64,000 nucleotides of DNA from Pirellulales bacterium (lineage in GTDB: Bacteria; Planctomycetota; Planctomycetia; Pirellulales; PALSA-1355). Positions within the stretch are counted from its first letter, which is position 1, and each line of letters starts with the position of its first letter. Position numbers and translations under genes: made by a program. The DNA is taken from NCBI GenBank assembly GCA_963733035.1, contig CAVTBU010000005.1:544001-608000 (forward strand), read 5' to 3'. Shown one piece after another: positions 1 through 64,000 of this stretch. The notes below the pieces were generated by a model. That model saw only the letters and a program-made list of their open reading frames with translations. It searched no databases and was not told the DNA's origin.

Positions 1-115
1 GGTTCACTATCTTGTCGCCGGCCGAACCATTAGGTGGTGCGTGCCAGCAGCGCAACTGGCGACATTTTGGCCGCGAGGGTGAACCCAACGAATCGGCGCG
101 GGTCCACAGGAAACT

Positions 116-1564
116 ATGAGTACCACTGCTTCGGCCCCCACTTCTGACCGCGCTGGTTCGCTCGGCGAACTACTCATCGTGGCAGTGCCGCTGGTGATCA
201 GCTACACGTCCAGCGCCTTAATGTACGTGGTGGACCGAGTATTTCTCAGTTGGGATTCCGTCGAATCACTGGCGGCGTCGTTGCCAGCTGGCGTGCTGCA
301 CTACAACCTGGCGGCATTGGGTATTGGCACGGTGGCGTACGCCAATGCTTTCGTCGGCCAGTATGAAGGGGCTGGGCAGCACCAGCGCGTTGGCCCCGTG
401 CTCTGGCAAGGCGTCTACGTCTCGATTATTGGTGCCGCGCTGATCGCGCTTTGCGTTCCGCTGGCCCCAGCCATTTTCGATTGGTTCGAGCACGGCGAGG
501 CGCTCCTGTCGCTCGAGATCGGTTACTTTCGCATTATGTGCCTCGGCACGTTTCCGCTCCTATTGGGAACCACCCTGGCCTGTTTCTTCAGCGGTCGTGG
601 CAAGACGACCGTGATCATGGTGGTCAATATTCTGGCCACGCTGTTCAACGTCGCGCTCGACTACGTCCTGATCTTTGGCAAAGCCGGCATGCCTCGGATG
701 GGCATCGAGGGGGCGGCTCTGGCCACCGTGATTTCATTTACCGCGATCGCATTGATGTACATTGTCATCATGGCGACGCGGCGCGATTACTTGCCATATC
801 ATCTCTGGACCGGCCGATCGTTTGACCCCGAACTCTTTCGCCGCTTGTTGCGGTTCGGCCTGCCGAGCGGCTTTCAGCAGTTCTTGGACATCGCCTGCTT
901 CACCGTTTTCATTCAACTGGTCGGCCGGCTTGGCACTGAGCAGCTTTCGGCCACCAGCCTGGTGTTCAATCTCAACTCGCTGGTATTTGTGCCGATGATT
1001 GGGCTCGGCACGGCGGTCACCGTGCTGGTGGGACATCGCATCGGCGAAGGCCGTCCACAGCTGGCAGTGCGCACTACCTGGCTGGCCGCGGGCCTGGGCC
1101 TGTTGTACGTCACGCTGTTCGCGGCGCTCTACCTGTTTGCACCGCAGGCGATTCTGAAACCGTACGGGCTGGCCGACAAAGAATCGCTCCGCGAACTCGT
1201 GGTGGGGCTGCTGCAGCTGGTGGCGGTGTACTCATTCTTCGACGCGCTGGCGATCGTGTTCAGCTCCGCCATCCGCGGCGCGGGCGACACGCGATTCGCG
1301 ATGGTGTTCTCGTTCTCATTGGGTCTTATACTGCTGGTGTTGCCCACGTACGTGGCCTCACTCTACGGTCAGGCCGGTTTTTACTACGCCTGGTACGCCG
1401 TGACGACGTTCATCATCGCGCTGGCACTCGGCTTTATCGCCCGATTCCAACAAGGCCGTTGGATGTCGATGCGAATTATCGAACACACGCTGCCCGAGTT
1501 GGAAGGCCATCCGCCGATGGAAGATGGCGAACAGCCGGAACAACTCGCCACGGCCATTCCGTAG
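116..1564 (+). CDS. MATE family efflux transporter
   Basis: 482 aa, ~12 hydrophobic segments; MATE motifs NVALDYVLIFG..MGIEGAALAT, RLLRFGLP, AIRGAGDT. Confidence 0.9.
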   Translation: MSTTASAPTSDRAGSLGELLIVAVPLVISYTSSALMYVVDRVFLSWDSVESLAASLPAGVLHYNLAALGIGTVAYANAFVGQYEGAGQHQRVGPVLWQGVYVSIIGAALIALCVPLAPAIFDWFEHGEALLSLEIGYFRIMCLGTFPLLLGTTLACFFSGRGKTTVIMVVNILATLFNVALDYVLIFGKAGMPRMGIEGAALATVISFTAIALMYIVIMATRRDYLPYHLWTGRSFDPELFRRLLRFGLPSGFQQFLDIACFTVFIQLVGRLGTEQLSATSLVFNLNSLVFVPMIGLGTAVTVLVGHRIGEGRPQLAVRTTWLAAGLGLLYVTLFAALYLFAPQAILKPYGLADKESLRELVVGLLQLVAVYSFFDALAIVFSSAIRGAGDTRFAMVFSFSLGLILLVLPTYVASLYGQAGFYYAWYAVTTFIIALALGFIARFQQGRWMSMRIIEHTLPELEGHPPMEDGEQPEQLATAIP

Positions 1565-1606
1565 GAGTGTTTCCAAATTCAGCCGTGTTCAACCGATGCG
1601 AGCGAG

Positions 1607-2980
1607 CTATAGACCTTCGGCCGTCCCCTCGGCGAGGGCTTCAGCGTCGTCTTGTGTATACGTGCGCTCACGATAGAACATTGCCACGAACACAAATACC
1701 ACCGCGGTCGCGACCATCAAACCCGCAAAGAGCCAGTAGTAGTCCGGACCGGTTAGTCGCGATTTGCCCGTTTCATCTTGAATGGCGAGGTTGATAACGG
1801 CTGTGATACCGTTACCGGCTGAAACCGCCAACAACCAAAGCGACATGACCACGGATTTGAGTCGCGGTGGCGCCTGCGTGTAGGAGAATTCCAACCCTGT
1901 GATCGAGACCATGACCTCCCCGGCCGTAATGATGGCATACGCAAAGAACTGCCAATTGATGCTTGGACGCTGGCCGTCGGCAATCCAACTTTCGATCATG
2001 GCCGACACGCCAAAAGCCGCCGCGGTCAAAAAGAACCCGATGCCAATCTTTCGTAGGTAGGTGAGCGGAAATATTTTGTTGATCGCCGGGTAGATCACGT
2101 AGGTGAAGATCGGAATGAACGTGAGGATCATAATCGGATTGGCCGCGTGTGTTTGTGCCGCGGACATCTCGGTGCCGAAGAAATGCCGGTCCATGTTTTC
2201 CGCCTGCAGAATCCAAGCCGAACCGGTCTGATCGTAGAGAGACCAGAACATCGCCACGAAGGCGTAGATCAACACGAGCTTGCCCAACACGGCCAACCCC
2301 TCGCGGCTGACCGCCTCCTTCAGAAAACCGACGCCGCCCGGTGGCACGTGCACGAACTTGTTCCGGCCTCCCCAGAACACGAGCGTCGCCAGACCCATGA
2401 AGATGCCGGGCACGCCGAATGCCCAGCTTGGACCGTAGTGGATCAACAAGTACGGCGTAAGTAGCGTCGAGAAGAACGCACCGAAGTTAATCGAGAAGTA
2501 GAACCACGAGTACACCTTTTCCAGCAGATGCTTGTTCAGAGAACCGAATTGGTCGCCCACGTTGGCCGACACGCAAGGTTTGATGCCGCCCGAGCCGATG
2601 GCGATCAGCGTCAAACCGAGTGCCAGGCCGATTCGAGTCTCGTCGAGCGCCAATGCGGCGTGCCCGGCGCAGTAGACGAGCGAAAGCCAGAAAATCGTGC
2701 GGTATTTGCCGAACACCGCGTCCGATAACAGCGCTCCCATGGTGGGAAAGAAGTAAACGCTAGACAGGAAGATGTGATACCAGTACTTGGCTTCCTCGTC
2801 GCTCATCGGATCGAGCGAACCGCTCGCGCCCATCAGGTGCTTGGTCATGAACACGACCAGGATGGCGCGCATCCCGTAGAAGCTAAATCGCTCGGCAGCT
2901 TCGTTGCCGACGATATACGGAACCCCGGGGGGCATGCCGGTCGTGGGAATCGGCGTGGTCAAATACTTCTGGGCGGCCAT
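1607..2980 (-). CDS. POT/PTR2 family proton-dependent oligopeptide transporter
   Basis: ExxERFxFYG motif (NEAAERFSFYGM), GSGGIKPCVS, FYFSINFG, GLEFSYTQAP. Confidence 0.92.
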   Translation of the reverse strand: MAAQKYLTTPIPTTGMPPGVPYIVGNEAAERFSFYGMRAILVVFMTKHLMGASGSLDPMSDEEAKYWYHIFLSSVYFFPTMGALLSDAVFGKYRTIFWLSLVYCAGHAALALDETRIGLALGLTLIAIGSGGIKPCVSANVGDQFGSLNKHLLEKVYSWFYFSINFGAFFSTLLTPYLLIHYGPSWAFGVPGIFMGLATLVFWGGRNKFVHVPPGGVGFLKEAVSREGLAVLGKLVLIYAFVAMFWSLYDQTGSAWILQAENMDRHFFGTEMSAAQTHAANPIMILTFIPIFTYVIYPAINKIFPLTYLRKIGIGFFLTAAAFGVSAMIESWIADGQRPSINWQFFAYAIITAGEVMVSITGLEFSYTQAPPRLKSVVMSLWLLAVSAGNGITAVINLAIQDETGKSRLTGPDYYWLFAGLMVATAVVFVFVAMFYRERTYTQDDAEALAEGTAEGL

Positions 2981-3200
2981 TTTGCGGAGTTCCGTGAGCA
3001 GCAGTTGCGGGCAGGGGGCAAACGCGGGTGTAACATAGCACCCTCCGCAAATCGAAGCCAGATTGGCATCCTTTGCGAACGGTCAGCGGCCCAACCACGA
3101 GAAACCAGCCATGCGTCGAAACGCCCCGTGCCCACGGCGTGGCTGATGCGTAGAATGGGTTTGCCGTTTTCTTCTCGCTCGCACCTCTCCAGAGAACTAC

Positions 3201-5132
3201 ATGCCTACGCGCCGCAGCCGTCAACGATTCGCCGAATATCGGTGGCAACTCCGCGAGCGGCGACGCGGCGGCAAACGCCAGCCGCACGATAGCCGGTCTC
3301 GGACTCCGCAGCATCGTTCGTTTTGGCAGCTGTTCAGGGCGTTTTGGGGCCTGTTGGCGGGTCATCAAGCCGCCGTCGTCTTCTCGCTGGTAACGCTCAC
3401 CGTGGCCACTCTACTGGCGCTGGTCCCGCCAGCAGCCACGAAGGTCTTGATTGAAAATGTGCTCGAAGGAAAGCCGCTCGAGCGACCGTTCTCGCTGGTT
3501 CTGCCGCAGTCCGCCGACCGGATGCACTTGCTCTGGTGGCTGGCGGGGGGAGTGATGGCCGTGTCCATTGTCGAAACCGCCATCAAGCTGTGGGGCCGCT
3601 GGTACGCCACGCGCACCGTCACGCGAGTTGCCGTCAACACGCGCCGCCTGGCCTTTGAACATGCCGTGCGATTGCCGCTCGATCGGGTCCACAATCTCAA
3701 GAGCGGCGGCGTGGCCAGCCTGCTCCGCGACGACGCCGGCAGTATCTCCGAGCTGATCTTCAGCATGTTGTACAATCCCTGGCGGGCAATCATCCAACTC
3801 ATGGGCTGCCTGGTAATTCTGGCTGTGATTGATTGGCGCCTGCTGCTTGGTTCGCTCGTCTTGCTGCCGGTGGTCTTCCTGACGCATCGCACCTGGATCT
3901 CGCGCATCCGGCCGCTCTACCGCGACATTCGCAACCAGCGGCAAGATATCGACAGTTCGGCAACCGAAGCTTTTGCCGGCATGCGCGTGGTCCGCGCATT
4001 TGGGCGCCAACGCAGCGAGGCGGGCCGCTTTACGCGCGAAAATCATTACATGGCCCGTCAGCAACTGCACGTCTGGTGGTGGGCCCGCATCGTGGAAGTC
4101 GTATGGGAAATCCTCATTCCACTTTCTTCCGCGGCACTGCTGTTGTACGGCGGCAAGCAAGTGCTCGACGGGACGATCGGCTTGGGCGACTTGATGATGT
4201 TCCTGGTCTACCTGGCGATGCTGCTCAGTCCGTTGGCGGTACTGGCCAATAGCGCCGCCGCGTTTCAGAGCAGCCTGGCGGGCTTGGATCGTGTGCTCGA
4301 CCTGCTGGGCGAGCCGCGCGAAATGGCCGACCGCCGCGGCACGACCCTGCTCCGCAAAGAAGACGTTTCCGGCCGCTTGACGCTGTGCGACGTCAGCTTC
4401 CGCTATCCTAGTTCCGGCGAGTTGGTGCTTCGGGACATCGATCTAGACGTGCAGCCGGGTGAAACCATCGCGCTGGTCGGGCGTAGCGGTGCGGGCAAGA
4501 CCACGCTCACGAACCTCGTCGCGCGATTCTACGATCCGACCAACGGCGTGGTCGAACTCGACGGGCAGGATCTCCGCTCGATCGACGTGGAAAGCTATCG
4601 CCGCATCCTCGGCATCGTGGAACAGGACGTGTTTCTCTTCGACGGCACGATCGCCGAAAACATCGGCTATGCCGTCCGCGGCGCCGACCAGAGACAGATC
4701 GAAGCCGCCGCCCAAGCGGCCAATGCCCACGAGTTCATCGTGGCCCTCGACCAAGGCTACGATACGATCATCGGCGAACGCGGCGTGCGGCTTAGCGGCG
4801 GCCAGCGGCAACGCATTGCCATCGCTCGGGCGCTACTGGCCGACCCTCGGATCCTGATTCTCGACGAGGCAACAAGTAACCTCGACAGCGAAAGCGAACG
4901 ACTGATTCAACAAAGCCTCGTCACGCTCATGCAAGGTCGCACCTCCTTTGTCATTGCCCACCGTCTCAGCACGATTGCACACGCCGACCGAATCGTCGTC
5001 CTCGAGGGCGGTAGAATCGTGCAAATCGGCACGCACGAGGAGTTGCTTGCCGTCAGTGGGCGTTATCGTGAGATGGTGGAAATCCAAACCCTCGGCGATG
5101 GAGCGGTCTCCAGTCTGAACGGTGCGTCCTGA
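3201..5132 (+). CDS. ABC exporter, fused permease/ATP-binding subunit
   Basis: N-terminal TM domain; Walker A GRSGAGKT, LSGGQ signature, Walker B ILILDEAT. Confidence 0.95.
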   Translation: MPTRRSRQRFAEYRWQLRERRRGGKRQPHDSRSRTPQHRSFWQLFRAFWGLLAGHQAAVVFSLVTLTVATLLALVPPAATKVLIENVLEGKPLERPFSLVLPQSADRMHLLWWLAGGVMAVSIVETAIKLWGRWYATRTVTRVAVNTRRLAFEHAVRLPLDRVHNLKSGGVASLLRDDAGSISELIFSMLYNPWRAIIQLMGCLVILAVIDWRLLLGSLVLLPVVFLTHRTWISRIRPLYRDIRNQRQDIDSSATEAFAGMRVVRAFGRQRSEAGRFTRENHYMARQQLHVWWWARIVEVVWEILIPLSSAALLLYGGKQVLDGTIGLGDLMMFLVYLAMLLSPLAVLANSAAAFQSSLAGLDRVLDLLGEPREMADRRGTTLLRKEDVSGRLTLCDVSFRYPSSGELVLRDIDLDVQPGETIALVGRSGAGKTTLTNLVARFYDPTNGVVELDGQDLRSIDVESYRRILGIVEQDVFLFDGTIAENIGYAVRGADQRQIEAAAQAANAHEFIVALDQGYDTIIGERGVRLSGGQRQRIAIARALLADPRILILDEATSNLDSESERLIQQSLVTLMQGRTSFVIAHRLSTIAHADRIVVLEGGRIVQIGTHEELLAVSGRYREMVEIQTLGDGAVSSLNGAS

Positions 5133-5252
5133 ATCTGTGCCGATACTCTAGAGGTCCTGTCCACGAAAACCTTGCCACGCTTGGCGTTGGCAGGATAAGA
5201 TGACGGCTCCGGCACCCTCCCGCCCAACGCCATCCCCGAGGCCTCTGGCACG

Positions 5253-7499
5253 ATGCACGAGTGGATGCATAGAATCGCACGGCTGCACACCGTGGTCGCT
5301 CTGCTTTCCGCGCTGTTCGGTTGCGGTTCGCTCCATGCAGCGGACCTGCCGGCCTTCAACAATGGCACGTGGCCGTTTTGCCCGCCGCGGCGGCCCGAGA
5401 TTCCCGCCGTCGAAAACGGGGCCTGGGTCGCCAATCCGATCGATGCGTTCATCCTGGCTAAGCTCGAGGGCAAAGGGCTGGAGCCCAACGGAAAGGCCGG
5501 CCGACTGGCACTGCTGCGTCGGCTCACGTTCGATTTGACTGGCTTGCCCCCGACACTGGCCGAACAACAAGCCTTTTTGGCCGACCGGCAAGAGGGCGCC
5601 TTCGAGCGCGTCGTTGATCGCTTGCTCGACTCGCCCCACTACGGCGAGCGCTGGGCTCAACACTGGCTCGACGTGGTTCGCTATGCCGAGACCGACGGTT
5701 TCAAGGCCGACGAATTTCGCCCCGATGCATACAAATATCGCGACTACGTGATCCGGGCTTTCAATGCCGATTTGCCCTATGACCGATTCATGCGTCAGCA
5801 GCTTGCCGGCGACGAACTCGAACCGAACAATCCCGATGCCGTGGTGGCCACGGGCCTCAACCGGCTGTACCCCGACGAATCGAACGCGGCCGACCTTCGT
5901 CAGCGTCGGCAGGAGATCCACGACAATCTGACCGAGACCACGGCCCTCACCTTCCTGGGGCTAACGGTCGGTTGCGCACAGTGCCACGATCATAAGTTCG
6001 ATCCAATCACGCAAGTCGACTATTTCCGTCTGCAAGCGTTCTTCGCCACGCTGTTGCCGCGAGACGATGCGCCGGTGGCCTCACGTGACGAAATCGAGCG
6101 CTACAACGAGGAGCATGCCGTCTGGGAGCAGGCGACCAAATCGATTCGTGCCGACATCGAAACGCTGCTCGACCCCAAGCGTCAGGCCATGCTCCGAAGT
6201 ACGATCGAAAAATTCGATCCGGACATTCGCGAGGCAATCGTCACGCCCGCCGAAGAGCGATCCTGCATGCAACAGCAAATTGCCTTCCAGGCGATGCGCT
6301 ATGTCTCGCCGAAGATGGCCGGCATCACCGGTGACAAACTGAAGGGAAATGAGCGAAAACGATACGACGAGTTGGCAACTCAATTGGCCAGTTACGATCG
6401 TCTGAAACCTCGGAAACTACCCACGGCAATGGCGGTCGTCGATGCGTCGGCCGAGGCCCCTCCGACACACCGCCTGGCGCTGGGCAACTATCGCAAACCG
6501 CAAGAACAGGTGGAGCCGGGATTCCCGGAATTCCTCGGGGCCAGCGAACCCGTCATCGAGGCTCCTCCCGTCGGCGAGGAATCCTCCGGTCGCCGCGCGG
6601 CACTGGCCAATTGGCTGTGCCGCGAGGACCATCCGCTAACCGCGCGGGTCATGGTCAATCGCATCTGGAAACATCACTTTGGCATAGGCATTGTCGCCAC
6701 GCCGAACGACTTCGGCGCCATGGGCGACCCGCCGACGCACCCCGACCTGCTCGACTGGCTGGCGGTGGAGTTTGTCGCACGAGGCTGGAGCATCAAGGCG
6801 ATGCATCGCCTGATCGTTACGTCCTCTACGTACCGCCAATTATCGCTCATCGACGCCGACAATCCCTTGCAGGCTGAAGCGATGCGGGTCGACGGCAGCA
6901 ATCGTCTATTGTGGCACGCCCGACGCCGCCGTTTAGAAGGCGAGGCGATGCGCGATGCGATGCTCGCGTTGTCCGGCGATTTGCAGCTGCGAATGTTTGG
7001 ACCGAGTGCCCGGCCGATTCTTCCGGCCGCCATTCAACCCGGTTCAAATTGGGGAACCGACAAATCGCCGCAAGATCGCAATCGCCGGTCGGTCTACATC
7101 TTCGCCAAACGCAATCTGAAGTTCCCGCTGCTGGAAATTTTTGACCTGCCCGATCTGCACAACAGTTGTCCGCAGCGGACGACGACCACTACCGCACCGC
7201 AGGCGCTCGCACTGCTGAACGGCGAATTTTCGCTCGAGCAGGCCCGGCACTGGAGTGAGCGACTGGCGGCCGAGCATCACAATGACACCGGTGCGATCGT
7301 CCGCGGCGCCTGGCAGACGGCATTCTCCCGCGACCCCACGGCGGAAGAGCGTGTGGCGGCCGAGGATTTTATACGCACGCAAACCGAGATCATCGCCGGT
7401 CGCGCTCAGCCAGGCGACATGACACCGCCACTGGCCTCCGCACTGGTCGACTTTTGTCACGCGATCTTCAATGCCAACGAGTTCCTCTACATCGACTAA
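5253..7499 (+). CDS. DUF1549/DUF1553 (PSCyt2/PSD1) domain protein
   Basis: NPIDAFI, LLRRLTFDLTGLPPT, YGERWAQHWLD, CAQCHDHKFDPI, ARVMVNRIW, PTHPDLLDWLA, PQALALLN. Confidence 0.93.
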   Translation: MHEWMHRIARLHTVVALLSALFGCGSLHAADLPAFNNGTWPFCPPRRPEIPAVENGAWVANPIDAFILAKLEGKGLEPNGKAGRLALLRRLTFDLTGLPPTLAEQQAFLADRQEGAFERVVDRLLDSPHYGERWAQHWLDVVRYAETDGFKADEFRPDAYKYRDYVIRAFNADLPYDRFMRQQLAGDELEPNNPDAVVATGLNRLYPDESNAADLRQRRQEIHDNLTETTALTFLGLTVGCAQCHDHKFDPITQVDYFRLQAFFATLLPRDDAPVASRDEIERYNEEHAVWEQATKSIRADIETLLDPKRQAMLRSTIEKFDPDIREAIVTPAEERSCMQQQIAFQAMRYVSPKMAGITGDKLKGNERKRYDELATQLASYDRLKPRKLPTAMAVVDASAEAPPTHRLALGNYRKPQEQVEPGFPEFLGASEPVIEAPPVGEESSGRRAALANWLCREDHPLTARVMVNRIWKHHFGIGIVATPNDFGAMGDPPTHPDLLDWLAVEFVARGWSIKAMHRLIVTSSTYRQLSLIDADNPLQAEAMRVDGSNRLLWHARRRRLEGEAMRDAMLALSGDLQLRMFGPSARPILPAAIQPGSNWGTDKSPQDRNRRSVYIFAKRNLKFPLLEIFDLPDLHNSCPQRTTTTTAPQALALLNGEFSLEQARHWSERLAAEHHNDTGAIVRGAWQTAFSRDPTAEERVAAEDFIRTQTEIIAGRAQPGDMTPPLASALVDFCHAIFNANEFLYID

Positions 7500-7501
7500 T
7501 C

Positions 7502-8975
7502 ATGCCGAATTACTCCCACTTCCTGGGTCCGAACGTACCGCACTTTGCCACACCCGTCTCGCGACGCGATTTTTTGGCACGGGCCGGAGCGGGCTTCGGA
7601 AGTGTGGCGCTGGCGTCCCTGCTGTCGCAACAGAGCGCGGCGGCGACCACGAACTTGTCGACCAGAGGAATTGCGGACACGCCCTTTAGCGGTCGGTCCC
7701 ACTTTCCGGCACGGGCGAAGAACGTTATCTGGTGTTTTCTCGACGGCGGCCCCAGCCACCTCGATTTGTTCGACCCCAAGCCCCAGCTCGACAAACTCGC
7801 CGGTAACCCCCTGCCCGACAGTTTCGACCGTCCGCTCACGGCGATGGGCAAAACGGCCTTCACGCCGCTGATGGGCACTAAGCGCAAATTTGCTCAGCAC
7901 GGCCAGTCGGGCATTTCGGTCAGCGATTGGCTGCCGGAGATTGCTACCTGTGCCGATGAGCTGGCCGTCATTCGCAGTTGCCATGCGGACGGTTTGAATC
8001 ATGTTGGCAGCGTCTGCCAAATGAACACCGGCAGCATTTTGGGCGGCCGCCCGTCGCTCGGTGCGTGGTGCCTGTACGGATTGGGGAGCGAAAGCCAGGA
8101 TCTGCCTGGCTTTGTCGTGCTGACCGACAACGCCAGCGACCCGCCCGGTGGGAATCGCAACTGGGGCACGGGCTTCATGCCGGCTACTTTCCAGGGAACC
8201 AAGTTTCGCGACGGCAAGACACCCATTCTGCACGTGGCCCCGCCATTTGACACCGACGCTGTCCGACAGCGGCGAAAGCTCGATTACATTCAAACCCTCA
8301 ATCGGCAGCACCGCGGAGAGCGAGCGGTCGACGACCGGCTCGAAGCTCGCATTGCCAGCTACGAACTCGCCTTCCGCATGCAGGCGGCCGCACCCGAAGC
8401 GGTGGACATTGCGGACGAAACCGCCGAAACCCGCGCCCTCTACGGCCTCGACGACAAAGCCACCCATAACAACGGCCGCAATTGCCTGCTCGCCCGCCGG
8501 CTTGTTGAGCGGGGCGTCCGCTGCGTGCAGATCTACATGGGCTCGGGCAGCAAATGGGACGCTCACACGGATATGGAAGGGAACCATTCGGCCCGCTGCC
8601 GTGAGAGCGACCGCCCGATTGCCGGATTGCTAAAGGACCTCAAGCGCCGCGGCATGCTCGATGAAACGCTCGTGGTTTGGGGGGGCGAATTCGGCCGCAC
8701 GCCGATGAGCGAGAGTGGCAACGGTCGCGATCACAACCCTTGGGGCTTCACCATCTGGATGGCCGGCGGTGGCATTAAGAGAGGTATTACTTACGGCGCG
8801 ACCGACGAAATCGGCCTGTATGCCACCGAGGGGAAGGCGCAGCGTGAACGATCTGCATGCCACGATTCTGCATCTTTTGGGCCTCGACCATGAACAACTC
8901 ACTCTGATGCACAACGGACGCGCCGAACGACTGACTGGCGTGGCGGGTCGTATCATTACCGAAATCCTGGCGTAG
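7502..8975 (+). CDS. DUF1501 domain protein (Tat signal); frameshift near 8840
   Basis: SRRDFL Tat motif, [36 protein letters not shown]; canonical C-terminus ([20 protein letters not shown]) lies in another frame. Confidence 0.9.
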
Positions 8976-9053
8976 CTTCGCATACGGGCAAACTGCGAGC
9001 TACGCGCTGGTTGACCCAAAACATCACCGGCAATTTCCCAGGAGCGTACCGCC

Positions 9054-10438
9054 ATGCAGCGGAACCACGCGACTTCGGCCAATCATCCGATCTTCGAGCA
9101 GTACCTTGCGAAAACACCCGGTTCGGCGCGGCTCTACCGACGTGCCGTGAACGTCTTTCCCGGCGGCGTGACGCACGACACGCGCTACTTGCAGCCGCAT
9201 CCCTTATACATCGATCGGGCCGCGGGGTCGCGCAAATGGGACGTCGACAATCACGAGTACGTCGACTACATCGGCGGTCACGGCGCTCTGCTATTGGGCC
9301 ACAATCACCCGCAAGTTATGGATGCCGTACGCGCACAGTTGGCCAAGGGAACACACTTCGGCGCGAGCCACGAACTCGAACTGCAGCTTGGCGAACAGAT
9401 CCAGAAAATGATCCCCTGCGCCGGCAAAGTCCGCTTTACCGGCTCGGGCACCGAAAGTACGTTGCTGGCCATTCGCCTGGCGCGGGCCTTCACCGGCAAA
9501 CAGAAAATCGTGCGCTTCGCAGGGCATTTCCACGGCTGGCACGATCAAGTGGCTTTCGCCGCCATGTCGCACTTCGACGGCTCGGTGCCTGCCGGCATTT
9601 TGCCGGGGGTCGTGGGCGAAGCGATCGTTTGTCAGCCCGGCGATGCCGCCGCGCTAGAGCGCATTCTTGATGCAAATGAAGACGTTGCCGCCGTGATCCT
9701 CGAACCGACCGGAGCCACGTTCGGCCTGGTCCCCTTGCCCGAAGGTTATCTCGCGCAAGTCCGCGAACTAACGGCCACCAAGGGCGTTTTGTTGATCTTC
9801 GACGAGGTTATTACCGGTTTTCGCGTTTCGCCCGGCGGCGCCCAGGCACACGCCGGTGTTACGCCGGATCTGGCTACGCTGGCCAAGATCGTCGCCGGCG
9901 GCTTCCCCGGCGGCGCCGTTGCCGGCCGCAAAGATGTGATGGACGTCATGACAATGCGCGAGGACCGCGCTTGGAACCTCGCGCACCGCGTGCCGCACCA
10001 GGGGACCTTCAACGCCAACCCGATCACCGCGGCGGCCGGGCTCGCCGCCCTGCAAGTCATCGCCGAGACCGACGCCATCGCCCGCGCGAACACCATCGCC
10101 GCGCAGCTCCGCAATCGGTTGAACGAAACGATTCGCCAGGTCGGTTCCAAATGGCTGGTCTATGGCGAGTACTCCGGTTTCCACATTTTTACCAACCCGC
10201 TCGACCGCCCGTTGTCCGTCGCGGACATCTACACGGGCAATGTCAGTATGGAGGAACTCAAGGGGGAACGCCCCCGTCGGTCATCCACCAACTGCGCTGC
10301 GGCCTGATTCTGGGCGGCGCCGATATCTTCCCCTGGCCCGGCGGCTGCGTTTCGGCGGTACACGACGAGCGCGACGTGGAGATTACCGCCAGCGCACTAC
10401 AATCTACACTTGAACAGCTCGAGTGGAAGAAAGGCTAG
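9054..10438 (+). CDS. Class III PLP-dependent aminotransferase (GSA-aminomutase-like); frameshift in G-run ~10262-10266
   Basis: WDVDNHEYVD, SGTESTLLAIRLAR, LIFDEVITGFR, TLAKIVAGGFP, GTFNANP; C-terminus (VSAVHDERDVE) in next frame. Confidence 0.85.
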
Positions 10439-10468
10439 CGACTCATTGCGTCGCGGCGCTGCTTCAAG

Positions 10469-12737
10469 TCACTCCCGGTCGAGTTCGGTCTGCAGCGCTC
10501 GCACCTGGTCAAGGTTCACGCCGACGGGCTCGTGTTCGAGCAGCCAATCAACGTCGTCGCGTGCGCGCTGGCGCTCGTTGAGCTGGTAGCGAACCATCGC
10601 TCGCAGCATGTGGTAGGGGCCATGTTCGGGCTCAACGGCGAGCATGGCATTCAGGTAGCGGTGCAGGGCCGCGGGATCACTGCGTGAAACGCTGAGCAGG
10701 TTTTGCAACATGCGGAAGATGATCGCCCGCTTGGTAGTCGGCTCAAAAAGCTTTGCGACCTGACTCTCGGTCAACTCCCCATCGGTTGCGTCGTTAACCC
10801 GCCGCTCGGCCTCCTTTCGGCTCACCTCCGCGGCGCCCTCGAATACGTCGATTAGTCGGGGGTCTCCTTCGGGGGGAACATACGCCACGATAAAGTGCCC
10901 GGGCAGACCCACGCCAACGACGTCCAAGCCGATCCTCCGCGCCAGTTCCAGATACACGACCGAAAGCGTGATGGGCAGCCCTTCGCGGTCGTCGAGCACT
11001 TCGTTCAGGTAGCTGTTGGCCCGATTGTAAAAGTCGCCGCGGCTGCCGTGAAAACCATTCTCCTTGAAAAGATAATTCTTTAGAGCGGCCAGTTTCGCCG
11101 CGTCATCCGCATCTTCTCCGAGCGACGCGTTAAGTTCCGCGGCCATCTCGTCGAGTTCCTGGCAGTAGGCATCCACGTCGACCTCCTCGTTATCGAGCCG
11201 GGCGACCAGCAACCCGGCACGGAACAAGTCGATCTTCGCTTCGTCAGCGGAAAGCGTGGCCAGCAGATCGTCGATCACGCGGCGCTCGGTGAGCTTCGAG
11301 CGCCAGTTCGCGAAGCCTCTCGGCCCGGCGATCGAGTTCGGAGGCCCGTCGCCGCAGCACCTTCGCAGCGCGAACCGGGTCGGTGGCCAGATCTTCAATG
11401 ACCGCCTCATCGAGAGAACCTTCGGTTGGCAACTTTTCAACAAGACCTACGATGCGCTCCGCTTCTTCCGGCCGCACTGTCGAGCGTGGCACTTCGGTGC
11501 CGACGTGAAACCCGCGAAATTCAGCCTCGGTGTCGCGAAACTTAACCAGACCGATTTTGCCAGGCTGCAGCGCCGAGTCGGCCATCGTGACAACTGGTTG
11601 GTCATTGACGAAACACTTGATCCTTCCGTCTTCGAGCCGCACGCGTAGGTTGTTCCACTTGCCCGCTGCATAGTGCTTGTTCGGTTGGCTATAGAGAATC
11701 TGCCAGGTTTGGATATCGGGGCCTGCGAATCGCGTCAGGCGCATCTGACCATTGGTCGGGTAGAAGCCGTAATGCCGGTTCTCGCCGTCGGAGCAAAATG
11801 CCAACCCCGCCGCGCCAGACTCGTCGTCCAGCTTCACGTCGACGGTTATCTCGAAAGGTCGCTCGGGTGGAATTGCCGTCGACAGGCAGAGCGAACGCCC
11901 TCCAAACCCATCGCCGAGCCCATCGACCAGGATGCGACCGGCACGTTGCCGCCAGTGGGCCCCGAACACTGGTTGCCACTCGCGGGCATCGAGCGCCCCG
12001 ATGGTTCGCCAGCGCGACATGGCGATCGGATTGGGCTTCTCGAGTAGCGGCTTGAGCAGGTTAATCGTGAGGGCAAACCCAAGGTTGGGCGTCACGAGCG
12101 ACTTCATCGTCATCACGCCCTGCACGCGCCCCTGGCGATCGATGAGTGGTCCACCGCTGTTGCCAGGTTCAATCGGAATGGCCAGTTGGATCATCGGCCG
12201 GCCGTCCATTTCGCGCATGCCGCTAACCAACCCGCTAACGACACTGTGCTTGAGTCCGCGCGGATTGCCCAATGCAATAACGCTTTGCCCCTGTTTGAGC
12301 TGATCGGAATCACCCAGCTCGAGCGGCACCAAGTCCATGGCGTCGATCTTCAGCACGGCAAGATCCAGTTCTCGATTCGACGCGTGAACTTCGGTCACCT
12401 CGACCTGTCGGCCGCTGGCCAATTGCACGCGGATGTCGCGACCATCGCCGATGACGTGGTAGTTCGTCACAACGTGACCATCGGGCGAAATGATGAACCC
12501 GGCTCCCATCCCCTCTCGTCGACCGTCGCGACCGGCGGAAGTGATGACGACGACCGACTCGCGCACCCGCTCGGTCAGTTCCGCAATACTCAACTTGGAA
12601 TCGTCCGCCGCGTCGGCATTCGATTCGCGAGACTCTGTCGCGGCCGCGGAGGGCTCTTCGGCGACGGCGAATGTCCGCCAGAGGACCGATGCAAAGAGCG
12701 TCAACACTAAAAGCACAAGGCCGGATCGCATCATCAT
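10469..12737 (-). CDS. Secreted trypsin-like (S1C) protease + DUF1080-like domain + SirB1/transglutaminase-like/TPR domain; frameshift ~11290
   Basis: Signal peptide; triad motifs VTNYHV, DLAVL, GNSGGPL; DESGAAGL/GKIGL beta-domain; SYLNEVLDDREGLPITLSVVY..GVGLPGHF in the adjacent frame. Confidence 0.8.
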
Positions 12738-12927
12738 TTGCTCCGCGTCTTTGCCAAGACGGACCGGGGCGGTGCATCGCCCATAGCCTTGATGATACCC
12801 GGAATGCGGCCCCCGCGGCGAGTACCGCGTCGCGATTTAGCCTCCAACTGGCACCGCGTTTTAGTGCCAAACCAAGGCCTACGCGAAGCGTGGTGTGACC
12901 CGCCGAGAAGATCGGGCGATTTGCGAG

Positions 12928-13494
12928 CTACCGCACTGGCCCGATCAACTCAATCAAATTGCCGTCAGGATCGCGAACGACCGTCAGGGCAAGTCCTGGC
13001 GTGATGTCGGCCGGCAGTGGCACGGGGCTTTTGCCTATCGGCCGAACGCCTGCTCGGCCGAGTCGCTCGAGCGCACGATTGCCGTCTGCGACGTAGATCG
13101 TCAGGTAGCTGTAGCCGAGCTGCGCGTGAATGAACGAGTTGTCGGATTTCTTGGTCCCCGCGCCTGGCACTTGCATCAGCTTGAGCCGCGTGGCCGACGC
13201 TTCGTCACCAAGCACGAGCACGCGAATGTCGAGTCGCTTGTGGTCCGTCAGTCCAGCATCGGTGCAAAAGTCGGCGTCGACAGAGAATCCCTGGATTTCC
13301 TTAAAGCCGATTGCCTCGGTATAGAATTTCACTGCGCGATCGAGGTCGCTAACGACCACGCCGATATCGATCGTCGAACGGGCAAAATCGCTTCTTGAAT
13401 CGTTGGCTGCGTGACTTGCCAGCCAACCGCCGCCCACGATCGCCAAGCCCAAGAACGTTACAACGGCCCACCGACCGCCGGAAGAATACATCAT
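12928..13494 (-). CDS. VOC/glyoxalase family protein with signal peptide
   Basis: IGVVVSDLDRAVKFY..G and RDPDGNLIEL motifs; start approximate. Confidence 0.85.
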   Translation of the reverse strand: MMYSSGGRWAVVTFLGLAIVGGGWLASHAANDSRSDFARSTIDIGVVVSDLDRAVKFYTEAIGFKEIQGFSVDADFCTDAGLTDHKRLDIRVLVLGDEASATRLKLMQVPGAGTKKSDNSFIHAQLGYSYLTIYVADGNRALERLGRAGVRPIGKSPVPLPADITPGLALTVVRDPDGNLIELIGPVR

Positions 13495-13544
13495 TTCGTT
13501 GCCCCTGGTTGTCAATCGAACTTGTCGTACCGCAATCGGCGTGC

Positions 13545-13995
13545 TTATTCACTCGCCGGTTTCTCGCGCTGCCACACTTCCAGCACGCAGCCACTCCCCT
13601 GCTTGCCGGTGAATTCCATGGGCCGCGTCTTGTTATCCGATCGCAGACAAATCGTGAGCTTATCCCCTTCGACCTTGTAGATCACCAGATAGACTTTGTC
13701 TTGCTCACCATCGCCAACAACGATATCGAGCGCCTTCGGCTCCTGCGAAGGATCGAAGCGGTAGGTGCCTCGCTCATGGAAGTCGCCGTTCTGAAAATGG
13801 TAGTTGTTTTCCTCGACGGTGAGCTTGATTGCCTTCAGCTTTTCGTCCGGCGTCCGCTCTCCGTCGTGCTCCATCACGCACGGGATGCCAGACGCCTTGC
13901 CATTTGGCGATTTCCTGTTTGGCCGCGTCCTTCTCAGCGGCGATCACGGCGAACGACCCCACGATCAACAGTGCCGCGCTAACGAACCATCGCAT
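13545..13995 (-). CDS. TIGR03067 planctomycete domain protein; frameshift ~13876
   Basis: Signal peptide + QGVW, then DPSQEPKALDI..IYKVEGDKLTICL..RPMEF in another frame. Confidence 0.8.
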
Positions 13996-14094
13996 CTGCC
14001 CGAATCCTCGCGTGACGTGCCCCAAATCGTTGCGTCAACCGCCGTAGTATGCCCGGCTTTCCTTCGACTGTAAAGCAAGTGCCAGCAAGCAACT

Positions 14095-14766
14095 CTACTC
14101 CGTTGGCGCGGCGGCAGCCGCCGGCTTGCCGAGATGCTCGGCCAGAATCTGGTCGAGCCGGCCGGCAAACGAGGCGTCCGTGCGGACGTGCATCACCATG
14201 CGTTGCTTGAGAAACAGGTTCAATTGCAGGCCAGACTTGCCGGACCAGGAAAAACGGCTGATGTCATCCCAGGCAATAAAATGCCACGCCCCCTGAATCA
14301 ACCCGTGCTCGCACGCCTCGAGGCCCATCGGATCCACCTTCCACCACACGCGTACCACAAGATAGTTAACTGCGAAAAACAACAAGAACGGCGACGGTGG
14401 CATCAGAACAAACGCCCCCGGCCTGGCCGTGCGGAGCTTGAAGCCAACCTCGAACAAATAACCGCCCAGGAACAGTACAAGCAGCGCCCAGTGCAACAAC
14501 TTGCCGGAAAAACGGCCGAATCGCTCAATACGTCGGCCGGCCCTTCGTTCGACCTTCTGGCGCGCGAACAAGATATATCCTGAACTACAAACGACCACGA
14601 CTACCAGCACGACTGCCTGCACCAGCGCGGAGATTTGCGCCGTGCCCGACAAGTCCTTCACCAGCGTGGCCAGAACCGCGAACAACACTCCCGCGCCGGC
14701 CATCAGCACCAGCAAGTTGCGGATGCGAAACTGGCCGAGCGGCTCGAGTCGTTTCAGATCTTGCAT
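14095..14766 (-). CDS. Hypothetical membrane protein
   Basis: ~4 TM segments; N-terminal QFRIRNLL motif common in planctomycete membrane proteins. Confidence 0.65.
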   Translation of the reverse strand: MQDLKRLEPLGQFRIRNLLVLMAGAGVLFAVLATLVKDLSGTAQISALVQAVVLVVVVVCSSGYILFARQKVERRAGRRIERFGRFSGKLLHWALLVLFLGGYLFEVGFKLRTARPGAFVLMPPSPFLLFFAVNYLVVRVWWKVDPMGLEACEHGLIQGAWHFIAWDDISRFSWSGKSGLQLNLFLKQRMVMHVRTDASFAGRLDQILAEHLGKPAAAAAPTE

Positions 14767-14935
14767 GTGGATCGATCCCACCAGTCGGGTCAGGCAGCGT
14801 TGGCAGTTTAAGGCGGCGACGCGAGAAGTTCAATTTCGATCATATTCATGGGTCGCGTGCAGGATTTCGTCCACGGGTTCATGCCATATCGTGTGTTCGA
14901 ACGACATTTGAGCGAAGTACCCGGCGCGGACAGCG

Positions 14936-16279
14936 CTACTGCGCGTCGCCCGCAGACACATACACCGGTCGCCGGGGATCGATCGCCAGCCAGGCCAGCG
15001 CGCCGATGGCATAGGCGCATGCCGAGAGGGCGAAGCTAGCGGACCAGCCGAACTCCAGGGCAAGGCGTGGCACCAGCGAAATCCCAATCGCGGCCCCGAT
15101 GTTGCCGCACATGTTGCCTACGCCAAGAACGGTGCCCGAATAGGGGCCGCCCAGATCCTGGTAGGTACACCATAGCGAGCCGAGTCCAAAGTCACCCAGG
15201 AAAGACGAAATCACCAGCATCGCGACAATCGCCATGGGGTCTTCGAGAAAAAAACAACAGCCGTAGCTAATGGCAGCGCCACCATAGGAAAAGATGCACG
15301 GCGCGTGCCGTCCCCAGGCCAGCCCTAATCGACGGACCAACCAGTCGGTTGCAAACCCGCCGGCCAGGCAGCCGCCCATGCCGGCCAGCGCCACCGCGCT
15401 GGTATAGACGCCGGCATCGACGAGTTTCCAACCGTGCACTTTGTTCAAGTACGTTGGCAACAGCGTCCCCACCAGGATCCAACCGACGTTGATCCAGAAA
15501 TTCACCAGCGTCAAAAACCAAATCGAACGACTCCGCAAAAAATCCACGGGGCTGAGTCTCGGCAAAAAGGTGTCAGGAACCTTTCCGACCAATGGCCCCT
15601 CAATCAGCTCCGCTTCGGCCTCATTCACGCCGGCATGCTGGCGCGGTCGATCGCGAAACCACCACCAGTACAAACCCGCCCAGAAAATGCCCACGACGCC
15701 GTAGGCGACAAACACCGGCCGCCAGTGGAAAACCTGCAGCCCCAGCAGACCCACGGCCGCCATGCCGTACGCGGTGAGCGAAGGCGCCAACACGCCGCCG
15801 GCACGACCCCCGAGTGAGACCGCGCTGTTGGCGAATCCTCGCGACGAAAACGGCGTCCAGCGACGTAAGAAACCGGCCGTCGTGGCATAAGCACCGGCCT
15901 GTCCAATACCTAGTACGCCACGCATGACGACCAGCGACGCGAGCCCCGCCACAAACCCCATGCCCGTGATCGCCAACGACCAGGCAACCACATACAGCGT
16001 CAACGCTCGGCGGCCACCCCAACGGTCACCAAGCCAACCGGCCGGAATCTGGAACAATGCATAGCACCAGAAGAACGCCGCCACGGAATCGGCAACGTAT
16101 TCCAACGGAATGTCCAGATCCTCGATCATCGCCGGCATGGCCACCGAAATCGCCATCCGGTCGAGGTATAGAATCACCGCCATGGAAACGGCCAGCGCCA
16201 GCACGCGATAGCGAACCACCGTGGGGCGAACATCGAGCGCGGCGTTGGCAACTTCACTCTTCACGGAACCACCGGGCAT
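14936..16279 (-). CDS. MFS transporter (anion:cation symporter-like)
   Basis: YLDRMAISVA, YALFQIPAGWLGDRWGGR, ~12 TM. Confidence 0.9.
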   Translation of the reverse strand: MPGGSVKSEVANAALDVRPTVVRYRVLALAVSMAVILYLDRMAISVAMPAMIEDLDIPLEYVADSVAAFFWCYALFQIPAGWLGDRWGGRRALTLYVVAWSLAITGMGFVAGLASLVVMRGVLGIGQAGAYATTAGFLRRWTPFSSRGFANSAVSLGGRAGGVLAPSLTAYGMAAVGLLGLQVFHWRPVFVAYGVVGIFWAGLYWWWFRDRPRQHAGVNEAEAELIEGPLVGKVPDTFLPRLSPVDFLRSRSIWFLTLVNFWINVGWILVGTLLPTYLNKVHGWKLVDAGVYTSAVALAGMGGCLAGGFATDWLVRRLGLAWGRHAPCIFSYGGAAISYGCCFFLEDPMAIVAMLVISSFLGDFGLGSLWCTYQDLGGPYSGTVLGVGNMCGNIGAAIGISLVPRLALEFGWSASFALSACAYAIGALAWLAIDPRRPVYVSAGDAQ

Positions 16280-16411
16280 GTGAAAGCGCCGCGCAACGGG
16301 GCACGTTGCGGTTGATCAGATTCAGGAGTAGCATGACGCGTCCAACCTAACGGGCGGCGCGGCGGGCCGCAATCGTGGCTTTTGCACTTACCGGTAGAAA
16401 GAACACGGCCA

Positions 16412-17476
16412 ATGTTGATCTTCGATGCGCATCTTGACCTGAGCATGAACGCCCTGGAATGGAACCGCGATCTCACGCGTCCCATCGAAGAGATCCGTGC
16501 ACGAGAGCAAGGTAAGAAGGACAAGCCAGATCGTGGCAATGGCACGGTCTGCTTGCCCGAAATGCGGCGCGGCGGCGTCGGCCTCTGCGTGGCCACGCTG
16601 ATTGCCCGCTACGTAAAACCGTCAAACCCGCTCCCCGGCTTCCACGCCGCCGAAATCGCCTGGGCCCATACGCAAGGGCAGCTCGCCTGGTATCGGGCAA
16701 TGGAAGAAGCCGGCGAGATGACACAGATTTGCGATCTGGCCGGACTCAAGAAGCACGTGCAACTTTGGCAGGATCCGCCAGCCAACGCACCAATCGGATA
16801 CATCCTCAGTCTGGAAGGTGCCGATTCGATCCTTGCACCGAAGCACCTGGAGCGGGCCTATGCGCAGGGCCTGCGTGCCATTGGCCCGGCGCACTATGGA
16901 CCGGGCACGTACGCGCAGGGCACGCACGCCACCGGCGGCATCGGCCAGGCGGGCCGCGAATTGCTGGCGGAAATGCAACGGCTGGGCATCATTCTCGACG
17001 CCACGCACCTGTGCGACGAAAGCTTTTGGGAGGCGTTGGACACCTACGACGGTCCGGTATGGGCCAGCCACAACAATTGCCGCGCGCTTGTCAACGACAC
17101 GCGGCAATTCACCGACGAGCAACTCAAGGCCCTCATTCAGCGCGGCGGGGTGATTGGCGCCCCGCTCGACGCCTGGATGATGGTGCCCGGCTGGGTTCGC
17201 GGCAAATCGACTCCCCTCGAAGCGGGCGTGAAATTCGAGCACATGCTGGATCATATCGACCACGTCTGCCAGCTAGCAGGCAACGCCCGGCATGCTGGCA
17301 TCGGCACCGATCTGGACGGCGGGTTCGGCCGCGAACAGAGTCCAGCCGACCTGGAAACGATCGCCGATCTCGCCAAACTGCCAAAGATGCTCGAAAAAAG
17401 GGGCTATTCGGCAACGGACGTCGAGGGCATCATGCACGGGAATTGGCTCCGGTTCCTGGAAAATGCCTGGAGATAA
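16412..17476 (+). CDS. Membrane dipeptidase (peptidase M19)
   Basis: DAHLD, LSLEGAD, DATHL, ASHNN, HIDH, IGTDLDG, GNWLRF. Confidence 0.9.
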   Translation: MLIFDAHLDLSMNALEWNRDLTRPIEEIRAREQGKKDKPDRGNGTVCLPEMRRGGVGLCVATLIARYVKPSNPLPGFHAAEIAWAHTQGQLAWYRAMEEAGEMTQICDLAGLKKHVQLWQDPPANAPIGYILSLEGADSILAPKHLERAYAQGLRAIGPAHYGPGTYAQGTHATGGIGQAGRELLAEMQRLGIILDATHLCDESFWEALDTYDGPVWASHNNCRALVNDTRQFTDEQLKALIQRGGVIGAPLDAWMMVPGWVRGKSTPLEAGVKFEHMLDHIDHVCQLAGNARHAGIGTDLDGGFGREQSPADLETIADLAKLPKMLEKRGYSATDVEGIMHGNWLRFLENAWR

Positions 17477-17700
17477 GTTTCCGCCGATTGTCCGGGGGGT
17501 AGTGACATTTGCGGAAAATGGGTTACAAAAGTGTTAGCGAACATCGGTCAGAATCTCCCGTAACACAAACAGGAACTGGGGGAAGCTTCTGGTGCGATGC
17601 GTCAACATTCACCCCGTTCGGTTGCCGTTGGGGCGACACCGGCACTCGAACAACAGCTTCCCACCGTCGTCTTACGCCCCCGCTTTGTGGAGTTCTCCTC

Positions 17701-18321
17701 TTGAGCACCGCAGCTTATCCAACGATTGACCGTTCGCGTGCTCTGCACGTCGTTGCCCGTGTGATCTCCGACGCTTTGAGCCCTGCCGCGCTCGCCGTGC
17801 CCGGATTGATGCTGGGCGTCTGGGCCAGTGGTGTGCCCGGCACGTTTCGATATGCATTACTGTATGCGGCGGTCGCAGTGGTCGTGCCGATGGTGTACTT
17901 GGTGTGGTTGATGAAAACCGGTCGAATCACGGACTTCCATTTGCCCAATCGGCGTGAGCGTTTCGGTCCCTTTGCGGTTGCGTCCGCATCAGCGGCCGGT
18001 GGTGTGGGACTGCTCCTCTATTTGGGCGCGCCGTCGGCATTTGTAGCGCCGCTGATCGCAGCACTCGCGCAGATCGTGCTGCTGTTTGTCATCACGCTAG
18101 CCTGGCAGATCAGCATTCACACGGCGACCAGCGCCGGGCTGGCAACCTTTGCCGTCTTGGCCCTCGGCGGAGCGGCCGTCTTGCTGCTGCTTCTGGTGCC
18201 GGTCGTGATGTGGGCTCGCTTGTACCTGCGGCGGCATACGCTCGCACAAACCTTGGCGGGCGCCGGGCTCGGCGTGGCCGCATTCTGTGGACTGTTTCTC
18301 GTGCACGGCATCTGGTGGTAG
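17701..18321 (+). CDS. PAP2-superfamily-like membrane protein
   Basis: Hydrophobic; ISIH and WARLYLRRHTLAQ resemble PAP2 C2/C3 motifs; TTG start after GGAG. Confidence 0.65.
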   Translation: MSTAAYPTIDRSRALHVVARVISDALSPAALAVPGLMLGVWASGVPGTFRYALLYAAVAVVVPMVYLVWLMKTGRITDFHLPNRRERFGPFAVASASAAGGVGLLLYLGAPSAFVAPLIAALAQIVLLFVITLAWQISIHTATSAGLATFAVLALGGAAVLLLLLVPVVMWARLYLRRHTLAQTLAGAGLGVAAFCGLFLVHGIWW

Positions 18322-18331
18322 ACGCCCGGTC

Positions 18332-20659
18332 CTACCGCACCTGCAAGCCGCTTTCGGCAACGTCACTTTCTTCGGTACTACCAGCGCGGTCCACTTTGCA
18401 GCCGCGGGTGAAGAATCGCCCCAACGGACCTGCCAGAATGACGGGCGTCAGCGCCAGGTCGGCCACGAGGCCAAACCCCAGCAGCGTGAACATCAACAGG
18501 CCGAACCGCCGGGTCGGCATGAAGCTGCTCAGCGCAAAGGTGAGCAGCCCCAGCGACACGATGGCAGTGCTCTGATAGATTGCGCCGGCCGAGTGCTCGT
18601 AGGCCATGACGACGGCATCCTTGCGTTTCAGCCCCATGCGTGTGGCGCGGCGAAACCAGTTGGCAAAGTGGACGGTGTCGTCCACGCATACCCCCATCGC
18701 CACGCTGGCGGTCATCATCGTACCGATGTCGAGTGCAATACCCAGCCAACTCATCAGCCCAAACACCACGGTCATCGGAAACACGTTGGGCAACATCGTC
18801 AGCAGGCCGGCTCGCACGTCGCGAAACATAATGCTCATCACGGCGGCAATCATGGCGAACGCGCCGAAGAAGCTCTCGGTCAGGCCATTGAGCAGCGCGC
18901 GCTCGGCCATGTAAACGACCGGCGTCATCCCGGTATACGTCACACCGTCAAGCCCCTTGACGCCCTGCGAACGTTGGCGATCGAGCGCCGGCTCGACATG
19001 ATGTCGAATGTCGTCGATGAACGCACCGTAGTCGATGTCCGCCAAGGCCGCCACGCGCAGACTGATGCGCCACCACTCCTGGCCCGTCTTTTTGTCGACG
19101 GTCAGATAGCCTTCCTTCACGAAGTCCTCGCGATGGGCGTCGAGCCGCTTGGTGAGCACGTCGCGCCGCAACAGCCCACGCACGCTGCCGCTCCGACTTG
19201 GCCTCAGATCGGGCGCGAACGTGACGGCGGACATCGTGCCGCCAACAGCGGGAATCTCCTGAGCGGCCTGTTGTATTCTTTCGACGGTCCGCATTCGCTC
19301 CAGCATCGTTTGGTCGTTGGCCTTTTCATCGAACCGCACGACGAGTTCCATCGGCACCAGCGGGCCCAGGTTGGCCTCCAGCCAGCGGTAGTCGTGTATA
19401 ATTTTCGCGTCCGGCGAAAACAGGCTCATCAGGTTGATTGTCGTTTTGGCCTGGTAGAGCCCCGACCCACAACCAACCATCAGCCCCAAAAACACCAACC
19501 ACACCAGCCGCGGTCGGCCGACGACAAAACTCCCGAGGGCGCGCATTTGCCGGCGATGCTTCGGATCGAGCAGGCTGTCTTCCTCATCCACGAGCCCCTC
19601 GGGCAGCTTGGGGGGCCAAATTGTCAAGGCGGACGGCAAGTACAGAAACATAAACCCGACCGTCGCCATCACACCCAGGGCCGTATAGAAGCCGAAGGCC
19701 TTGATCGGCACCAGTTCGCTGATATACAGCGAGATCAAGCCCATGGCCGTCGTGCCGGACGATAGCGTACAAGGGAGCCAGGCCGCCGTCACGGCCCGCT
19801 CCGGCGCACCGCGCATGCCGCCGTGCAAACAAACGTGTCGATAATAGTTGATCAAATGCATGGCCGTGGCCAGCCCCGCGGTGTATACCACCGCCGGCAT
19901 CGTCAACAGCACGGAGCTCATTTGGCCGCCGAGCACCCAGACCAGAGCCAGGCAGATACCCGCGCTGTAGACACCGCCCACCAACACCATGACGGTCAGC
20001 CGCAGGTCGCGGATATACCACCAGGCAAGCGACAGGCCGACGGCACCGCACAGGCCCATCAGACGCATCAACATCCGCTCGCCTTCCATGTCGATCGTCA
20101 CATTGTCGACCGGCGGTCCGCCCATCCGCAGATTCTGCTCGGAGATTCCCAACTGCTCTGCGTCGTGGTAGACCTGGGCGATCGATTCCCGCAAGTGCTC
20201 GCGTCCCAATGCCGAAAGCGTCAAGGCCACGCAGGTCTGTTTGCCGTTCGGTCCGATGAGCGTCCCCTTCAGCCGTTTCACCGCTTCGCTCTGCGAGAGG
20301 CTCGTCGGCGGGTTCATCAAGCGTTCGAGCACGCTTTCGCCGGTCACCGCGCTTTGGAAGTAGTGCGGTGTTTTCGGATCGCTGGGCATGACCAGGTGGT
20401 CGGCTAGTTCGCCGACGCGCGGGTTGTCGAGGGTGCACCCCTCCCAACTCACCAGCACGAACGTCTCATCGCCAAAGTGCCGCTGGAACTCCTGATAGTC
20501 ACGCGTGGCCTGAAACGTATCCGGGAGCCACTCCTTCACGTCGTTCTTGTTGGTCTTGAGTGCGAGTATGGCCGCCCACACGGTAAATGGCAGCATCACC
20601 ACTACCAAGGCGATGATCGGCCAACTGAACTGCTCGTAAAATGACTTTCTGGCTGCCAT
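18332..20659 (-). CDS. MMPL/RND family transporter
   Basis: Two MMPL repeats; PCTLSSGTTAMG, GVCVDDTVHF, ADLALTP. Confidence 0.88.
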   Translation of the reverse strand: MAARKSFYEQFSWPIIALVVVMLPFTVWAAILALKTNKNDVKEWLPDTFQATRDYQEFQRHFGDETFVLVSWEGCTLDNPRVGELADHLVMPSDPKTPHYFQSAVTGESVLERLMNPPTSLSQSEAVKRLKGTLIGPNGKQTCVALTLSALGREHLRESIAQVYHDAEQLGISEQNLRMGGPPVDNVTIDMEGERMLMRLMGLCGAVGLSLAWWYIRDLRLTVMVLVGGVYSAGICLALVWVLGGQMSSVLLTMPAVVYTAGLATAMHLINYYRHVCLHGGMRGAPERAVTAAWLPCTLSSGTTAMGLISLYISELVPIKAFGFYTALGVMATVGFMFLYLPSALTIWPPKLPEGLVDEEDSLLDPKHRRQMRALGSFVVGRPRLVWLVFLGLMVGCGSGLYQAKTTINLMSLFSPDAKIIHDYRWLEANLGPLVPMELVVRFDEKANDQTMLERMRTVERIQQAAQEIPAVGGTMSAVTFAPDLRPSRSGSVRGLLRRDVLTKRLDAHREDFVKEGYLTVDKKTGQEWWRISLRVAALADIDYGAFIDDIRHHVEPALDRQRSQGVKGLDGVTYTGMTPVVYMAERALLNGLTESFFGAFAMIAAVMSIMFRDVRAGLLTMLPNVFPMTVVFGLMSWLGIALDIGTMMTASVAMGVCVDDTVHFANWFRRATRMGLKRKDAVVMAYEHSAGAIYQSTAIVSLGLLTFALSSFMPTRRFGLLMFTLLGFGLVADLALTPVILAGPLGRFFTRGCKVDRAGSTEESDVAESGLQVR

Positions 20660-21062
20660 TTCGCGCTTCAAAAAAACCGTGCGTTCAGAATTCAACAACT
20701 GCCGGGCGGCCGTGGCCGGCTCTCACGGTCGCCTTGATCGCCCGGCCAAACCACCTCGATCGCAGGCGTCCGAGCGGCTCGCGACGGGCGAGTGTCCGGC
20801 CATCGTACGGAGCAAAACCCGCGCCGCCCGCGCTAACACCATCCTCGCTGAAGCCCCGGCCTGCAAGCCCTGGTGGGCGGAAAAGTCGCGGCAATTGGCC
20901 CCGTTGAGTCGACAAACGGCGGATCGTGCGGTATTGGTGGTACATTTGGCGCAGCTCTCCGCGCGGGAGAACCGATCGGCCCGTAGTGGCACGCAAGCTG
21001 CGACCGAATGAGTGAGCACGGCGCATTGCACAGCAACCCAGCATTTCAGACCGGAGCCGTCC

Positions 21063-21431
21063 ATGGCCAAGAAAGCAAAAGCCGCCACGTCCAAACCGAA
21101 AAAATCTGCGACAACTGGCAAGTCCGCTAGCAAGCCCGCGGCAAAGGCGGCCGCTCCCAAGATAGCGCGGAGCAAAACCGCGCCCGCCAAACGCAAGGCT
21201 TCCCATTCGACCACACGAACCCCGGCACCAGCGGTCGTCACCAAGAAAGTCGTCGCGGAAGTTACCGTCCATCAACCCTTGACGGAACGGTTTGGCAGCA
21301 TCGACGAAGCCAAAGACGCCACGCTTGACGCCCTGCTCGAAATCATCGAAGCGGCCGAGGAGCGCCTCCGCGACGTCAAACGTGTCCAAACGTTCGAGGA
21401 ACTCGAACCGCTGGCAAACGGCCGTCTCTAG
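21063..21431 (+). CDS. Hypothetical protein with Lys/Ala-rich histone H1-like N-terminus
   Basis: GGAG RBS; MAKKAKAATSKPKKSATTGKSASKPAAKAAAPK.. followed by an acidic helical domain. Confidence 0.7.
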   Translation: MAKKAKAATSKPKKSATTGKSASKPAAKAAAPKIARSKTAPAKRKASHSTTRTPAPAVVTKKVVAEVTVHQPLTERFGSIDEAKDATLDALLEIIEAAEERLRDVKRVQTFEELEPLANGRL

Positions 21432-21448
21432 GCGCCAATCTGGGCACT

Positions 21449-22273
21449 TCAAAAACGAGCTGCTTCGCGGTCATGACGCCAGCGATAGAGCGTGATCCCC
21501 CAAGAAACCGCGATGTAGTACAGCGGGTAGAGTAGCGACACGAGAGCCAATTGAAACGTCTGCGCCGCGGAGTGGGCATCGGCCGGGGGATCCGTCGTCG
21601 GCATGGCCCACAGTACCCACAGCAGCACGACGACCCACACACCTCCCAGGAAGTTGGTCAGGCGGCTGAGCACGGCACCCCGGCTGGGGTAGAGATAGTA
21701 GCTCGGTACGAACGTCAGTCCGGCCAAAAGCAGAATCAGCACCGCTGCCAGCCAGCTCGGCATCCCCAATACATACAAGTAGAACGCCACGATATTCCAG
21801 TAGGATGGAAAACCCACGAAGTAGCCGTCGGGCGTCTTGGCCGGCACCTGGCAAAATCCGTACGCGCTGGCCACGAGCGCCACGACCAGCACCCATTCCA
21901 TGTTGTGTGGCAGCAACTCCGCCCGCCACACCAGCAACAGCGGTAGCGAAGTGAAGGTTAGAAAGTCGATGATGTCGTCGAGCTTGGCGCCGTCAAAATT
22001 GGGGAGCAATTCCTTTACGCGCAGCCGCCGCGCGAGCGAGCCGTCGGTCGAATCAACCAGACAGGCGACGAGCATCAAGGCAAACGCCCAGCGAAACGCC
22101 TCGGGCGTTCCCTCGACGATGCAAACCGCCATTCCCGCGGCCAGCAAGAGCCCGGCTGCGGTGAACGCGTGGGCAAACCAAGCGATCCAGGCCGGCCAAG
22201 GGGGCTGCTGGGCGTGAGACTCGGCGGCCCCACGCTCAACGCCCTGTTCGAGTTCGATTTCGCGACGAATCAT
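21449..22273 (-). CDS. pcs: Phosphatidylcholine synthase (CDP-alcohol phosphatidyltransferase)
   Basis: HAFTAAG, DSTDGSLARRLRVKELLPNFDGAKLDDIIDFLTF, KTPDGYFVGFPSYWN: Pcs-type spacing and motifs. Confidence 0.85.
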   Translation of the reverse strand: MIRREIELEQGVERGAAESHAQQPPWPAWIAWFAHAFTAAGLLLAAGMAVCIVEGTPEAFRWAFALMLVACLVDSTDGSLARRLRVKELLPNFDGAKLDDIIDFLTFTSLPLLLVWRAELLPHNMEWVLVVALVASAYGFCQVPAKTPDGYFVGFPSYWNIVAFYLYVLGMPSWLAAVLILLLAGLTFVPSYYLYPSRGAVLSRLTNFLGGVWVVVLLWVLWAMPTTDPPADAHSAAQTFQLALVSLLYPLYYIAVSWGITLYRWRHDREAARF

Positions 22274-22291
22274 AAGTCCATTGCGTTTTGA

Positions 22292-23866
22292 TTAGACGTC
22301 TTCAGCCGGTTCGGGAAGCGGTCGCGGCGGATCCCAGCGAGCGGTCAGCCTCGAGACAACCGGCAATAGAATCATACCTGACGCAGCCGACAGCGTGCGC
22401 ATGGGAAACAACGTGGCCTCTCCACCAGAGTCGGCCCAGGCCGCTCGGCCACCGGGAAGCACGCCTGCGAACCACTCGGTGTAGGGAATGAACTGCGGCA
22501 CGGCCAGAATTGGTTCGCCACCGCCCAGTCGTAGCACAAGTGCCACGACAAACGCCACGATCGAACCCGTGCGGTTGGCGCGCGGATCGTAAAGCGCGTA
22601 CACCAATTGGGGAAACAACAGCACGAACACCAGATCGCTGGTGAAGAACCACAACTTTTGCACGCTCTGCACGTGCAATGCAAGCACGGCCGCCAGAGCC
22701 CCCAGTACTAGAATTGATAGCCGAATCACTCGCCGCATATTGAGTGCGGAGATTTTCGGCGTTACCAGTGCACGAAAGAAATTCCAACTGAGCATCGAGC
22801 CGGCCGAGAGTACCGAGGCGCGTAAAGCTGGACGTTACCGCTCCTACGATCGCGGTGAGGCCCAAAATGGCGATGAACGGCGGCAGTGCATACTGAAACA
22901 ACAACGGCAGCGCCATCGACGGAGAGGCTGCCAACTGCTCGCGTGCCGCGGCCGTCCAATCGGGATAGGCAAACGCCGCCAGCCCCAGCAGCAATGGTGG
23001 AATCGTCAGCAACATCGTCAACAGGCCCGCGACGATCGAATGCCATTGAGCCTTGACCGGAGTTTGACAGGCCTGAATGCGTTGGAAGTAGCAGTTCCAC
23101 GGAATGCCACCCAGCACAAGCATGATCGACAAGTCCCACCACCCGACGATCCGCGGGGCGGTCCAATAGCCGTCGGCTTCGGTTGGCGGCAACCACCGGG
23201 CCGCCGATCCCTTGGCGGCAACGTACTCGCTCCAGCAGGACTCAAGCCCACCGGACGCGCCAGCGCCAGGGGCAACGCCAACATGAGCCCAATCGGAATC
23301 AGCATGAACTGCACGGAATCGGTATAGCCCACGCTCCACATGCCGCCCAACAGCGTGTAGCCAGTCACCACCGCGGCGGAGACAATGATCGCCGTGGTCA
23401 GATTGATTCCCAGCATCACGCCAAACGTAGCGCCAATGGCCACCAGCAGTTCAGCGCTCCAAAACACTTCGCCGAACATGGCCGGCAGCGACAACACGGC
23501 CGACCAATGTTTACCAAAGCGCGCCGCGAACGGATCGACAAGCGTAACGAACTGTAACTGCCGCATCCGCCGCGCGAAGAAAAAGCCGCCTAGGATCAGA
23601 CTCAACCCGAAACAAACGCCCCCCTGCCAGCCCGAGGCGATGCTTGTCATTACCCCTTCGGCCGTGCCGAGCAGATAACCACCGTCGATCCAGGTGGCGG
23701 CCATCGTGACCGTGGCCATCCAGAATGGCATGGCACGGCCCGCAACCAGCAGTTCGGAAGCCGTGCCCAACTTGAGTCGCTTCGAAGCACGCCAACCGAC
23801 GACGAAGAAAACCAGATACAGCGTGGCCACGGCCGCTATGCCCGCCCAATTGGCCTCGTGCATCAT
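22292..23866 (-). CDS. Sodium:solute symporter, CHT1/SLC5A7 (high-affinity choline transporter)-like; frameshifts ~23258 and ~22820
   Basis: TMAATWIDGGYLLGTAE, SLILGGFFFARRMR..VTLVDPF, GEVFW, LGGIPWNCYFQR, LWFFTSDLVFVLLFPQL across three frames. Confidence 0.85.
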
Positions 23867-24930
23867 GTCACTCCGCCGCTAATCGGCCGCAGCCGCCGCC
23901 GGCCCAGCGACCGACGCTTCGATGATCTCGGCGCCGCCGGCGCTGTCGGGGCAGGCCTCGCGAGCAACGTTCCGCGAACCCGAGCCATTAAGCCTGGCGA
24001 GCCAAGATACAGCGCGAGCAGGTGACGCTTGCCGACCTGGCAACAGGCATCAAGTTGACAAACTTTGTAGGCCTCCACGCCCCAGGCGCCGGACCATAGG
24101 CCAGTGTACCCCAATGCCTCGGCGCACGACCGCCGTCCATCAATAATGTGATACCGCTTCAGCAGTCGGTCACAACTGTTGTTGACGAGCAGCAGGCCTG
24201 ACGTCTGCGACATGGCCTGACCGTGAAAGCGTTCCGGCAGCAGCCAGTCGTTGTTAATCGCAGCCGCGAACAATACGACTTGCGCTGCTTCGCGCCGAGC
24301 ATGCACCCGCTCATCGAGCACATGACCACACAATGTTCCACCACCCAACAAATGGAGTGCTCCGGTCGCGGCCCGCGCACCAAAACTGTGCGCCCACAGA
24401 CTGAGGGGTACTTGCGGATCCAAATGGTCGAGAAACCAGGCCATGTAGTAGCCCGTGACGTTCGTGCGATTGGCCTTCACGCGGGCATCATTGACGAGTC
24501 CTCGCACCGAATCGCTGGGCCACGACCAGATGATAAACCGCAACGGCTCGTCGCCCGCGCAGCGAATGAGCGCACGATAGGCCGACCACCCTTTCGTAAA
24601 TGCATCGTCCGCCGGAATGCGATTGCCGTGCACGAAAACGGTCGTCGACATGTGCGGGTCTTCCGCCGCAAGTAGTTCCTGTAAACTCGAACGTGTCCAC
24701 TGACGCTGGCAATCGTAGCGCCAGTATTGCAGTCGCTCGGCGTCGCAGGCGACGTTGCATCCCAAAGTGCGATCGCTCACCAGCCAAAGCTGGTCCTGCA
24801 TGCGGACGGAGCAGCAACACGCGGTGGAACTGGCCCAGGCCACTTGCGCGCCAATGCAGACTACCATCCAGGCGAAAACGGCTTTCAAAACCAAACGAGT
24901 TGCAACTTGCCGTTGCGGTGCGACATCCAT
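23863..24930 (-). CDS. Secreted alpha/beta-hydrolase (DUF900-like)
   Basis: Signal peptide; FVHGN, WSWPS, nucleophile elbow AHSFG; true stop may be ~23879 if an indel lies near 23930. Confidence 0.7.
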   Translation of the reverse strand: MDVAPQRQVATRLVLKAVFAWMVVCIGAQVAWASSTACCCSVRMQDQLWLVSDRTLGCNVACDAERLQYWRYDCQRQWTRSSLQELLAAEDPHMSTTVFVHGNRIPADDAFTKGWSAYRALIRCAGDEPLRFIIWSWPSDSVRGLVNDARVKANRTNVTGYYMAWFLDHLDPQVPLSLWAHSFGARAATGALHLLGGGTLCGHVLDERVHARREAAQVVLFAAAINNDWLLPERFHGQAMSQTSGLLLVNNSCDRLLKRYHIIDGRRSCAEALGYTGLWSGAWGVEAYKVCQLDACCQVGKRHLLALYLGSPGLMARVRGTLLARPAPTAPAAPRSSKRRSLGRRRLRPISGGVT

Positions 24931-25174
24931 GGTGGCGTTCGGTACCGGGCGTGAAGATTGTGTCGATCAGCACGTTTGCGCGGTCTACCCAAGCCGCTGG
25001 CTAGGGCGCCCGTCACGTAGAATGTAGCATTTTTTCAACGTGGGTGACGTCAAATCTTGACCCGTTGAGAAAAGTCAACACGGCGCGCTTGCCCTTCGAT
25101 CCGCGCGGGGTAGAGTTGCATGGCCCCGCGATTTGTCGCGGTGGAATTTACCTTTCGTGTTGGAGCTATGAATC

Positions 25175-25432
25175 ATGAAGAGGCTTCTGATTCTCTCGGC
25201 CGTAGTGCTGGCGGCCGGCGCGAGTGGTTGTAAGAATTGCTCGCCCTGCGGTGGCACGACGGCCTATCGACCGTTTTCGCCCACGCCGGCGTGCTGCACT
25301 CCGACCACGCAGTCGTACGGAACGCCGGTGTACTCCACCCCTGGAGCAATCGCGGCGCCGACCTTGTCCGATCCGCAGGCAGTGCCGATGCAGACATACC
25401 CCGGCCCCGAGGCGTACACGCCGGCCAATTAG
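25175..25432 (+). CDS. Small Cys/Pro-rich lipoprotein
   Basis: GGAG RBS; MKR + hydrophobic core + lipobox ASGC. Confidence 0.75.
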   Translation: MKRLLILSAVVLAAGASGCKNCSPCGGTTAYRPFSPTPACCTPTTQSYGTPVYSTPGAIAAPTLSDPQAVPMQTYPGPEAYTPAN

Positions 25433-25494
25433 CGTGCATTTTCGCTCGACGTCATCACCTCGGGCGAGCATTAACCTGAAACTCTTGAGACTAG

Positions 25495-25566
25495 GTCCAT
25501 CGCGAGTGAAGCCGCCCGGCGTACCAGCCGCCTGCGGCGGTCACTCGCGATGGACATTTTTGTTTC
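25495..25566 (+). terminator. Long-stem intrinsic terminator
   Basis: 15-bp perfect inverted repeat GTCCATCGCGAGTGA (25495-25509)/TCACTCGCGATGGAC (25541-25555) followed by ATTTTTGTTT. Confidence 0.65.
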
Positions 25567-25771
25567 CCCAGTGGCGTGCCCGGCTGTCGGCGCCCGAAAC
25601 ACGGTGAAACAATCGTTTTTTTCCCAATCTTCCGCAAACGGCCAGACACGATGCGCCATTTTGCTCGGCAGTGACTAGAATCGAAGAATACTGGCTCCTT
25701 CGCCCCGTCGTCGGGCCAGGCGCGTGTCTGACAACTTGCACGGACGCCCCTTCTACATCTGGGTTGACGCC

Positions 25772-26731
25772 GTGCGTACGCTCCTGATTTTTTTGCTGTT
25801 GATATCGTCCGCGCAACATGTTTGCGCACAATTCAAAGACGAGAACACCGACGACGGCAAAGGCCCCCTGTTGGGAGCCGAAGCCACCAGCCGCCTCAAA
25901 GTTGGCATCACCGTCAAAGCCACCGGCGGTACCATCTTTCGCGGCAACGCGGCCATCCCCATTCCGATGGATTGGCCCGAGCAACAAGTCAAGGTCATCG
26001 ACGAAGACGTCTCGGCCACCGTCAGAAACATGACGTACCGCGACGTCTCCGGCGGCGGTGGACTACGGCAGATGATCGTGCAGATTCCTCAGCTGCCAGG
26101 CGGCCAGGAAGCTCACGCGCTGGTGACGTTCGAAATCACACGCCGCGCGCAAGCGCCCCCAGCCGACACGTCCATCTATAAAATCCCCAAGCGGGTCGAC
26201 CGTTCGATCATGTTGAACCTCGGCCCCAGCCCCTTCATCGAAAGCCGGCATCCCAAGATCATCGCGGCCGCACGAGAAGCTGTCTCCGACGACCAAGACG
26301 CCTGGCATCAGGTCGAGGCGATGTACGAATGGGCTCGTAGCCACATTCAATACAAGGAAGGCAGCGTGAAGGGCGCCGCCCGCGCTCTGGCCGACGGCGA
26401 AGGTTACACGGATGACATTTGCTCGCTTTTCATCGCCATGTGCCGCGTGCAGAAAATTCCGGCCCGCACCGTGTTCGTCAAGAACCATTGCTACGCGGAG
26501 TTCTACTTGGAAGACGACGAGGGCCAGGGCCACTGGTTCCCCTGCCAGCCGGCCGGCCCCCGTGAATTCGGCGGGCTAGACGACGTGCGGCCGATCTTGC
26601 AAAAGGGGGACAATTTCAAGAACCCCGACAACTCACGCGAGCGGTTGCGGTACCTTCGCGAGGATTTCCACGCCGCGGGCCGGGGTGGCAGCCCCGAGGT
26701 GAAGTTCGTTTCGGAACCGGTGGCCAACTGA
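25772..26731 (+). CDS. Transglutaminase-like domain protein (secreted)
   Basis: LGPSPFIES, SLFIAMCRVQKIPARTV, HCYAEFY, RPILQKGDNF; start uncertain. Confidence 0.8.
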   Translation: MRTLLIFLLLISSAQHVCAQFKDENTDDGKGPLLGAEATSRLKVGITVKATGGTIFRGNAAIPIPMDWPEQQVKVIDEDVSATVRNMTYRDVSGGGGLRQMIVQIPQLPGGQEAHALVTFEITRRAQAPPADTSIYKIPKRVDRSIMLNLGPSPFIESRHPKIIAAAREAVSDDQDAWHQVEAMYEWARSHIQYKEGSVKGAARALADGEGYTDDICSLFIAMCRVQKIPARTVFVKNHCYAEFYLEDDEGQGHWFPCQPAGPREFGGLDDVRPILQKGDNFKNPDNSRERLRYLREDFHAAGRGGSPEVKFVSEPVAN

Positions 26732-26762
26732 CTCCCCGTAGCTCAGGAAGCCCTGCGCTCCC

Positions 26763-29700
26763 TTAGTGCATCTCGCCGGCCCCCTCGGGCGGTTCGCGGT
26801 GTCCGTAGAAACTATAGAACACGGGCATCAGGGTCATTAGCAGCATCGTCGTGATCATTCCACCCACGACCACGATGGCCAACGGCTGTTGGGTCTGCGA
26901 GCCGATTTTCGTCGAGAAAGCAGCCGGCAACATGCCAAAAATGGCCGTCAGGCAGGTCATCGTCAGGGGGCGGATGCGCTTGTCCAACCCGTCGCGGAGG
27001 GCATCGGCAAGCGGCATGCCACGCGCACGGCGTGAATTGAAGCCCGAAACGAGGATCAGCCCGTTCATCATGCCGACTCCCAGAATCGAGATAAAGCCCA
27101 CGCCAGCCGAGATGTTGAAATTCGACCCGGTGAGAATCAGCGCCCAAATTCCGCCAATGGAGAGCACGACCACATTGGCAAACACCACGATCACGTCGAG
27201 CGCCGAACCAAGCGCCACGTAGAGCAACACGACGATCAACGCCAATGAAATTGCCACGACGATTACAAGTCGGTGCACGGCCTCTTCCATTTCCTGAAAC
27301 TCTCCGCTCCACTCCACCGTGTAGGGAGCTTGGAAACAGTCGGCCGTCGCCCGTTGCGCCTCGGCGACGGCGCTGGCCAGGTCGCGGCCACGGACACTGA
27401 ACTTGATCGCAATCAGACGCTTTCCCTGTTCACGGGCAATCGTCGAAGCTCCCGACCGCACGAAATTCGGATGACCTGCCGTGCCACTTGAATCGTCCAC
27501 GGGAGCAACCAAATCTCCCAACCGCCGCCGCGGAACCGCCGACAATTCACTGTGCCCCGTGCTGCCAAGACTTCCGGTCAGCGATGGCATGGGAAGTGTC
27601 GAGCCACGTAGTGTCAAATCGCGGCTGGCCAGGGCGCTGTCCGCCGCCTCTTCGACCACGCGATTCTGAATCACGTCGACCGGGATATTAAGAATCTGAT
27701 CCTGGTTTCGCCGCAGCCGTTCAGGCCAGCGAATCGTAATATCGAACTTCCGTTCGCCTTCGACCATTTCGCTGAAGGCTTTTCCGGCAACCGCCGTTTG
27801 CAGGGCGTCCTGTACCTGCGACACACTGACGTTCCATTGGGCACACTTTTCGCGATCGATGGCAAACTCCAAATTCGATTGCCCCTTGATCGGAAAGATG
27901 CCGACGCTTTCGATCCCCCGGACACCGGTCAATCGCGACTGAACCTGCTTGGCGATCCGTTCCAATTCATCCAGGTCTGGGCCGAAAATCTTGATCGAGT
28001 TCTCGCCCTTGACACCCGATAGGGTCTCCATCACGTTGTCGCGAATCTGTTGCGAAAAATTCCAGTCGACGCCGGGGATGGCGTCGTCCAGGACTCGCTG
28101 CATCGCTTCAACAAGCTCTCCCTTCGTGCGAGCGCGATCGCCAAACCAATGCTTCCATCCAGTGCGCTGTAGAAGCTTCGGCCACTGGTCCTCGTGCTGG
28201 AGCGGCACCAGGAACTCAGCGTTGTAAAACCCGGTTGGGTCCGTGCCGTCGTCCGGCCGGCCCGACTGCGACAATACCGACCGCACCTCGGGAAATTCTC
28301 GGAGCAGTTTGCGGGCCGTTTGGGCCTGGCGCGTTACTTCCTCGAGGGAAACCTTCACCGGGAATGTACCGCGGATGTAGACGTTTCCTTCTTCCAGCGC
28401 CGGCATGAACTCGCGTCCCAAAAACGGCAGCGCCATGCCCGTGACGACCACCAGCGCGGCGAATCCCGCCAAGACCGCCCAGCGAAGCCGAAGACCGAGT
28501 TCCAACTGCCCCATATAGACCCGCTTCAGCCCGCGCACCAGGAAGTTGTCGTGGGCATTTTTGATCTTGAGCATCGTCATCCGGCACAGCACCGGCGAGA
28601 GCGTCAAGGCAAACAATAGCGCACCTCCCAGGGCAAACGCATAAGCGTCGGCCATGGGCCCAAAGATTTGGCCCTCGGGCCCCGACATCGTAAACAGCGG
28701 CAGAAGCGCGCAGATAATGATCACCCGCGAGAAAAACAAGCTTCGCTCGACTTCGCCGCTCGATTTGAGGATGCGGCGATCGACCGGCAAATCGGCATCT
28801 TCTCCCGTGCTCAAGCGGCGATAGATCGACTCCACCATGATGACCGACGAATCCACGATGATGCCGAAATCGACCGCACCCAGCGAAAGCAAATTCGTCG
28901 ATTTGCCGAGCAGATAGAGGATCGAGAAGGCAAACAACAGTGCCAGCGGGATGTTCAATGCCACGATCAGCGCGCTGCGCACGTCGTTCAGAAAGACCAG
29001 CAGGATGATCACCACCAAGCCAATCCCCACCAGAACGTTCTCGCGAACGGTGTGCGTCGTGCGCTGGATCAGTTCGCTGCGATCATAAATCGTATCGAGG
29101 GTCGCGCCCGGCAGTAGCTCGCCCGGGGCGCGCAACTGCTGAACCTTGGCCTCAACGTCCGCCAGCGCCGGCAGCGACTTTTCTCCCTTTCGCAACAGCA
29201 CGATGCCTTCGACGACGTCTTCATCGTCTTCCCATTGACGCTTCCCTTGTCCATCAACGAGCTGCTCGCCGTCGGGTCCGACTTTCGGCAAACTGACCGC
29301 CACGCGTCCGCTACGGGTATGCGTGCCGACCGCGACGCCCCGGTGTGCGTCGGAGCCGTGGCGGCCGCCGTCGACGACGTCGGAGATCTTGACGGGAACG
29401 TTGTTGGTTGCCGCCAGCACCACCTGTCGAATCTCGCGGATCCGCCGATCCTCCTCCTTACGCAGCCAGCCGCGCGCTGCGCGCGACGTCGTTTGAGGCG
29501 TGAGCAGCGCGATTGGATCCTCGCCGCCGCCGATCAAGCCCAGCCCGCGAACTGCCTGCACAGTGTCTCCCTGTCGCAAGTAGTCGCCGCCGACGTTGGC
29601 GTTGCTGTTGGTGATGGCGGTTTCGAGTTGTTCGAGCGTAATGCCAAATTGCTTGAGACGCTCGGGGTCGGGCTGGACTTCGTAGCGTTTCACCGCGCCT

Positions 29701-30248
29701 CCGAAGCTGACCACGTCCGCAATGCGCGGCACGCGGCGAAACTCCTTTTCGAGCTTCCAGTCGTTTAGCGCCTTCATGTCGTAGAGCGAGTAGACGTCCT
29801 TGCCGTCGGCATCGCGCGGGCTGCGTAAGACATACCGGTAGATTTCGCCGGTTGGAGAAGTCGGCGCGATGACCGGCTTGACCCCCGGCGGCAAATCGAC
29901 CGAATTCAAGCGGTTGAGCACTTCGAGTCGCGCTCGAAAATAATCCGCGCCGTACTCAAACTGGTTCCGCAAGTGCGCGAGGCCAAACAGCGACTTGCTG
30001 CGGGTGTAGTCCAGTCCGGGCATTCCGGCCAAGGCAATTTCCAGCGGAATCGTCACTTGGCGTTCCACTTCCTCTGCCGACGCGCCAGGATATTGCGCGA
30101 TCACTTCCACAATTGCGGGAGCTGGGTCCGGGTAAGCTTCGACGTTGATATGCAAGAAGCTATAAACGCCAAAGCACGACAACGACATCACAGCCAGGAT
30201 CACCACCAGGCGATTATGCAAGGCCCAAGCTATTAGCTTTTGAACCAT
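26763..30248 (-). CDS. czcA: CzcA/CusA family heavy-metal RND efflux permease
   Basis: EAYPD, GASAEEVERQVTIPLE, SLGAVDFGIIVDSSVIMVE, GREFMPALEEG, GRPDDGTDPTG, RIRPLTMT. Confidence 0.9.
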   Translation of the reverse strand: MVQKLIAWALHNRLVVILAVMSLSCFGVYSFLHINVEAYPDPAPAIVEVIAQYPGASAEEVERQVTIPLEIALAGMPGLDYTRSKSLFGLAHLRNQFEYGADYFRARLEVLNRLNSVDLPPGVKPVIAPTSPTGEIYRYVLRSPRDADGKDVYSLYDMKALNDWKLEKEFRRVPRIADVVSFGGAVKRYEVQPDPERLKQFGITLEQLETAITNSNANVGGDYLRQGDTVQAVRGLGLIGGGEDPIALLTPQTTSRAARGWLRKEEDRRIREIRQVVLAATNNVPVKISDVVDGGRHGSDAHRGVAVGTHTRSGRVAVSLPKVGPDGEQLVDGQGKRQWEDDEDVVEGIVLLRKGEKSLPALADVEAKVQQLRAPGELLPGATLDTIYDRSELIQRTTHTVRENVLVGIGLVVIILLVFLNDVRSALIVALNIPLALLFAFSILYLLGKSTNLLSLGAVDFGIIVDSSVIMVESIYRRLSTGEDADLPVDRRILKSSGEVERSLFFSRVIIICALLPLFTMSGPEGQIFGPMADAYAFALGGALLFALTLSPVLCRMTMLKIKNAHDNFLVRGLKRVYMGQLELGLRLRWAVLAGFAALVVVTGMALPFLGREFMPALEEGNVYIRGTFPVKVSLEEVTRQAQTARKLLREFPEVRSVLSQSGRPDDGTDPTGFYNAEFLVPLQHEDQWPKLLQRTGWKHWFGDRARTKGELVEAMQRVLDDAIPGVDWNFSQQIRDNVMETLSGVKGENSIKIFGPDLDELERIAKQVQSRLTGVRGIESVGIFPIKGQSNLEFAIDREKCAQWNVSVSQVQDALQTAVAGKAFSEMVEGERKFDITIRWPERLRRNQDQILNIPVDVIQNRVVEEAADSALASRDLTLRGSTLPMPSLTGSLGSTGHSELSAVPRRRLGDLVAPVDDSSGTAGHPNFVRSGASTIAREQGKRLIAIKFSVRGRDLASAVAEAQRATADCFQAPYTVEWSGEFQEMEEAVHRLVIVVAISLALIVVLLYVALGSALDVIVVFANVVVLSIGGIWALILTGSNFNISAGVGFISILGVGMMNGLILVSGFNSRRARGMPLADALRDGLDKRIRPLTMTCLTAIFGMLPAAFSTKIGSQTQQPLAIVVVGGMITTMLLMTLMPVFYSFYGHREPPEGAGEMH

Positions 30249-30323
30249 TTGCGCTGTCGGCGGCTTTTTCAGCCAGACCCGCGCCGCGGCCAAGAAGAGG
30301 TTATGAGACGCACGAGTCGTTTG

Positions 30324-31721
30324 TCATTTAGTTTCGGCTTCCGATTCGGGAGCCGTGGCCAGCGCATGTTCGAGTGCACCGTCAAGTTCAACACCGCCAG
30401 ACGCCACGACCCATTCGCCCGGCAGCAGCGGCTGGCAACCGGCGGTGCATTGGGCGGCAGTCGGGTGCGATCGAATATAGACGACGTCGCTACCGCGACT
30501 CGACAGCGCAACCTGGCGGCGGGTAAGTTGATGCCCGCTCGCGTCGTTCCCGACGAGAACGACGCATTGGTCGCCGTCTTGAATCACGGCGGAATCCGGC
30601 AGGACAACGTCCTCCTCGAGGTTCGGCATCTCGATGCGGGCGGTGATGAATTGGCCGGCCCGCAGGCGACCATCCTTGTTATCGAGCCATCCCATCAGCG
30701 CCGCCGTGTGCTGGTTCGGGTCGACGAGATTTCCAATCAGCGAGAATTCTCCGGGAATCGCGCTCACGTCAGGCTGCGACTTCAACAGCACGCTCCAGCG
30801 CCGATCGCTCGGCGCCAGCGACTCGACCGCTGGCAAGTCTTCTTCATAAATGTTGGCCATGACGCCCAACACGGAGAGGTCGGCGATTTTGTAAATGTCT
30901 AAATTGGTATCGACGATATCGCCGGCCACGATGTTTTTTTCCAGAATGACTCCGTCCATCGGGCTGCGTACCTCGACCTCGGCCCAACTCTTGTCGATGG
31001 CCAAGTCGGCGGCCAGGTGCTCGTGGTGATCGTTTTCCGCATAACGATGAATCTTTTCCGCCTCGGCGCGGACCACGTCGATTTCCGTCTCCGTCAGCCG
31101 CCACGAACGCAGCGTGCGTTCCAAGCGTTCGACGCGAATTACGTCGGCTTCCACGCTACGTTCAGCCTCGCGAAGTTTGCTTCGTGCGACAATGTCCTGG
31201 CCCAGCGACTTCAGGCTATTATATTGAGCGCGGTCGAGGCCGAGTTGCGAAACCGCATCGACCAGGTCGCTCTTCTTTTCACCCACGTCCTTGCTCCAGA
31301 TCGTCGCCAGGAGCTGTCCCTTCGTCACGTGATCGCCCAGCCGAAGCGGACGTCGCTGCTGGGCATCGAGGCCAATCGACACCACCTCTCCAGCGAACCG
31401 CGAATGCACGTGAACCAGACGATTCGGATCCAGGAACAGCGAGCCGGAAAGCATTAGCTGTTCGTGCGGTCCAGCGGCCTTAGCCTGGACCATGCGCACG
31501 CCCAAGCTTTGCGTGACCTCGGAGGACAACTCCAGTGAGTTCTGTGCACCAAGCGTTACCGAAGGGGAATGCGACCGGCTTTGCTCCAACTCGGGAGCTG
31601 GCGGAATTCGGCGCGAGGCCACGACAACTCCGCCAACCGCAACTCCAACCGCGGCAACGATGGCGACCGCGACCGTCCAACGCCAGACTCGTGATTTGCC
31701 GCGCGGATTACTCATCGCCAT
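30324..31721 (-). CDS. RND periplasmic adaptor (CzcB-like)
   Basis: N-terminal TM, HVHSRFAGEV, VRSPMDGVI, IADLS, LRAGQF; His cluster DHHEH. Confidence 0.88.
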   Translation of the reverse strand: MAMSNPRGKSRVWRWTVAVAIVAAVGVAVGGVVVASRRIPPAPELEQSRSHSPSVTLGAQNSLELSSEVTQSLGVRMVQAKAAGPHEQLMLSGSLFLDPNRLVHVHSRFAGEVVSIGLDAQQRRPLRLGDHVTKGQLLATIWSKDVGEKKSDLVDAVSQLGLDRAQYNSLKSLGQDIVARSKLREAERSVEADVIRVERLERTLRSWRLTETEIDVVRAEAEKIHRYAENDHHEHLAADLAIDKSWAEVEVRSPMDGVILEKNIVAGDIVDTNLDIYKIADLSVLGVMANIYEEDLPAVESLAPSDRRWSVLLKSQPDVSAIPGEFSLIGNLVDPNQHTAALMGWLDNKDGRLRAGQFITARIEMPNLEEDVVLPDSAVIQDGDQCVVLVGNDASGHQLTRRQVALSSRGSDVVYIRSHPTAAQCTAGCQPLLPGEWVVASGGVELDGALEHALATAPESEAETK

Positions 31722-31924
31722 GAATTTCCAGTTGATTCTGCGCGGCGAATCCAATCAAAACGACAAATGAGCGGGAGGGGCGCAAGCCTTCCGCCGTTGG
31801 AACTCGCGTGGGTGATGCAAGACTTGCATTCAAAGGAGGGACCGCCAACACCGCCGATCGAAGCAACCGACGCCACTATGTACATTATTACTACTGTTAC
31901 GAGTCAGCAACGCCGGTTGGGGGC

Positions 31925-31946
31925 GGGATTACGCCTTTGTAATCCC
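31925..31946. promoter_or_regulatory. Palindromic operator GGGATTAC-N6-GTAATCCC (CzcR/CopR-type box candidate)
   Basis: 8-bp perfect inverted repeat with no T-tract, upstream of an AT-rich minus-strand promoter-like stretch (TTGCTG..TAATAAT, ~31882-31910). Confidence 0.5.
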
Positions 31947-31960
31947 CGGCGGCAGAGGTT

Positions 31961-33607
31961 TCATGGGAAACTCTCGCTCTGTAGCAGCGATGCCACTTCC
32001 GCGGCGGCCCGCCAACGGGCCTCTTGCGAGTCAATATAGGCCAGACTCGAATCCAACAGCGCCCGCTGGGAGTTCAGGTAGCGTAGGAAGTCGATTTGAC
32101 CTTCGCCGTAGAGTTTGGCCGAAATATTTTGCAATTCGACGGCACTGGGCAGGATCTGCTGTTCGTAGCGTTCGACCAACTGGCGGGCCGTTAGATATTG
32201 CCCCAGCGACATAGCCGCCTGGTTGGCCAGATCGTTTCGCACGCGGTTTAGGCCGGCCATGGCGGCGGTGAGTTCCGCCTCGGCCGCACGAATGTTCCCC
32301 CGATTTCGATTCCACAGCGGAATGACCATCTGCACTTGATAGATTGCCTGGTTCTCCGGGGCGAAGGCGCCCGGCTGTTGCTGTTGGTATCCCCCCATCA
32401 TGTTGAAGTTCGGAAAAGGCTCGACCACCTGCCGCCGGACGACGAACTGATTCCGAGAAATCTCCACTCCAGCGCGTGCCACGAGGGCGTTGCGGTCGAT
32501 GACTCCCTGCTGCACGGCGATAATTTCGTAGTCGGGCAGGGCCTGTGTCAGGTCGGCCGACACGCGGTCGATTTGCAATTCGTACAGTCCTGTCGCCGCT
32601 GCCAATTCTCGCTTGCTGGTCGCGGTCAAAATGTGAGCGTTTCGTAGTTCGGCTTCCGCCCGCGATAGCTCGATTTGCAACAGTAGCACGTCGCCCCGCG
32701 CACCGATGCCGGCCTTGAAGAGTTTCTCGCTGACCTCGTGGGAAGTGCGAGCGATATTGACCATCGAATCCAGGATTCGTACGCGCTGCTGCATTGCCAG
32801 CACCGTGTAAAAACGCTGGCGAACCGCCGTCAGAACGTCAAACCGCGCCCGCACCAGCGAGAGCTCCGCCGCTCGAGCGGCCCGCTCGGCCGCGGCAGTG
32901 TCCAGGCGGATCTTCCCCTTGGTGACGTAGTCTTGAACGATGTACGTATTGTATTGCGATTGATTGCCGGCCAATTGCGGCGATGCGCCGCCGAACGTGG
33001 GATTCGGATAACGGCTAGCTTGGAACGCACGCCCCTGTGCCGCCACAACCTGCGCCTGCGCCTCGCGCAGCACCGGGCTGTTTTCGAGTGCGATCTGGGT
33101 GACTTGATCAAGTGTCATTCCAACTCCGGCTTCGGCCAGCCCCGGTGGAATCGCCTCCAGATTCAGTAGCGCCTTCTCGTCGGCCGGGCTCATTTGGCCC
33201 CTCTCATCGGCTGGGCCCGTCTGTTCGGCTGGACCCTTCTGTGCCGATGCTTGCACGACCGGATATTTTGGCGAGGTCTCGGTGCGCGATGTGCGATTCG
33301 CCAGCGGCGACAGGCGCCCAGGCGATACCGGCGGTAGCCGCTCCGGACGTCTGGATAGCAACTGCGGAGGGCCGCCGGGCATTTGTGCCTTGGGTGGGAA
33401 ATCCGCCAATGACGGTGCCCCCAAATGCAAAGCAAGAAACAAGGCCACCGACACCGAGACGGCGGGCACCCATTCGTCGAGTAGCTCTTTGGACCGCAAC
33501 ACGATTTTCAACTCAGGTTGCTCACGGATCGCCACGGCGGTTTCGACGGCGCACAGCGTATGCGCCGACCCGCGGGTTCTAGGGGTTAAAATCGTTGCAA
33601 CCAGCAC
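31961..33607 (-). CDS. TolC/CzcC family outer membrane efflux protein
   Basis: ALENSP.L, QASRYPNP, IPLWNRNRGNI, YEQQILP, YGEGQIDFL; start uncertain. Confidence 0.85.
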   Translation of the reverse strand: MLVATILTPRTRGSAHTLCAVETAVAIREQPELKIVLRSKELLDEWVPAVSVSVALFLALHLGAPSLADFPPKAQMPGGPPQLLSRRPERLPPVSPGRLSPLANRTSRTETSPKYPVVQASAQKGPAEQTGPADERGQMSPADEKALLNLEAIPPGLAEAGVGMTLDQVTQIALENSPVLREAQAQVVAAQGRAFQASRYPNPTFGGASPQLAGNQSQYNTYIVQDYVTKGKIRLDTAAAERAARAAELSLVRARFDVLTAVRQRFYTVLAMQQRVRILDSMVNIARTSHEVSEKLFKAGIGARGDVLLLQIELSRAEAELRNAHILTATSKRELAAATGLYELQIDRVSADLTQALPDYEIIAVQQGVIDRNALVARAGVEISRNQFVVRRQVVEPFPNFNMMGGYQQQQPGAFAPENQAIYQVQMVIPLWNRNRGNIRAAEAELTAAMAGLNRVRNDLANQAAMSLGQYLTARQLVERYEQQILPSAVELQNISAKLYGEGQIDFLRYLNSQRALLDSSLAYIDSQEARWRAAAEVASLLQSESFP

Positions 33608-33740
33608 AACTGGATCAGCGATTCATCTTGGCGCGGCAAATATTTGCCAGAACTCGCAAACCTCCCCCCATGCCCGATGGAGCGGAATGACGCGCTCGCC
33701 CGGCTGTCCGTGAGACGCTAGCTGACGTATGGTAAGGGGT

Positions 33741-34169
33741 GAGATTCGGAGCGGACTGGGCGGTCGCTCGGCGCGCGCCGGCTTTGGCGGGCGCACACCG
33801 GGAGGAAAGTCCGGGCTCCACAGGACGGGGTGGTGGGTAACACCCACCGGCCGCGAGGCCCGGGAAAGTGCAACAGAAAGTAAACCGCCGGTCGGGGCTT
33901 GGCCCTGGCCAGTAAGGGTGAAACGGTGAGGTAAGAGCTCACCAGCAGGCTGGGTGACCAGCCTGGCTAGGCAAACCCCACCCGGAGCAAGGCCAAACAG
34001 AGAGGATCGAGGGAAACCTCGAGCGGACTGGTCCGGTCCGCCACCACACTCGGGTAGGCCGCTAGAGTCGCCGAGCAATCGGCGTCCCAGAGAAATGGCC
34101 GCTCCCCTGCGGCAGCCCATGGCTGCCGCAGGGGAACAGAACCCGGCTTACAGGTTCGCTCCGAATCTC
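33741..34169 (+). ncRNA. rnpB: RNase P RNA, bacterial type A
   Basis: GAGGAAAGTCCGGGCTCC, GAAAGTGCAACAGAAA, GGTGAAACGGTGAGGTAAGAGCTCACC, GGCAAACCCCACCCGGAGCAAG, AACAGAACCCGGCTTA; ends pair as P1 (GAGATTCGGAGCG/CGCTCCGAATCTC). Confidence 0.97.
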
Positions 34170-34198
34170 TTCTATTTCGCCCTTTCCAACAAGTCGCC

Positions 34199-34605
34199 CT
34201 ATGCTGCGGGCTCTTGCGAAACTGCCAACTCCGCCGGCACCAGGTCGTCGCCGATCACCTGTAGCAGCTTGGAAATGCACAGCTTGTTCATGCTAGTGTG
34301 ACGCTCGTGCGCTTCCGACTTGAGCGACTCGTGCAGGCTCTTGGGCAACCTTACGGTGATGACTCGGGTCGGCTCGCGTGGTCCCCCCGGCAAGTCCGCG
34401 TCGCTCTCGCGAAGCTTGGCCAGCATTTGCTGGATCCGCTGATACTCGTCGGTCTGCTCAAACTGGGCAAGCGCCTCAGGCGATTGATACATCTGGCGGA
34501 CGATTCCATCCACGCCCAATACTTCGCGGAAGAACGTGACCCAGCTCGGTCGCTGCTGGTAAATCTCGTCCGCCGCGCAAAGACATCTTGTCGTTGCTCG
34601 CTCAT
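34199..34605 (-). CDS. HicB-like/ribbon-helix-helix protein; frameshift ~34577
   Basis: GGAG RBS; joined frames give MSEQRQDV..ADEIYQQRPSWVTFFREVLGVDG..VITVRLPKSLHESLKSEAHERHTSMNKLC (RHH pattern). Confidence 0.75.
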
Positions 34606-34868
34606 ACTCAATCTCCTGAAACGTGTGAAACGGGAGGACCGGTCAACGGTGGTCCTCGTCGCTTGTATCGTTAGAGCCGAGCAAGGGGCAGCACGGATGT
34701 CATTTCTTTGATAGCACTTGCGTCAATTTCCCGGAATCGCCCAAAGGCCATGCACCCGTGCCCACGAATTGCGCAGGGGCGATGTGCCTAAAAACCAGGC
34801 AGTCTGCATTTTCACATTTACCAAGTGTCCTCTGTTTGCGAGTTGAAGAAATTGCGAAAAACAACCGG

Positions 34869-34903
34869 CTAGCAGCTATCAGCCAGCACTTATCACTTAG
34901 CAC
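34869..34903. repeat. Degenerate heptamer tandem repeat (5 units)
   Basis: CTAGCAG CTATCAG CCAGCAC TTATCAC TTAGCAC. Confidence 0.5.
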
Positions 34904-34905
34904 GC

Positions 34906-34948
34906 AAAAAAAGGCGACCTCTCACACTCTGGGTGAAAGACCGCCTTT
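34906..34948 (-). terminator. Intrinsic terminator of the sugar isomerase gene
   Basis: Minus strand AAAGGCGGTCTTTCAC..GTGAGAGGTCGCCTTTTTTT. Confidence 0.75.
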
Positions 34949-34964
34949 AAGTTGGGTCGCAAAT

Positions 34965-35876
34965 CTAGGAAAGCTTCTCGCGTACCTTTTCCAACAACTT
35001 CCGGGTGGCCAGGATCCCCAGGGGCTCAGAGAGCTTCGAGCCCTCGTATTCGATCCCAACATAGCCATGATACCCGGCATCGAGCACGATCTTGATCATC
35101 CGCTCGTAGTCGGTCTCAATGTGCTCGCCGTCTTCGCGAAAGTTCTTGCTCTTGGCACTCACCCCCTTGGCATAGGGCATCAGCTCGGCGACGCCCTTGT
35201 AAGGGTCGTATTCACCAAAATTACCGAAGTCCGGCAAAGTTCCGCAATTACCTTTTTTGACTGATTCAATTACTCCCGCTAACCACTCGCCGTTCGATGA
35301 AAGCCCGCCGTGGTTCTCAACGATGATGTTGATCCCCGGGCCGCTGGCAAATTCACAGAGACGACTGAGACCATCGGTCACGAGCTTGGCTTGTTCCTGG
35401 GGCGAACCCTTCGAGTGGGCATTCACCCGGATCGAATGGCAACCAAGGAACTTGGCCGCGTCGACCCACTTGTAGTGGTTCTCGATGGCCTTGGTCCTCC
35501 GAGCGTCGTCTGGGTCCCCCAAATTACCTTCACCGTCAATCATGATCAGGACGTTGGTGACTCCAAAATCCTCAGCCCTGGTCTTCATGTCGCGAAGGTA
35601 TTTCATGTCCTTGGCCTTGGTGGCGAAGAACTGGTTCACATACTCCACTGCGTCGATGCCATATTCGTCTTTGGCCGCTTTGGCGAAGTCCAGGTTGTCC
35701 ATTTTGCCGCTAAAGAGGGTCTTGTGGAGCGACCACTCGGCCAGCGAGATCTTGAATAGAGGTTCTTTTTCGGCCGCATCTGCCGGCAAAGCCAGCGAAG
35801 CCAAGCCCAGGCCCGCCACGCCAGCGGCCGATTGTCCAAGAAACGAACGACGGTCAACAATTGATTTGGTGGTCAT
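34965..35876 (-). CDS. Sugar phosphate isomerase/epimerase (xylose isomerase-like TIM barrel), Tat-exported
   Basis: DRRSFL Tat motif; [29 protein letters not shown]. Confidence 0.88.
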
Positions 35877-36086
35877 AGGAAAGCTTCACGCCAGAGGGTG
35901 GGAATTCGACAGAGCGCCACGGGGCGCACAAGCGGCTCAAGAGACGGCGGCCGCGGGCACTTCGTGAAATGTACCCCACCAGACTCGGAAAGCAATCACC
36001 GGGCACTTCGGCAGTCCCGCCCCGGCTGCGCGGCGAATTTGGCAAGAAACTCGCCCTAAGTGCAAGCGGGAATAACTGTTACTCGT

Positions 36087-36116
36087 TTGACGCCAAAGCG
36101 GCTCAGTAGTTACAAT
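36087..36116 (+). promoter_or_regulatory. Sigma70-type promoter upstream of the kinase gene
   Basis: TTGACG-N18-TACAAT. Confidence 0.55.
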
Positions 36117-36337
36117 CGTAGTTGCTGCGGACGGACATTCCTGAGGAAGGCGGGCTGTTTTTCCAGGCGGACGTTCGTCCGAGTGGCTCGCCAGCAAAGT
36201 TCCGGCGCGGTGTTTCACTTCGGCTGCATGACAACTCGTCGTTCGTCTTGGTCGCCAGGATCGGTTCTTGCCTGTCCGGCGATTCATCAAGCGAACCGGT
36301 GCGAACCAGTTGCCTGCGGCCGCCTAAGAGCGTCTTG

Positions 36338-39193
36338 ATGAGCGAAACTTCCAGCCACAAACCCGTTCCGCAGCCAACCGGTTCCAGCGTACCGTCGTCG
36401 GCCGGACCTTCGAGTTCCGCGCGAGGGCTGTTTTCCGACGGACAGCAAACGGTGATCTCCACTCGTCCGCCCGTTCCCAGTCTCAATCCGACGGGCGCCG
36501 TACCGACCGAATCGGCCCGCCTTTGGGAAGGGGAACAACTCGGGCAATTCGTGCTGCAGAAATTCGTCGGCGGCGGCGGCATGGGTATCGTCTTCCGCGC
36601 GCTCGACACCACGCTCGACCGCGAAGTCGCCGTCAAGGTGCTGTCTCGCGACCAGTCGGCGGACGAGGAAACGCTGCGCCGCTTTCGCAACGAAGCTCAA
36701 TCGGCGGCGCGCCTCAATCACGACAATATTGCCCACGTCTTCTACGTCGGCGAAGACCGCGGCGTGCACTATATCGTCTTCGAGTTCATCGATGGCGTGA
36801 ACATTCGCGACCTGGTCGAGCAACAGGGGCCGCTGCCACTCAATCAGGCTCTCAGTTATACGTATCAAATTGCGCTGGCGCTTGACCATGCCAGCCAACG
36901 TTCGGTCATTCATCGAGACATCAAACCTTCGAACGTGCTGGTGACCCCTGACGGCAAGGCCAAACTCGTGGATATGGGCCTCGCGCGGTTGAACCTCATG
37001 GCGCACGCCACGAACGACCTGACAGCCAGTGGTGTGACGCTGGGCACGTTCGACTATATCTCTCCAGAACAGGCTCGGGATCCTCGCAGTGCGGACGTCC
37101 GTAGCGACCTCTACTCGCTGGGATGCTCGTTCTACTTCATGCTCACAGGCCGGCCGCCATTTCCCGAGGGGACCGTTCTCCAGAAACTCCTCCAACACCA
37201 GGCCGACGTGCCTCCGGATCCGCGGAGCCTCCGTCCGGAACTACCTTCGCAAGTCACCAGAATCCTGGCCCACCTGTTAGCCAAGAATCCCAACGAACGC
37301 TTTCAGCAGCCCGCCGAACTGCTCGAAGAACTTTCGGTACTGGGGCATTCGCTGGGCCTGCAATTGGGCGAATCGCCCCCCGCGCGCATCGCGCCCAAAC
37401 CCGCCACTCCGCCGGGACGCTGGCGAACGCACGTTCCGTGGGTCGTGCCATTGGCCGCCTTGTTCCTGATTGTGTTCGCACTCGATCTTTACTGGTCAGC
37501 CAGCGACCGGGCCGCGATGGAGCTGAGTTCCAAGCCCAAATCGGACCGACCGTTGGAGAGCGCACCCGTCTTAAAGCATCCCGAGGTCGTTTTCCCGACC
37601 GACGCAGCCTCGAAAAGCGAAGCCGATCCAACATCGCCGTCGACCACGAGGGAACCAATCGCTCCATCCCCCAGCGAGATTCCCTTTCGCAACAAGCCCG
37701 CGATGCCCTTGGAGGCGAGTCCTCCCGTGGAGGAAGCCGAGACGCCCTCCACGCAAGCGGGCGGGCTTGGCCAGGGGCTGGGCGAATTACTCGGTTCGAT
37801 TGGTGGCAGTTTGGAAGTGTACCAACAGTTGGCGCGCAAGTCGGAAATGAGGGCCGCCAGTGCCAAACAGTCGCCGGGCTCCAGCACGAGTGACGAAGTC
37901 GACCTGGCGGGCACCCTGCCGGATGCGTCGGTTTCGACTGCCGACGAGACGTCGACTTCGACCGGCCGCGTGTTGACTGTCGGCGACGAGACGGCTGCAC
38001 GTAACTACACAAGCCTGTTGGCCGCATGCAGTGCCGCCACGGATGGCGATACGATCGAACTACGCTATAGCGGCCGACGCATCGAGCGACCGCTCGCAAT
38101 TTCGAACATCCATCTCACTGTCCAGGCCGGCGTCGGGTTTCATCCGATCGTGGTGTTCGCGCCCGAGGCGGACAAAGCCTTTCCGATCAGGCAAATGGTG
38201 AGTGTTTCCGGCGGTCAACTCTCGGTTCGAAACGTGCACTGGGAGTTCGATCTACCCGCCAATTCGCCGGTCGAGCGTTCTCTGTTCGAGTTGCAGCATT
38301 GCGAACTGCTCGATTTTGAAAACTGCACGTTTACCGTCCGCGGTCATCCGCCGTATTACGCGGGCGTGGCGTTTTTTGAAATCAAGGCCACGCCCGGCTC
38401 CGGAAACATGGGCATGGGCGTGGGCGCGATGGACGGCCACGTGGTGAACATCAGCCTCACAAACTGCGTGGCGCACGGCGAAGCAACCTTGCTCCGCGAT
38501 GCCGACCTGCAGTCGGTGCGATTGACCTGGAACGACGGCCTGTTGGCCACCAGCGAACGATTGATTGTAACAGAGGGCAACTCCATACAGCCGCCCCTGG
38601 AACCCCAGGCGGAAGTCATTTTGCGGCACGTGACAGCCGTCACCGGAAGTGGGCTGGTGCTGATGACCAACAGCCAGGAAGAGCCGCATCAGATGGTCGT
38701 TAACCTGCACTGCGATGATTGCATTCTCGCCACGCGCGGCTCTAGCGCGGTTGTCGAACAACGTGGATCGGCCAGCATCGATGAGTTTCTCGCGCGATTC
38801 CAATGGACTGGCGACAATGATTACTTTCGTGGCTACAAAACGTTTTGGCAGATCATGAATTCGGCCGGTCTGAACGGTTCGAAACAATTTGACTTTGACG
38901 AGTGGAAAGAGCATTGGCGATTCAGCAGTCAGGATCAATTCGCCGGCGATGACGCCGTGGTATGGGCCACGCCGCCGTCGAGTAGCCGTCCGTACCACAC
39001 GCACCTGGCTTCGGACTACGTGCTTTCGGCCAGCGCATCGGTTGGCGAACACACGGCCTTGGCCGGCGCAATCGATGGTTCGGACGCCGGCGCACGGCTG
39101 CCTTACCTTCCGGCGGTGCCGGCAAAACCGACGGCAGCAAGCGCCGCCGACCGGTCGAATCTGCCGGATAGCAGATCGCCGGATCAAAACTAG
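36338..39193 (+). CDS. Membrane Ser/Thr protein kinase with extracytoplasmic beta-helix-like domain
   Basis: GGGGMG, VAVK, HRDIKPSN, DMG, SPEQ, DLYSLG; one TM; Pro-rich linker; C-terminal pectin-lyase-like pattern. Confidence 0.92.
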   Translation: MSETSSHKPVPQPTGSSVPSSAGPSSSARGLFSDGQQTVISTRPPVPSLNPTGAVPTESARLWEGEQLGQFVLQKFVGGGGMGIVFRALDTTLDREVAVKVLSRDQSADEETLRRFRNEAQSAARLNHDNIAHVFYVGEDRGVHYIVFEFIDGVNIRDLVEQQGPLPLNQALSYTYQIALALDHASQRSVIHRDIKPSNVLVTPDGKAKLVDMGLARLNLMAHATNDLTASGVTLGTFDYISPEQARDPRSADVRSDLYSLGCSFYFMLTGRPPFPEGTVLQKLLQHQADVPPDPRSLRPELPSQVTRILAHLLAKNPNERFQQPAELLEELSVLGHSLGLQLGESPPARIAPKPATPPGRWRTHVPWVVPLAALFLIVFALDLYWSASDRAAMELSSKPKSDRPLESAPVLKHPEVVFPTDAASKSEADPTSPSTTREPIAPSPSEIPFRNKPAMPLEASPPVEEAETPSTQAGGLGQGLGELLGSIGGSLEVYQQLARKSEMRAASAKQSPGSSTSDEVDLAGTLPDASVSTADETSTSTGRVLTVGDETAARNYTSLLAACSAATDGDTIELRYSGRRIERPLAISNIHLTVQAGVGFHPIVVFAPEADKAFPIRQMVSVSGGQLSVRNVHWEFDLPANSPVERSLFELQHCELLDFENCTFTVRGHPPYYAGVAFFEIKATPGSGNMGMGVGAMDGHVVNISLTNCVAHGEATLLRDADLQSVRLTWNDGLLATSERLIVTEGNSIQPPLEPQAEVILRHVTAVTGSGLVLMTNSQEEPHQMVVNLHCDDCILATRGSSAVVEQRGSASIDEFLARFQWTGDNDYFRGYKTFWQIMNSAGLNGSKQFDFDEWKEHWRFSSQDQFAGDDAVVWATPPSSSRPYHTHLASDYVLSASASVGEHTALAGAIDGSDAGARLPYLPAVPAKPTAASAADRSNLPDSRSPDQN

Positions 39194-39414
39194 CGCGGCC
39201 GCGCAAAGCGCGTCGACGCTAGTTTTTTGATCCCAAACCGCCGCATTAGTGAGGCGTTTGGGCGCGCTTGACACTGCCTGGGCGACCGATTCTACTGGTT
39301 CTGGTAGCGGAACCTGCCGGAGCAGCCTGCCTGAAGGAATCCTCGCGTTTCCCCCCGCCAGAATTTTGATCCCGCTACGCTGGCCTTTCGCAATTGCAAT
39401 TGAGAGAGCATTCC

Positions 39415-39831
39415 ATGAAGAACTTTTGTCTGTTGGTCTTGTTGGGTTTCGTCGCTGGCAATGTGCTAGCTCACGTCGAATCGGCCCATGCGGTACCTCC
39501 GTTCAAGAAGGAATTCGACGCCAAATACGTGAAGACCGAACCGGCCACGCCGGAAGAAGAGGCCTTGGCAGCGGCCGTGAAAGAGGCCAAATGCAACGTT
39601 TGCCACGTTGGCAAGAAGAAAAAGGATAAGAATGCTTACGGGGTTGCCCTCGGCAAGCTGCTCGACAAGAAGAAGGACGCCAAGGATGCGGCCAAGATTC
39701 AAGATGCACTGGACAAGGTCGCCGCAATGAAGGCCGATCCCAACAATGCCGACTCGCCCACCTTCGGCGAACTCATCATGCAGGGCAAGCTGCCGATTCT
39801 CGACGAGAACACGCAGGCCGCCGCGGAATAA
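39415..39831 (+). CDS. Small secreted CxxCH (cytochrome c-like) protein
   Basis: Signal peptide; CNVCH; Lys-rich. Confidence 0.75.
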   Translation: MKNFCLLVLLGFVAGNVLAHVESAHAVPPFKKEFDAKYVKTEPATPEEEALAAAVKEAKCNVCHVGKKKKDKNAYGVALGKLLDKKKDAKDAAKIQDALDKVAAMKADPNNADSPTFGELIMQGKLPILDENTQAAAE

Positions 39832-39861
39832 CTTCCGCGTTGCCGACTGACGACGACTCAG

Positions 39862-39897
39862 AAAAGCCGGACCCCGAATGGGGTCCGGTTTTTTTTT
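39862..39897 (+). terminator. Intrinsic terminator
   Basis: GCCGGACCCC-GAAT-GGGGTCCGGT followed by a T-run. Confidence 0.9.
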
Positions 39898-40044
39898 GCG
39901 GCCAGCGAAAGGGAGTAGGCCGTTCAGCGTGTGTTTGGCGATTCGATATCGGCGATCGGCCGATCTGCGGATAGGGGACAATTCTCTGGCCGTAGGGTAT
40001 GATTCGAGTCCGTTCCCGGTTGCTCACGACCGATATCGATCCGA

Positions 40045-41415
40045 ATGCAAACTCGTCTCCTCTATCTCTGGGAATCGCTTCGCACGTCCTACTGGTTCGT
40101 TCCCTCGCTGCTGAGTCTCGCGTCGGCCGGGCTTGCCGTTGGAATGGTATTGATCGATCGCCGCATTCAACAGGAACCGATCTCGACCAGCGTGTGGTGG
40201 GGCTATGGCGGTGGTCCCGCGGGAGCCCGGGCAGTGATGTCCACGATTGCCGGCTCGATGATCACCGTGGCCGGCGTTGTTTTTTCGATCACGATTGTCG
40301 CCTTGTCATTGGCTTCAGGCCAATTTGGACCGCGGCTGCTCCGTAATTTTATTCGCGACCGCAGCAATCAGTTTGTCCTCGGTACGTTTACCGGGACCTA
40401 CATCTACTGCCTACTGGTTCTCCGCACGATTCACGGTACGGACGGATCGAATTTCGTTCCCGGCGCGGCCGTGGCCGTCGGCATTCTGTTGGCCCTGGCT
40501 AGCCTGGGAGTCATGATCTATTTCATTCATCACGTAGCCATTACCATTCAAGCCAATCAAGTCATCGCGGCTGTCAGCCATGAAATGCGAGAGACAATCG
40601 ATCGGCTCTGGCCCGAAGTATTGGGAGCTTCGCCAGAAGCCGCTACGGGAGACGGCAAAGCCGATCTGCCAGACGACTTTGATCGCATCGCGGCTACCGT
40701 CCCCTCGCAAGGTTACGGCTATATCGCCGCTATCGAAGAAGAAACGCTGCTAAAAGTTGCTCACGACCGCGACCTGGTCTTACGGCTGCTGCAAAGGCCC
40801 GGAAATTTTGTCATTGAAGGGTCCCCACTTGCCTTGGTCGCACCGGCCGACACGCTCGACGACGAACTCGTACAGAAGCTGAACCGGGTTTTTCTCTTCG
40901 AACTGCAACGCACCCCGTATCAAGACGTGGAGTTTACCGTTGATCAATTGGTCGAAGTCGCGGTTCGAGCGCTTTCGCCGGGGATCAACGACCCGTTTAC
41001 GGCGATCCTCTGTCTCGACTGGCTCGCCGAGGCATTGGGGCGTTTGGCTGGTCGGTCGATGCCGTCCCCCTATCACTACGACAAGGAGGGAAAGTTGCGC
41101 GTCGTGACCCGTAGTGTTTCGTTTGCCGACGTGGTCGATGCCGCCTTCAACCAGATCCGACAGTACGGCAGCACGAGTGCCGCCGTCATGATTCGCATGT
41201 TTGATTCGCTGGCAAGTGTATGCCATGTCGCCAAACGTTCCGATGACCGTGCAGCCTTGGCGCGACACGCCCACCTCGTCCGGCAAGCCTGCGATCGCGA
41301 CTTGCCGGAGCCGTCCGACCGAATGGACGCCGAACTTCGTTACGCGCGGGTTATGAAAATCCTCGGGGAACCGACGGAGGAGAAAGAGGACCAGGCATCG
41401 GACGACCCCGAGTAA
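40045..41415 (+). CDS. DUF2254 membrane protein
   Basis: SYWFVP, LASGQFGPRLL, AVRALSPGINDPFTA. Confidence 0.88.
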   Translation: MQTRLLYLWESLRTSYWFVPSLLSLASAGLAVGMVLIDRRIQQEPISTSVWWGYGGGPAGARAVMSTIAGSMITVAGVVFSITIVALSLASGQFGPRLLRNFIRDRSNQFVLGTFTGTYIYCLLVLRTIHGTDGSNFVPGAAVAVGILLALASLGVMIYFIHHVAITIQANQVIAAVSHEMRETIDRLWPEVLGASPEAATGDGKADLPDDFDRIAATVPSQGYGYIAAIEEETLLKVAHDRDLVLRLLQRPGNFVIEGSPLALVAPADTLDDELVQKLNRVFLFELQRTPYQDVEFTVDQLVEVAVRALSPGINDPFTAILCLDWLAEALGRLAGRSMPSPYHYDKEGKLRVVTRSVSFADVVDAAFNQIRQYGSTSAAVMIRMFDSLASVCHVAKRSDDRAALARHAHLVRQACDRDLPEPSDRMDAELRYARVMKILGEPTEEKEDQASDDPE

Positions 41416-41596
41416 CGCGGCCGCCAAGACGTGGTGGCAATCACTGCTACCACGACGAGCTAGCAGTTCTCCTTTTTGGGGATCGATCCGCCGAACCGGA
41501 TCAAGCCTCACGGTCGCACCAGCCGAATTAAGTTTCTACGCCGCGCTACCGCCGTGCGCCATGCGGCTGTGCATATGCAACGAGGAAATCCACAAG

Positions 41597-42463
41597 ATGC
41601 GTCAGAATCATGGCCTGACTCGCCTTTGGCAATCGCCGGTTATTCGCCAGACCCGCCAGATGGCGTCGCCCGGCTTGTGGTATCGGCAACTCACCTCCCA
41701 TCGCCGCCCGCTGCCAAGATTTATCATTGCCGGAGCACAAAAAGCCGGCACGACTTCCCTCTTCGGCTACCTCGTAGGACATCCCCAGTGCGCTGCTTCG
41801 CTCACCAAGGAAGTGCACTACTTCGACCGGGCCTACCAACGGGGCACGAATTGGTATCGCACGCATTTTCCCGTTCTTGGCAATGATGAAACTGTCCGAG
41901 CGTGCTTCGAGTCGAGTCCGTACTATATGTTCGATCCGCGCGTGCCGTCTCGCGTTCGCGAGCTTCTGCCGAACGTGAAGCTAATTTTTTTGCTTCGCAA
42001 TCCGGTGAGCCGCGCCTATTCGCACTATCAACACAGCGTTCGTCGCGGACGTGAAAAACTAGCGTTTGCCGACGCCCTCGAGGCCGAGCCCGCACGCCTG
42101 GCCGGCGAGCGCGCACGTTTGCTTGAGTCGCCCTTCGCGCAAAGCAATGCGCATCGCTTTCATTCCTATGTAGCGCGCGGACACTATGCCGAGCAACTCG
42201 ACGAGTGGCTGAAGTTTTTCCGGCGCGAGCAAATGCTCGTCGTCCAAGCGGAGCGCATGTTCAAGCAGCCGCGCGAAGTCTTCGCCCAAGTGCTGGACTT
42301 TCTGGAGTTGGAATCGTGGGCGCCGGACGCGTTCGGCAGCCACAACTGCGGGCGCTACACAGAACCGATGTCCGCAGACGTTCGCCAGCGACTGGGCCGG
42401 CAGTTCGCCGAACCCAACGCGCGGCTGTTCGATCTGTTGGGGGTTCGCTATGATTGGCAATGA
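41597..42463 (+). CDS. PAPS-dependent sulfotransferase
   Basis: 5'-PSB GAQKAGTTSL, KEVHYFD, 3'-PB LRNPVSRAYSHY. Confidence 0.9.
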   Translation: MRQNHGLTRLWQSPVIRQTRQMASPGLWYRQLTSHRRPLPRFIIAGAQKAGTTSLFGYLVGHPQCAASLTKEVHYFDRAYQRGTNWYRTHFPVLGNDETVRACFESSPYYMFDPRVPSRVRELLPNVKLIFLLRNPVSRAYSHYQHSVRRGREKLAFADALEAEPARLAGERARLLESPFAQSNAHRFHSYVARGHYAEQLDEWLKFFRREQMLVVQAERMFKQPREVFAQVLDFLELESWAPDAFGSHNCGRYTEPMSADVRQRLGRQFAEPNARLFDLLGVRYDWQ

Positions 42464-43542
42464 TGCCCCCCCAACACTCGTTTTGCCGTTACTGGATTGC
42501 GTGCGCGATTGTCCTGGGCGCTGCGCTTTGTGACCGGCCGAGTGTGGCGCAATCTCTCGTCTGGAGGCAATTGCCGCCCATTCCCGATGCGGAAGGATTC
42601 GCCGGCTCATTCGCCGGCGTTAGCGGCGGTGTCCTCGTTGTCGCCGGCGGAACCAATTTTCCCGATCAACCGCCGTCGGCGGGCGGTGCCAAGCGTTGGT
42701 ACGACACCATCTTCGCCCTCGAGACACCGACCAGCAACTGGCGGGTAGTAGGCAAATTGCCGGGGCCCTTGGGTTATGGCGTCTCGATCACCACGCCTGA
42801 GGGGATCGTCTGCATTGGAGGCAGCGACGCGCAGCGGCACTATGCCAAGTGCTTCGTGTTGCGTTGGACGGCGGGTACCGCGACCGTCGTTCCGCTCCCC
42901 GAATTGCCTCAGCCATGTGCGAATGCCTGTGGAGCTCTCGTGGAACGGACGGTCTACGTTGCAGGCGGAACGTGCGCGCCGGACGATGTCCGCGCGCTAG
43001 AGACGTTCTGGGCACTCGACCTCGAAAACCTGCGGGCGGGCTGGGCCAAACTCGCCACGTGGCCGGGTCCTGGGCGGTTGCTGTCCGTCGCCGGGTCACA
43101 GCGTGGCTCGTTTTTCTTGTTTAGCGGCGCCGCGCTCGAAGGTGGAGACGACGGCAAACCTGTTCGCCGCTGGTTGCGCGACGCCTACCGCTACTCGCCA
43201 GACCAAGGTTGGCAGCGGTTATCGGATTTGCCGCGTGTCGCCGTCGCCGCGCCAAGTCCGGCACCGACGATCGACTCGGACAAGTTCCTGGTGCTCGGCG
43301 GCGACGATGGAACCCAAGTCTCGACCCCTCCCCGCGAGCACCGCGGCTTTCCCCGCGATGTGCTGTCCTACGATACACGGCTCGATCGCTGGACCGTCTT
43401 GGGCGAAGTTCCTTTTTCGCTTGTCACCACCCCGGCGGTACGATGGAACGAACGCATCGTAGTTCCCGGTGGGGAAGCACGACCGGCGGTGCGCTCAAAC
43501 GTCGTCTGGAGCGCCGAGGTGTCGAGCAAGCCGGAGCGATAG
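42460..43542 (+). CDS. Kelch-repeat protein (NanM/sialic acid mutarotase-like)
   Basis: Signal peptide; VAGGTNFP, YGVS, GGEARPAVRS; ATGA overlap with upstream gene. Confidence 0.75.
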   Translation: MMPPQHSFCRYWIACAIVLGAALCDRPSVAQSLVWRQLPPIPDAEGFAGSFAGVSGGVLVVAGGTNFPDQPPSAGGAKRWYDTIFALETPTSNWRVVGKLPGPLGYGVSITTPEGIVCIGGSDAQRHYAKCFVLRWTAGTATVVPLPELPQPCANACGALVERTVYVAGGTCAPDDVRALETFWALDLENLRAGWAKLATWPGPGRLLSVAGSQRGSFFLFSGAALEGGDDGKPVRRWLRDAYRYSPDQGWQRLSDLPRVAVAAPSPAPTIDSDKFLVLGGDDGTQVSTPPREHRGFPRDVLSYDTRLDRWTVLGEVPFSLVTTPAVRWNERIVVPGGEARPAVRSNVVWSAEVSSKPER

Positions 43543-43599
43543 TCTCGCTTGCCCCGCTGTTGGCCGCCAACGACGAACGGCTGCTCTTGCACGCGGCGA

Positions 43600-44544
43600 C
43601 TACTCAACGCGAACTTCGATCTTCGTGCGAAACGATTCGCCCGGTGCCAGAATCAACAAATGTGGATCGATGCCCTGCTCGCGCAGCGTGAAGGCATCGG
43701 GAATCGTGGTATAAGGCTCGATACACACCGCTTCTCGGTGCGGCGGATTGTAGACCACGCACGCCGTGAACTGGTCGTCAAAGTCCTGTGACACCGTGCG
43801 GCCGCTGTGGGGATCGTGAATCGTTGTCACGAGACGGTGATCGTTGCCCGTCAGCTTTCCGAACACATTATCGAGCTTCATCTCGCCGACCTGCATGCCG
43901 CTCGGCAGTTTTTCAGTAGCCGCGGTCGTGTCGGTCTTGCCGGTCGGCAATAGTTCCTTGAGTTCCCAACAAGTACCCACGGGAATTTTTACGACGCAAT
44001 CGTCCGCGCTGTTGCCCGCTAGCGGCAAGCGAAAATACGGGTGCGTGCCGAAGCCAAACGGCAGCGGCTTATCGTCGGGATTATCGATAACAAATTCGCT
44101 CGTAAGCGTATTGCCGGCGATTTGATAAGTCGCGGTGATTCGAAAATCGGCCGGCCAACGTTTGAGCAGGCTCTCGTCGTCGACCGAGGCATGAAACTGA
44201 CCCACAACGCGATCTTGCGTCTGTTCTTTTACGCGCCACGGACGATTGAACACAAAACCATGGATGGCATTGCCGATGCCATCTCCCTCGTCCAGTTCGT
44301 ACTGCTTGTCCTGAAAATGAAAGGTCGTACCCCGAATCCTGCCGGCGAACGGGAACAACAGCGGAATGCCGCTGCCGGTCGGCTTCGCGGTGCCGTCGGT
44401 AAAATCTGGTGCCGACCACAGCACCTCCATGGGCCCCGATGAACTGGCGACCGAAAAGCCGTAACAATTGAAGCCGACACCCGGCAGGATCTTGGCCTTT
44501 GAGCCGTAAACCGGGTCCGTAATCGTAACAATCTCCAGCGACAT
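43600..44544 (-). CDS. Aldose 1-epimerase family protein
   Basis: GIPLLFPFAGRI, AIHG, GTHPYF, LDNVF, CIEPYT. Confidence 0.9.
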   Translation of the reverse strand: MSLEIVTITDPVYGSKAKILPGVGFNCYGFSVASSSGPMEVLWSAPDFTDGTAKPTGSGIPLLFPFAGRIRGTTFHFQDKQYELDEGDGIGNAIHGFVFNRPWRVKEQTQDRVVGQFHASVDDESLLKRWPADFRITATYQIAGNTLTSEFVIDNPDDKPLPFGFGTHPYFRLPLAGNSADDCVVKIPVGTCWELKELLPTGKTDTTAATEKLPSGMQVGEMKLDNVFGKLTGNDHRLVTTIHDPHSGRTVSQDFDDQFTACVVYNPPHREAVCIEPYTTIPDAFTLREQGIDPHLLILAPGESFRTKIEVRVE

Positions 44545-45610
44545 CAAGGCGACGACCTCATCGTTGAATGCGGCGATAGATGGAATGTCCCCCTATTGAA
44601 ACGGAAGTTTCCAGGGACGCAAGTGGCAGCGGCTTGCTCCAATACAGCCGCGGAATCAAGAATTGCTGTTCGCCTCGGTGCCAGCACGCAATTCTCCAGC
44701 CGCACACGTGTGCCGACCATCAGCAGAAATAGGGTGCCTAGCACGGCTGTTGGCGCCACGCCTGCCGTCGGGTGGGTTCGCTGAGAGCCAGCGCCGCGAG
44801 CACGTGCATCAACAACATCGCCAGAACGACCGACGAAAGAAAAAGCAACGACGCGGCGGCATCACCACCCAACAGCGGCCCAATTGCCGTCTCGGGCATC
44901 GCGAGCGCCACCCACAGCCCGGTCGGAAACTGCAAGACGGCAGCCCCCAACGCCAGCCGCGCCCCCAATTTTACAAGACGCTGGCGCATCTCGACGGACT
45001 CGGGAGGGACCGTTGCCATTGTGCGCAGCGCCAACCACACCATAGCCATTCCGGTAACCGCCACGGCGGCCAACCAGACATGCGCGACGCGCGACAGGAC
45101 CTCGCCGTCGACGAGCAAGCGACGGAACTCGGCGCGATCCAAAGGACCGCCGGACAAAGACGGACGCGTGCCGACGAGCGAGATGATGGTAAACAGCGCC
45201 GGAAAGTGAACCATCAAATTGCTGGCTGCCGCCACGGCCAACAGGCGATGCCACCCCCGGCCTTTTTGCCAGCGCCGCCACAGCCCGACATAGGCACCGA
45301 GACAGAGGAACGAAAACAGCAATTCCGCGCCCGCAAACCATAGACGGTCGCGCGGAATCGCCGCGATCGCGCGAAAGTAGCGATCGTCGCTAAGATAGCG
45401 CAACAGAAGTAACGCGCCCCCTAGTAGCCCGCCAATGGCTAGCGCAACAACAGACCACAGCGCAAGGGTCCGACCGAATTCGCCGAGTTGGTCCGCCTTC
45501 TCACGCTTGCTGCGCCAGTCGAGCCAGGCGCTAGCGAGTGGACCGACCATGGCCAAATCCACCAAGATCATGTGTGCGGCCAAGAGCACCGTCGTGACGA
45601 CCTCGATCAC
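44544..45610 (-). CDS. Hypothetical multi-pass membrane protein; probable frameshift ~44750
   Basis: ~7-8 TM with intramembrane His residues; last TM (TAVLGTLFLLMVG) continues in another frame to a stop overlapping the epimerase start. Confidence 0.65.
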
Positions 45611-45788
45611 CTTCGCCTCTGCCCCATTTGATTACACCGACGCGGTACGCACCATACGCACGTTCGCCCACTGCACCCAGCCCCCAAGGACGACCGCCCG
45701 CCAAGTCGCACCGCGGCCGGTGCGCAAGATACCATGTCGTCGCAAAAATGCAGCCGGTAATTCGGCAGGCAGCCAGCGTTTGACGAAA

Positions 45789-46289
45789 CTAGGCCTGCAC
45801 TAACCTGGCAAAGCTTTCGAGTGCCTGCCGGGCTTTCTCGACGCCTCCCAGACGATGCGCAAGCTGCTTGGCCGCCACCAGATGCTCATAGGGCACGGCG
45901 CCGCCAACTTGGGAGCGAGTCGAACCGTTCTGGCCGAGCTTGCCTCGCAACATGCTAACTTGCGCCGACGTAACGATCACTCCGCGCGCCTTGAGTGCGG
46001 CAATAACGTCACGCGGTCGCGCGTCGTGCCCGAGCCGTTCAAACATGCCCCGAATCGCGTCGGCTTTGCTCGTGCCCGAGTTGCGAGTGGAGCGTTTTTG
46101 ACTGCCACTGGACTTGCGCGTGTACTTGAGCTTGTTGATCAAGGCATCCGAGGCCGTAATTCCTTTGGCGGTGAGCTTGGCTTTGATTTGCTTGACGCTT
46201 GCATCCGGCTGCGCCGCCAACACGTCCCGAATTGCATCACTCTTACTCACTCGAGCACTGGTAACTTTCTTCTTGGCCAAGGCAATCAC
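45789..46289 (-). CDS. Basic hypothetical protein with duplicated HTH-like domain
   Basis: GAGGAG RBS; repeats SKSDAIR.. and SKADAIR..; C-terminal LGGVEKARQAL. Confidence 0.8.
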   Translation of the reverse strand: MIALAKKKVTSARVSKSDAIRDVLAAQPDASVKQIKAKLTAKGITASDALINKLKYTRKSSGSQKRSTRNSGTSKADAIRGMFERLGHDARPRDVIAALKARGVIVTSAQVSMLRGKLGQNGSTRSQVGGAVPYEHLVAAKQLAHRLGGVEKARQALESFARLVQA

Positions 46290-46624
46290 TCCTCACAATG
46301 AATGGGCAGTCAAGCATAGACAGACGGCGGCGACACAAAACATGAACACGCGGCCGCCTTGATCTGTTCGCTAACAACGTGTACATCGCCGCGAACGTAA
46401 AACTCTATTTAGTACATAGCCTAATAGATCGCGCTGATACGTATATACCCTTCGCCTGGGCCACCGTGAATCCTACCCTTGAGGCGTGCCTTCACTGCGC
46501 ACCTACGCGCAGCCGCGCAACGCCCCCCACTCGCGTCCAAACAACCATCGACGAATTCGTCGTTCCTGACACAATACGCGTCGGGCTTGGACGCGCCATG
46601 GCCGATACGATAAACTTCGCCAAG

Positions 46625-46700
<76 letters not shown>

Positions 46701-47064
46701 GCCCCGGTTTTTTCGGGTTTTGCCAGAAGTCGCGGAACCGAGTTTCCCGGGGCTCTTTGATGCGCGGACTTGTCGCCGCGACTCTCTAGGTGCGACGGCA
46801 CCGGCGCACTCCACACCGCCCCGCGACCGGCGCCGGCGTCATCGCCTACTGTAACTCGGCACTTGTCATTGGCCAGTACGGCAATCGGTGGAAGTCGTAC
46901 GCAGGGGGCAGCTCTGATTGGTGCGGCGGCAATCCAACCGAACGGCCCGGTTATCGCCGAAGTAAACCTCCGCATCGATGCCTTCATCCTAAGAACCGAG
47001 TTCGCCAAACGGAGGCGTCCGGCGAAAGAATGCGACGGCGGGAGGACTGGCGTGCAATGGAAAC

Positions 47065-47232
47065 TGTGAAATCCGAAGGATGGAACACGGCAGCTGGTCC
47101 GCTTGCCTTCACAAGCTCGACGAGTTTGAAAGTTTCCGCGCTGGCTAGGGATCGAGATCGGCTAGTGCGATTTGCCAGCCTTCGGCGGCGACGGTGAAGG
47201 CGCGCGCGCTCCCGGCAGTTCAAACAACCCAT
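47065..47232 (-). pseudogene. Degenerate short-chain dehydrogenase N-terminal fragment
   Basis: Minus frames read VV*TAGSARAFTVAAEGWQIALADLD then SAETFKLVELVKASGPAAVFHPSDFT, matching an SDR Rossmann start. Confidence 0.4.
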
Positions 47233-47362
47233 TTATGTACGTAACGAATACCAGCCATTTCACCCAAATTCCCTATTTGCACTTGCGTCCCTGAGCCACT
47301 AAATTGAAGCCGACCGTAATGGTAGACGTGTTGCGAGTAGCGGGGATAAGACGATTCGTTTG

Positions 47363-48346
47363 ATGAAACTTCAGCAACCCTTTCCGGGTCCCCTATCAGC
47401 CTCGCGCAGAGAACCTCCCCAGACCTTCATCGATTCCCAGACCGATGATGGTGTGGCGACGCTGACATTGCACCGGCCCCAGGCCGGGAACGCGCTTAAT
47501 TGGGCCCTGCTAGAGCAACTGCGCAGCGCCGTCCGCAGGGCGGTTGCGTCGCCAGAGATCGCGTCCATCGTCATTGCCGCCGCGGGCAACCGCTTCGTCT
47601 CGGGCGCCGACGTGGGCTTCTTCGTGCGGTGCTTGAAGTCGGGCAACATGTACCGGATTGTCGAGTGCATCCGGGCTTCCCAGGAAGTGTTTGGCGAGAT
47701 CGCTGCATGCCCAAAACCGGTCGTTGCCGCAGTCCAGGGAGCGGCAGTCGGGGGTGGCTTTGAATTAGTCCTGGCGTGTCATCACGTCGTGGCCACACCG
47801 CGCGCTAGTTTTTCCTTCCCGGAAACGGGGCTCGGGATCGTACCCAGTTCCGGTGGAACCTATCGCACGCCGCGCCGCATTGGCGTGGAGTTGGCGAAGT
47901 GGCTTGTTTACACCGGCGTGGTGCTGCCACCGCCGAAAGCGCTTGCGCTGGGGCTCATCGATCAACTGGTCATGCCGGACGAACTGGCCTCCGCCGCGAA
48001 CCTGGCGGCGCGGACGCTGGGCCAGCGGCCAAAGGACACCCCTAAACACGCGCTCGCGACAATGGCCGAGTTCTCCGCCTGGCGATCGCTATTCGCCGGC
48101 GCGACGGTCGCGGAATTACGGACCGCCGCGCAAACAGAGGACCGCGTTGTATCATCCGCCCTGAAATCGATCGCCAGCCGGCCACTGGTGGGACTGCAAT
48201 GGTCGGAGCGGCTCCTCGACGGCGCACTGGCCAGTACGCTGGAACAGGGAGCCGCGGCAGCGCTGACCGCCGTGCCCATGCTGTACGCCGATCCAGAGGT
48301 TCACAGCCTACTGGTGCAGGCCGCTCAAAGGCAGCGCAAGACGTGA
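47363..48346 (+). CDS. Enoyl-CoA hydratase/isomerase family protein
   Basis: RPQAGNALN, FVSGADV, KPVVAAVQG.AVGGGFE, FPETGLGIVP. Confidence 0.88.
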   Translation: MKLQQPFPGPLSASRREPPQTFIDSQTDDGVATLTLHRPQAGNALNWALLEQLRSAVRRAVASPEIASIVIAAAGNRFVSGADVGFFVRCLKSGNMYRIVECIRASQEVFGEIAACPKPVVAAVQGAAVGGGFELVLACHHVVATPRASFSFPETGLGIVPSSGGTYRTPRRIGVELAKWLVYTGVVLPPPKALALGLIDQLVMPDELASAANLAARTLGQRPKDTPKHALATMAEFSAWRSLFAGATVAELRTAAQTEDRVVSSALKSIASRPLVGLQWSERLLDGALASTLEQGAAAALTAVPMLYADPEVHSLLVQAAQRQRKT

Positions 48347-49144
48347 TGGAGTAGCAACCGAGGATCCGCCGCGCCAATCGACATCGGGGTATTCCGGTGG
48401 CGCTGACATGCGTTCCTTGATGCCGGTTTTCAACAGCCACCAGTTGACCGGATAGGAAGTAAGAAACCCGGCCACCATCGCGATTTGCATCATGAACCAA
48501 AACACCGGGTCGGTCTTTTCCAACTCATGCCCAAAGATTGCAAACGTGGCGATGGCCATCCAGCCGTACATACCGACTTGCCAGGCCGTTAGCGACAACG
48601 TGTCGGCTTTCACGGCCGCCCATAGGCCTTCCGCGACGGAGATGTCGCGCATCGGCATAATCGTGAAGTACTGAAACGCGATGCCGAAGATAAAGGCCGG
48701 TACGAAGTCGACGATCCAGGCCGCGAAGATCTTCTGGCCGAACAGTTCGAAATGAATGGTGGTCCCCAGAATTGTGATCGACGTAAAAAAGAACAAGAAC
48801 CATTCGGCGCAGATATCGCCAAGCGTACAACCACCTCCACAATGGGTCGTACCGACGGCCACGGCTTGCCAGAACGGCCGTTGCATTCCTGGTGGCGGTT
48901 CGCCGTTTTGCTTGGCGCGCAGCATCACTTTATGCGACGACAACCTTCCAATCCGGTAGTAACCCCATAACGCCAACGGTCCAGCCCACAGCGCCGTCGT
49001 GGGCCAAACCAGGTTCATGATCCACATGTGCTGCTTGTTACCGAGCAATAGGTCGCCCACGATCCACACGAAGCAGATGGCGGCGACGATCAGTGCGGCA
49101 ATGGAAACCCATTGAAGCATTTGCATGCTGAGCCCGGTATTCAT
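48308..49144 (-). CDS. DUF4396 membrane protein
   Basis: HCGGGCTLGD, KADTLSLTAWQVGMYGWM, GFLTSYPVNWWLLKTGIKERM; natural end probably ~48405. Confidence 0.85.
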   Translation of the reverse strand: MNTGLSMQMLQWVSIAALIVAAICFVWIVGDLLLGNKQHMWIMNLVWPTTALWAGPLALWGYYRIGRLSSHKVMLRAKQNGEPPPGMQRPFWQAVAVGTTHCGGGCTLGDICAEWFLFFFTSITILGTTIHFELFGQKIFAAWIVDFVPAFIFGIAFQYFTIMPMRDISVAEGLWAAVKADTLSLTAWQVGMYGWMAIATFAIFGHELEKTDPVFWFMMQIAMVAGFLTSYPVNWWLLKTGIKERMSAPPEYPDVDWRGGSSVATPSRLALPLSGLHQ

Positions 49145-49328
49145 TTTCCCCTCGCGTCGGTTCTGATTCGCATGCCCTCAGTGCGAACACCGTGCCCATC
49201 GATTCTTCGCGCGACTGGTAGGCGCGCGGCAGCAGCGGCAACTGGGGCCTACGCAACCCTACTGCACGCGAACTCACCGGGTAGGCAATAGACCCAATCC
49301 TCAGCGGAAATCAATGCGATCCAGCGAA

Positions 49329-50840
49329 TCAGGACCCGTGCATCCCCTGGTGCGGCGGGGTCGGCACGTAGGTCTTAATGTCGCCAAACCGCCGCACGAT
49401 CTCTTCGAATACCGACCCCTTGGGGACCGTCTGCTCGGTTTCCATCACCAGGTGATACAAGTCCGCAGGCAACACGCGTAACGTGGTCATCAGCCCCATC
49501 ACGGACATGGGCCAATCGGCCCGCATCCCCTGAACTTCCCGGCGCCCCCAGATCTTTTCGAGAAAGGGGGCGCTCATGCGCATGCCCAGCATTTCCTGCG
49601 GATAACCCGGCGGCTTTTCACCCAGCGCGGTGGCTGACACCTCGGGCGCTGGCCGCACCTGCAGATCGGCGAGGTAGCGGTCGACCGAGTCGCCATGTCG
49701 AATGCGCGGTCCAACCTGGCGCACCATGTGATTCATCATGTGATGCACCATGTGACAGTGAAACATCCAATCACCGGGATTGTTGGCGATGAACTCAAAG
49801 TTGGTGGCTTGGGCAATGCCAATCAGTTCCGTGTTGCGAGGAACCCACGACGAATAGGGAGCGCGGGCCCCCTCGTGCCCCGTGATCCAAAACGTGTGGC
49901 CGTGGATGTGAATCGGATGGTGCTGCATCGGCGAGAAGTTCATGATGCGAATCCGCACTCGCTCGCCGTGTTTGACCACCACCGGAGTCGTGAACGGGCC
50001 GCTACGACCGTTGATCGTATGCCAGTTCCAATCCATCCGCCACGAATCTGCGATCGTCTGCGTGCTGTCGATGAAGAAGTTCTGAAAGATCAAACCGAAG
50101 TCTCGGTCGACGGGCGGCGAGTAGGGCTGGCGAGGGTGAACAATGATCCAGCCCACCATCCCGAACGCTTCCTGCATCGGCACGTGCGAGTGATAGAAGA
50201 ACGTCCCATCCTCGTGCACGTCGAACTCGTAGACGAACGTCCCACCCGGGCGAATCGGATTCTGATTCAACACGTCGGCCCCGTCGTACTGCACCGGTAG
50301 TTCAAAGCCATGGCAATGTACGAACGTGTCTTCCGGCAATTCATTGGTCACCACGATTCGCACCCGGTCGCCTTGCGTGATCTCGATCACCGGACCCGGC
50401 ATGGAACCGTTGTAGCCGTAAACGTTCATCCAGTATCCAGGCAAAAACTCGCGCCGCACCGGTTGCGGAACCAGCTGAAACTCCTTGACACCGTTCTTCA
50501 TCACGTACGGTAGTTTCTCGGTGTCGGGCGCCACAAACGGCACCGGGCCGGCGTCGGCGGATCGCAGCCCGGGAACAAGCTTGCCAATATAGAAGTCGCT
50601 CTGCGGGTCGTTGCCGCGGCTGGGTCGGAAACGGGAAAAGCCGCCGAACCACTCCTGCGGTTCGGCAGACTGCTTCGGGGCCGACTCCTGCCCGCGATCG
50701 AGTTGCGGGCCATTGGTCTGAGGCAACCGTCCGGCCTCGGCACTGGCGACGTCCGGGCGAAGCGCCGAACCACTAAGCGCCCCGGCCGTGACCAATGCAC
50801 TCCGTTTGATGAATTCGCGTCGTTGGTTTGGCTTGCTCAT
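49329..50840 (-). CDS. Two-domain multicopper oxidase, Tat-exported
   Basis: QRREFI Tat motif; Cu ligands HCHG, YHSH, HPIHIHGH, HCHMVHHM. Confidence 0.9.
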   Translation of the reverse strand: MSKPNQRREFIKRSALVTAGALSGSALRPDVASAEAGRLPQTNGPQLDRGQESAPKQSAEPQEWFGGFSRFRPSRGNDPQSDFYIGKLVPGLRSADAGPVPFVAPDTEKLPYVMKNGVKEFQLVPQPVRREFLPGYWMNVYGYNGSMPGPVIEITQGDRVRIVVTNELPEDTFVHCHGFELPVQYDGADVLNQNPIRPGGTFVYEFDVHEDGTFFYHSHVPMQEAFGMVGWIIVHPRQPYSPPVDRDFGLIFQNFFIDSTQTIADSWRMDWNWHTINGRSGPFTTPVVVKHGERVRIRIMNFSPMQHHPIHIHGHTFWITGHEGARAPYSSWVPRNTELIGIAQATNFEFIANNPGDWMFHCHMVHHMMNHMVRQVGPRIRHGDSVDRYLADLQVRPAPEVSATALGEKPPGYPQEMLGMRMSAPFLEKIWGRREVQGMRADWPMSVMGLMTTLRVLPADLYHLVMETEQTVPKGSVFEEIVRRFGDIKTYVPTPPHQGMHGS

Positions 50841-50887
50841 CCACTTATTCCTTCCTGGCGATGCAAATTTTCCTGGCTGCGAACCGC

Positions 50888-52342
50888 TTACCGCGGCTTC
50901 GGCACAGCGTCGATGTGACCCGGCGGAGTGGGTCCGGGCGCGGCTTCCAATCCTTTGTGCAGCAGGAATCCCATCACGAGCACTTCGTTCACGCGAAACA
51001 ACTCCAGCGCGTGGATGTAGTCCTTCTGAGCGTCGAAGTACTCGCGCTGCGCGTCGAGCACGTCCGGCCACTCGACGCGATTGACCTTGTAGCTTTCGAG
51101 CAATTCACGGTAGGCGGCCTGAGCCTCGGGTAGGATGATCTGCCGATATTGCGTCGCGTGCTGGTACGCGGTAAGGTACCGCTGGTGGACTTCGGCCAAC
51201 TGCATCCGCAGATGCCACTCCACGCGACTGACCTCGTTGCGTTGGCGTATCAGATCGGCTTGTGCCTGCCGAACCGTACCCTGGTTGCGATCAAATATCG
51301 GCACGTCGAATTGCAGTCCCGCCATCGACACGCCGCTGCTGTCCGAAAAGTCGTAGCCGGTTCCGCCCGAGAACTTGAGGTTGGGAACCCATTGCGCCTC
51401 TTCGCGGCGGACGGTAATTTGGTCGGCAACGAACTTGGCGCGCGCGGCGGCAAGCTCCGGGCTTTCGGTCCACAATCGCCGTAAGGCGGCGTCGAAACCA
51501 ATTGGCCTTTCGTTGATCGTCATCTCGCCGACGACCTGGCCTTGGGCGACATTGATGCCCGCCAGGCTGGTCAGCTCCTGAAACCGCTGCCGGTACTCGT
51601 TCTCGGCGGTCAACAGGTCCAGTCGCGCGCGCTGCAGGGCAATGTCGGCTCGCCGCACTTGAGGCCGCCGGGCCTGTCCTTCGTTGAACATTTCCCGCGC
51701 CGTCAAAGCCCCGTCCTCGGCTACTTTCAGCAGCTCCTTTTGAATGCGCACGATTTCCGCCAGCGCCAACGTCCGGAAGTAGTGCATCCGCACGTCGTTG
51801 AGTACCTTGAACTGCTGCGCCACGGCCAGGTGTTCCGAGATGCGAGCCCGCTGCATGTACTTCATGCGGCTCAATCGCAACTTTCCGCCGGTCACCACTT
51901 CCTGCTTCACGATGCCCCCCTGAAACTCGCCCGGTGTGCGCACGCGCGCATTGTTGGGCTGGCCAATCAACTCGCCGGCATACTGCATTAAAGGATTGGG
52001 ATAGAGCCCGGCTTCCAGCGCCTTGCCCAACTCGGCCGAAACATGCGCGCGGGCTTGCTGCAACGTCGGGTTGTTCTGCATCGCCAAGCTCAATAGCATG
52101 TCGAGATCGAGATGCGTCGACGCTGCGACTTCCCCCCCAGGGGCAAATTGTTCTTGCCGCTGCATGGCCGGCGGCGGTCCCGGCATGGCCGGTGGCGGAA
52201 GATACTGCCGGCCAACCTGATAGGCCGGCCCGGCAGCCGGCGGCGGCGCCGGAATCGCCTCTTGCGCAGCCGCGCTCGTTGTGCGCACGATGAGCGCAAG
52301 AACGAAGATGCAGCTCGGGAGGCGATGATTCATCTCGATCAT
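50888..52342 (-). CDS. TolC family protein (copper-cluster associated)
   Basis: QNNPTL, AGLYPNP, VTGGKLRLSR, VPIFDRNQG. Confidence 0.88.
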   Translation of the reverse strand: MIEMNHRLPSCIFVLALIVRTTSAAAQEAIPAPPPAAGPAYQVGRQYLPPPAMPGPPPAMQRQEQFAPGGEVAASTHLDLDMLLSLAMQNNPTLQQARAHVSAELGKALEAGLYPNPLMQYAGELIGQPNNARVRTPGEFQGGIVKQEVVTGGKLRLSRMKYMQRARISEHLAVAQQFKVLNDVRMHYFRTLALAEIVRIQKELLKVAEDGALTAREMFNEGQARRPQVRRADIALQRARLDLLTAENEYRQRFQELTSLAGINVAQGQVVGEMTINERPIGFDAALRRLWTESPELAAARAKFVADQITVRREEAQWVPNLKFSGGTGYDFSDSSGVSMAGLQFDVPIFDRNQGTVRQAQADLIRQRNEVSRVEWHLRMQLAEVHQRYLTAYQHATQYRQIILPEAQAAYRELLESYKVNRVEWPDVLDAQREYFDAQKDYIHALELFRVNEVLVMGFLLHKGLEAAPGPTPPGHIDAVPKPR

Positions 52343-52913
52343 TGCCTTGGTTCAGATTCGGCGATTCATTCGAGAATTGCTTGTGAGAATCGATGGTGGT
52401 GAAGAGAACGATCTGCCTTCCCGTTGTAGATTCAAAATGCGCCGGAATGCCGGCGTTGACGGGAACCGTTTGGGACTCGGTACGGACTGGCCGCGGTGCG
52501 CGGAAGGTATTGATGCCGGCGACAGATTTGACCGACGCGTTTGGACTTTGCGAAACCAGAGATGGCCCCGGAGAGAGACCACCCACTGGCGCGGCAAACG
52601 CACGAGGTGAACGGCGGGCTGCATGTCTATGCCCGGATCGTGCCGATGTTAACGACCATGACTTAGGATCGGCATTTTCCGGTTACGCCGGCGGTATTCC
52701 GGGAAATCCTCCGATGACCGTCACAGTCGTCAAAGTCCTCCAGCCCTCACTGACAAGACCGGACGAAGTCTCGAAGTCTGCCGCTTGCGGCCCTGCTGGC
52801 CGCCAAGATAATGCCGCGGCTGCATGCTCTGCCAGCATGCACAGCTGGGAATTGATGCGTCACTGCGGAGCCGTAGTGACCCAAAGGTCGGCTGGAGACT
52901 GTCCGAGAACGCG

Positions 52914-52950
52914 AGCGTGCGGGTTGCTTGAGCGCCTGCACGCTTTTTTA
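52914..52950. terminator. Hairpin terminator downstream of the Pro-rich gene
   Basis: AGCGTGCGGG..CCTGCACGCT with a T-run on the + side. Confidence 0.45.
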
Positions 52951-52952
52951 CT

Positions 52953-53333
52953 TCAACGGCCAAACCAAAACGAGAACGACGGCGCAATAACCGGGCGCGG
53001 CGCGACCATCACCGGGGCGGGCACAACGACAGGTGCCGGTGCATAGGCGACGGGCGCGGGAGCCGGCGCGGGGCCGGGAACGGCGGTGGGCGGCGCGGCA
53101 ACTGCAGGCGCCGGAGCAACGACCGGAGCCGGATAGTAGTACGTCGGCGCCACGTAGTATGCCGGTGCGTAGTAGGGTCGATAGGCGGGCCCCCAGCCCG
53201 CCCCTCCAAAGAAGAACGAACCGCGCCAACCTCCACCGCCATAGTGCCCGTGGCCGTGCCCACCCGCCAGAACGCTTGTCGCAACCAACAGCACGGCCGT
53301 AGCGGTCAATACCTTGAGTACTGGGGCCTTCAT
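52953..53333 (-). CDS. Small secreted Gly/His- and Pro/Tyr-rich protein
   Basis: GGAG RBS, signal peptide, GGHGHGHYGGG, YYAPAYYVAP repeats. Confidence 0.7.
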   Translation of the reverse strand: MKAPVLKVLTATAVLLVATSVLAGGHGHGHYGGGGWRGSFFFGGAGWGPAYRPYYAPAYYVAPTYYYPAPVVAPAPAVAAPPTAVPGPAPAPAPVAYAPAPVVVPAPVMVAPRPVIAPSFSFWFGR

Positions 53334-53671
53334 TGTCGGGTTCTCCGGAAACGCGAGCGTTCGCAAACGCTCTAGGGTGGTCGCCACTTTATTTATCGCT
53401 GTCCACCCGCCGTGAACTTTGGTGGGCCTGCGCCGCGGGCCGATTGGGAGGGTGAGTGTCGTCAGCGATAGCTCGCTTGGGACGGGAAGCTGGCGGCAAT
53501 GTGTCATCGCAATGACACTCCCCCGCGTGTCACTCCGGACACGAATCGTCCCAGCCACACGGCCGGCGGCAAGCACGTTCGCTTTTAACGCCGACGTTTG
53601 ATACTCGAACCGCTCATCGACGAGCAAGATCAGTTCGGTCGCGGCGAGATTTCGGGACGGCGGGGGACAGT

Positions 53672-54385
53672 TCAGGCCATCTGTCGCACGACATCCAGCA
53701 CGGTCGTGTACAACATTAGTGCCAGCAGCAACAGCATGCCCACGACTGCCATGCCGGTATGCAACCGGGCGAGCTTCGGATGGATCTTTTCCAGCAATGC
53801 GCAGAATATCTTGCCGCCGTCCAACGGAGCGATCGGCAGCAGATTGAACACCGCCAGGTTGAGGTTAAGCAGCACGGCGAAACGAATCGTACTGAGCATC
53901 CCGTCGCTCATCACCTGCTTGCCGGCCGACACGATGCCCACCACGCCCGAGAGCTTGTCGGGTTCGAGAAACAACATCGGAATCACGGCCAGCAATTGAC
54001 CGGTCAGACCCGCTACCTGAATCCACGGCTCGACGAGCGCACCGCGTAAGCTGAAGCCGTCGATCATCCAACTGGCCACAGCCAGCAGCACCGCGGCCGA
54101 GACGAAATTCGCCGCAGGTCCGCCCAGCCAAAATACAATTCGTTTCCGAACGGGAATTGCGAAAAACGCCGCCTCGTCCTCGATCTGCGGCATCACGTAG
54201 CCGCCCAAGGGTACTGCCGACAGACAATATTCCACACCGCGAAATCGACGCCTCCAGAGCACCGGCCCAAAGCCAATCGAAAACCGCTCGACCGGAATCC
54301 CCATCGCCTGGGCCGCCAACAGGTGCCCCAACTCGTGTACGAAGATTAACAGCCCGATCAAACCAATCGTCAACAGATAAGTCAT
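53672..54385 (-). CDS. Site-2 protease (M50, RseP-like, no PDZ)
   Basis: HELGH, FSIGFGP, PLGGYV, GGPAANF, NLLPIAPLDGG. Confidence 0.9.
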   Translation of the reverse strand: MTYLLTIGLIGLLIFVHELGHLLAAQAMGIPVERFSIGFGPVLWRRRFRGVEYCLSAVPLGGYVMPQIEDEAAFFAIPVRKRIVFWLGGPAANFVSAAVLLAVASWMIDGFSLRGALVEPWIQVAGLTGQLLAVIPMLFLEPDKLSGVVGIVSAGKQVMSDGMLSTIRFAVLLNLNLAVFNLLPIAPLDGGKIFCALLEKIHPKLARLHTGMAVVGMLLLLALMLYTTVLDVVRQMA

Positions 54386-54429
54386 GCCGATTTCCGTTAC
54401 TGAATGCCTGTATAAGCCGGGTCGCCAAT

Positions 54430-54465
54430 AGTTCGCCCTGTCCCGATAATTCGCTCTGCCCCGAT
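54430..54465. repeat. 18-bp tandem direct repeat upstream of the M50 gene
   Basis: AGTTCGCCCTGTCCCGAT / AATTCGCTCTGCCCCGAT (15/18 identical). Confidence 0.6.
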
Positions 54466-54511
54466 CATAATTGGAAACCACCGGCCAGAAAAGAAGGCCC
54501 GAACTTCCACG

Positions 54512-54904
54512 CTAGTCACCCTTAAACAGCAGTGCCTTCGGCAGCCGCGTCACCCGTCCCTCGCGGTTGATGCAGGCCAGCACGCTTTCTCCCTCGGCCA
54601 GCAGCTCCTCGCCGCGAAAGACTTCATACTTGTTGACGCAGCGGGCGCCGCGAGCCTCGACCAGCGTCGTTCGCAGCCGCAGCAAGTCGTCGTAACTGGC
54701 CGGCAGGTAGTACTTGCAAGTAATTTCCGAAACCACGAGCATCCAGCCTTCCTCTTCGATACGGCGATATTCATAGCCCGCGGCGCGCAGCAGCTCGGTC
54801 CGTCCCATCTCGAAATAGGTCAGGTAGTTGGCGTGATGCAGCCGCCCCTGGGCGTCGGTTTCCTGGTACCGCACGCGAATGTCGATTTCATGCTCGTAAA
54901 GCAT
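54512..54904 (-). CDS. Acyl-CoA thioesterase (4HBT/YbgC family)
   Basis: RVRYQETDAQGRLHHANYLTYFEMGRTE. Confidence 0.9.
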   Translation of the reverse strand: MLYEHEIDIRVRYQETDAQGRLHHANYLTYFEMGRTELLRAAGYEYRRIEEEGWMLVVSEITCKYYLPASYDDLLRLRTTLVEARGARCVNKYEVFRGEELLAEGESVLACINREGRVTRLPKALLFKGD

Positions 54905-55019
54905 GGCCCGATCGTAGCGGGAAACCGGTCGTCTTGGAAACACCAAGCCGCGGGGCCGGAAATCGCCAAGTTCTACTCACGCTGCTACAATATGGGGGAT
55001 CCTGTTTGCGAGGTTCCCC

Positions 55020-55775
55020 ATGCTGAACCTAACCCGCACCGATCCGCTGGCAGTCGCTGCCACCGAGGCCATCCAATCGGGCGATCAGGAAACGCTGCGC
55101 GAATTGCTCAACGAGCATCCCGAGCTAGCGACCGCGCGAATCGCATCGCCCGACGCGTGTGCCAGCGATGTCTCACGCACGCTATTGCACGTCGCCACCG
55201 ACTGGCCCGGGCACTTTCCCGGCGGCGCGCAAACCGTGGCGGCACTTGTAGCGGCTGGCGCTGACGTGAATGCCCCGTGTACCGGCCGACATACCGAAAC
55301 GCCCCTACACTGGGCGGCCAGTTGCGACGACGTGGCCGTGCTCGACGCGTTGCTCGATTTTGGCGCTGACATCGAAGCCTCCGGTGCGGTCATTGGCGGA
55401 GGCACGCCGCTGGCCGATGCCGTGGCGTTCGGTCAGTGGAAAACCGCCCGGCGACTGGTTGAACGCGGCGCCAAGGCCAACCTCTGGCAGGCTGCCGCGC
55501 TCGGCTTGATGGATCGTGTGGAGCAATTCTTCGCCGACGGCCATCCGCCCACCGCCGACGAAATCACGCAGGCTTTTTGGCTCGCCTGCCACGGCCGTCA
55601 GCGGCCGGCGGCCGAGTATCTGCTGGCCCGCGGCGCGAATCTCAATTGGGTTGGCTATGACGGACTGACGCCTCTCGATGCGGCCCTGCGCAGCAAGGCC
55701 GACGCGCTCACGGGTTGGCTTGTCGGGCTGGGGGCAATCTCGGCCAATCCACCCGCCACCGACAAGGACGAGTAA
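55020..55775 (+). CDS. Ankyrin repeat protein
   Basis: TLLHVA, GADVNA, ETPLHWAA, GTPLADA, LTPLDAA. Confidence 0.9.
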   Translation: MLNLTRTDPLAVAATEAIQSGDQETLRELLNEHPELATARIASPDACASDVSRTLLHVATDWPGHFPGGAQTVAALVAAGADVNAPCTGRHTETPLHWAASCDDVAVLDALLDFGADIEASGAVIGGGTPLADAVAFGQWKTARRLVERGAKANLWQAAALGLMDRVEQFFADGHPPTADEITQAFWLACHGRQRPAAEYLLARGANLNWVGYDGLTPLDAALRSKADALTGWLVGLGAISANPPATDKDE

Positions 55776-55894
55776 CGGCTCCCGCGTTTGCTGACGCGCG
55801 GGCAAGTGAGTATGATCACGCTTGTCACGGTATGTGAACCTCCGCAAACTCCAGACCGCCGCGTCGCGCCATCCTTCCGCGAAACGCATGATCC

Positions 55895-57028
55895 ATGAGA
55901 ATCTTGATCCAGGGTGCCGGAATCGCCGGTCTCGCACTCGCACGGGAGCTACAGGCACGCGGAATTGACTACCTGATCGTCGAGAAAGCAACGGCCATTG
56001 CCGCCGTCGGCGCCGGAATCACCTTGGCCAGCAATGCCCTCAAGTGCCTCAGCAGCACCATCGACTTGAAGTCGCTCAGGGCGAAAGGCCAAACGCTCGA
56101 GTTGATGCAGTTGCGGTCCGACTCGGGGGAAACGCTTTCCACGCTTCCAACCAAGTTGCCGCGGGATGACCGCCACGGAATTGCGATTCATCGCTACCGA
56201 CTCCATGAAACGTTGCTCGAAGGACTCGATTCAGCAAAGATTCTGCTCGGCGTTTCCATCCAGAATTTCCACGGCGACCATCAGCGCGTGCACGCCGTCC
56301 TTTCCAATGGCGAATCGGTCGAGGTCGACTATCTGGTGGGGGCCGATGGTCTGAAGTCGGCCATACGAAGCTACGTCGATCCGGACGCCACGATCGTATT
56401 CTCGGGCTACACGTGCTGGCGAACCGTGGTCGCACACACCCTTGCGAGTCCAACGCAGGCGGTTGAAGCCTGGGGCCGCGGCAAGCGGTTGGGCTACCTG
56501 CAAATCGCGCCTGGCGAACTCTACATTTACCTCACGCTGAATGTATCAAAACGCGAATACGCGAGCGGTCAGACGCAACGCACACACGCGGAATTGCGAA
56601 CCATCTTTAGCGACTTTCAGGCCGAATCGGCCTCCGTGGTGCAACTTCTCACCGACGACGTGCCGCTGATCCACAACGACCTCGAGGAAATCGACTGTCA
56701 CCGGTGGACCAAAGACCGCGTCGTGCTGATCGGCGATGCCGCGCACGCCATGACCCCCAACCTGGGACAAGGAGCCGCCATGGGAATCGAAGACGCCTAC
56801 ACGCTGGCCAACTTTTGGTCGCAAGACGCGAGTCCCTCGTCGCTCGAGCGGTTCGTCGAGGCCCGTCGCCCGCGCATCCGCTTCATGCAAAACGAATCCC
56901 GCCGAACCGGCCGCATCGGCCAGTGGAGTTCCCCACCGGCCGTCTGGCTCCGGCAAGCCGTCGTCAAGAACCTCCCGCAATTCGTGCACGACCGCCTGCA
57001 CCAAAGAATCTTTGCCGGCGTCGCCTGA
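55895..57028 (+). CDS. FAD-dependent monooxygenase (group A)
   Basis: GAGIAG, VGADG, IGDAAHAMTPNLGQGAAMGIEDA. Confidence 0.92.
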   Translation: MRILIQGAGIAGLALARELQARGIDYLIVEKATAIAAVGAGITLASNALKCLSSTIDLKSLRAKGQTLELMQLRSDSGETLSTLPTKLPRDDRHGIAIHRYRLHETLLEGLDSAKILLGVSIQNFHGDHQRVHAVLSNGESVEVDYLVGADGLKSAIRSYVDPDATIVFSGYTCWRTVVAHTLASPTQAVEAWGRGKRLGYLQIAPGELYIYLTLNVSKREYASGQTQRTHAELRTIFSDFQAESASVVQLLTDDVPLIHNDLEEIDCHRWTKDRVVLIGDAAHAMTPNLGQGAAMGIEDAYTLANFWSQDASPSSLERFVEARRPRIRFMQNESRRTGRIGQWSSPPAVWLRQAVVKNLPQFVHDRLHQRIFAGVA

Positions 57029-57244
57029 TCAAGGTGCCAAACCGTTTGGCCGCATAACCTGCATTTGCAAATCAGTTCCGCCATCGGCGGGCCAGATTCC
57101 TATCCAATGCCCGTGGGAGCACCGTCGCCTCCCGTTCGCTTGGACGGAGAGACGCAGCCGCCGAGCCGCCTCATGCTCGCAGCCCAAACAGCATTCATCA
57201 TCGGCACCGAACGTCCGTGGCAGCGCACTGTGCGATCCACTGGG

Positions 57245-57781
57245 ATGAATTGGTTGGCAATGCTCCTGGCGATTGCAGCCGGACTAATCACCCCTGGGTG
57301 TGCCGAGCCGCAATCCAAGACCGAATCCGCCTTGGGTGGCAAGCGTGTTCTCGACACCATCAAGCATGCCGATCGGATTGAAGCATATCGACTACGGCCC
57401 CAGTTTGTTGACGATAGCGCGCATCTCCTGGAAGAAGATGATCGCGAGCGAACCAAGGCAAGTGACTACGAGGTAGTTGGCGACGCCGTCGACGTCCCCG
57501 ACGACATTGCAAAACGGTTTGCCGCGATTCTCGATGCTCCCGAGTCGTACCTTTGGGATATGGCATCTGGCTGCGTACCCGACTACGGTGTCCGCCTGTC
57601 ATTCGTCCGCGACAGCGAACGTGTTGACGTGTTGTTTTGCCTCGAGTGCGATCTTCTCTCGGTCTTTCGCAATGACCGTGCACGCGGAGGAGCCGACTTT
57701 AGTCCGGCGCATGGCCGGCTGGTGGCGGAATTCAAAAAACTGTTTCCCGACGACAGGGCAATCCAGGGCCTGTCCCCATGA
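57245..57781 (+). CDS. Hypothetical lipoprotein
   Basis: Hydrophobic leader ending TPGC; SGCVP..LFCLEC Cys motif. Confidence 0.6.
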   Translation: MNWLAMLLAIAAGLITPGCAEPQSKTESALGGKRVLDTIKHADRIEAYRLRPQFVDDSAHLLEEDDRERTKASDYEVVGDAVDVPDDIAKRFAAILDAPESYLWDMASGCVPDYGVRLSFVRDSERVDVLFCLECDLLSVFRNDRARGGADFSPAHGRLVAEFKKLFPDDRAIQGLSP

Positions 57782-57805
57782 GTCGCCCGGCACCAAGGCG
57801 AATCG

Positions 57806-57834
57806 TTGACGCTTGCTCCCCAATTCCCTATAAA
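57806..57834 (+). promoter_or_regulatory. Sigma70-type promoter
   Basis: TTGACG-N17-TATAAA upstream of the ACT-domain gene. Confidence 0.6.
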
Positions 57835-57930
57835 TAGGCGGTTTACGCTGCGACCACCCGGCGTCGGAAGCCTCCGCTTCCGCACCGCGCAGGCTCCGCA
57901 ACTTCGCTTGGATCCATCCGCGAGTCTTTG

Positions 57931-58422
57931 ATGAGCGTTGGGGAAGGAACCGGAACCGGGTTCTCGACGATGCGGGGGCGCAACTATCCCTCGATTCGGC
58001 AGTTCACCGTGTTCATGGAGAACCGCGTCGGCCAGTTGCTCGAAGTGATCCGCCGCTTCGAGGGAAGCCGCGTGCGGATCGTTGCCCTCTCGATCAACGA
58101 TTCGGCCGAATGCGCGTTCGTGCGATTTTTGCTCAGCCATCCCGAACAGGGGCGCGAGGTCCTGGAACGTGCCGGCCTGGCCCTGATCGAAAGCGATCTG
58201 ATCGGCGTCGAACTGCCCGAGGGGAACCAGCCACTCTTGCAGGTTTGCACCGCCCTGTTGCAGGCCGAGGTAAATATCATTCAGGCCTACCCGCTGATTC
58301 TGCGGCCGCGCGGCAGGCCCGCCGTGGCCCTGATGGTCGACAATATCGAAATGGGCCTGGAAACCCTCGACCGCAAGGGCTTCAGCATGATTACCGAAGC
58401 CGATCTGTCCGAAATCGAGTAG
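57931..58422 (+). CDS. Tandem ACT domain protein
   Basis: QFTVFMENRVGQL, AEVNIIQAYP. Confidence 0.8.
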   Translation: MSVGEGTGTGFSTMRGRNYPSIRQFTVFMENRVGQLLEVIRRFEGSRVRIVALSINDSAECAFVRFLLSHPEQGREVLERAGLALIESDLIGVELPEGNQPLLQVCTALLQAEVNIIQAYPLILRPRGRPAVALMVDNIEMGLETLDRKGFSMITEADLSEIE

Positions 58423-58552
58423 GCAGCTGCGGCGCGGCCGGCGTTTGCCCGAGAAACAGCTCGCAATTCAGCAATTCCCGCATCAAACGTACGTTCATCG
58501 CAGAGGACTTGGCGGCACGCGGAGACTTCAATTTGCTGGTTTTCTCCGCGTC

Positions 58553-58580
58553 CCGCCGGGCCCTCGGCGGTTCCTTTTCT
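58553..58580 (+). terminator. Possible intrinsic terminator
   Basis: CCGCCGG-GCCC-TCGGCGG followed by TTCCTTTTCT. Confidence 0.4.
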
Positions 58581-58689
58581 CCAGGCGGACCTTCACGCCG
58601 GCCCCCGGTCCCCTTTCCAAGGCCTCGTGGCTAGAATTAAAGTTCGCAGCAGATCTGCTATTTCGCCACCCGCGTTCCCGAGTCGTCGT

Positions 58690-59400
58690 ATGCCGATTTC
58701 CGTCGTTTGCCCAGGCTGCAAGGCACGCTTCAACGTCAGCGAAAAGTTCGCTGGCAAGCAGGGACCCTGCCCCAAATGCAAAAAGGTCATCACCGTCCCA
58801 GATGCGCCGGCCGAAGAAGTCACGATTCATGCCCCCGAGGAATACTCTTCCGGCGGCAAGGACAGCAAAGGCCGCCCGGTTCTCAAACCGATCGCGCGAA
58901 CCGAGACCAAGCTTTCACCGACAATGATCGTGGCGATTGTCGGCAGCGCGGCGCTCACGCTCGTCGTCGCGTTCATGATGCGGATGGCACCGGCCGATAA
59001 CAAGCCGCTCATCGCGGCCGTTGGCTTGCTCTTGATCGGTCCGCCCTTGGCATTTGCCGGCTATACGTTTCTCCGCGACGACGAGTTGGAACCCTATCGC
59101 GGGCGGGCGCTTTACCTGCGGGTGGCGCTGTGCGGATTGGGATATGCCCTGTTGTGGGCAGTCTATTGGCCGCTGCCCACCTATGGCATCATCACCGGCG
59201 AAGTCTGGCAGTGGGTCTTCGTGATTCCGGTGTTCGTCGCCGCGGGAGCCGGCATCTCGTTTGCCACGCTCGATTTGGACTTCGGCAGCGCGGCCATGCA
59301 CTACTGTTTCTTTCTCGTGGTGTCGATCCTGCTGCGGTTTGCCATCGGCATGCCGGCACTCTGGGAACAAGCCGGTTCGGCAGCCCCCGTACCTTTCTAA
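58690..59400 (+). CDS. Zinc-ribbon + 5-TM membrane protein
   Basis: CPGC..CPKC N-terminus followed by TM helices. Confidence 0.8.
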   Translation: MPISVVCPGCKARFNVSEKFAGKQGPCPKCKKVITVPDAPAEEVTIHAPEEYSSGGKDSKGRPVLKPIARTETKLSPTMIVAIVGSAALTLVVAFMMRMAPADNKPLIAAVGLLLIGPPLAFAGYTFLRDDELEPYRGRALYLRVALCGLGYALLWAVYWPLPTYGIITGEVWQWVFVIPVFVAAGAGISFATLDLDFGSAAMHYCFFLVVSILLRFAIGMPALWEQAGSAAPVPF

Positions 59401-59421
59401 CGGAGTTCGATACCCACGCCA

Positions 59422-60753
59422 ATGAGCGAAATTCGCGAGCTGCCGGAAGTCGCGGGCCTGGACGGCGCCCAGGCAATGTTGCGGATCCCCGCGGAAATCG
59501 ACGTGCCGCTCACGCCGCGCGTGCGGGCGATTATCGACACGGCCGAATTCCGTCGCCTGCAGCGGATCAGCCAGTTGGGACTGGTGTCACTCGTCTATCC
59601 GGCCGCCATCCACACGCGATTCGAACATTCGCTGGGCGTCTATCGCTTGGCGCTGCTGTTTCTGCGGCAGTTGTCGTACGAACCACGATTTGCCAAAGTC
59701 GTCACGGCCCCGGACGCCGAGTTATTTATTGTCGCGGCGTTGCTTCACGATCTGGGACATTGGCCGTTTTGTCACCCGATCGAGGATATTCGCCTGCCAA
59801 GCGTGCCCCAACACGAGCTGTTCGCCAACAGTTTCCTGCTCGAAGGCGAAATCGCTGATGCCCTGCGCGATGACTGGGGGATTCAACCGCGCGACGTCGT
59901 GGCTTTGCTCTCAGGCAAGCCGCGCGATACCAAGAGTCGCCTGCTCTCCAGCATGCTCTCGGGCCCGATCGATATCGACAAAATGGACTACTTGTTCCGC
60001 GACAGCCTGCACGCGGGGGTCCCCTACGGCCGCAATTTCGACCAGGGCCGTTTGATTGGCAGCCTGTGCCCGAACGCTCAAGCGAGCGGCCTGGCGATTA
60101 CTGAAAAGGGGAAGACCGCCGCCGAGATGATGGTCTTCGCCCGCTACGTCATGTTCAGCGAGGTGTACTGGCACCACGGCGTCCGGGCTGCCACGGCCAT
60201 GCTGCAGCGGGCCTTTTATCTGATGCATGGACAGCTCGATCTCGACGGACTGTTTCGTCTGACCGAGGGACCGATGATCGAGCAGCTGACGAAGATCGGC
60301 GGTGACGGCGCGGCTGGCGATTTGCTACAAGGCTTGTTCGGCCCCCATCGTCGGCTCTACAAGCGGTTGGCCCAATTTGGCGTAAACGACGCCTCCGGCA
60401 TCTTCGAGCAACTCGCCCGCCGACCCTATCCCTGGCTGGCCGCCTGTGCTCAACAATTCGCCCACCAGGCCAGCACGGCGCTGGGCCGCGTCGTCGCCCC
60501 GCACGAAATCCTCTTCGACGCTCCACCCGTTGAGCGCGAGGTCGACTTCAACATCGACGTCTACTTCCCGAAGGAAGACGCCTATCGCCCGCTCGGCGAA
60601 ATCTCCCCCGTCGTTCGCGCCCTCGGCACGCAGTTCGACGACTATGTCAAACGCGTCCGCGTTTTCGCGCACCGGCGTGTCGTCGACGACCTGCAACAAC
60701 TACCGCAACTCAGCGAGCTGCTCGAGGAAGCCATCGAGAAAACCGGCGATTGA
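59422..60753 (+). CDS. HD-domain phosphohydrolase (SAMHD1/dNTP triphosphohydrolase-like)
   Basis: FRRLQRISQLG, HTRFEHSLG, LHDLGH.PFCH, DIDKMDYL.RD, VYWH. Confidence 0.9.
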   Translation: MSEIRELPEVAGLDGAQAMLRIPAEIDVPLTPRVRAIIDTAEFRRLQRISQLGLVSLVYPAAIHTRFEHSLGVYRLALLFLRQLSYEPRFAKVVTAPDAELFIVAALLHDLGHWPFCHPIEDIRLPSVPQHELFANSFLLEGEIADALRDDWGIQPRDVVALLSGKPRDTKSRLLSSMLSGPIDIDKMDYLFRDSLHAGVPYGRNFDQGRLIGSLCPNAQASGLAITEKGKTAAEMMVFARYVMFSEVYWHHGVRAATAMLQRAFYLMHGQLDLDGLFRLTEGPMIEQLTKIGGDGAAGDLLQGLFGPHRRLYKRLAQFGVNDASGIFEQLARRPYPWLAACAQQFAHQASTALGRVVAPHEILFDAPPVEREVDFNIDVYFPKEDAYRPLGEISPVVRALGTQFDDYVKRVRVFAHRRVVDDLQQLPQLSELLEEAIEKTGD

Positions 60754-60849
60754 ACGACAGAATCGTCGAACTTCCGTTACTGCGTGCTGGTGAATCCTCG
60801 ACCAAAAAAGGGTTCTTGAAATCGGGCCAGCACCTGGTGCACAATCGCG

Positions 60850-61280
60850 AGCAGTCCGGTGGCCTGCATGGCAATCGGGGATGTGAATCCTGGGGCGTTA
60901 GGATCGGCTTGTCTGAGCCCCGGCGCAAGCGGCACGTGATTTCCGTGAACAACGTTTCGCGGCCGCTTATGTCCTCGACCCACGCTCCTCCGATCACTGG
61001 CGCGAGCTCGAGATAGCGCTCGGTGTGGGAGGTCGTGCCGCGGGAGCTTTGCCCAAGTCTCAGGCGTGTCCCGATCGGCGGGAACGGCGTACGGTTGGAA
61101 ACGACCGCCTGAGCAAAAACGGGTGGCCGTTCCGCGTGCCGCTGTTCTCGGTCGATGGTCGAGGAGTGGTCAACTAACCCTTAACAAGCGTTTCAGAGTC
61201 CAATCCCGGCTCAACCGGGCCAGCGGCACCATTTTTATTGCTTCGCCAGCGCGCCGCTGCGCGCTAGGGGTGCCAGCTGT
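60850..61280 (+). ncRNA. Candidate structured non-coding RNA (unassigned)
   Basis: Nested helices 60972-61165 with G-U pairs and a GAAA tetraloop favouring the + strand; no convincing ORF; boundaries approximate. Confidence 0.35.
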
Positions 61281-61396
61281 CTACGTCGTCGGTGATTTCG
61301 CTCCCCTCAATGGCTCCCGCGCCCTGCAGCCCCGCAAATTCGATCGCGCGTAAAATGAGAAGATACATTCCACCGGTCAGCCGTTGAGTCGAAATC

Positions 61397-61865
61397 ATGG
61401 GTGAACCCAAAGGCTATTTTCTGTACGTCAACATGCCCGCCTCTCAGGTACGACGGAGGCTAAGGGGTTTTGGGCACGGCGTGCGCAAGATTCAAAGTGG
61501 CGGGCGCAAACGGGCCGTGGTGATCCACACGGCGACCGGGCGAAACTTCGAACAGCTTGCGGCTAAATTCGCCGACGTCGGCTGTTCAAACGCCGACGAC
61601 CACCTCCGAGAACCGATCGACAACCTGTTCGGCCTCGGCCCCGCGGATGCCCGCTATTTGCATGCCGTGGGCATGCGTACGATCGGCGATTTGAAGGCCG
61701 CCGGTCCGGTGTTGGCCTTTCAGCTCGTGCGGACCGCCTGGCCCGAAGCCAGCGAAAATCTGTTGTGGACCCTGGCCGCCGGCCTGCAAGAACGCGACTG
61801 GCGGCAAGCTGCCGGAGGGGGAAAAACAACGCCTTAGGAATCAGCTGGCGACGTTGTTGCGTTAA
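61397..61865 (+). CDS. TfoX C-terminal-domain protein; frameshift ~61806
   Basis: NLFGLGP..LHAVG..LKAAGPV..NLLWTLAAGL..DWR; the natural end KLPEGEKQRLRNQLATLLR* is in the next frame. Confidence 0.75.
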
Positions 61866-61918
61866 ACATCGAGAGCCACGACTTGATGCCCGTGGGGGCT
61901 GGCAACACGGAACGGGGC

Positions 61919-64000
61919 TTATGACTCGCTTGTCTGCGCTGGATGGTCAGCGCCAGCACCGTGAGCCGCGCCGTTCTCGGAAGCTCGGCCGTTGCCAGCC
62001 ATGTCGTCCGACGCGTCGCCGCGCAAGGCCAAAAACTCTTCCTGGCTGCGATGCGGTAGTTGTCCGTCGGGCGCCGCGCGATAGTAAATGCCGTCGGCAT
62101 GCAATACCCGCGTCCGCATGTTGTCGCGCTGGTAGATGGGAATGATTTCGTGCAGCACGCGCCGCTTCAATTCTGGCGCCTCGATGGGAAACATAACTTC
62201 GACGCGGCGGTGAAAATTGCGCGGCATCCAGTCGGCACTCGATAAAAACACCTGCGCCTCGTCGCCGGGGCCGAACACGTAAATGCGGCTATGTTCCAAG
62301 AAACGGTCGACGATGCTCGTGACGCGGATGTTTTCGGAGATGCCCGGCAAGCCCGGCCGCAGGCAGCAGATCCCCCGCACCAACAGTTCGACCGGCACGC
62401 CTGCCTGGCTGGCTCGATACAGCGCCTCGATGACGCGGTAATCAACCAGGGCATTGAGCTTGGCGTAAATCCACGCCGGACGTCCCTCGCGAGCCCGTGC
62501 CGTCTGCTCCTCGATCAGCTCCATCGTTCGCACGTGCATGTGCTCGGGCGCCACGACGAGCTTGCGCCAGGGATGACCCTGCGAGTAACCGGTCAGCAGA
62601 TTAAAAAGCGCCGAGGCATCTTCGCCAAAATCCTCGTCTGCGGTGAACAGCCCCAGGTCCGTGTATTGCAAGGCGGTGTTTTGGTTGTAGTTGCCCGTGC
62701 CCAAATGCACGTAGCGCCGCAGGGTGTTGCCTTCCTGACGCACGACAAGCGAAACCTTGCAATGCGTCTTCAGATCCAGGAATCCAAACACGACGTGTAC
62801 GCCCGAGCGTTCCATCTGGCGGGCCCAGCCGACATTCCGCTCCTCGTCGAAGCGGGCTTTGAGTTCCACGAGCGCGGTGACATGCTTGCCATTTTCCGCC
62901 GCTTGCATCAAGGCCCGCGTAATCGGCGAGTCGGCCGTGATTCGATACAGCGTTTGTTTGATGGCCAGCACTTTCGGATCTTTCGCCGCGGCCGCCACGA
63001 ACTCAACCACGGGATCAAACGAGTCGAACGGATGATGGAGCAGAATGTCGTGCTGTGCAATCGCGCCAAAAAGTTCCTCGCCGCGCCGCGAACGCAGCCA
63101 CCGGGGCCGCTGCGGCGTAAACGAGGCCGCCCGCAGGTAGTCTCGATTCGGCACGGAGTACAGCTCCATCATCCCAGTCAGGTCGAGTGGCCCGGGAATG
63201 CGATACACTTCGCTGTAAGCATCGGGCGTGCCGTCGCCCATGTCGCGCAGTGATTCCTCCGCCACGATCTTCTGCACGAGTTCCTCGTTGGCGCCGGTGG
63301 CCACTTCCAGCCGCACCGCGTCGCCGCGCTGTCGGGCCTTGAGCCGTTCCTCGATCAACCGCAACATGTCGTCCGACTCTTGCTCGAGCAGTTCAATGTC
63401 GCTGTCGCGGGTGACGCGAAACGTCGTATAGTGCAAGGTATCAAACCCGCCGAACAGGTCGGGCAGCCGCGCCGCCACGGCATCTTCCAGCAGAATAAAA
63501 TCAAGCTCGTCGGCGCGCCCACCTGCACGAAACGCGGCAAGACTTGCGGCAACTGCACTACCGCGAACAGTTCGCGCGGCCCCAGACCGTGTCGGCGGCG
63601 CAGCATCGCTCCCAAGTAAAGCTGGCGATTGTGAAAGTGCGGGCTGGGATGGCTGGGATCGATCGCCATCGGCGTGAGGATCGGAAAGGCCCGGGTATGA
63701 AAAAATCGGTCGAGCGATTCGCGGTGCCCTTCGGTCAGTTCGTCCTGCGAGAGCAGGCGAATGCCCTCGGCCACCAACTGCGGCCGCACCAACTCGTTCC
63801 AGCAGCGATATTGCGCCGAAACCAGTTCCTGTGTCTTCTGCGAGACGCGCTGCAACTGCGTGATGGCTCGCAACCCGTCCGGGGTATAGTCCTGCGGAGC
63901 GCCGTCGCCAAAGGCCTGTTCGCGCAGCCCCGCCACGCGAACCATGAAAAATTCGTCGAGGTTTGAGCTGAAGATCGAGAGGAATTTGACCCGTTCGAGC
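61919..64000 (-). CDS. ppk1: Polyphosphate kinase 1 (5' end outside window; frameshift ~63515)
   Basis: FLSIFSSNLDEFFMVRVAGL, LLHHPFDSF, IKQTLYR, ELKARFDE, HLGTGNYN, RFLEHSR, SADWMPRN. Confidence 0.95.
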   Translation of the reverse strand, partial: ARTGQIPLDLQLKPRRIFHGSRGGAARTGLWRRRSAGLYPGRVASHHAVAARLAEDTGTGFGAISLLERVGAAAVGGRGHSPALAGRTDRRAPRIARPIFSYPGLSDPHADGDRSQPSQPALSQSPALLGSDAAPPTRSGAARTVRGSAVAASLAAFRAGGRADELDFILLEDAVAARLPDLFGGFDTLHYTTFRVTRDSDIELLEQESDDMLRLIEERLKARQRGDAVRLEVATGANEELVQKIVAEESLRDMGDGTPDAYSEVYRIPGPLDLTGMMELYSVPNRDYLRAASFTPQRPRWLRSRRGEELFGAIAQHDILLHHPFDSFDPVVEFVAAAAKDPKVLAIKQTLYRITADSPITRALMQAAENGKHVTALVELKARFDEERNVGWARQMERSGVHVVFGFLDLKTHCKVSLVVRQEGNTLRRYVHLGTGNYNQNTALQYTDLGLFTADEDFGEDASALFNLLTGYSQGHPWRKLVVAPEHMHVRTMELIEEQTARAREGRPAWIYAKLNALVDYRVIEALYRASQAGVPVELLVRGICCLRPGLPGISENIRVTSIVDRFLEHSRIYVFGPGDEAQVFLSSADWMPRNFHRRVEVMFPIEAPELKRRVLHEIIPIYQRDNMRTRVLHADGIYYRAAPDGQLPHRSQEEFLALRGDASDDMAGNGRASENGAAHGAGADHPAQTSES

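Follow-up and report, generated by a model that had tools for sequence, protein, structure and literature searches.

Gene order and reading frames at the locus

Three genes that share one orientation lie on the minus strand at 21449–24930 of the window (the whole 64,000-nucleotide stretch of Pirellulales bacterium DNA that was analysed), and encode an alpha/beta-hydrolase, an SSS-type transporter and a CDP-alcohol phosphatidyltransferase, pcs (Table 1). The stop codon of the hydrolase (TGA, 23865–23863) shares bases with the ATG of the transporter (23866–23864), and the ATG of pcs follows 18 nt past the transporter stop (spacer 22291–22274). The co-orientation, tight spacing, stop/start overlap and 18-bp distance to pcs described in the first-pass annotation are thus reproduced at the same coordinates, and the genes of the locus may be co-transcribed. 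A promoter and terminator scan of 20900–25800 gave two promoter-like and six terminator-like sites, no excess over shuffled sequence (means of 1.0 and 5.7, respectively), with none in the intergenic spacers.

Although all three annotated genes are present, the transporter does not stand as a single intact gene, a point absent from the annotation. Instead of one uninterrupted frame of ~520 aa, the assembled sequence contains two frame changes that divide the transporter into three pieces, each stop-free in its own frame. Relative to intact orthologues of 516–540 aa, the window is 1 nt short at junction 1 and carries 1 nt surplus at junction 2 (10/10 orthologues). The contigs of run X5, from a population ~90–95% identical to the window (about 93%), exhibit the same two differences from it, and both sites are intact. 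Frame-split genes are common in this assembly, accounting for 25 of 115 long orthologous genes (22%), and GCGC is found within 2 nt of 17 of the 20 analysable frame-split junctions as opposed to 6.8% of random positions (binomial P ~1e-17). Both transporter indels adjoin GCGC. As a fifth of long genes are split, and as GCGC marks 17/20 sites as well as both transporter sites, the two 1-nt indels most likely arose at GCGC through faulty basecalling or assembly, rather than being the trace of a real pseudogene. Systematic single-base errors at GCGC in the assembly bear on every other finding drawn from this genome.

Table 1. Features of the locus and its surroundings (window coordinates).
Feature	Coordinates	Strand	Basis
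Alpha/beta-hydrolase, DUF900-like, N-terminal hydrophobic helix (predicted)	23863..24930	-	ORF 24930..23863, 355 aa, WAHSFGAR elbow
CHT-like Na+/choline symporter (putative), N-terminal piece, ~aa 1-200 of ~523	23263..23866 (open to ~23288)	-	Pfam SSF E 2.5e-14; 87.5% identity to orthologue aa 1-192
Frame change 1, 1 missing base vs all orthologues	23259..23262	-	adjoins GCGC
CHT-like symporter (putative), middle piece, second frame (+3)	22824..23258 (open to ~22821)	-	78.8% identity, orthologue aa 203-348; TIGR00813 E 1.9e-07
Frame change 2, 1 extra base vs all orthologues, back to first frame	22822..22823	-	adjoins GCGC
CHT-like symporter (putative), C-terminal piece with stop codon	22292..22821 (open from ~22828)	-	75.3% identity, orthologue aa 346-523
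Transporter stop/pcs start spacer, 18 nt	22274..22291	-	sequence
Phosphatidylcholine synthase (Pcs, by sequence), divergent member, 274 aa	21449..22273	-	PF01066 E 1.9e-07; five Pcs NCBIfam models; motif DSTDGSLAR-x12-GAKLDDIID
Transglutaminase-core protein, divergently oriented from hydrolase; context only	25724..26731	+	hydrolase's more widely conserved neighbour

Family assignment of the transporter and the phosphatidyltransferase

Transporter comparisons were made with an intact orthologue (L020, 523 aa) that is 75–88% identical to the three window pieces. The SSF domain is recognized in the pieces themselves, by PF00474 (E 2.5e-14) and TIGR00813 (E 6.8e-14) in the N-terminal piece and by TIGR00813 (E 1.9e-07) in the middle piece. 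Over residues 3–517 the orthologue matches PDB 9rws ('SLC5A7 high affinity choline transporter') with E 1.7e-124, and it matches human CHT1 with E 2.6e-75, the next family being SGLT1 at 1.2e-15; across its whole length the intact orthologue is therefore nearer to characterised CHTs than to other SSS proteins, and the earlier description of the transporter as CHT1-like is borne out by both matches. We take 9rws to be sfCHT, because the residue numbers of the alignment agree with those of the sfCHT paper (PMC13220886). In proteoliposomes, choline uptake by sfCHT is Na+-dependent and hemicholinium-3-sensitive, and the alanine variant of S307, in the cytoplasmic site, reduces uptake (PMC13220886). 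The central-site residues W99/Y126/W176/W298/W445 of sfCHT align with W58/F85/W135/W256/W405 of the orthologue, and the Na+-site residues A97/T98/V100/Q226 with A56/T57/I59/Q185, such that both the aromatic central site and the Na+ site are retained with one conservative Y-to-F change. The same site residues occur in the window pieces, and the aligned site residues are unchanged across 9 orthologues. On this sequence evidence the transporter is of the CHT/SLC5A7 type and thus closely related to the choline transporter of animal nerve terminals, with choline as its predicted substrate and Na+ as the predicted coupling ion.

The 274-aa product of pcs contains the CDP-alcohol phosphatidyltransferase domain (PF01066, 32.1 bits against a cut-off of 22; E 1.9e-07). 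Pcs models take the top five places among its NCBIfam matches (E 1.1e-44 to 9e-31), and more than 30 orders of magnitude separate the best of these (1.1e-44) from the next family (4.2e-08), in support of the original naming of the gene as a phosphatidylcholine synthase. None of the five models is nevertheless matched above its curated cut-off, the best score being 152.9 bits against 440 (NF045886), and the protein is therefore placed in a separate, divergent Pcs lineage. A sequence search for solved relatives of Pcs found none. The motif of the protein reads D-ST-DG-SL-AR-(RLRVKELLPNFD)-G-AKL-D-DII-D and includes a spacer of 12 residues; D at the position after AKL belongs to the general family motif. 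In PMC3972451, the Pcs motif is printed as DX2DGX2ARX12GX3GX3D, with the second G where the window protein has D, whereas the spacer of the Pss motif is 8. Judged by its sequence, the protein belongs to the phosphatidylcholine synthases as a divergent member, and PC would be its expected product.

Distribution of the CHT–pcs pair and of the hydrolase

A search with the transporter alignment found 80 CHT loci, 18 within the close family and 62 outside it. Of the 80, 61 have a same-strand pcs gene after CHT, in Planctomycetota and Acidobacteriota (51 within ~300 nt), and pcs follows CHT in 43 of the 62 loci outside the close family. In the remaining 19 loci pcs is absent from the fetched flank, which extended at least 1.5 kb downstream in 17 of them. 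Within the family, the order hydrolase–CHT–pcs is found in 12/12 orthologous loci, and 18/18 close-family loci have the three genes in one orientation, with overlaps or short gaps between them. The conserved linkage by which the annotation was to be judged is accordingly present for CHT and pcs, in the family as well as across two phyla.

CHT is encoded in 13 of 24 family genomes and pcs in 14, these being the same 13 together with G019, in which pcs is kept without this CHT and the end of the hydrolase gene runs into the start of pcs (TGATG); neither gene is therefore strictly dependent on the other. All 15 other Planctomycetota genomes that carry this CHT also carry pcs. Among 200 other Planctomycetota, sampled evenly, two have CHT, and both of these have pcs (adjacent in G144). 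In a FastTree phylogeny of 78 CHT proteins (L068 and L102, with broken ORFs, were left out), a branch with a support of 100 sets the 25 Planctomycetota rows apart from the rest, and paired loci occur in the Planctomycetota part of the tree as well as in the Acidobacteriota part. A recent transfer of the pair between the phyla was considered, but the sample gives no sign of one, the Planctomycetota rows being separate at a support of 100. Nor was a recurrent third gene identified beside the pair in other lineages, as Pfam assigned 55 neighbouring ORFs to varied families (TgpA transglutaminases, S9 and M16 peptidases, ABC permeases, TauE and acyl-CoA dehydrogenases), with HNH or PIN insertions between CHT and pcs; a choline-releasing enzyme was not detected by Pfam among these 55 ORFs. 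A literature search found no paper describing the CHT–pcs pairing.

The hydrolase is characterized by a confident AF2 model (pLDDT 91), in which an N-terminal hydrophobic helix is predicted, and a fold search places it among alpha/beta-hydrolases, with VIA Z 12–13.6 to lipases, thioesterases and PLA1 (phospholipase A1). Residues S182, D254 and H303 do not vary across 47 sequences and would form the triad. The match to PF05990 is below the gathering score (16.2 bits against 20.5; E 0.0072), and a search of the hydrolase profile against solved structures by sequence returned spurious matches alone (E 0.017 or worse). Orthologues are present in 39 of the 41 genomes examined from the order, most of which lack pcs (found in 16/41). 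Genomes that lack pcs retain the hydrolase, and in 4/11 such loci it lies beside a divergent transglutaminase-like gene. Outside the family, it was found within 5 kb in none of the 62 CHT loci. The presence of the hydrolase near pcs, as annotated, hence holds for the family loci (12/12) but not for CHT loci elsewhere (0 of 62), and the hydrolase was observed neither to be linked with CHT and pcs in more than one lineage nor to depend on them. The hydrolase is a core gene of the order and seems to be an unrelated housekeeping neighbour of the pair, and as a conserved neighbour it probably stands outside the choline module.

A proposed choline-to-PC module and its relation to known systems

The interpretation builds on direct observations, namely the sequence family assignments, the conserved residues, the gene order across genomes and the association of frameshifts with a motif. 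We consider it likely that CHT and Pcs form a two-gene module that makes PC from external choline, with the hydrolase a bystander and the transporter indels artefacts. A CHT (SLC5A7)-type Na+-coupled symporter would bring in free choline, which Pcs, encoded 18 nt downstream, would join to CDP-diacylglycerol to give phosphatidylcholine, so that a soil Pirellulales bacterium could obtain PC from choline in its surroundings. In this family the pair happens to sit downstream of a putatively exported alpha/beta-hydrolase, a core gene of the order, that may share its transcript; nothing links the hydrolase to choline. The annotation's central proposal, an SSS-family symporter supplying Pcs, gains from the CHT-like match, the Pcs models and the linkage in two phyla, and also from the genome itself, in which no BCCT/BetT gene was found. 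Its suggestion of an algal choline source is unsupported, since relatives occur in runs and records of metagenomes from soil, groundwater and freshwater sediment.

A larger role for the hydrolase was also weighed, in which the exported enzyme releases choline from esters or lipids outside the cell, for import by the symporter and use by Pcs. The three genes are indeed closely arranged in every close-family locus, the hydrolase directly overlaps pcs where CHT is missing (G019), its Ser, Asp and His are invariant, a hydrophobic helix is predicted at its N-terminus, and phospholipase A1 and lipases are among its nearest structures. These structural matches are, however, generic and tied within ~1.5 Z, and from established enzymology a lipase or phospholipase A-type alpha/beta-hydrolase would be expected to free fatty acid, not choline. 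Together with its near-universal occurrence in the order (39/41, against 16/41 for pcs), its retention in genomes without pcs, at times beside the transglutaminase-like gene, and its absence from the CHT loci outside the family, this makes the three-gene route quite unlikely; the secreted choline-releasing esterase of the annotation is not supported, and of its self-contained three-gene operon only the CHT–pcs linkage is retained. A broader form, in which a core hydrolase was recruited in this Pirellulales family into one transcript with CHT and Pcs to act on external choline esters or lipids (three-step scavenging), and in which bacterial relatives of the animal neuronal choline transporter originally served in lipid head-group supply, is in our estimate unlikely.

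Two further alternatives concern the pair itself. The transporter may be a true, recent pseudogene in this strain, with Pcs fed by another importer, as must be the case in G019. Two indels within one 1.6-kb gene exceed the ~0.2 predicted from the assembly-wide rate (about one split in every 7 kb of coding sequence), G019 retains pcs although it lacks this CHT, the genome encodes one OpuAC-type ABC binding protein, a system that could also import choline, and in the contigs at least 99% identical to the window (runs X1–X3) the coverage excludes both indel sites. Against this, both sites carry the GCGC signature common to 17/20 other frame breaks, a free-living bacterium with 22% of its long genes broken would be implausible, the pieces are free of stops or other damage at 75–88% identity to orthologues, and both sites are intact in the ~93% identical population; we therefore hold a genuine pseudogene to be very unlikely. 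It is also conceivable that the genes are linked but that the symporter imports another quaternary amine or amino alcohol, that choline serves osmoprotection or catabolism, or that the synthase makes a different phospholipid. The changes Y126 to F and S307 to A relative to sfCHT, the sub-threshold Pcs scores, and the halophilic origin of sfCHT, where osmoprotection is the likely use, are in line with such readings. Retention of four of the five aromatic site residues and of the Na+ site in the CHT orthologue, the Pcs-specific 12-residue motif spacer, a search of the genome for BetA that found none, and the tight pairing of CHT with a Pcs-type enzyme across two phyla, which is hard to explain by osmoprotection, all argue against them, and we regard them as highly improbable.

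The preferred two-gene CHT–Pcs module would assign a concrete job to bacterial CHTs, given the occurrence of the pair across Planctomycetota and Acidobacteriota. Choline transport by bacterial CHT1 homologues was demonstrated recently in a paper from which physiological context is absent (PMC13220886). The Pcs pathway requires imported choline, supplied in the bacteria studied by the ABC system ChoXWV. The pair predicts that abundant soil bacteria, most of them uncultured, have membranes whose PC depends on choline.

The orthologue resembles two choline transporters over its full length, namely the Na+-dependent sfCHT from Salimicrobium flavidum (PDB 9rws/9rwt; Sci Adv 2026, PMC13220886) and human CHT1/SLC5A7 (PDB 8j74). 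Shared with both are the GGIPW and TATW unwound-helix motifs, the Na+-site residues, the Q-R gate of TM8 and 4/5 aromatic site residues, whereas Y126 and S307 of sfCHT are F and A in the orthologue. The hosts differ, sfCHT being from a halophilic Firmicute and the present CHT from a soil planctomycete, and the window copy, unlike sfCHT, is frame-broken as assembled. The CHT gene is here paired with pcs, whereas 'operon', 'planctomyc' and 'acidobact' have 0 matches in the text of the sfCHT paper (PMC13220886). With the Pcs models NF045884–NF045888 (Agrobacterium, Borrelia, Legionella, Pseudomonas and Bradyrhizobium types), its best matches, the window protein has the domain and the 12-residue spacer in common, while scoring well under every curated cut-off. 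The DUF900 (PF05990) alpha/beta-hydrolases are weakly matched by the hydrolase, with which they share the fold and the Ser nucleophile elbow; the score is below gathering, and a precomputed PF05990 match is found in 3 of the 120 relatives listed. A functional parallel is that of Brucella, Agrobacterium and Sinorhizobium, in which high-affinity import by the ABC importer ChoXWV feeds Pcs, which condenses the choline with CDP-diacylglycerol (PMC8371380; PMC3972451); in at least one Brucella species choline enters by an unknown route (PMC8371380). The logic would be the same at the present locus, imported choline passing to Pcs, but whereas ChoXWV is a binding-protein-dependent ABC system, the importer here would be a secondary transporter, an SSS/CHT-family Na+ symporter whose gene immediately precedes pcs.

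Gene layout and identity of the transporter and the synthase

The first-pass annotation read three co-oriented genes as a putative choline-scavenging operon of a secreted esterase, a CHT1-like Na+/choline symporter (CHT) and a phosphatidylcholine synthase (Pcs, gene pcs). The spacing it described holds in the window: the TGA of the hydrolase gene (23865-23863) overlaps the ATG of the transporter gene (23866-23864), and the transporter stop lies 18 nt (22291-22274) before the pcs ATG.

Features of the cluster and its neighbours in the window
Feature	Position	Strand	Basis
Transglutaminase-core protein	25724-26731	plus	
Hydrolase ORF, 355 aa	24930..23863	minus	ORF listing
Transporter gene	starts 23866	minus	ORF listing and orthologue comparison
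pcs ORF, 274 aa	22273..21449	minus	ORF listing
Lys/Ala-rich protein, 139 aa	21012-21431	plus	
MMPL/HAE3-type RND transporter, 788 aa	18332-20698	minus	

The N-terminal piece of the transporter matches Pfam SSF (E 2.5e-14). An intact orthologue from a related locus (L020:3232-4800, 523 aa) aligns over residues 3-517, at E 1.7e-124, with PDB entry 9rws, titled 'Solute carrier family 5 (high affinity choline transporter), member 7', and at 2.6e-75 with human CHT1 (8j74); SGLT1 follows at 1.2e-15. Residue numbering in this alignment agrees with that of the paper on sfCHT from Salimicrobium flavidum, and 9rws is identified with sfCHT on this basis. The paper describes Na+-dependent [3H]choline uptake in proteoliposomes that is abolished by hemicholinium-3 (bioRxiv 10.1101/2025.09.30.678764; published as PMC13220886). 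The central-site residues named there (W99, Y126, W176, W298 and W445) correspond to W58, F85, W135, W256 and W405 of the orthologue, those of the Na+ site (A97, T98, V100 and Q226) to A56, T57, I59 and Q185, and those of the cytoplasmic site (R84, Q303, R304 and S307) to R43, Q261, R262 and A265. Central-site and Na+-site residues are unchanged across nine orthologues, and the window pieces carry them. On these comparisons the 'CHT1-like' label is well founded, the two differences being Y to F and S to A.

The 274-aa protein contains a CDP-OH_P_transf domain (Pfam, E 1.9e-07), and its top five NCBIfam models, at E 1.1e-44 to 9e-31, each represent a phosphatidylcholine synthase equivalog; every one of them scores under its cut-off, and archaetidylserine synthase comes next at 4.2e-08. 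Its motif, DSTDGSLAR-(12 residues)-GAKLDDIID, has the spacer length of the Pcs motif, printed in PMC3972451 as 12 residues for Pcs versus 8 for Pss. The proposed synthase assignment is borne out to this extent, and the protein is filed as a divergent Pcs. A Pcs homologue in another planctomycete (G185:C2:471404-472132) lies inside a 538-aa open frame and may carry a second, fused domain.

Beside the cluster, the 139-aa protein is convergent to pcs and gives a weak CT392-family match (E 0.00093); relatives keep it beside pcs or beside a dipeptidase. The RND transporter gene follows the cluster directly downstream. It adjoins pcs in two genomes, G019 and G007, and does not do so in G001-G003, which are of the same genus; a lipid export role for it is only a guess.

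Frame breaks in the transporter gene

As assembled, the transporter gene consists of three overlapping minus-strand ORFs in differing frames, and not of one ORF. Compared with intact orthologues, amino acids 1-192 match the window in frame +1 (87.5% identity), 203-348 in frame +3 (78.8%) and 346-523 in frame +1 again (75.3%). DNA alignment with 10 orthologues places one absent base near 23259-23262 and one surplus base near 22822-23, each in 10/10 comparisons, and contigs of sequencing run X5, from a 90-95% identical population, have an additional C behind 23259 and one base fewer at 22822. As contigs at least 99% identical (runs X1-X3) span neither indel site, error was measured across the assembly instead. 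From 400 kb of the same-genus genome G003, 159 long ORFs were taken, and for 115 of them the source assembly contains an orthologue at 60% identity or more; 25 of these 115 (∼22%) match more than one frame, or about one break for every 7 kb of coding DNA. Five broken genes lie inside the window (7472-8972, 9075-10426, 10472-12773, 43603-45601 and 61943-64000). For 20 breaks with abutting halves, indels were positioned by DNA alignment, with approximate placement at ∼75% DNA identity, and GCGC occurs within 2 nt of 17 and within 5 nt of all 20, as against 6.8 and 11.1% of 20,000 random positions on the same contig (binomial P ∼1e-17). Both transporter indels have GCGC beside them. Split matches among related loci are confined to four very-long-contig assemblies (L055, L066, L068 and L070), with none in 14 others.

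This pattern suggests a systematic single-base long-read error at GCGC, a motif that is probably methylated. Given such an error, the broken frame is most likely an assembly artefact and the transporter gene intact in the organism. Any 'pseudogene' or 'split gene' reported for the source genome should be weighed against these GCGC-linked frame errors. The X5 population (here ∼93% identical) also has an extra G at window position 23929, beside GCGC in the low-complexity hydrolase tail, so that the frame assembled for the hydrolase C-terminus may be the wrong one; whichever of the three frames is read after 23929, the hydrolase stop falls no more than 18 nt from the transporter start.

Conservation of the CHT-pcs pair and the place of the hydrolase

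Among 41 genomes of the order, the source genome included, 24 belong to its family. A CHT orthologue is present in 13 of the 24, and the order set gives 15 matches, 14 of them orthologues (the G035 match is a 36%, paralogue-level one). The pcs gene occurs in 14 family genomes, namely the 13 with CHT and G019, and in 16/41 overall. The order hydrolase-CHT-pcs is found in 12/12 fetched orthologous loci; in the 13th CHT genome, G017, the genes are spread over separate short contigs.

A wider scan with the CHT alignment, one genome per species, kept 80 loci including these 12. A same-strand pcs lies downstream of CHT in 61/80 (56/73 where the downstream sequence extends for 1.5 kb or more), counts that overstate the number of separate observations, as relatives are not independent. 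The distance is up to ∼300 nt in 51 loci and 0.9-2.4 kb in 10, where HNH, PIN or cytochrome genes have been inserted in between. Outside 18 close Pirellulales loci the pair occurs in 43/62, by record title mostly Acidobacteriota (Blastocatellia, Vicinamibacterales and Bryobacterales) and other Planctomycetota. In a FastTree phylogeny of 78 CHT proteins, a branch with support of 100 sets the Planctomycetota apart from the rest, and the pcs-linked state (59/78) occurs on both sides of it, with at least 8-9 changes needed. Retention across this deep split is the strongest argument that the two genes would form a functional pair. Of 200 other Planctomycetota sampled evenly, two have CHT and three have pcs, and G166 has pcs fragments; pcs accompanies CHT in both genomes with CHT, and in G144 the two genes are adjacent.

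The Blastocatellia insertions include small mobile-type genes for HNH endonuclease (L079, L119 and L129) and PIN-domain toxin (L081 and L090), and an opposite-strand gene for a RoxA-like cytochrome c-like protein (L089, L090 and L127). CHT sequences from six records (L081, L101, L109, L111, L113 and L119) whose titles name Heliomicrobium, Heliobacteriaceae or Clostridia are nested in Blastocatellia at very short distances, and these titles are probably taxonomic mislabels.

The esterase part of the proposal is unsupported. The hydrolase is near-universal in the order with or without pcs (23/24 family genomes, 39/41 overall), and none was found at CHT loci outside the family. PF05990 (DUF900) matches it at 16.2 bits, under the gathering score, and is precomputed for 3 of the 120 relatives listed by a database search, mostly 'hypothetical protein' or 'alpha/beta hydrolase' of Pirellulales. 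Across 47 aligned relatives, S182 (in HSFG), D254 and H303 do not vary. In the AF2 model (pLDDT 91, pTM 0.83), residues 6-34 form an N-terminal helix and the core has the alpha/beta-hydrolase fold; Foldseek/VIA gave phospholipase A1 (4qnn; Z 13.6, rmsd 3.4, 208 aligned) and MpaH, TesA, PPT2, lipoprotein lipase and Bacillus LipA, generic matches all within ∼1.5 Z of each other. The transglutaminase-core protein, divergent from the hydrolase, is kept in 4 of the 11 loci in which pcs does not adjoin the hydrolase (L134, L137, L141 and L143, from order genomes without pcs), and may be the real functional partner of the hydrolase. In G019 (L139, 6700-6860), the hydrolase and pcs overlap at TGATG with no CHT gene between them, in an otherwise window-like context. 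This overlap makes co-transcription of the hydrolase with the pcs module likely in the family; a shared transcript would not in itself identify the hydrolase as a choline esterase.

Choline supply and comparison with known pathways

No BCCT family gene or BetA was found in the source genome (completeness 92%), which has one OpuAC-type binding protein. In the 96%-complete G019, an N-terminal query found no CHT elsewhere, which indicates that Pcs can persist without a CHT importer. No report of the CHT-pcs pairing was found in literature on Pcs with choline transporters or symporters, Planctomycetes or Acidobacteria, a scope outside which subscription reviews fall; a full-text search for 'phosphatidylcholine synthase' together with 'solute symporter' found no paper, and the terms 'operon', 'planctomyc' and 'acidobact' are absent from the sfCHT paper. 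A cultured Pirellulales member is described in PMC6995999 as containing chiefly dimethyl-PE and little PC, in keeping with how seldom pcs occurs in the phylum sample; the lipids of this one member suggest that the methylation route to PC is commoner among Pirellulales/Planctomycetota.

The CHT-pcs module is real and conserved, in two phyla, and most likely does what was first proposed, the CHT-type symporter bringing in choline that Pcs would use for phosphatidylcholine. Pcs depends on imported choline, supplied in Brucella, Agrobacterium and Sinorhizobium by the ABC system ChoXWV, according to PMC8371380. The importer in the window, in contrast, is a predicted CHT-type symporter encoded directly upstream of pcs, and as the putative Pcs supplier it is a new departure within a known pathway.
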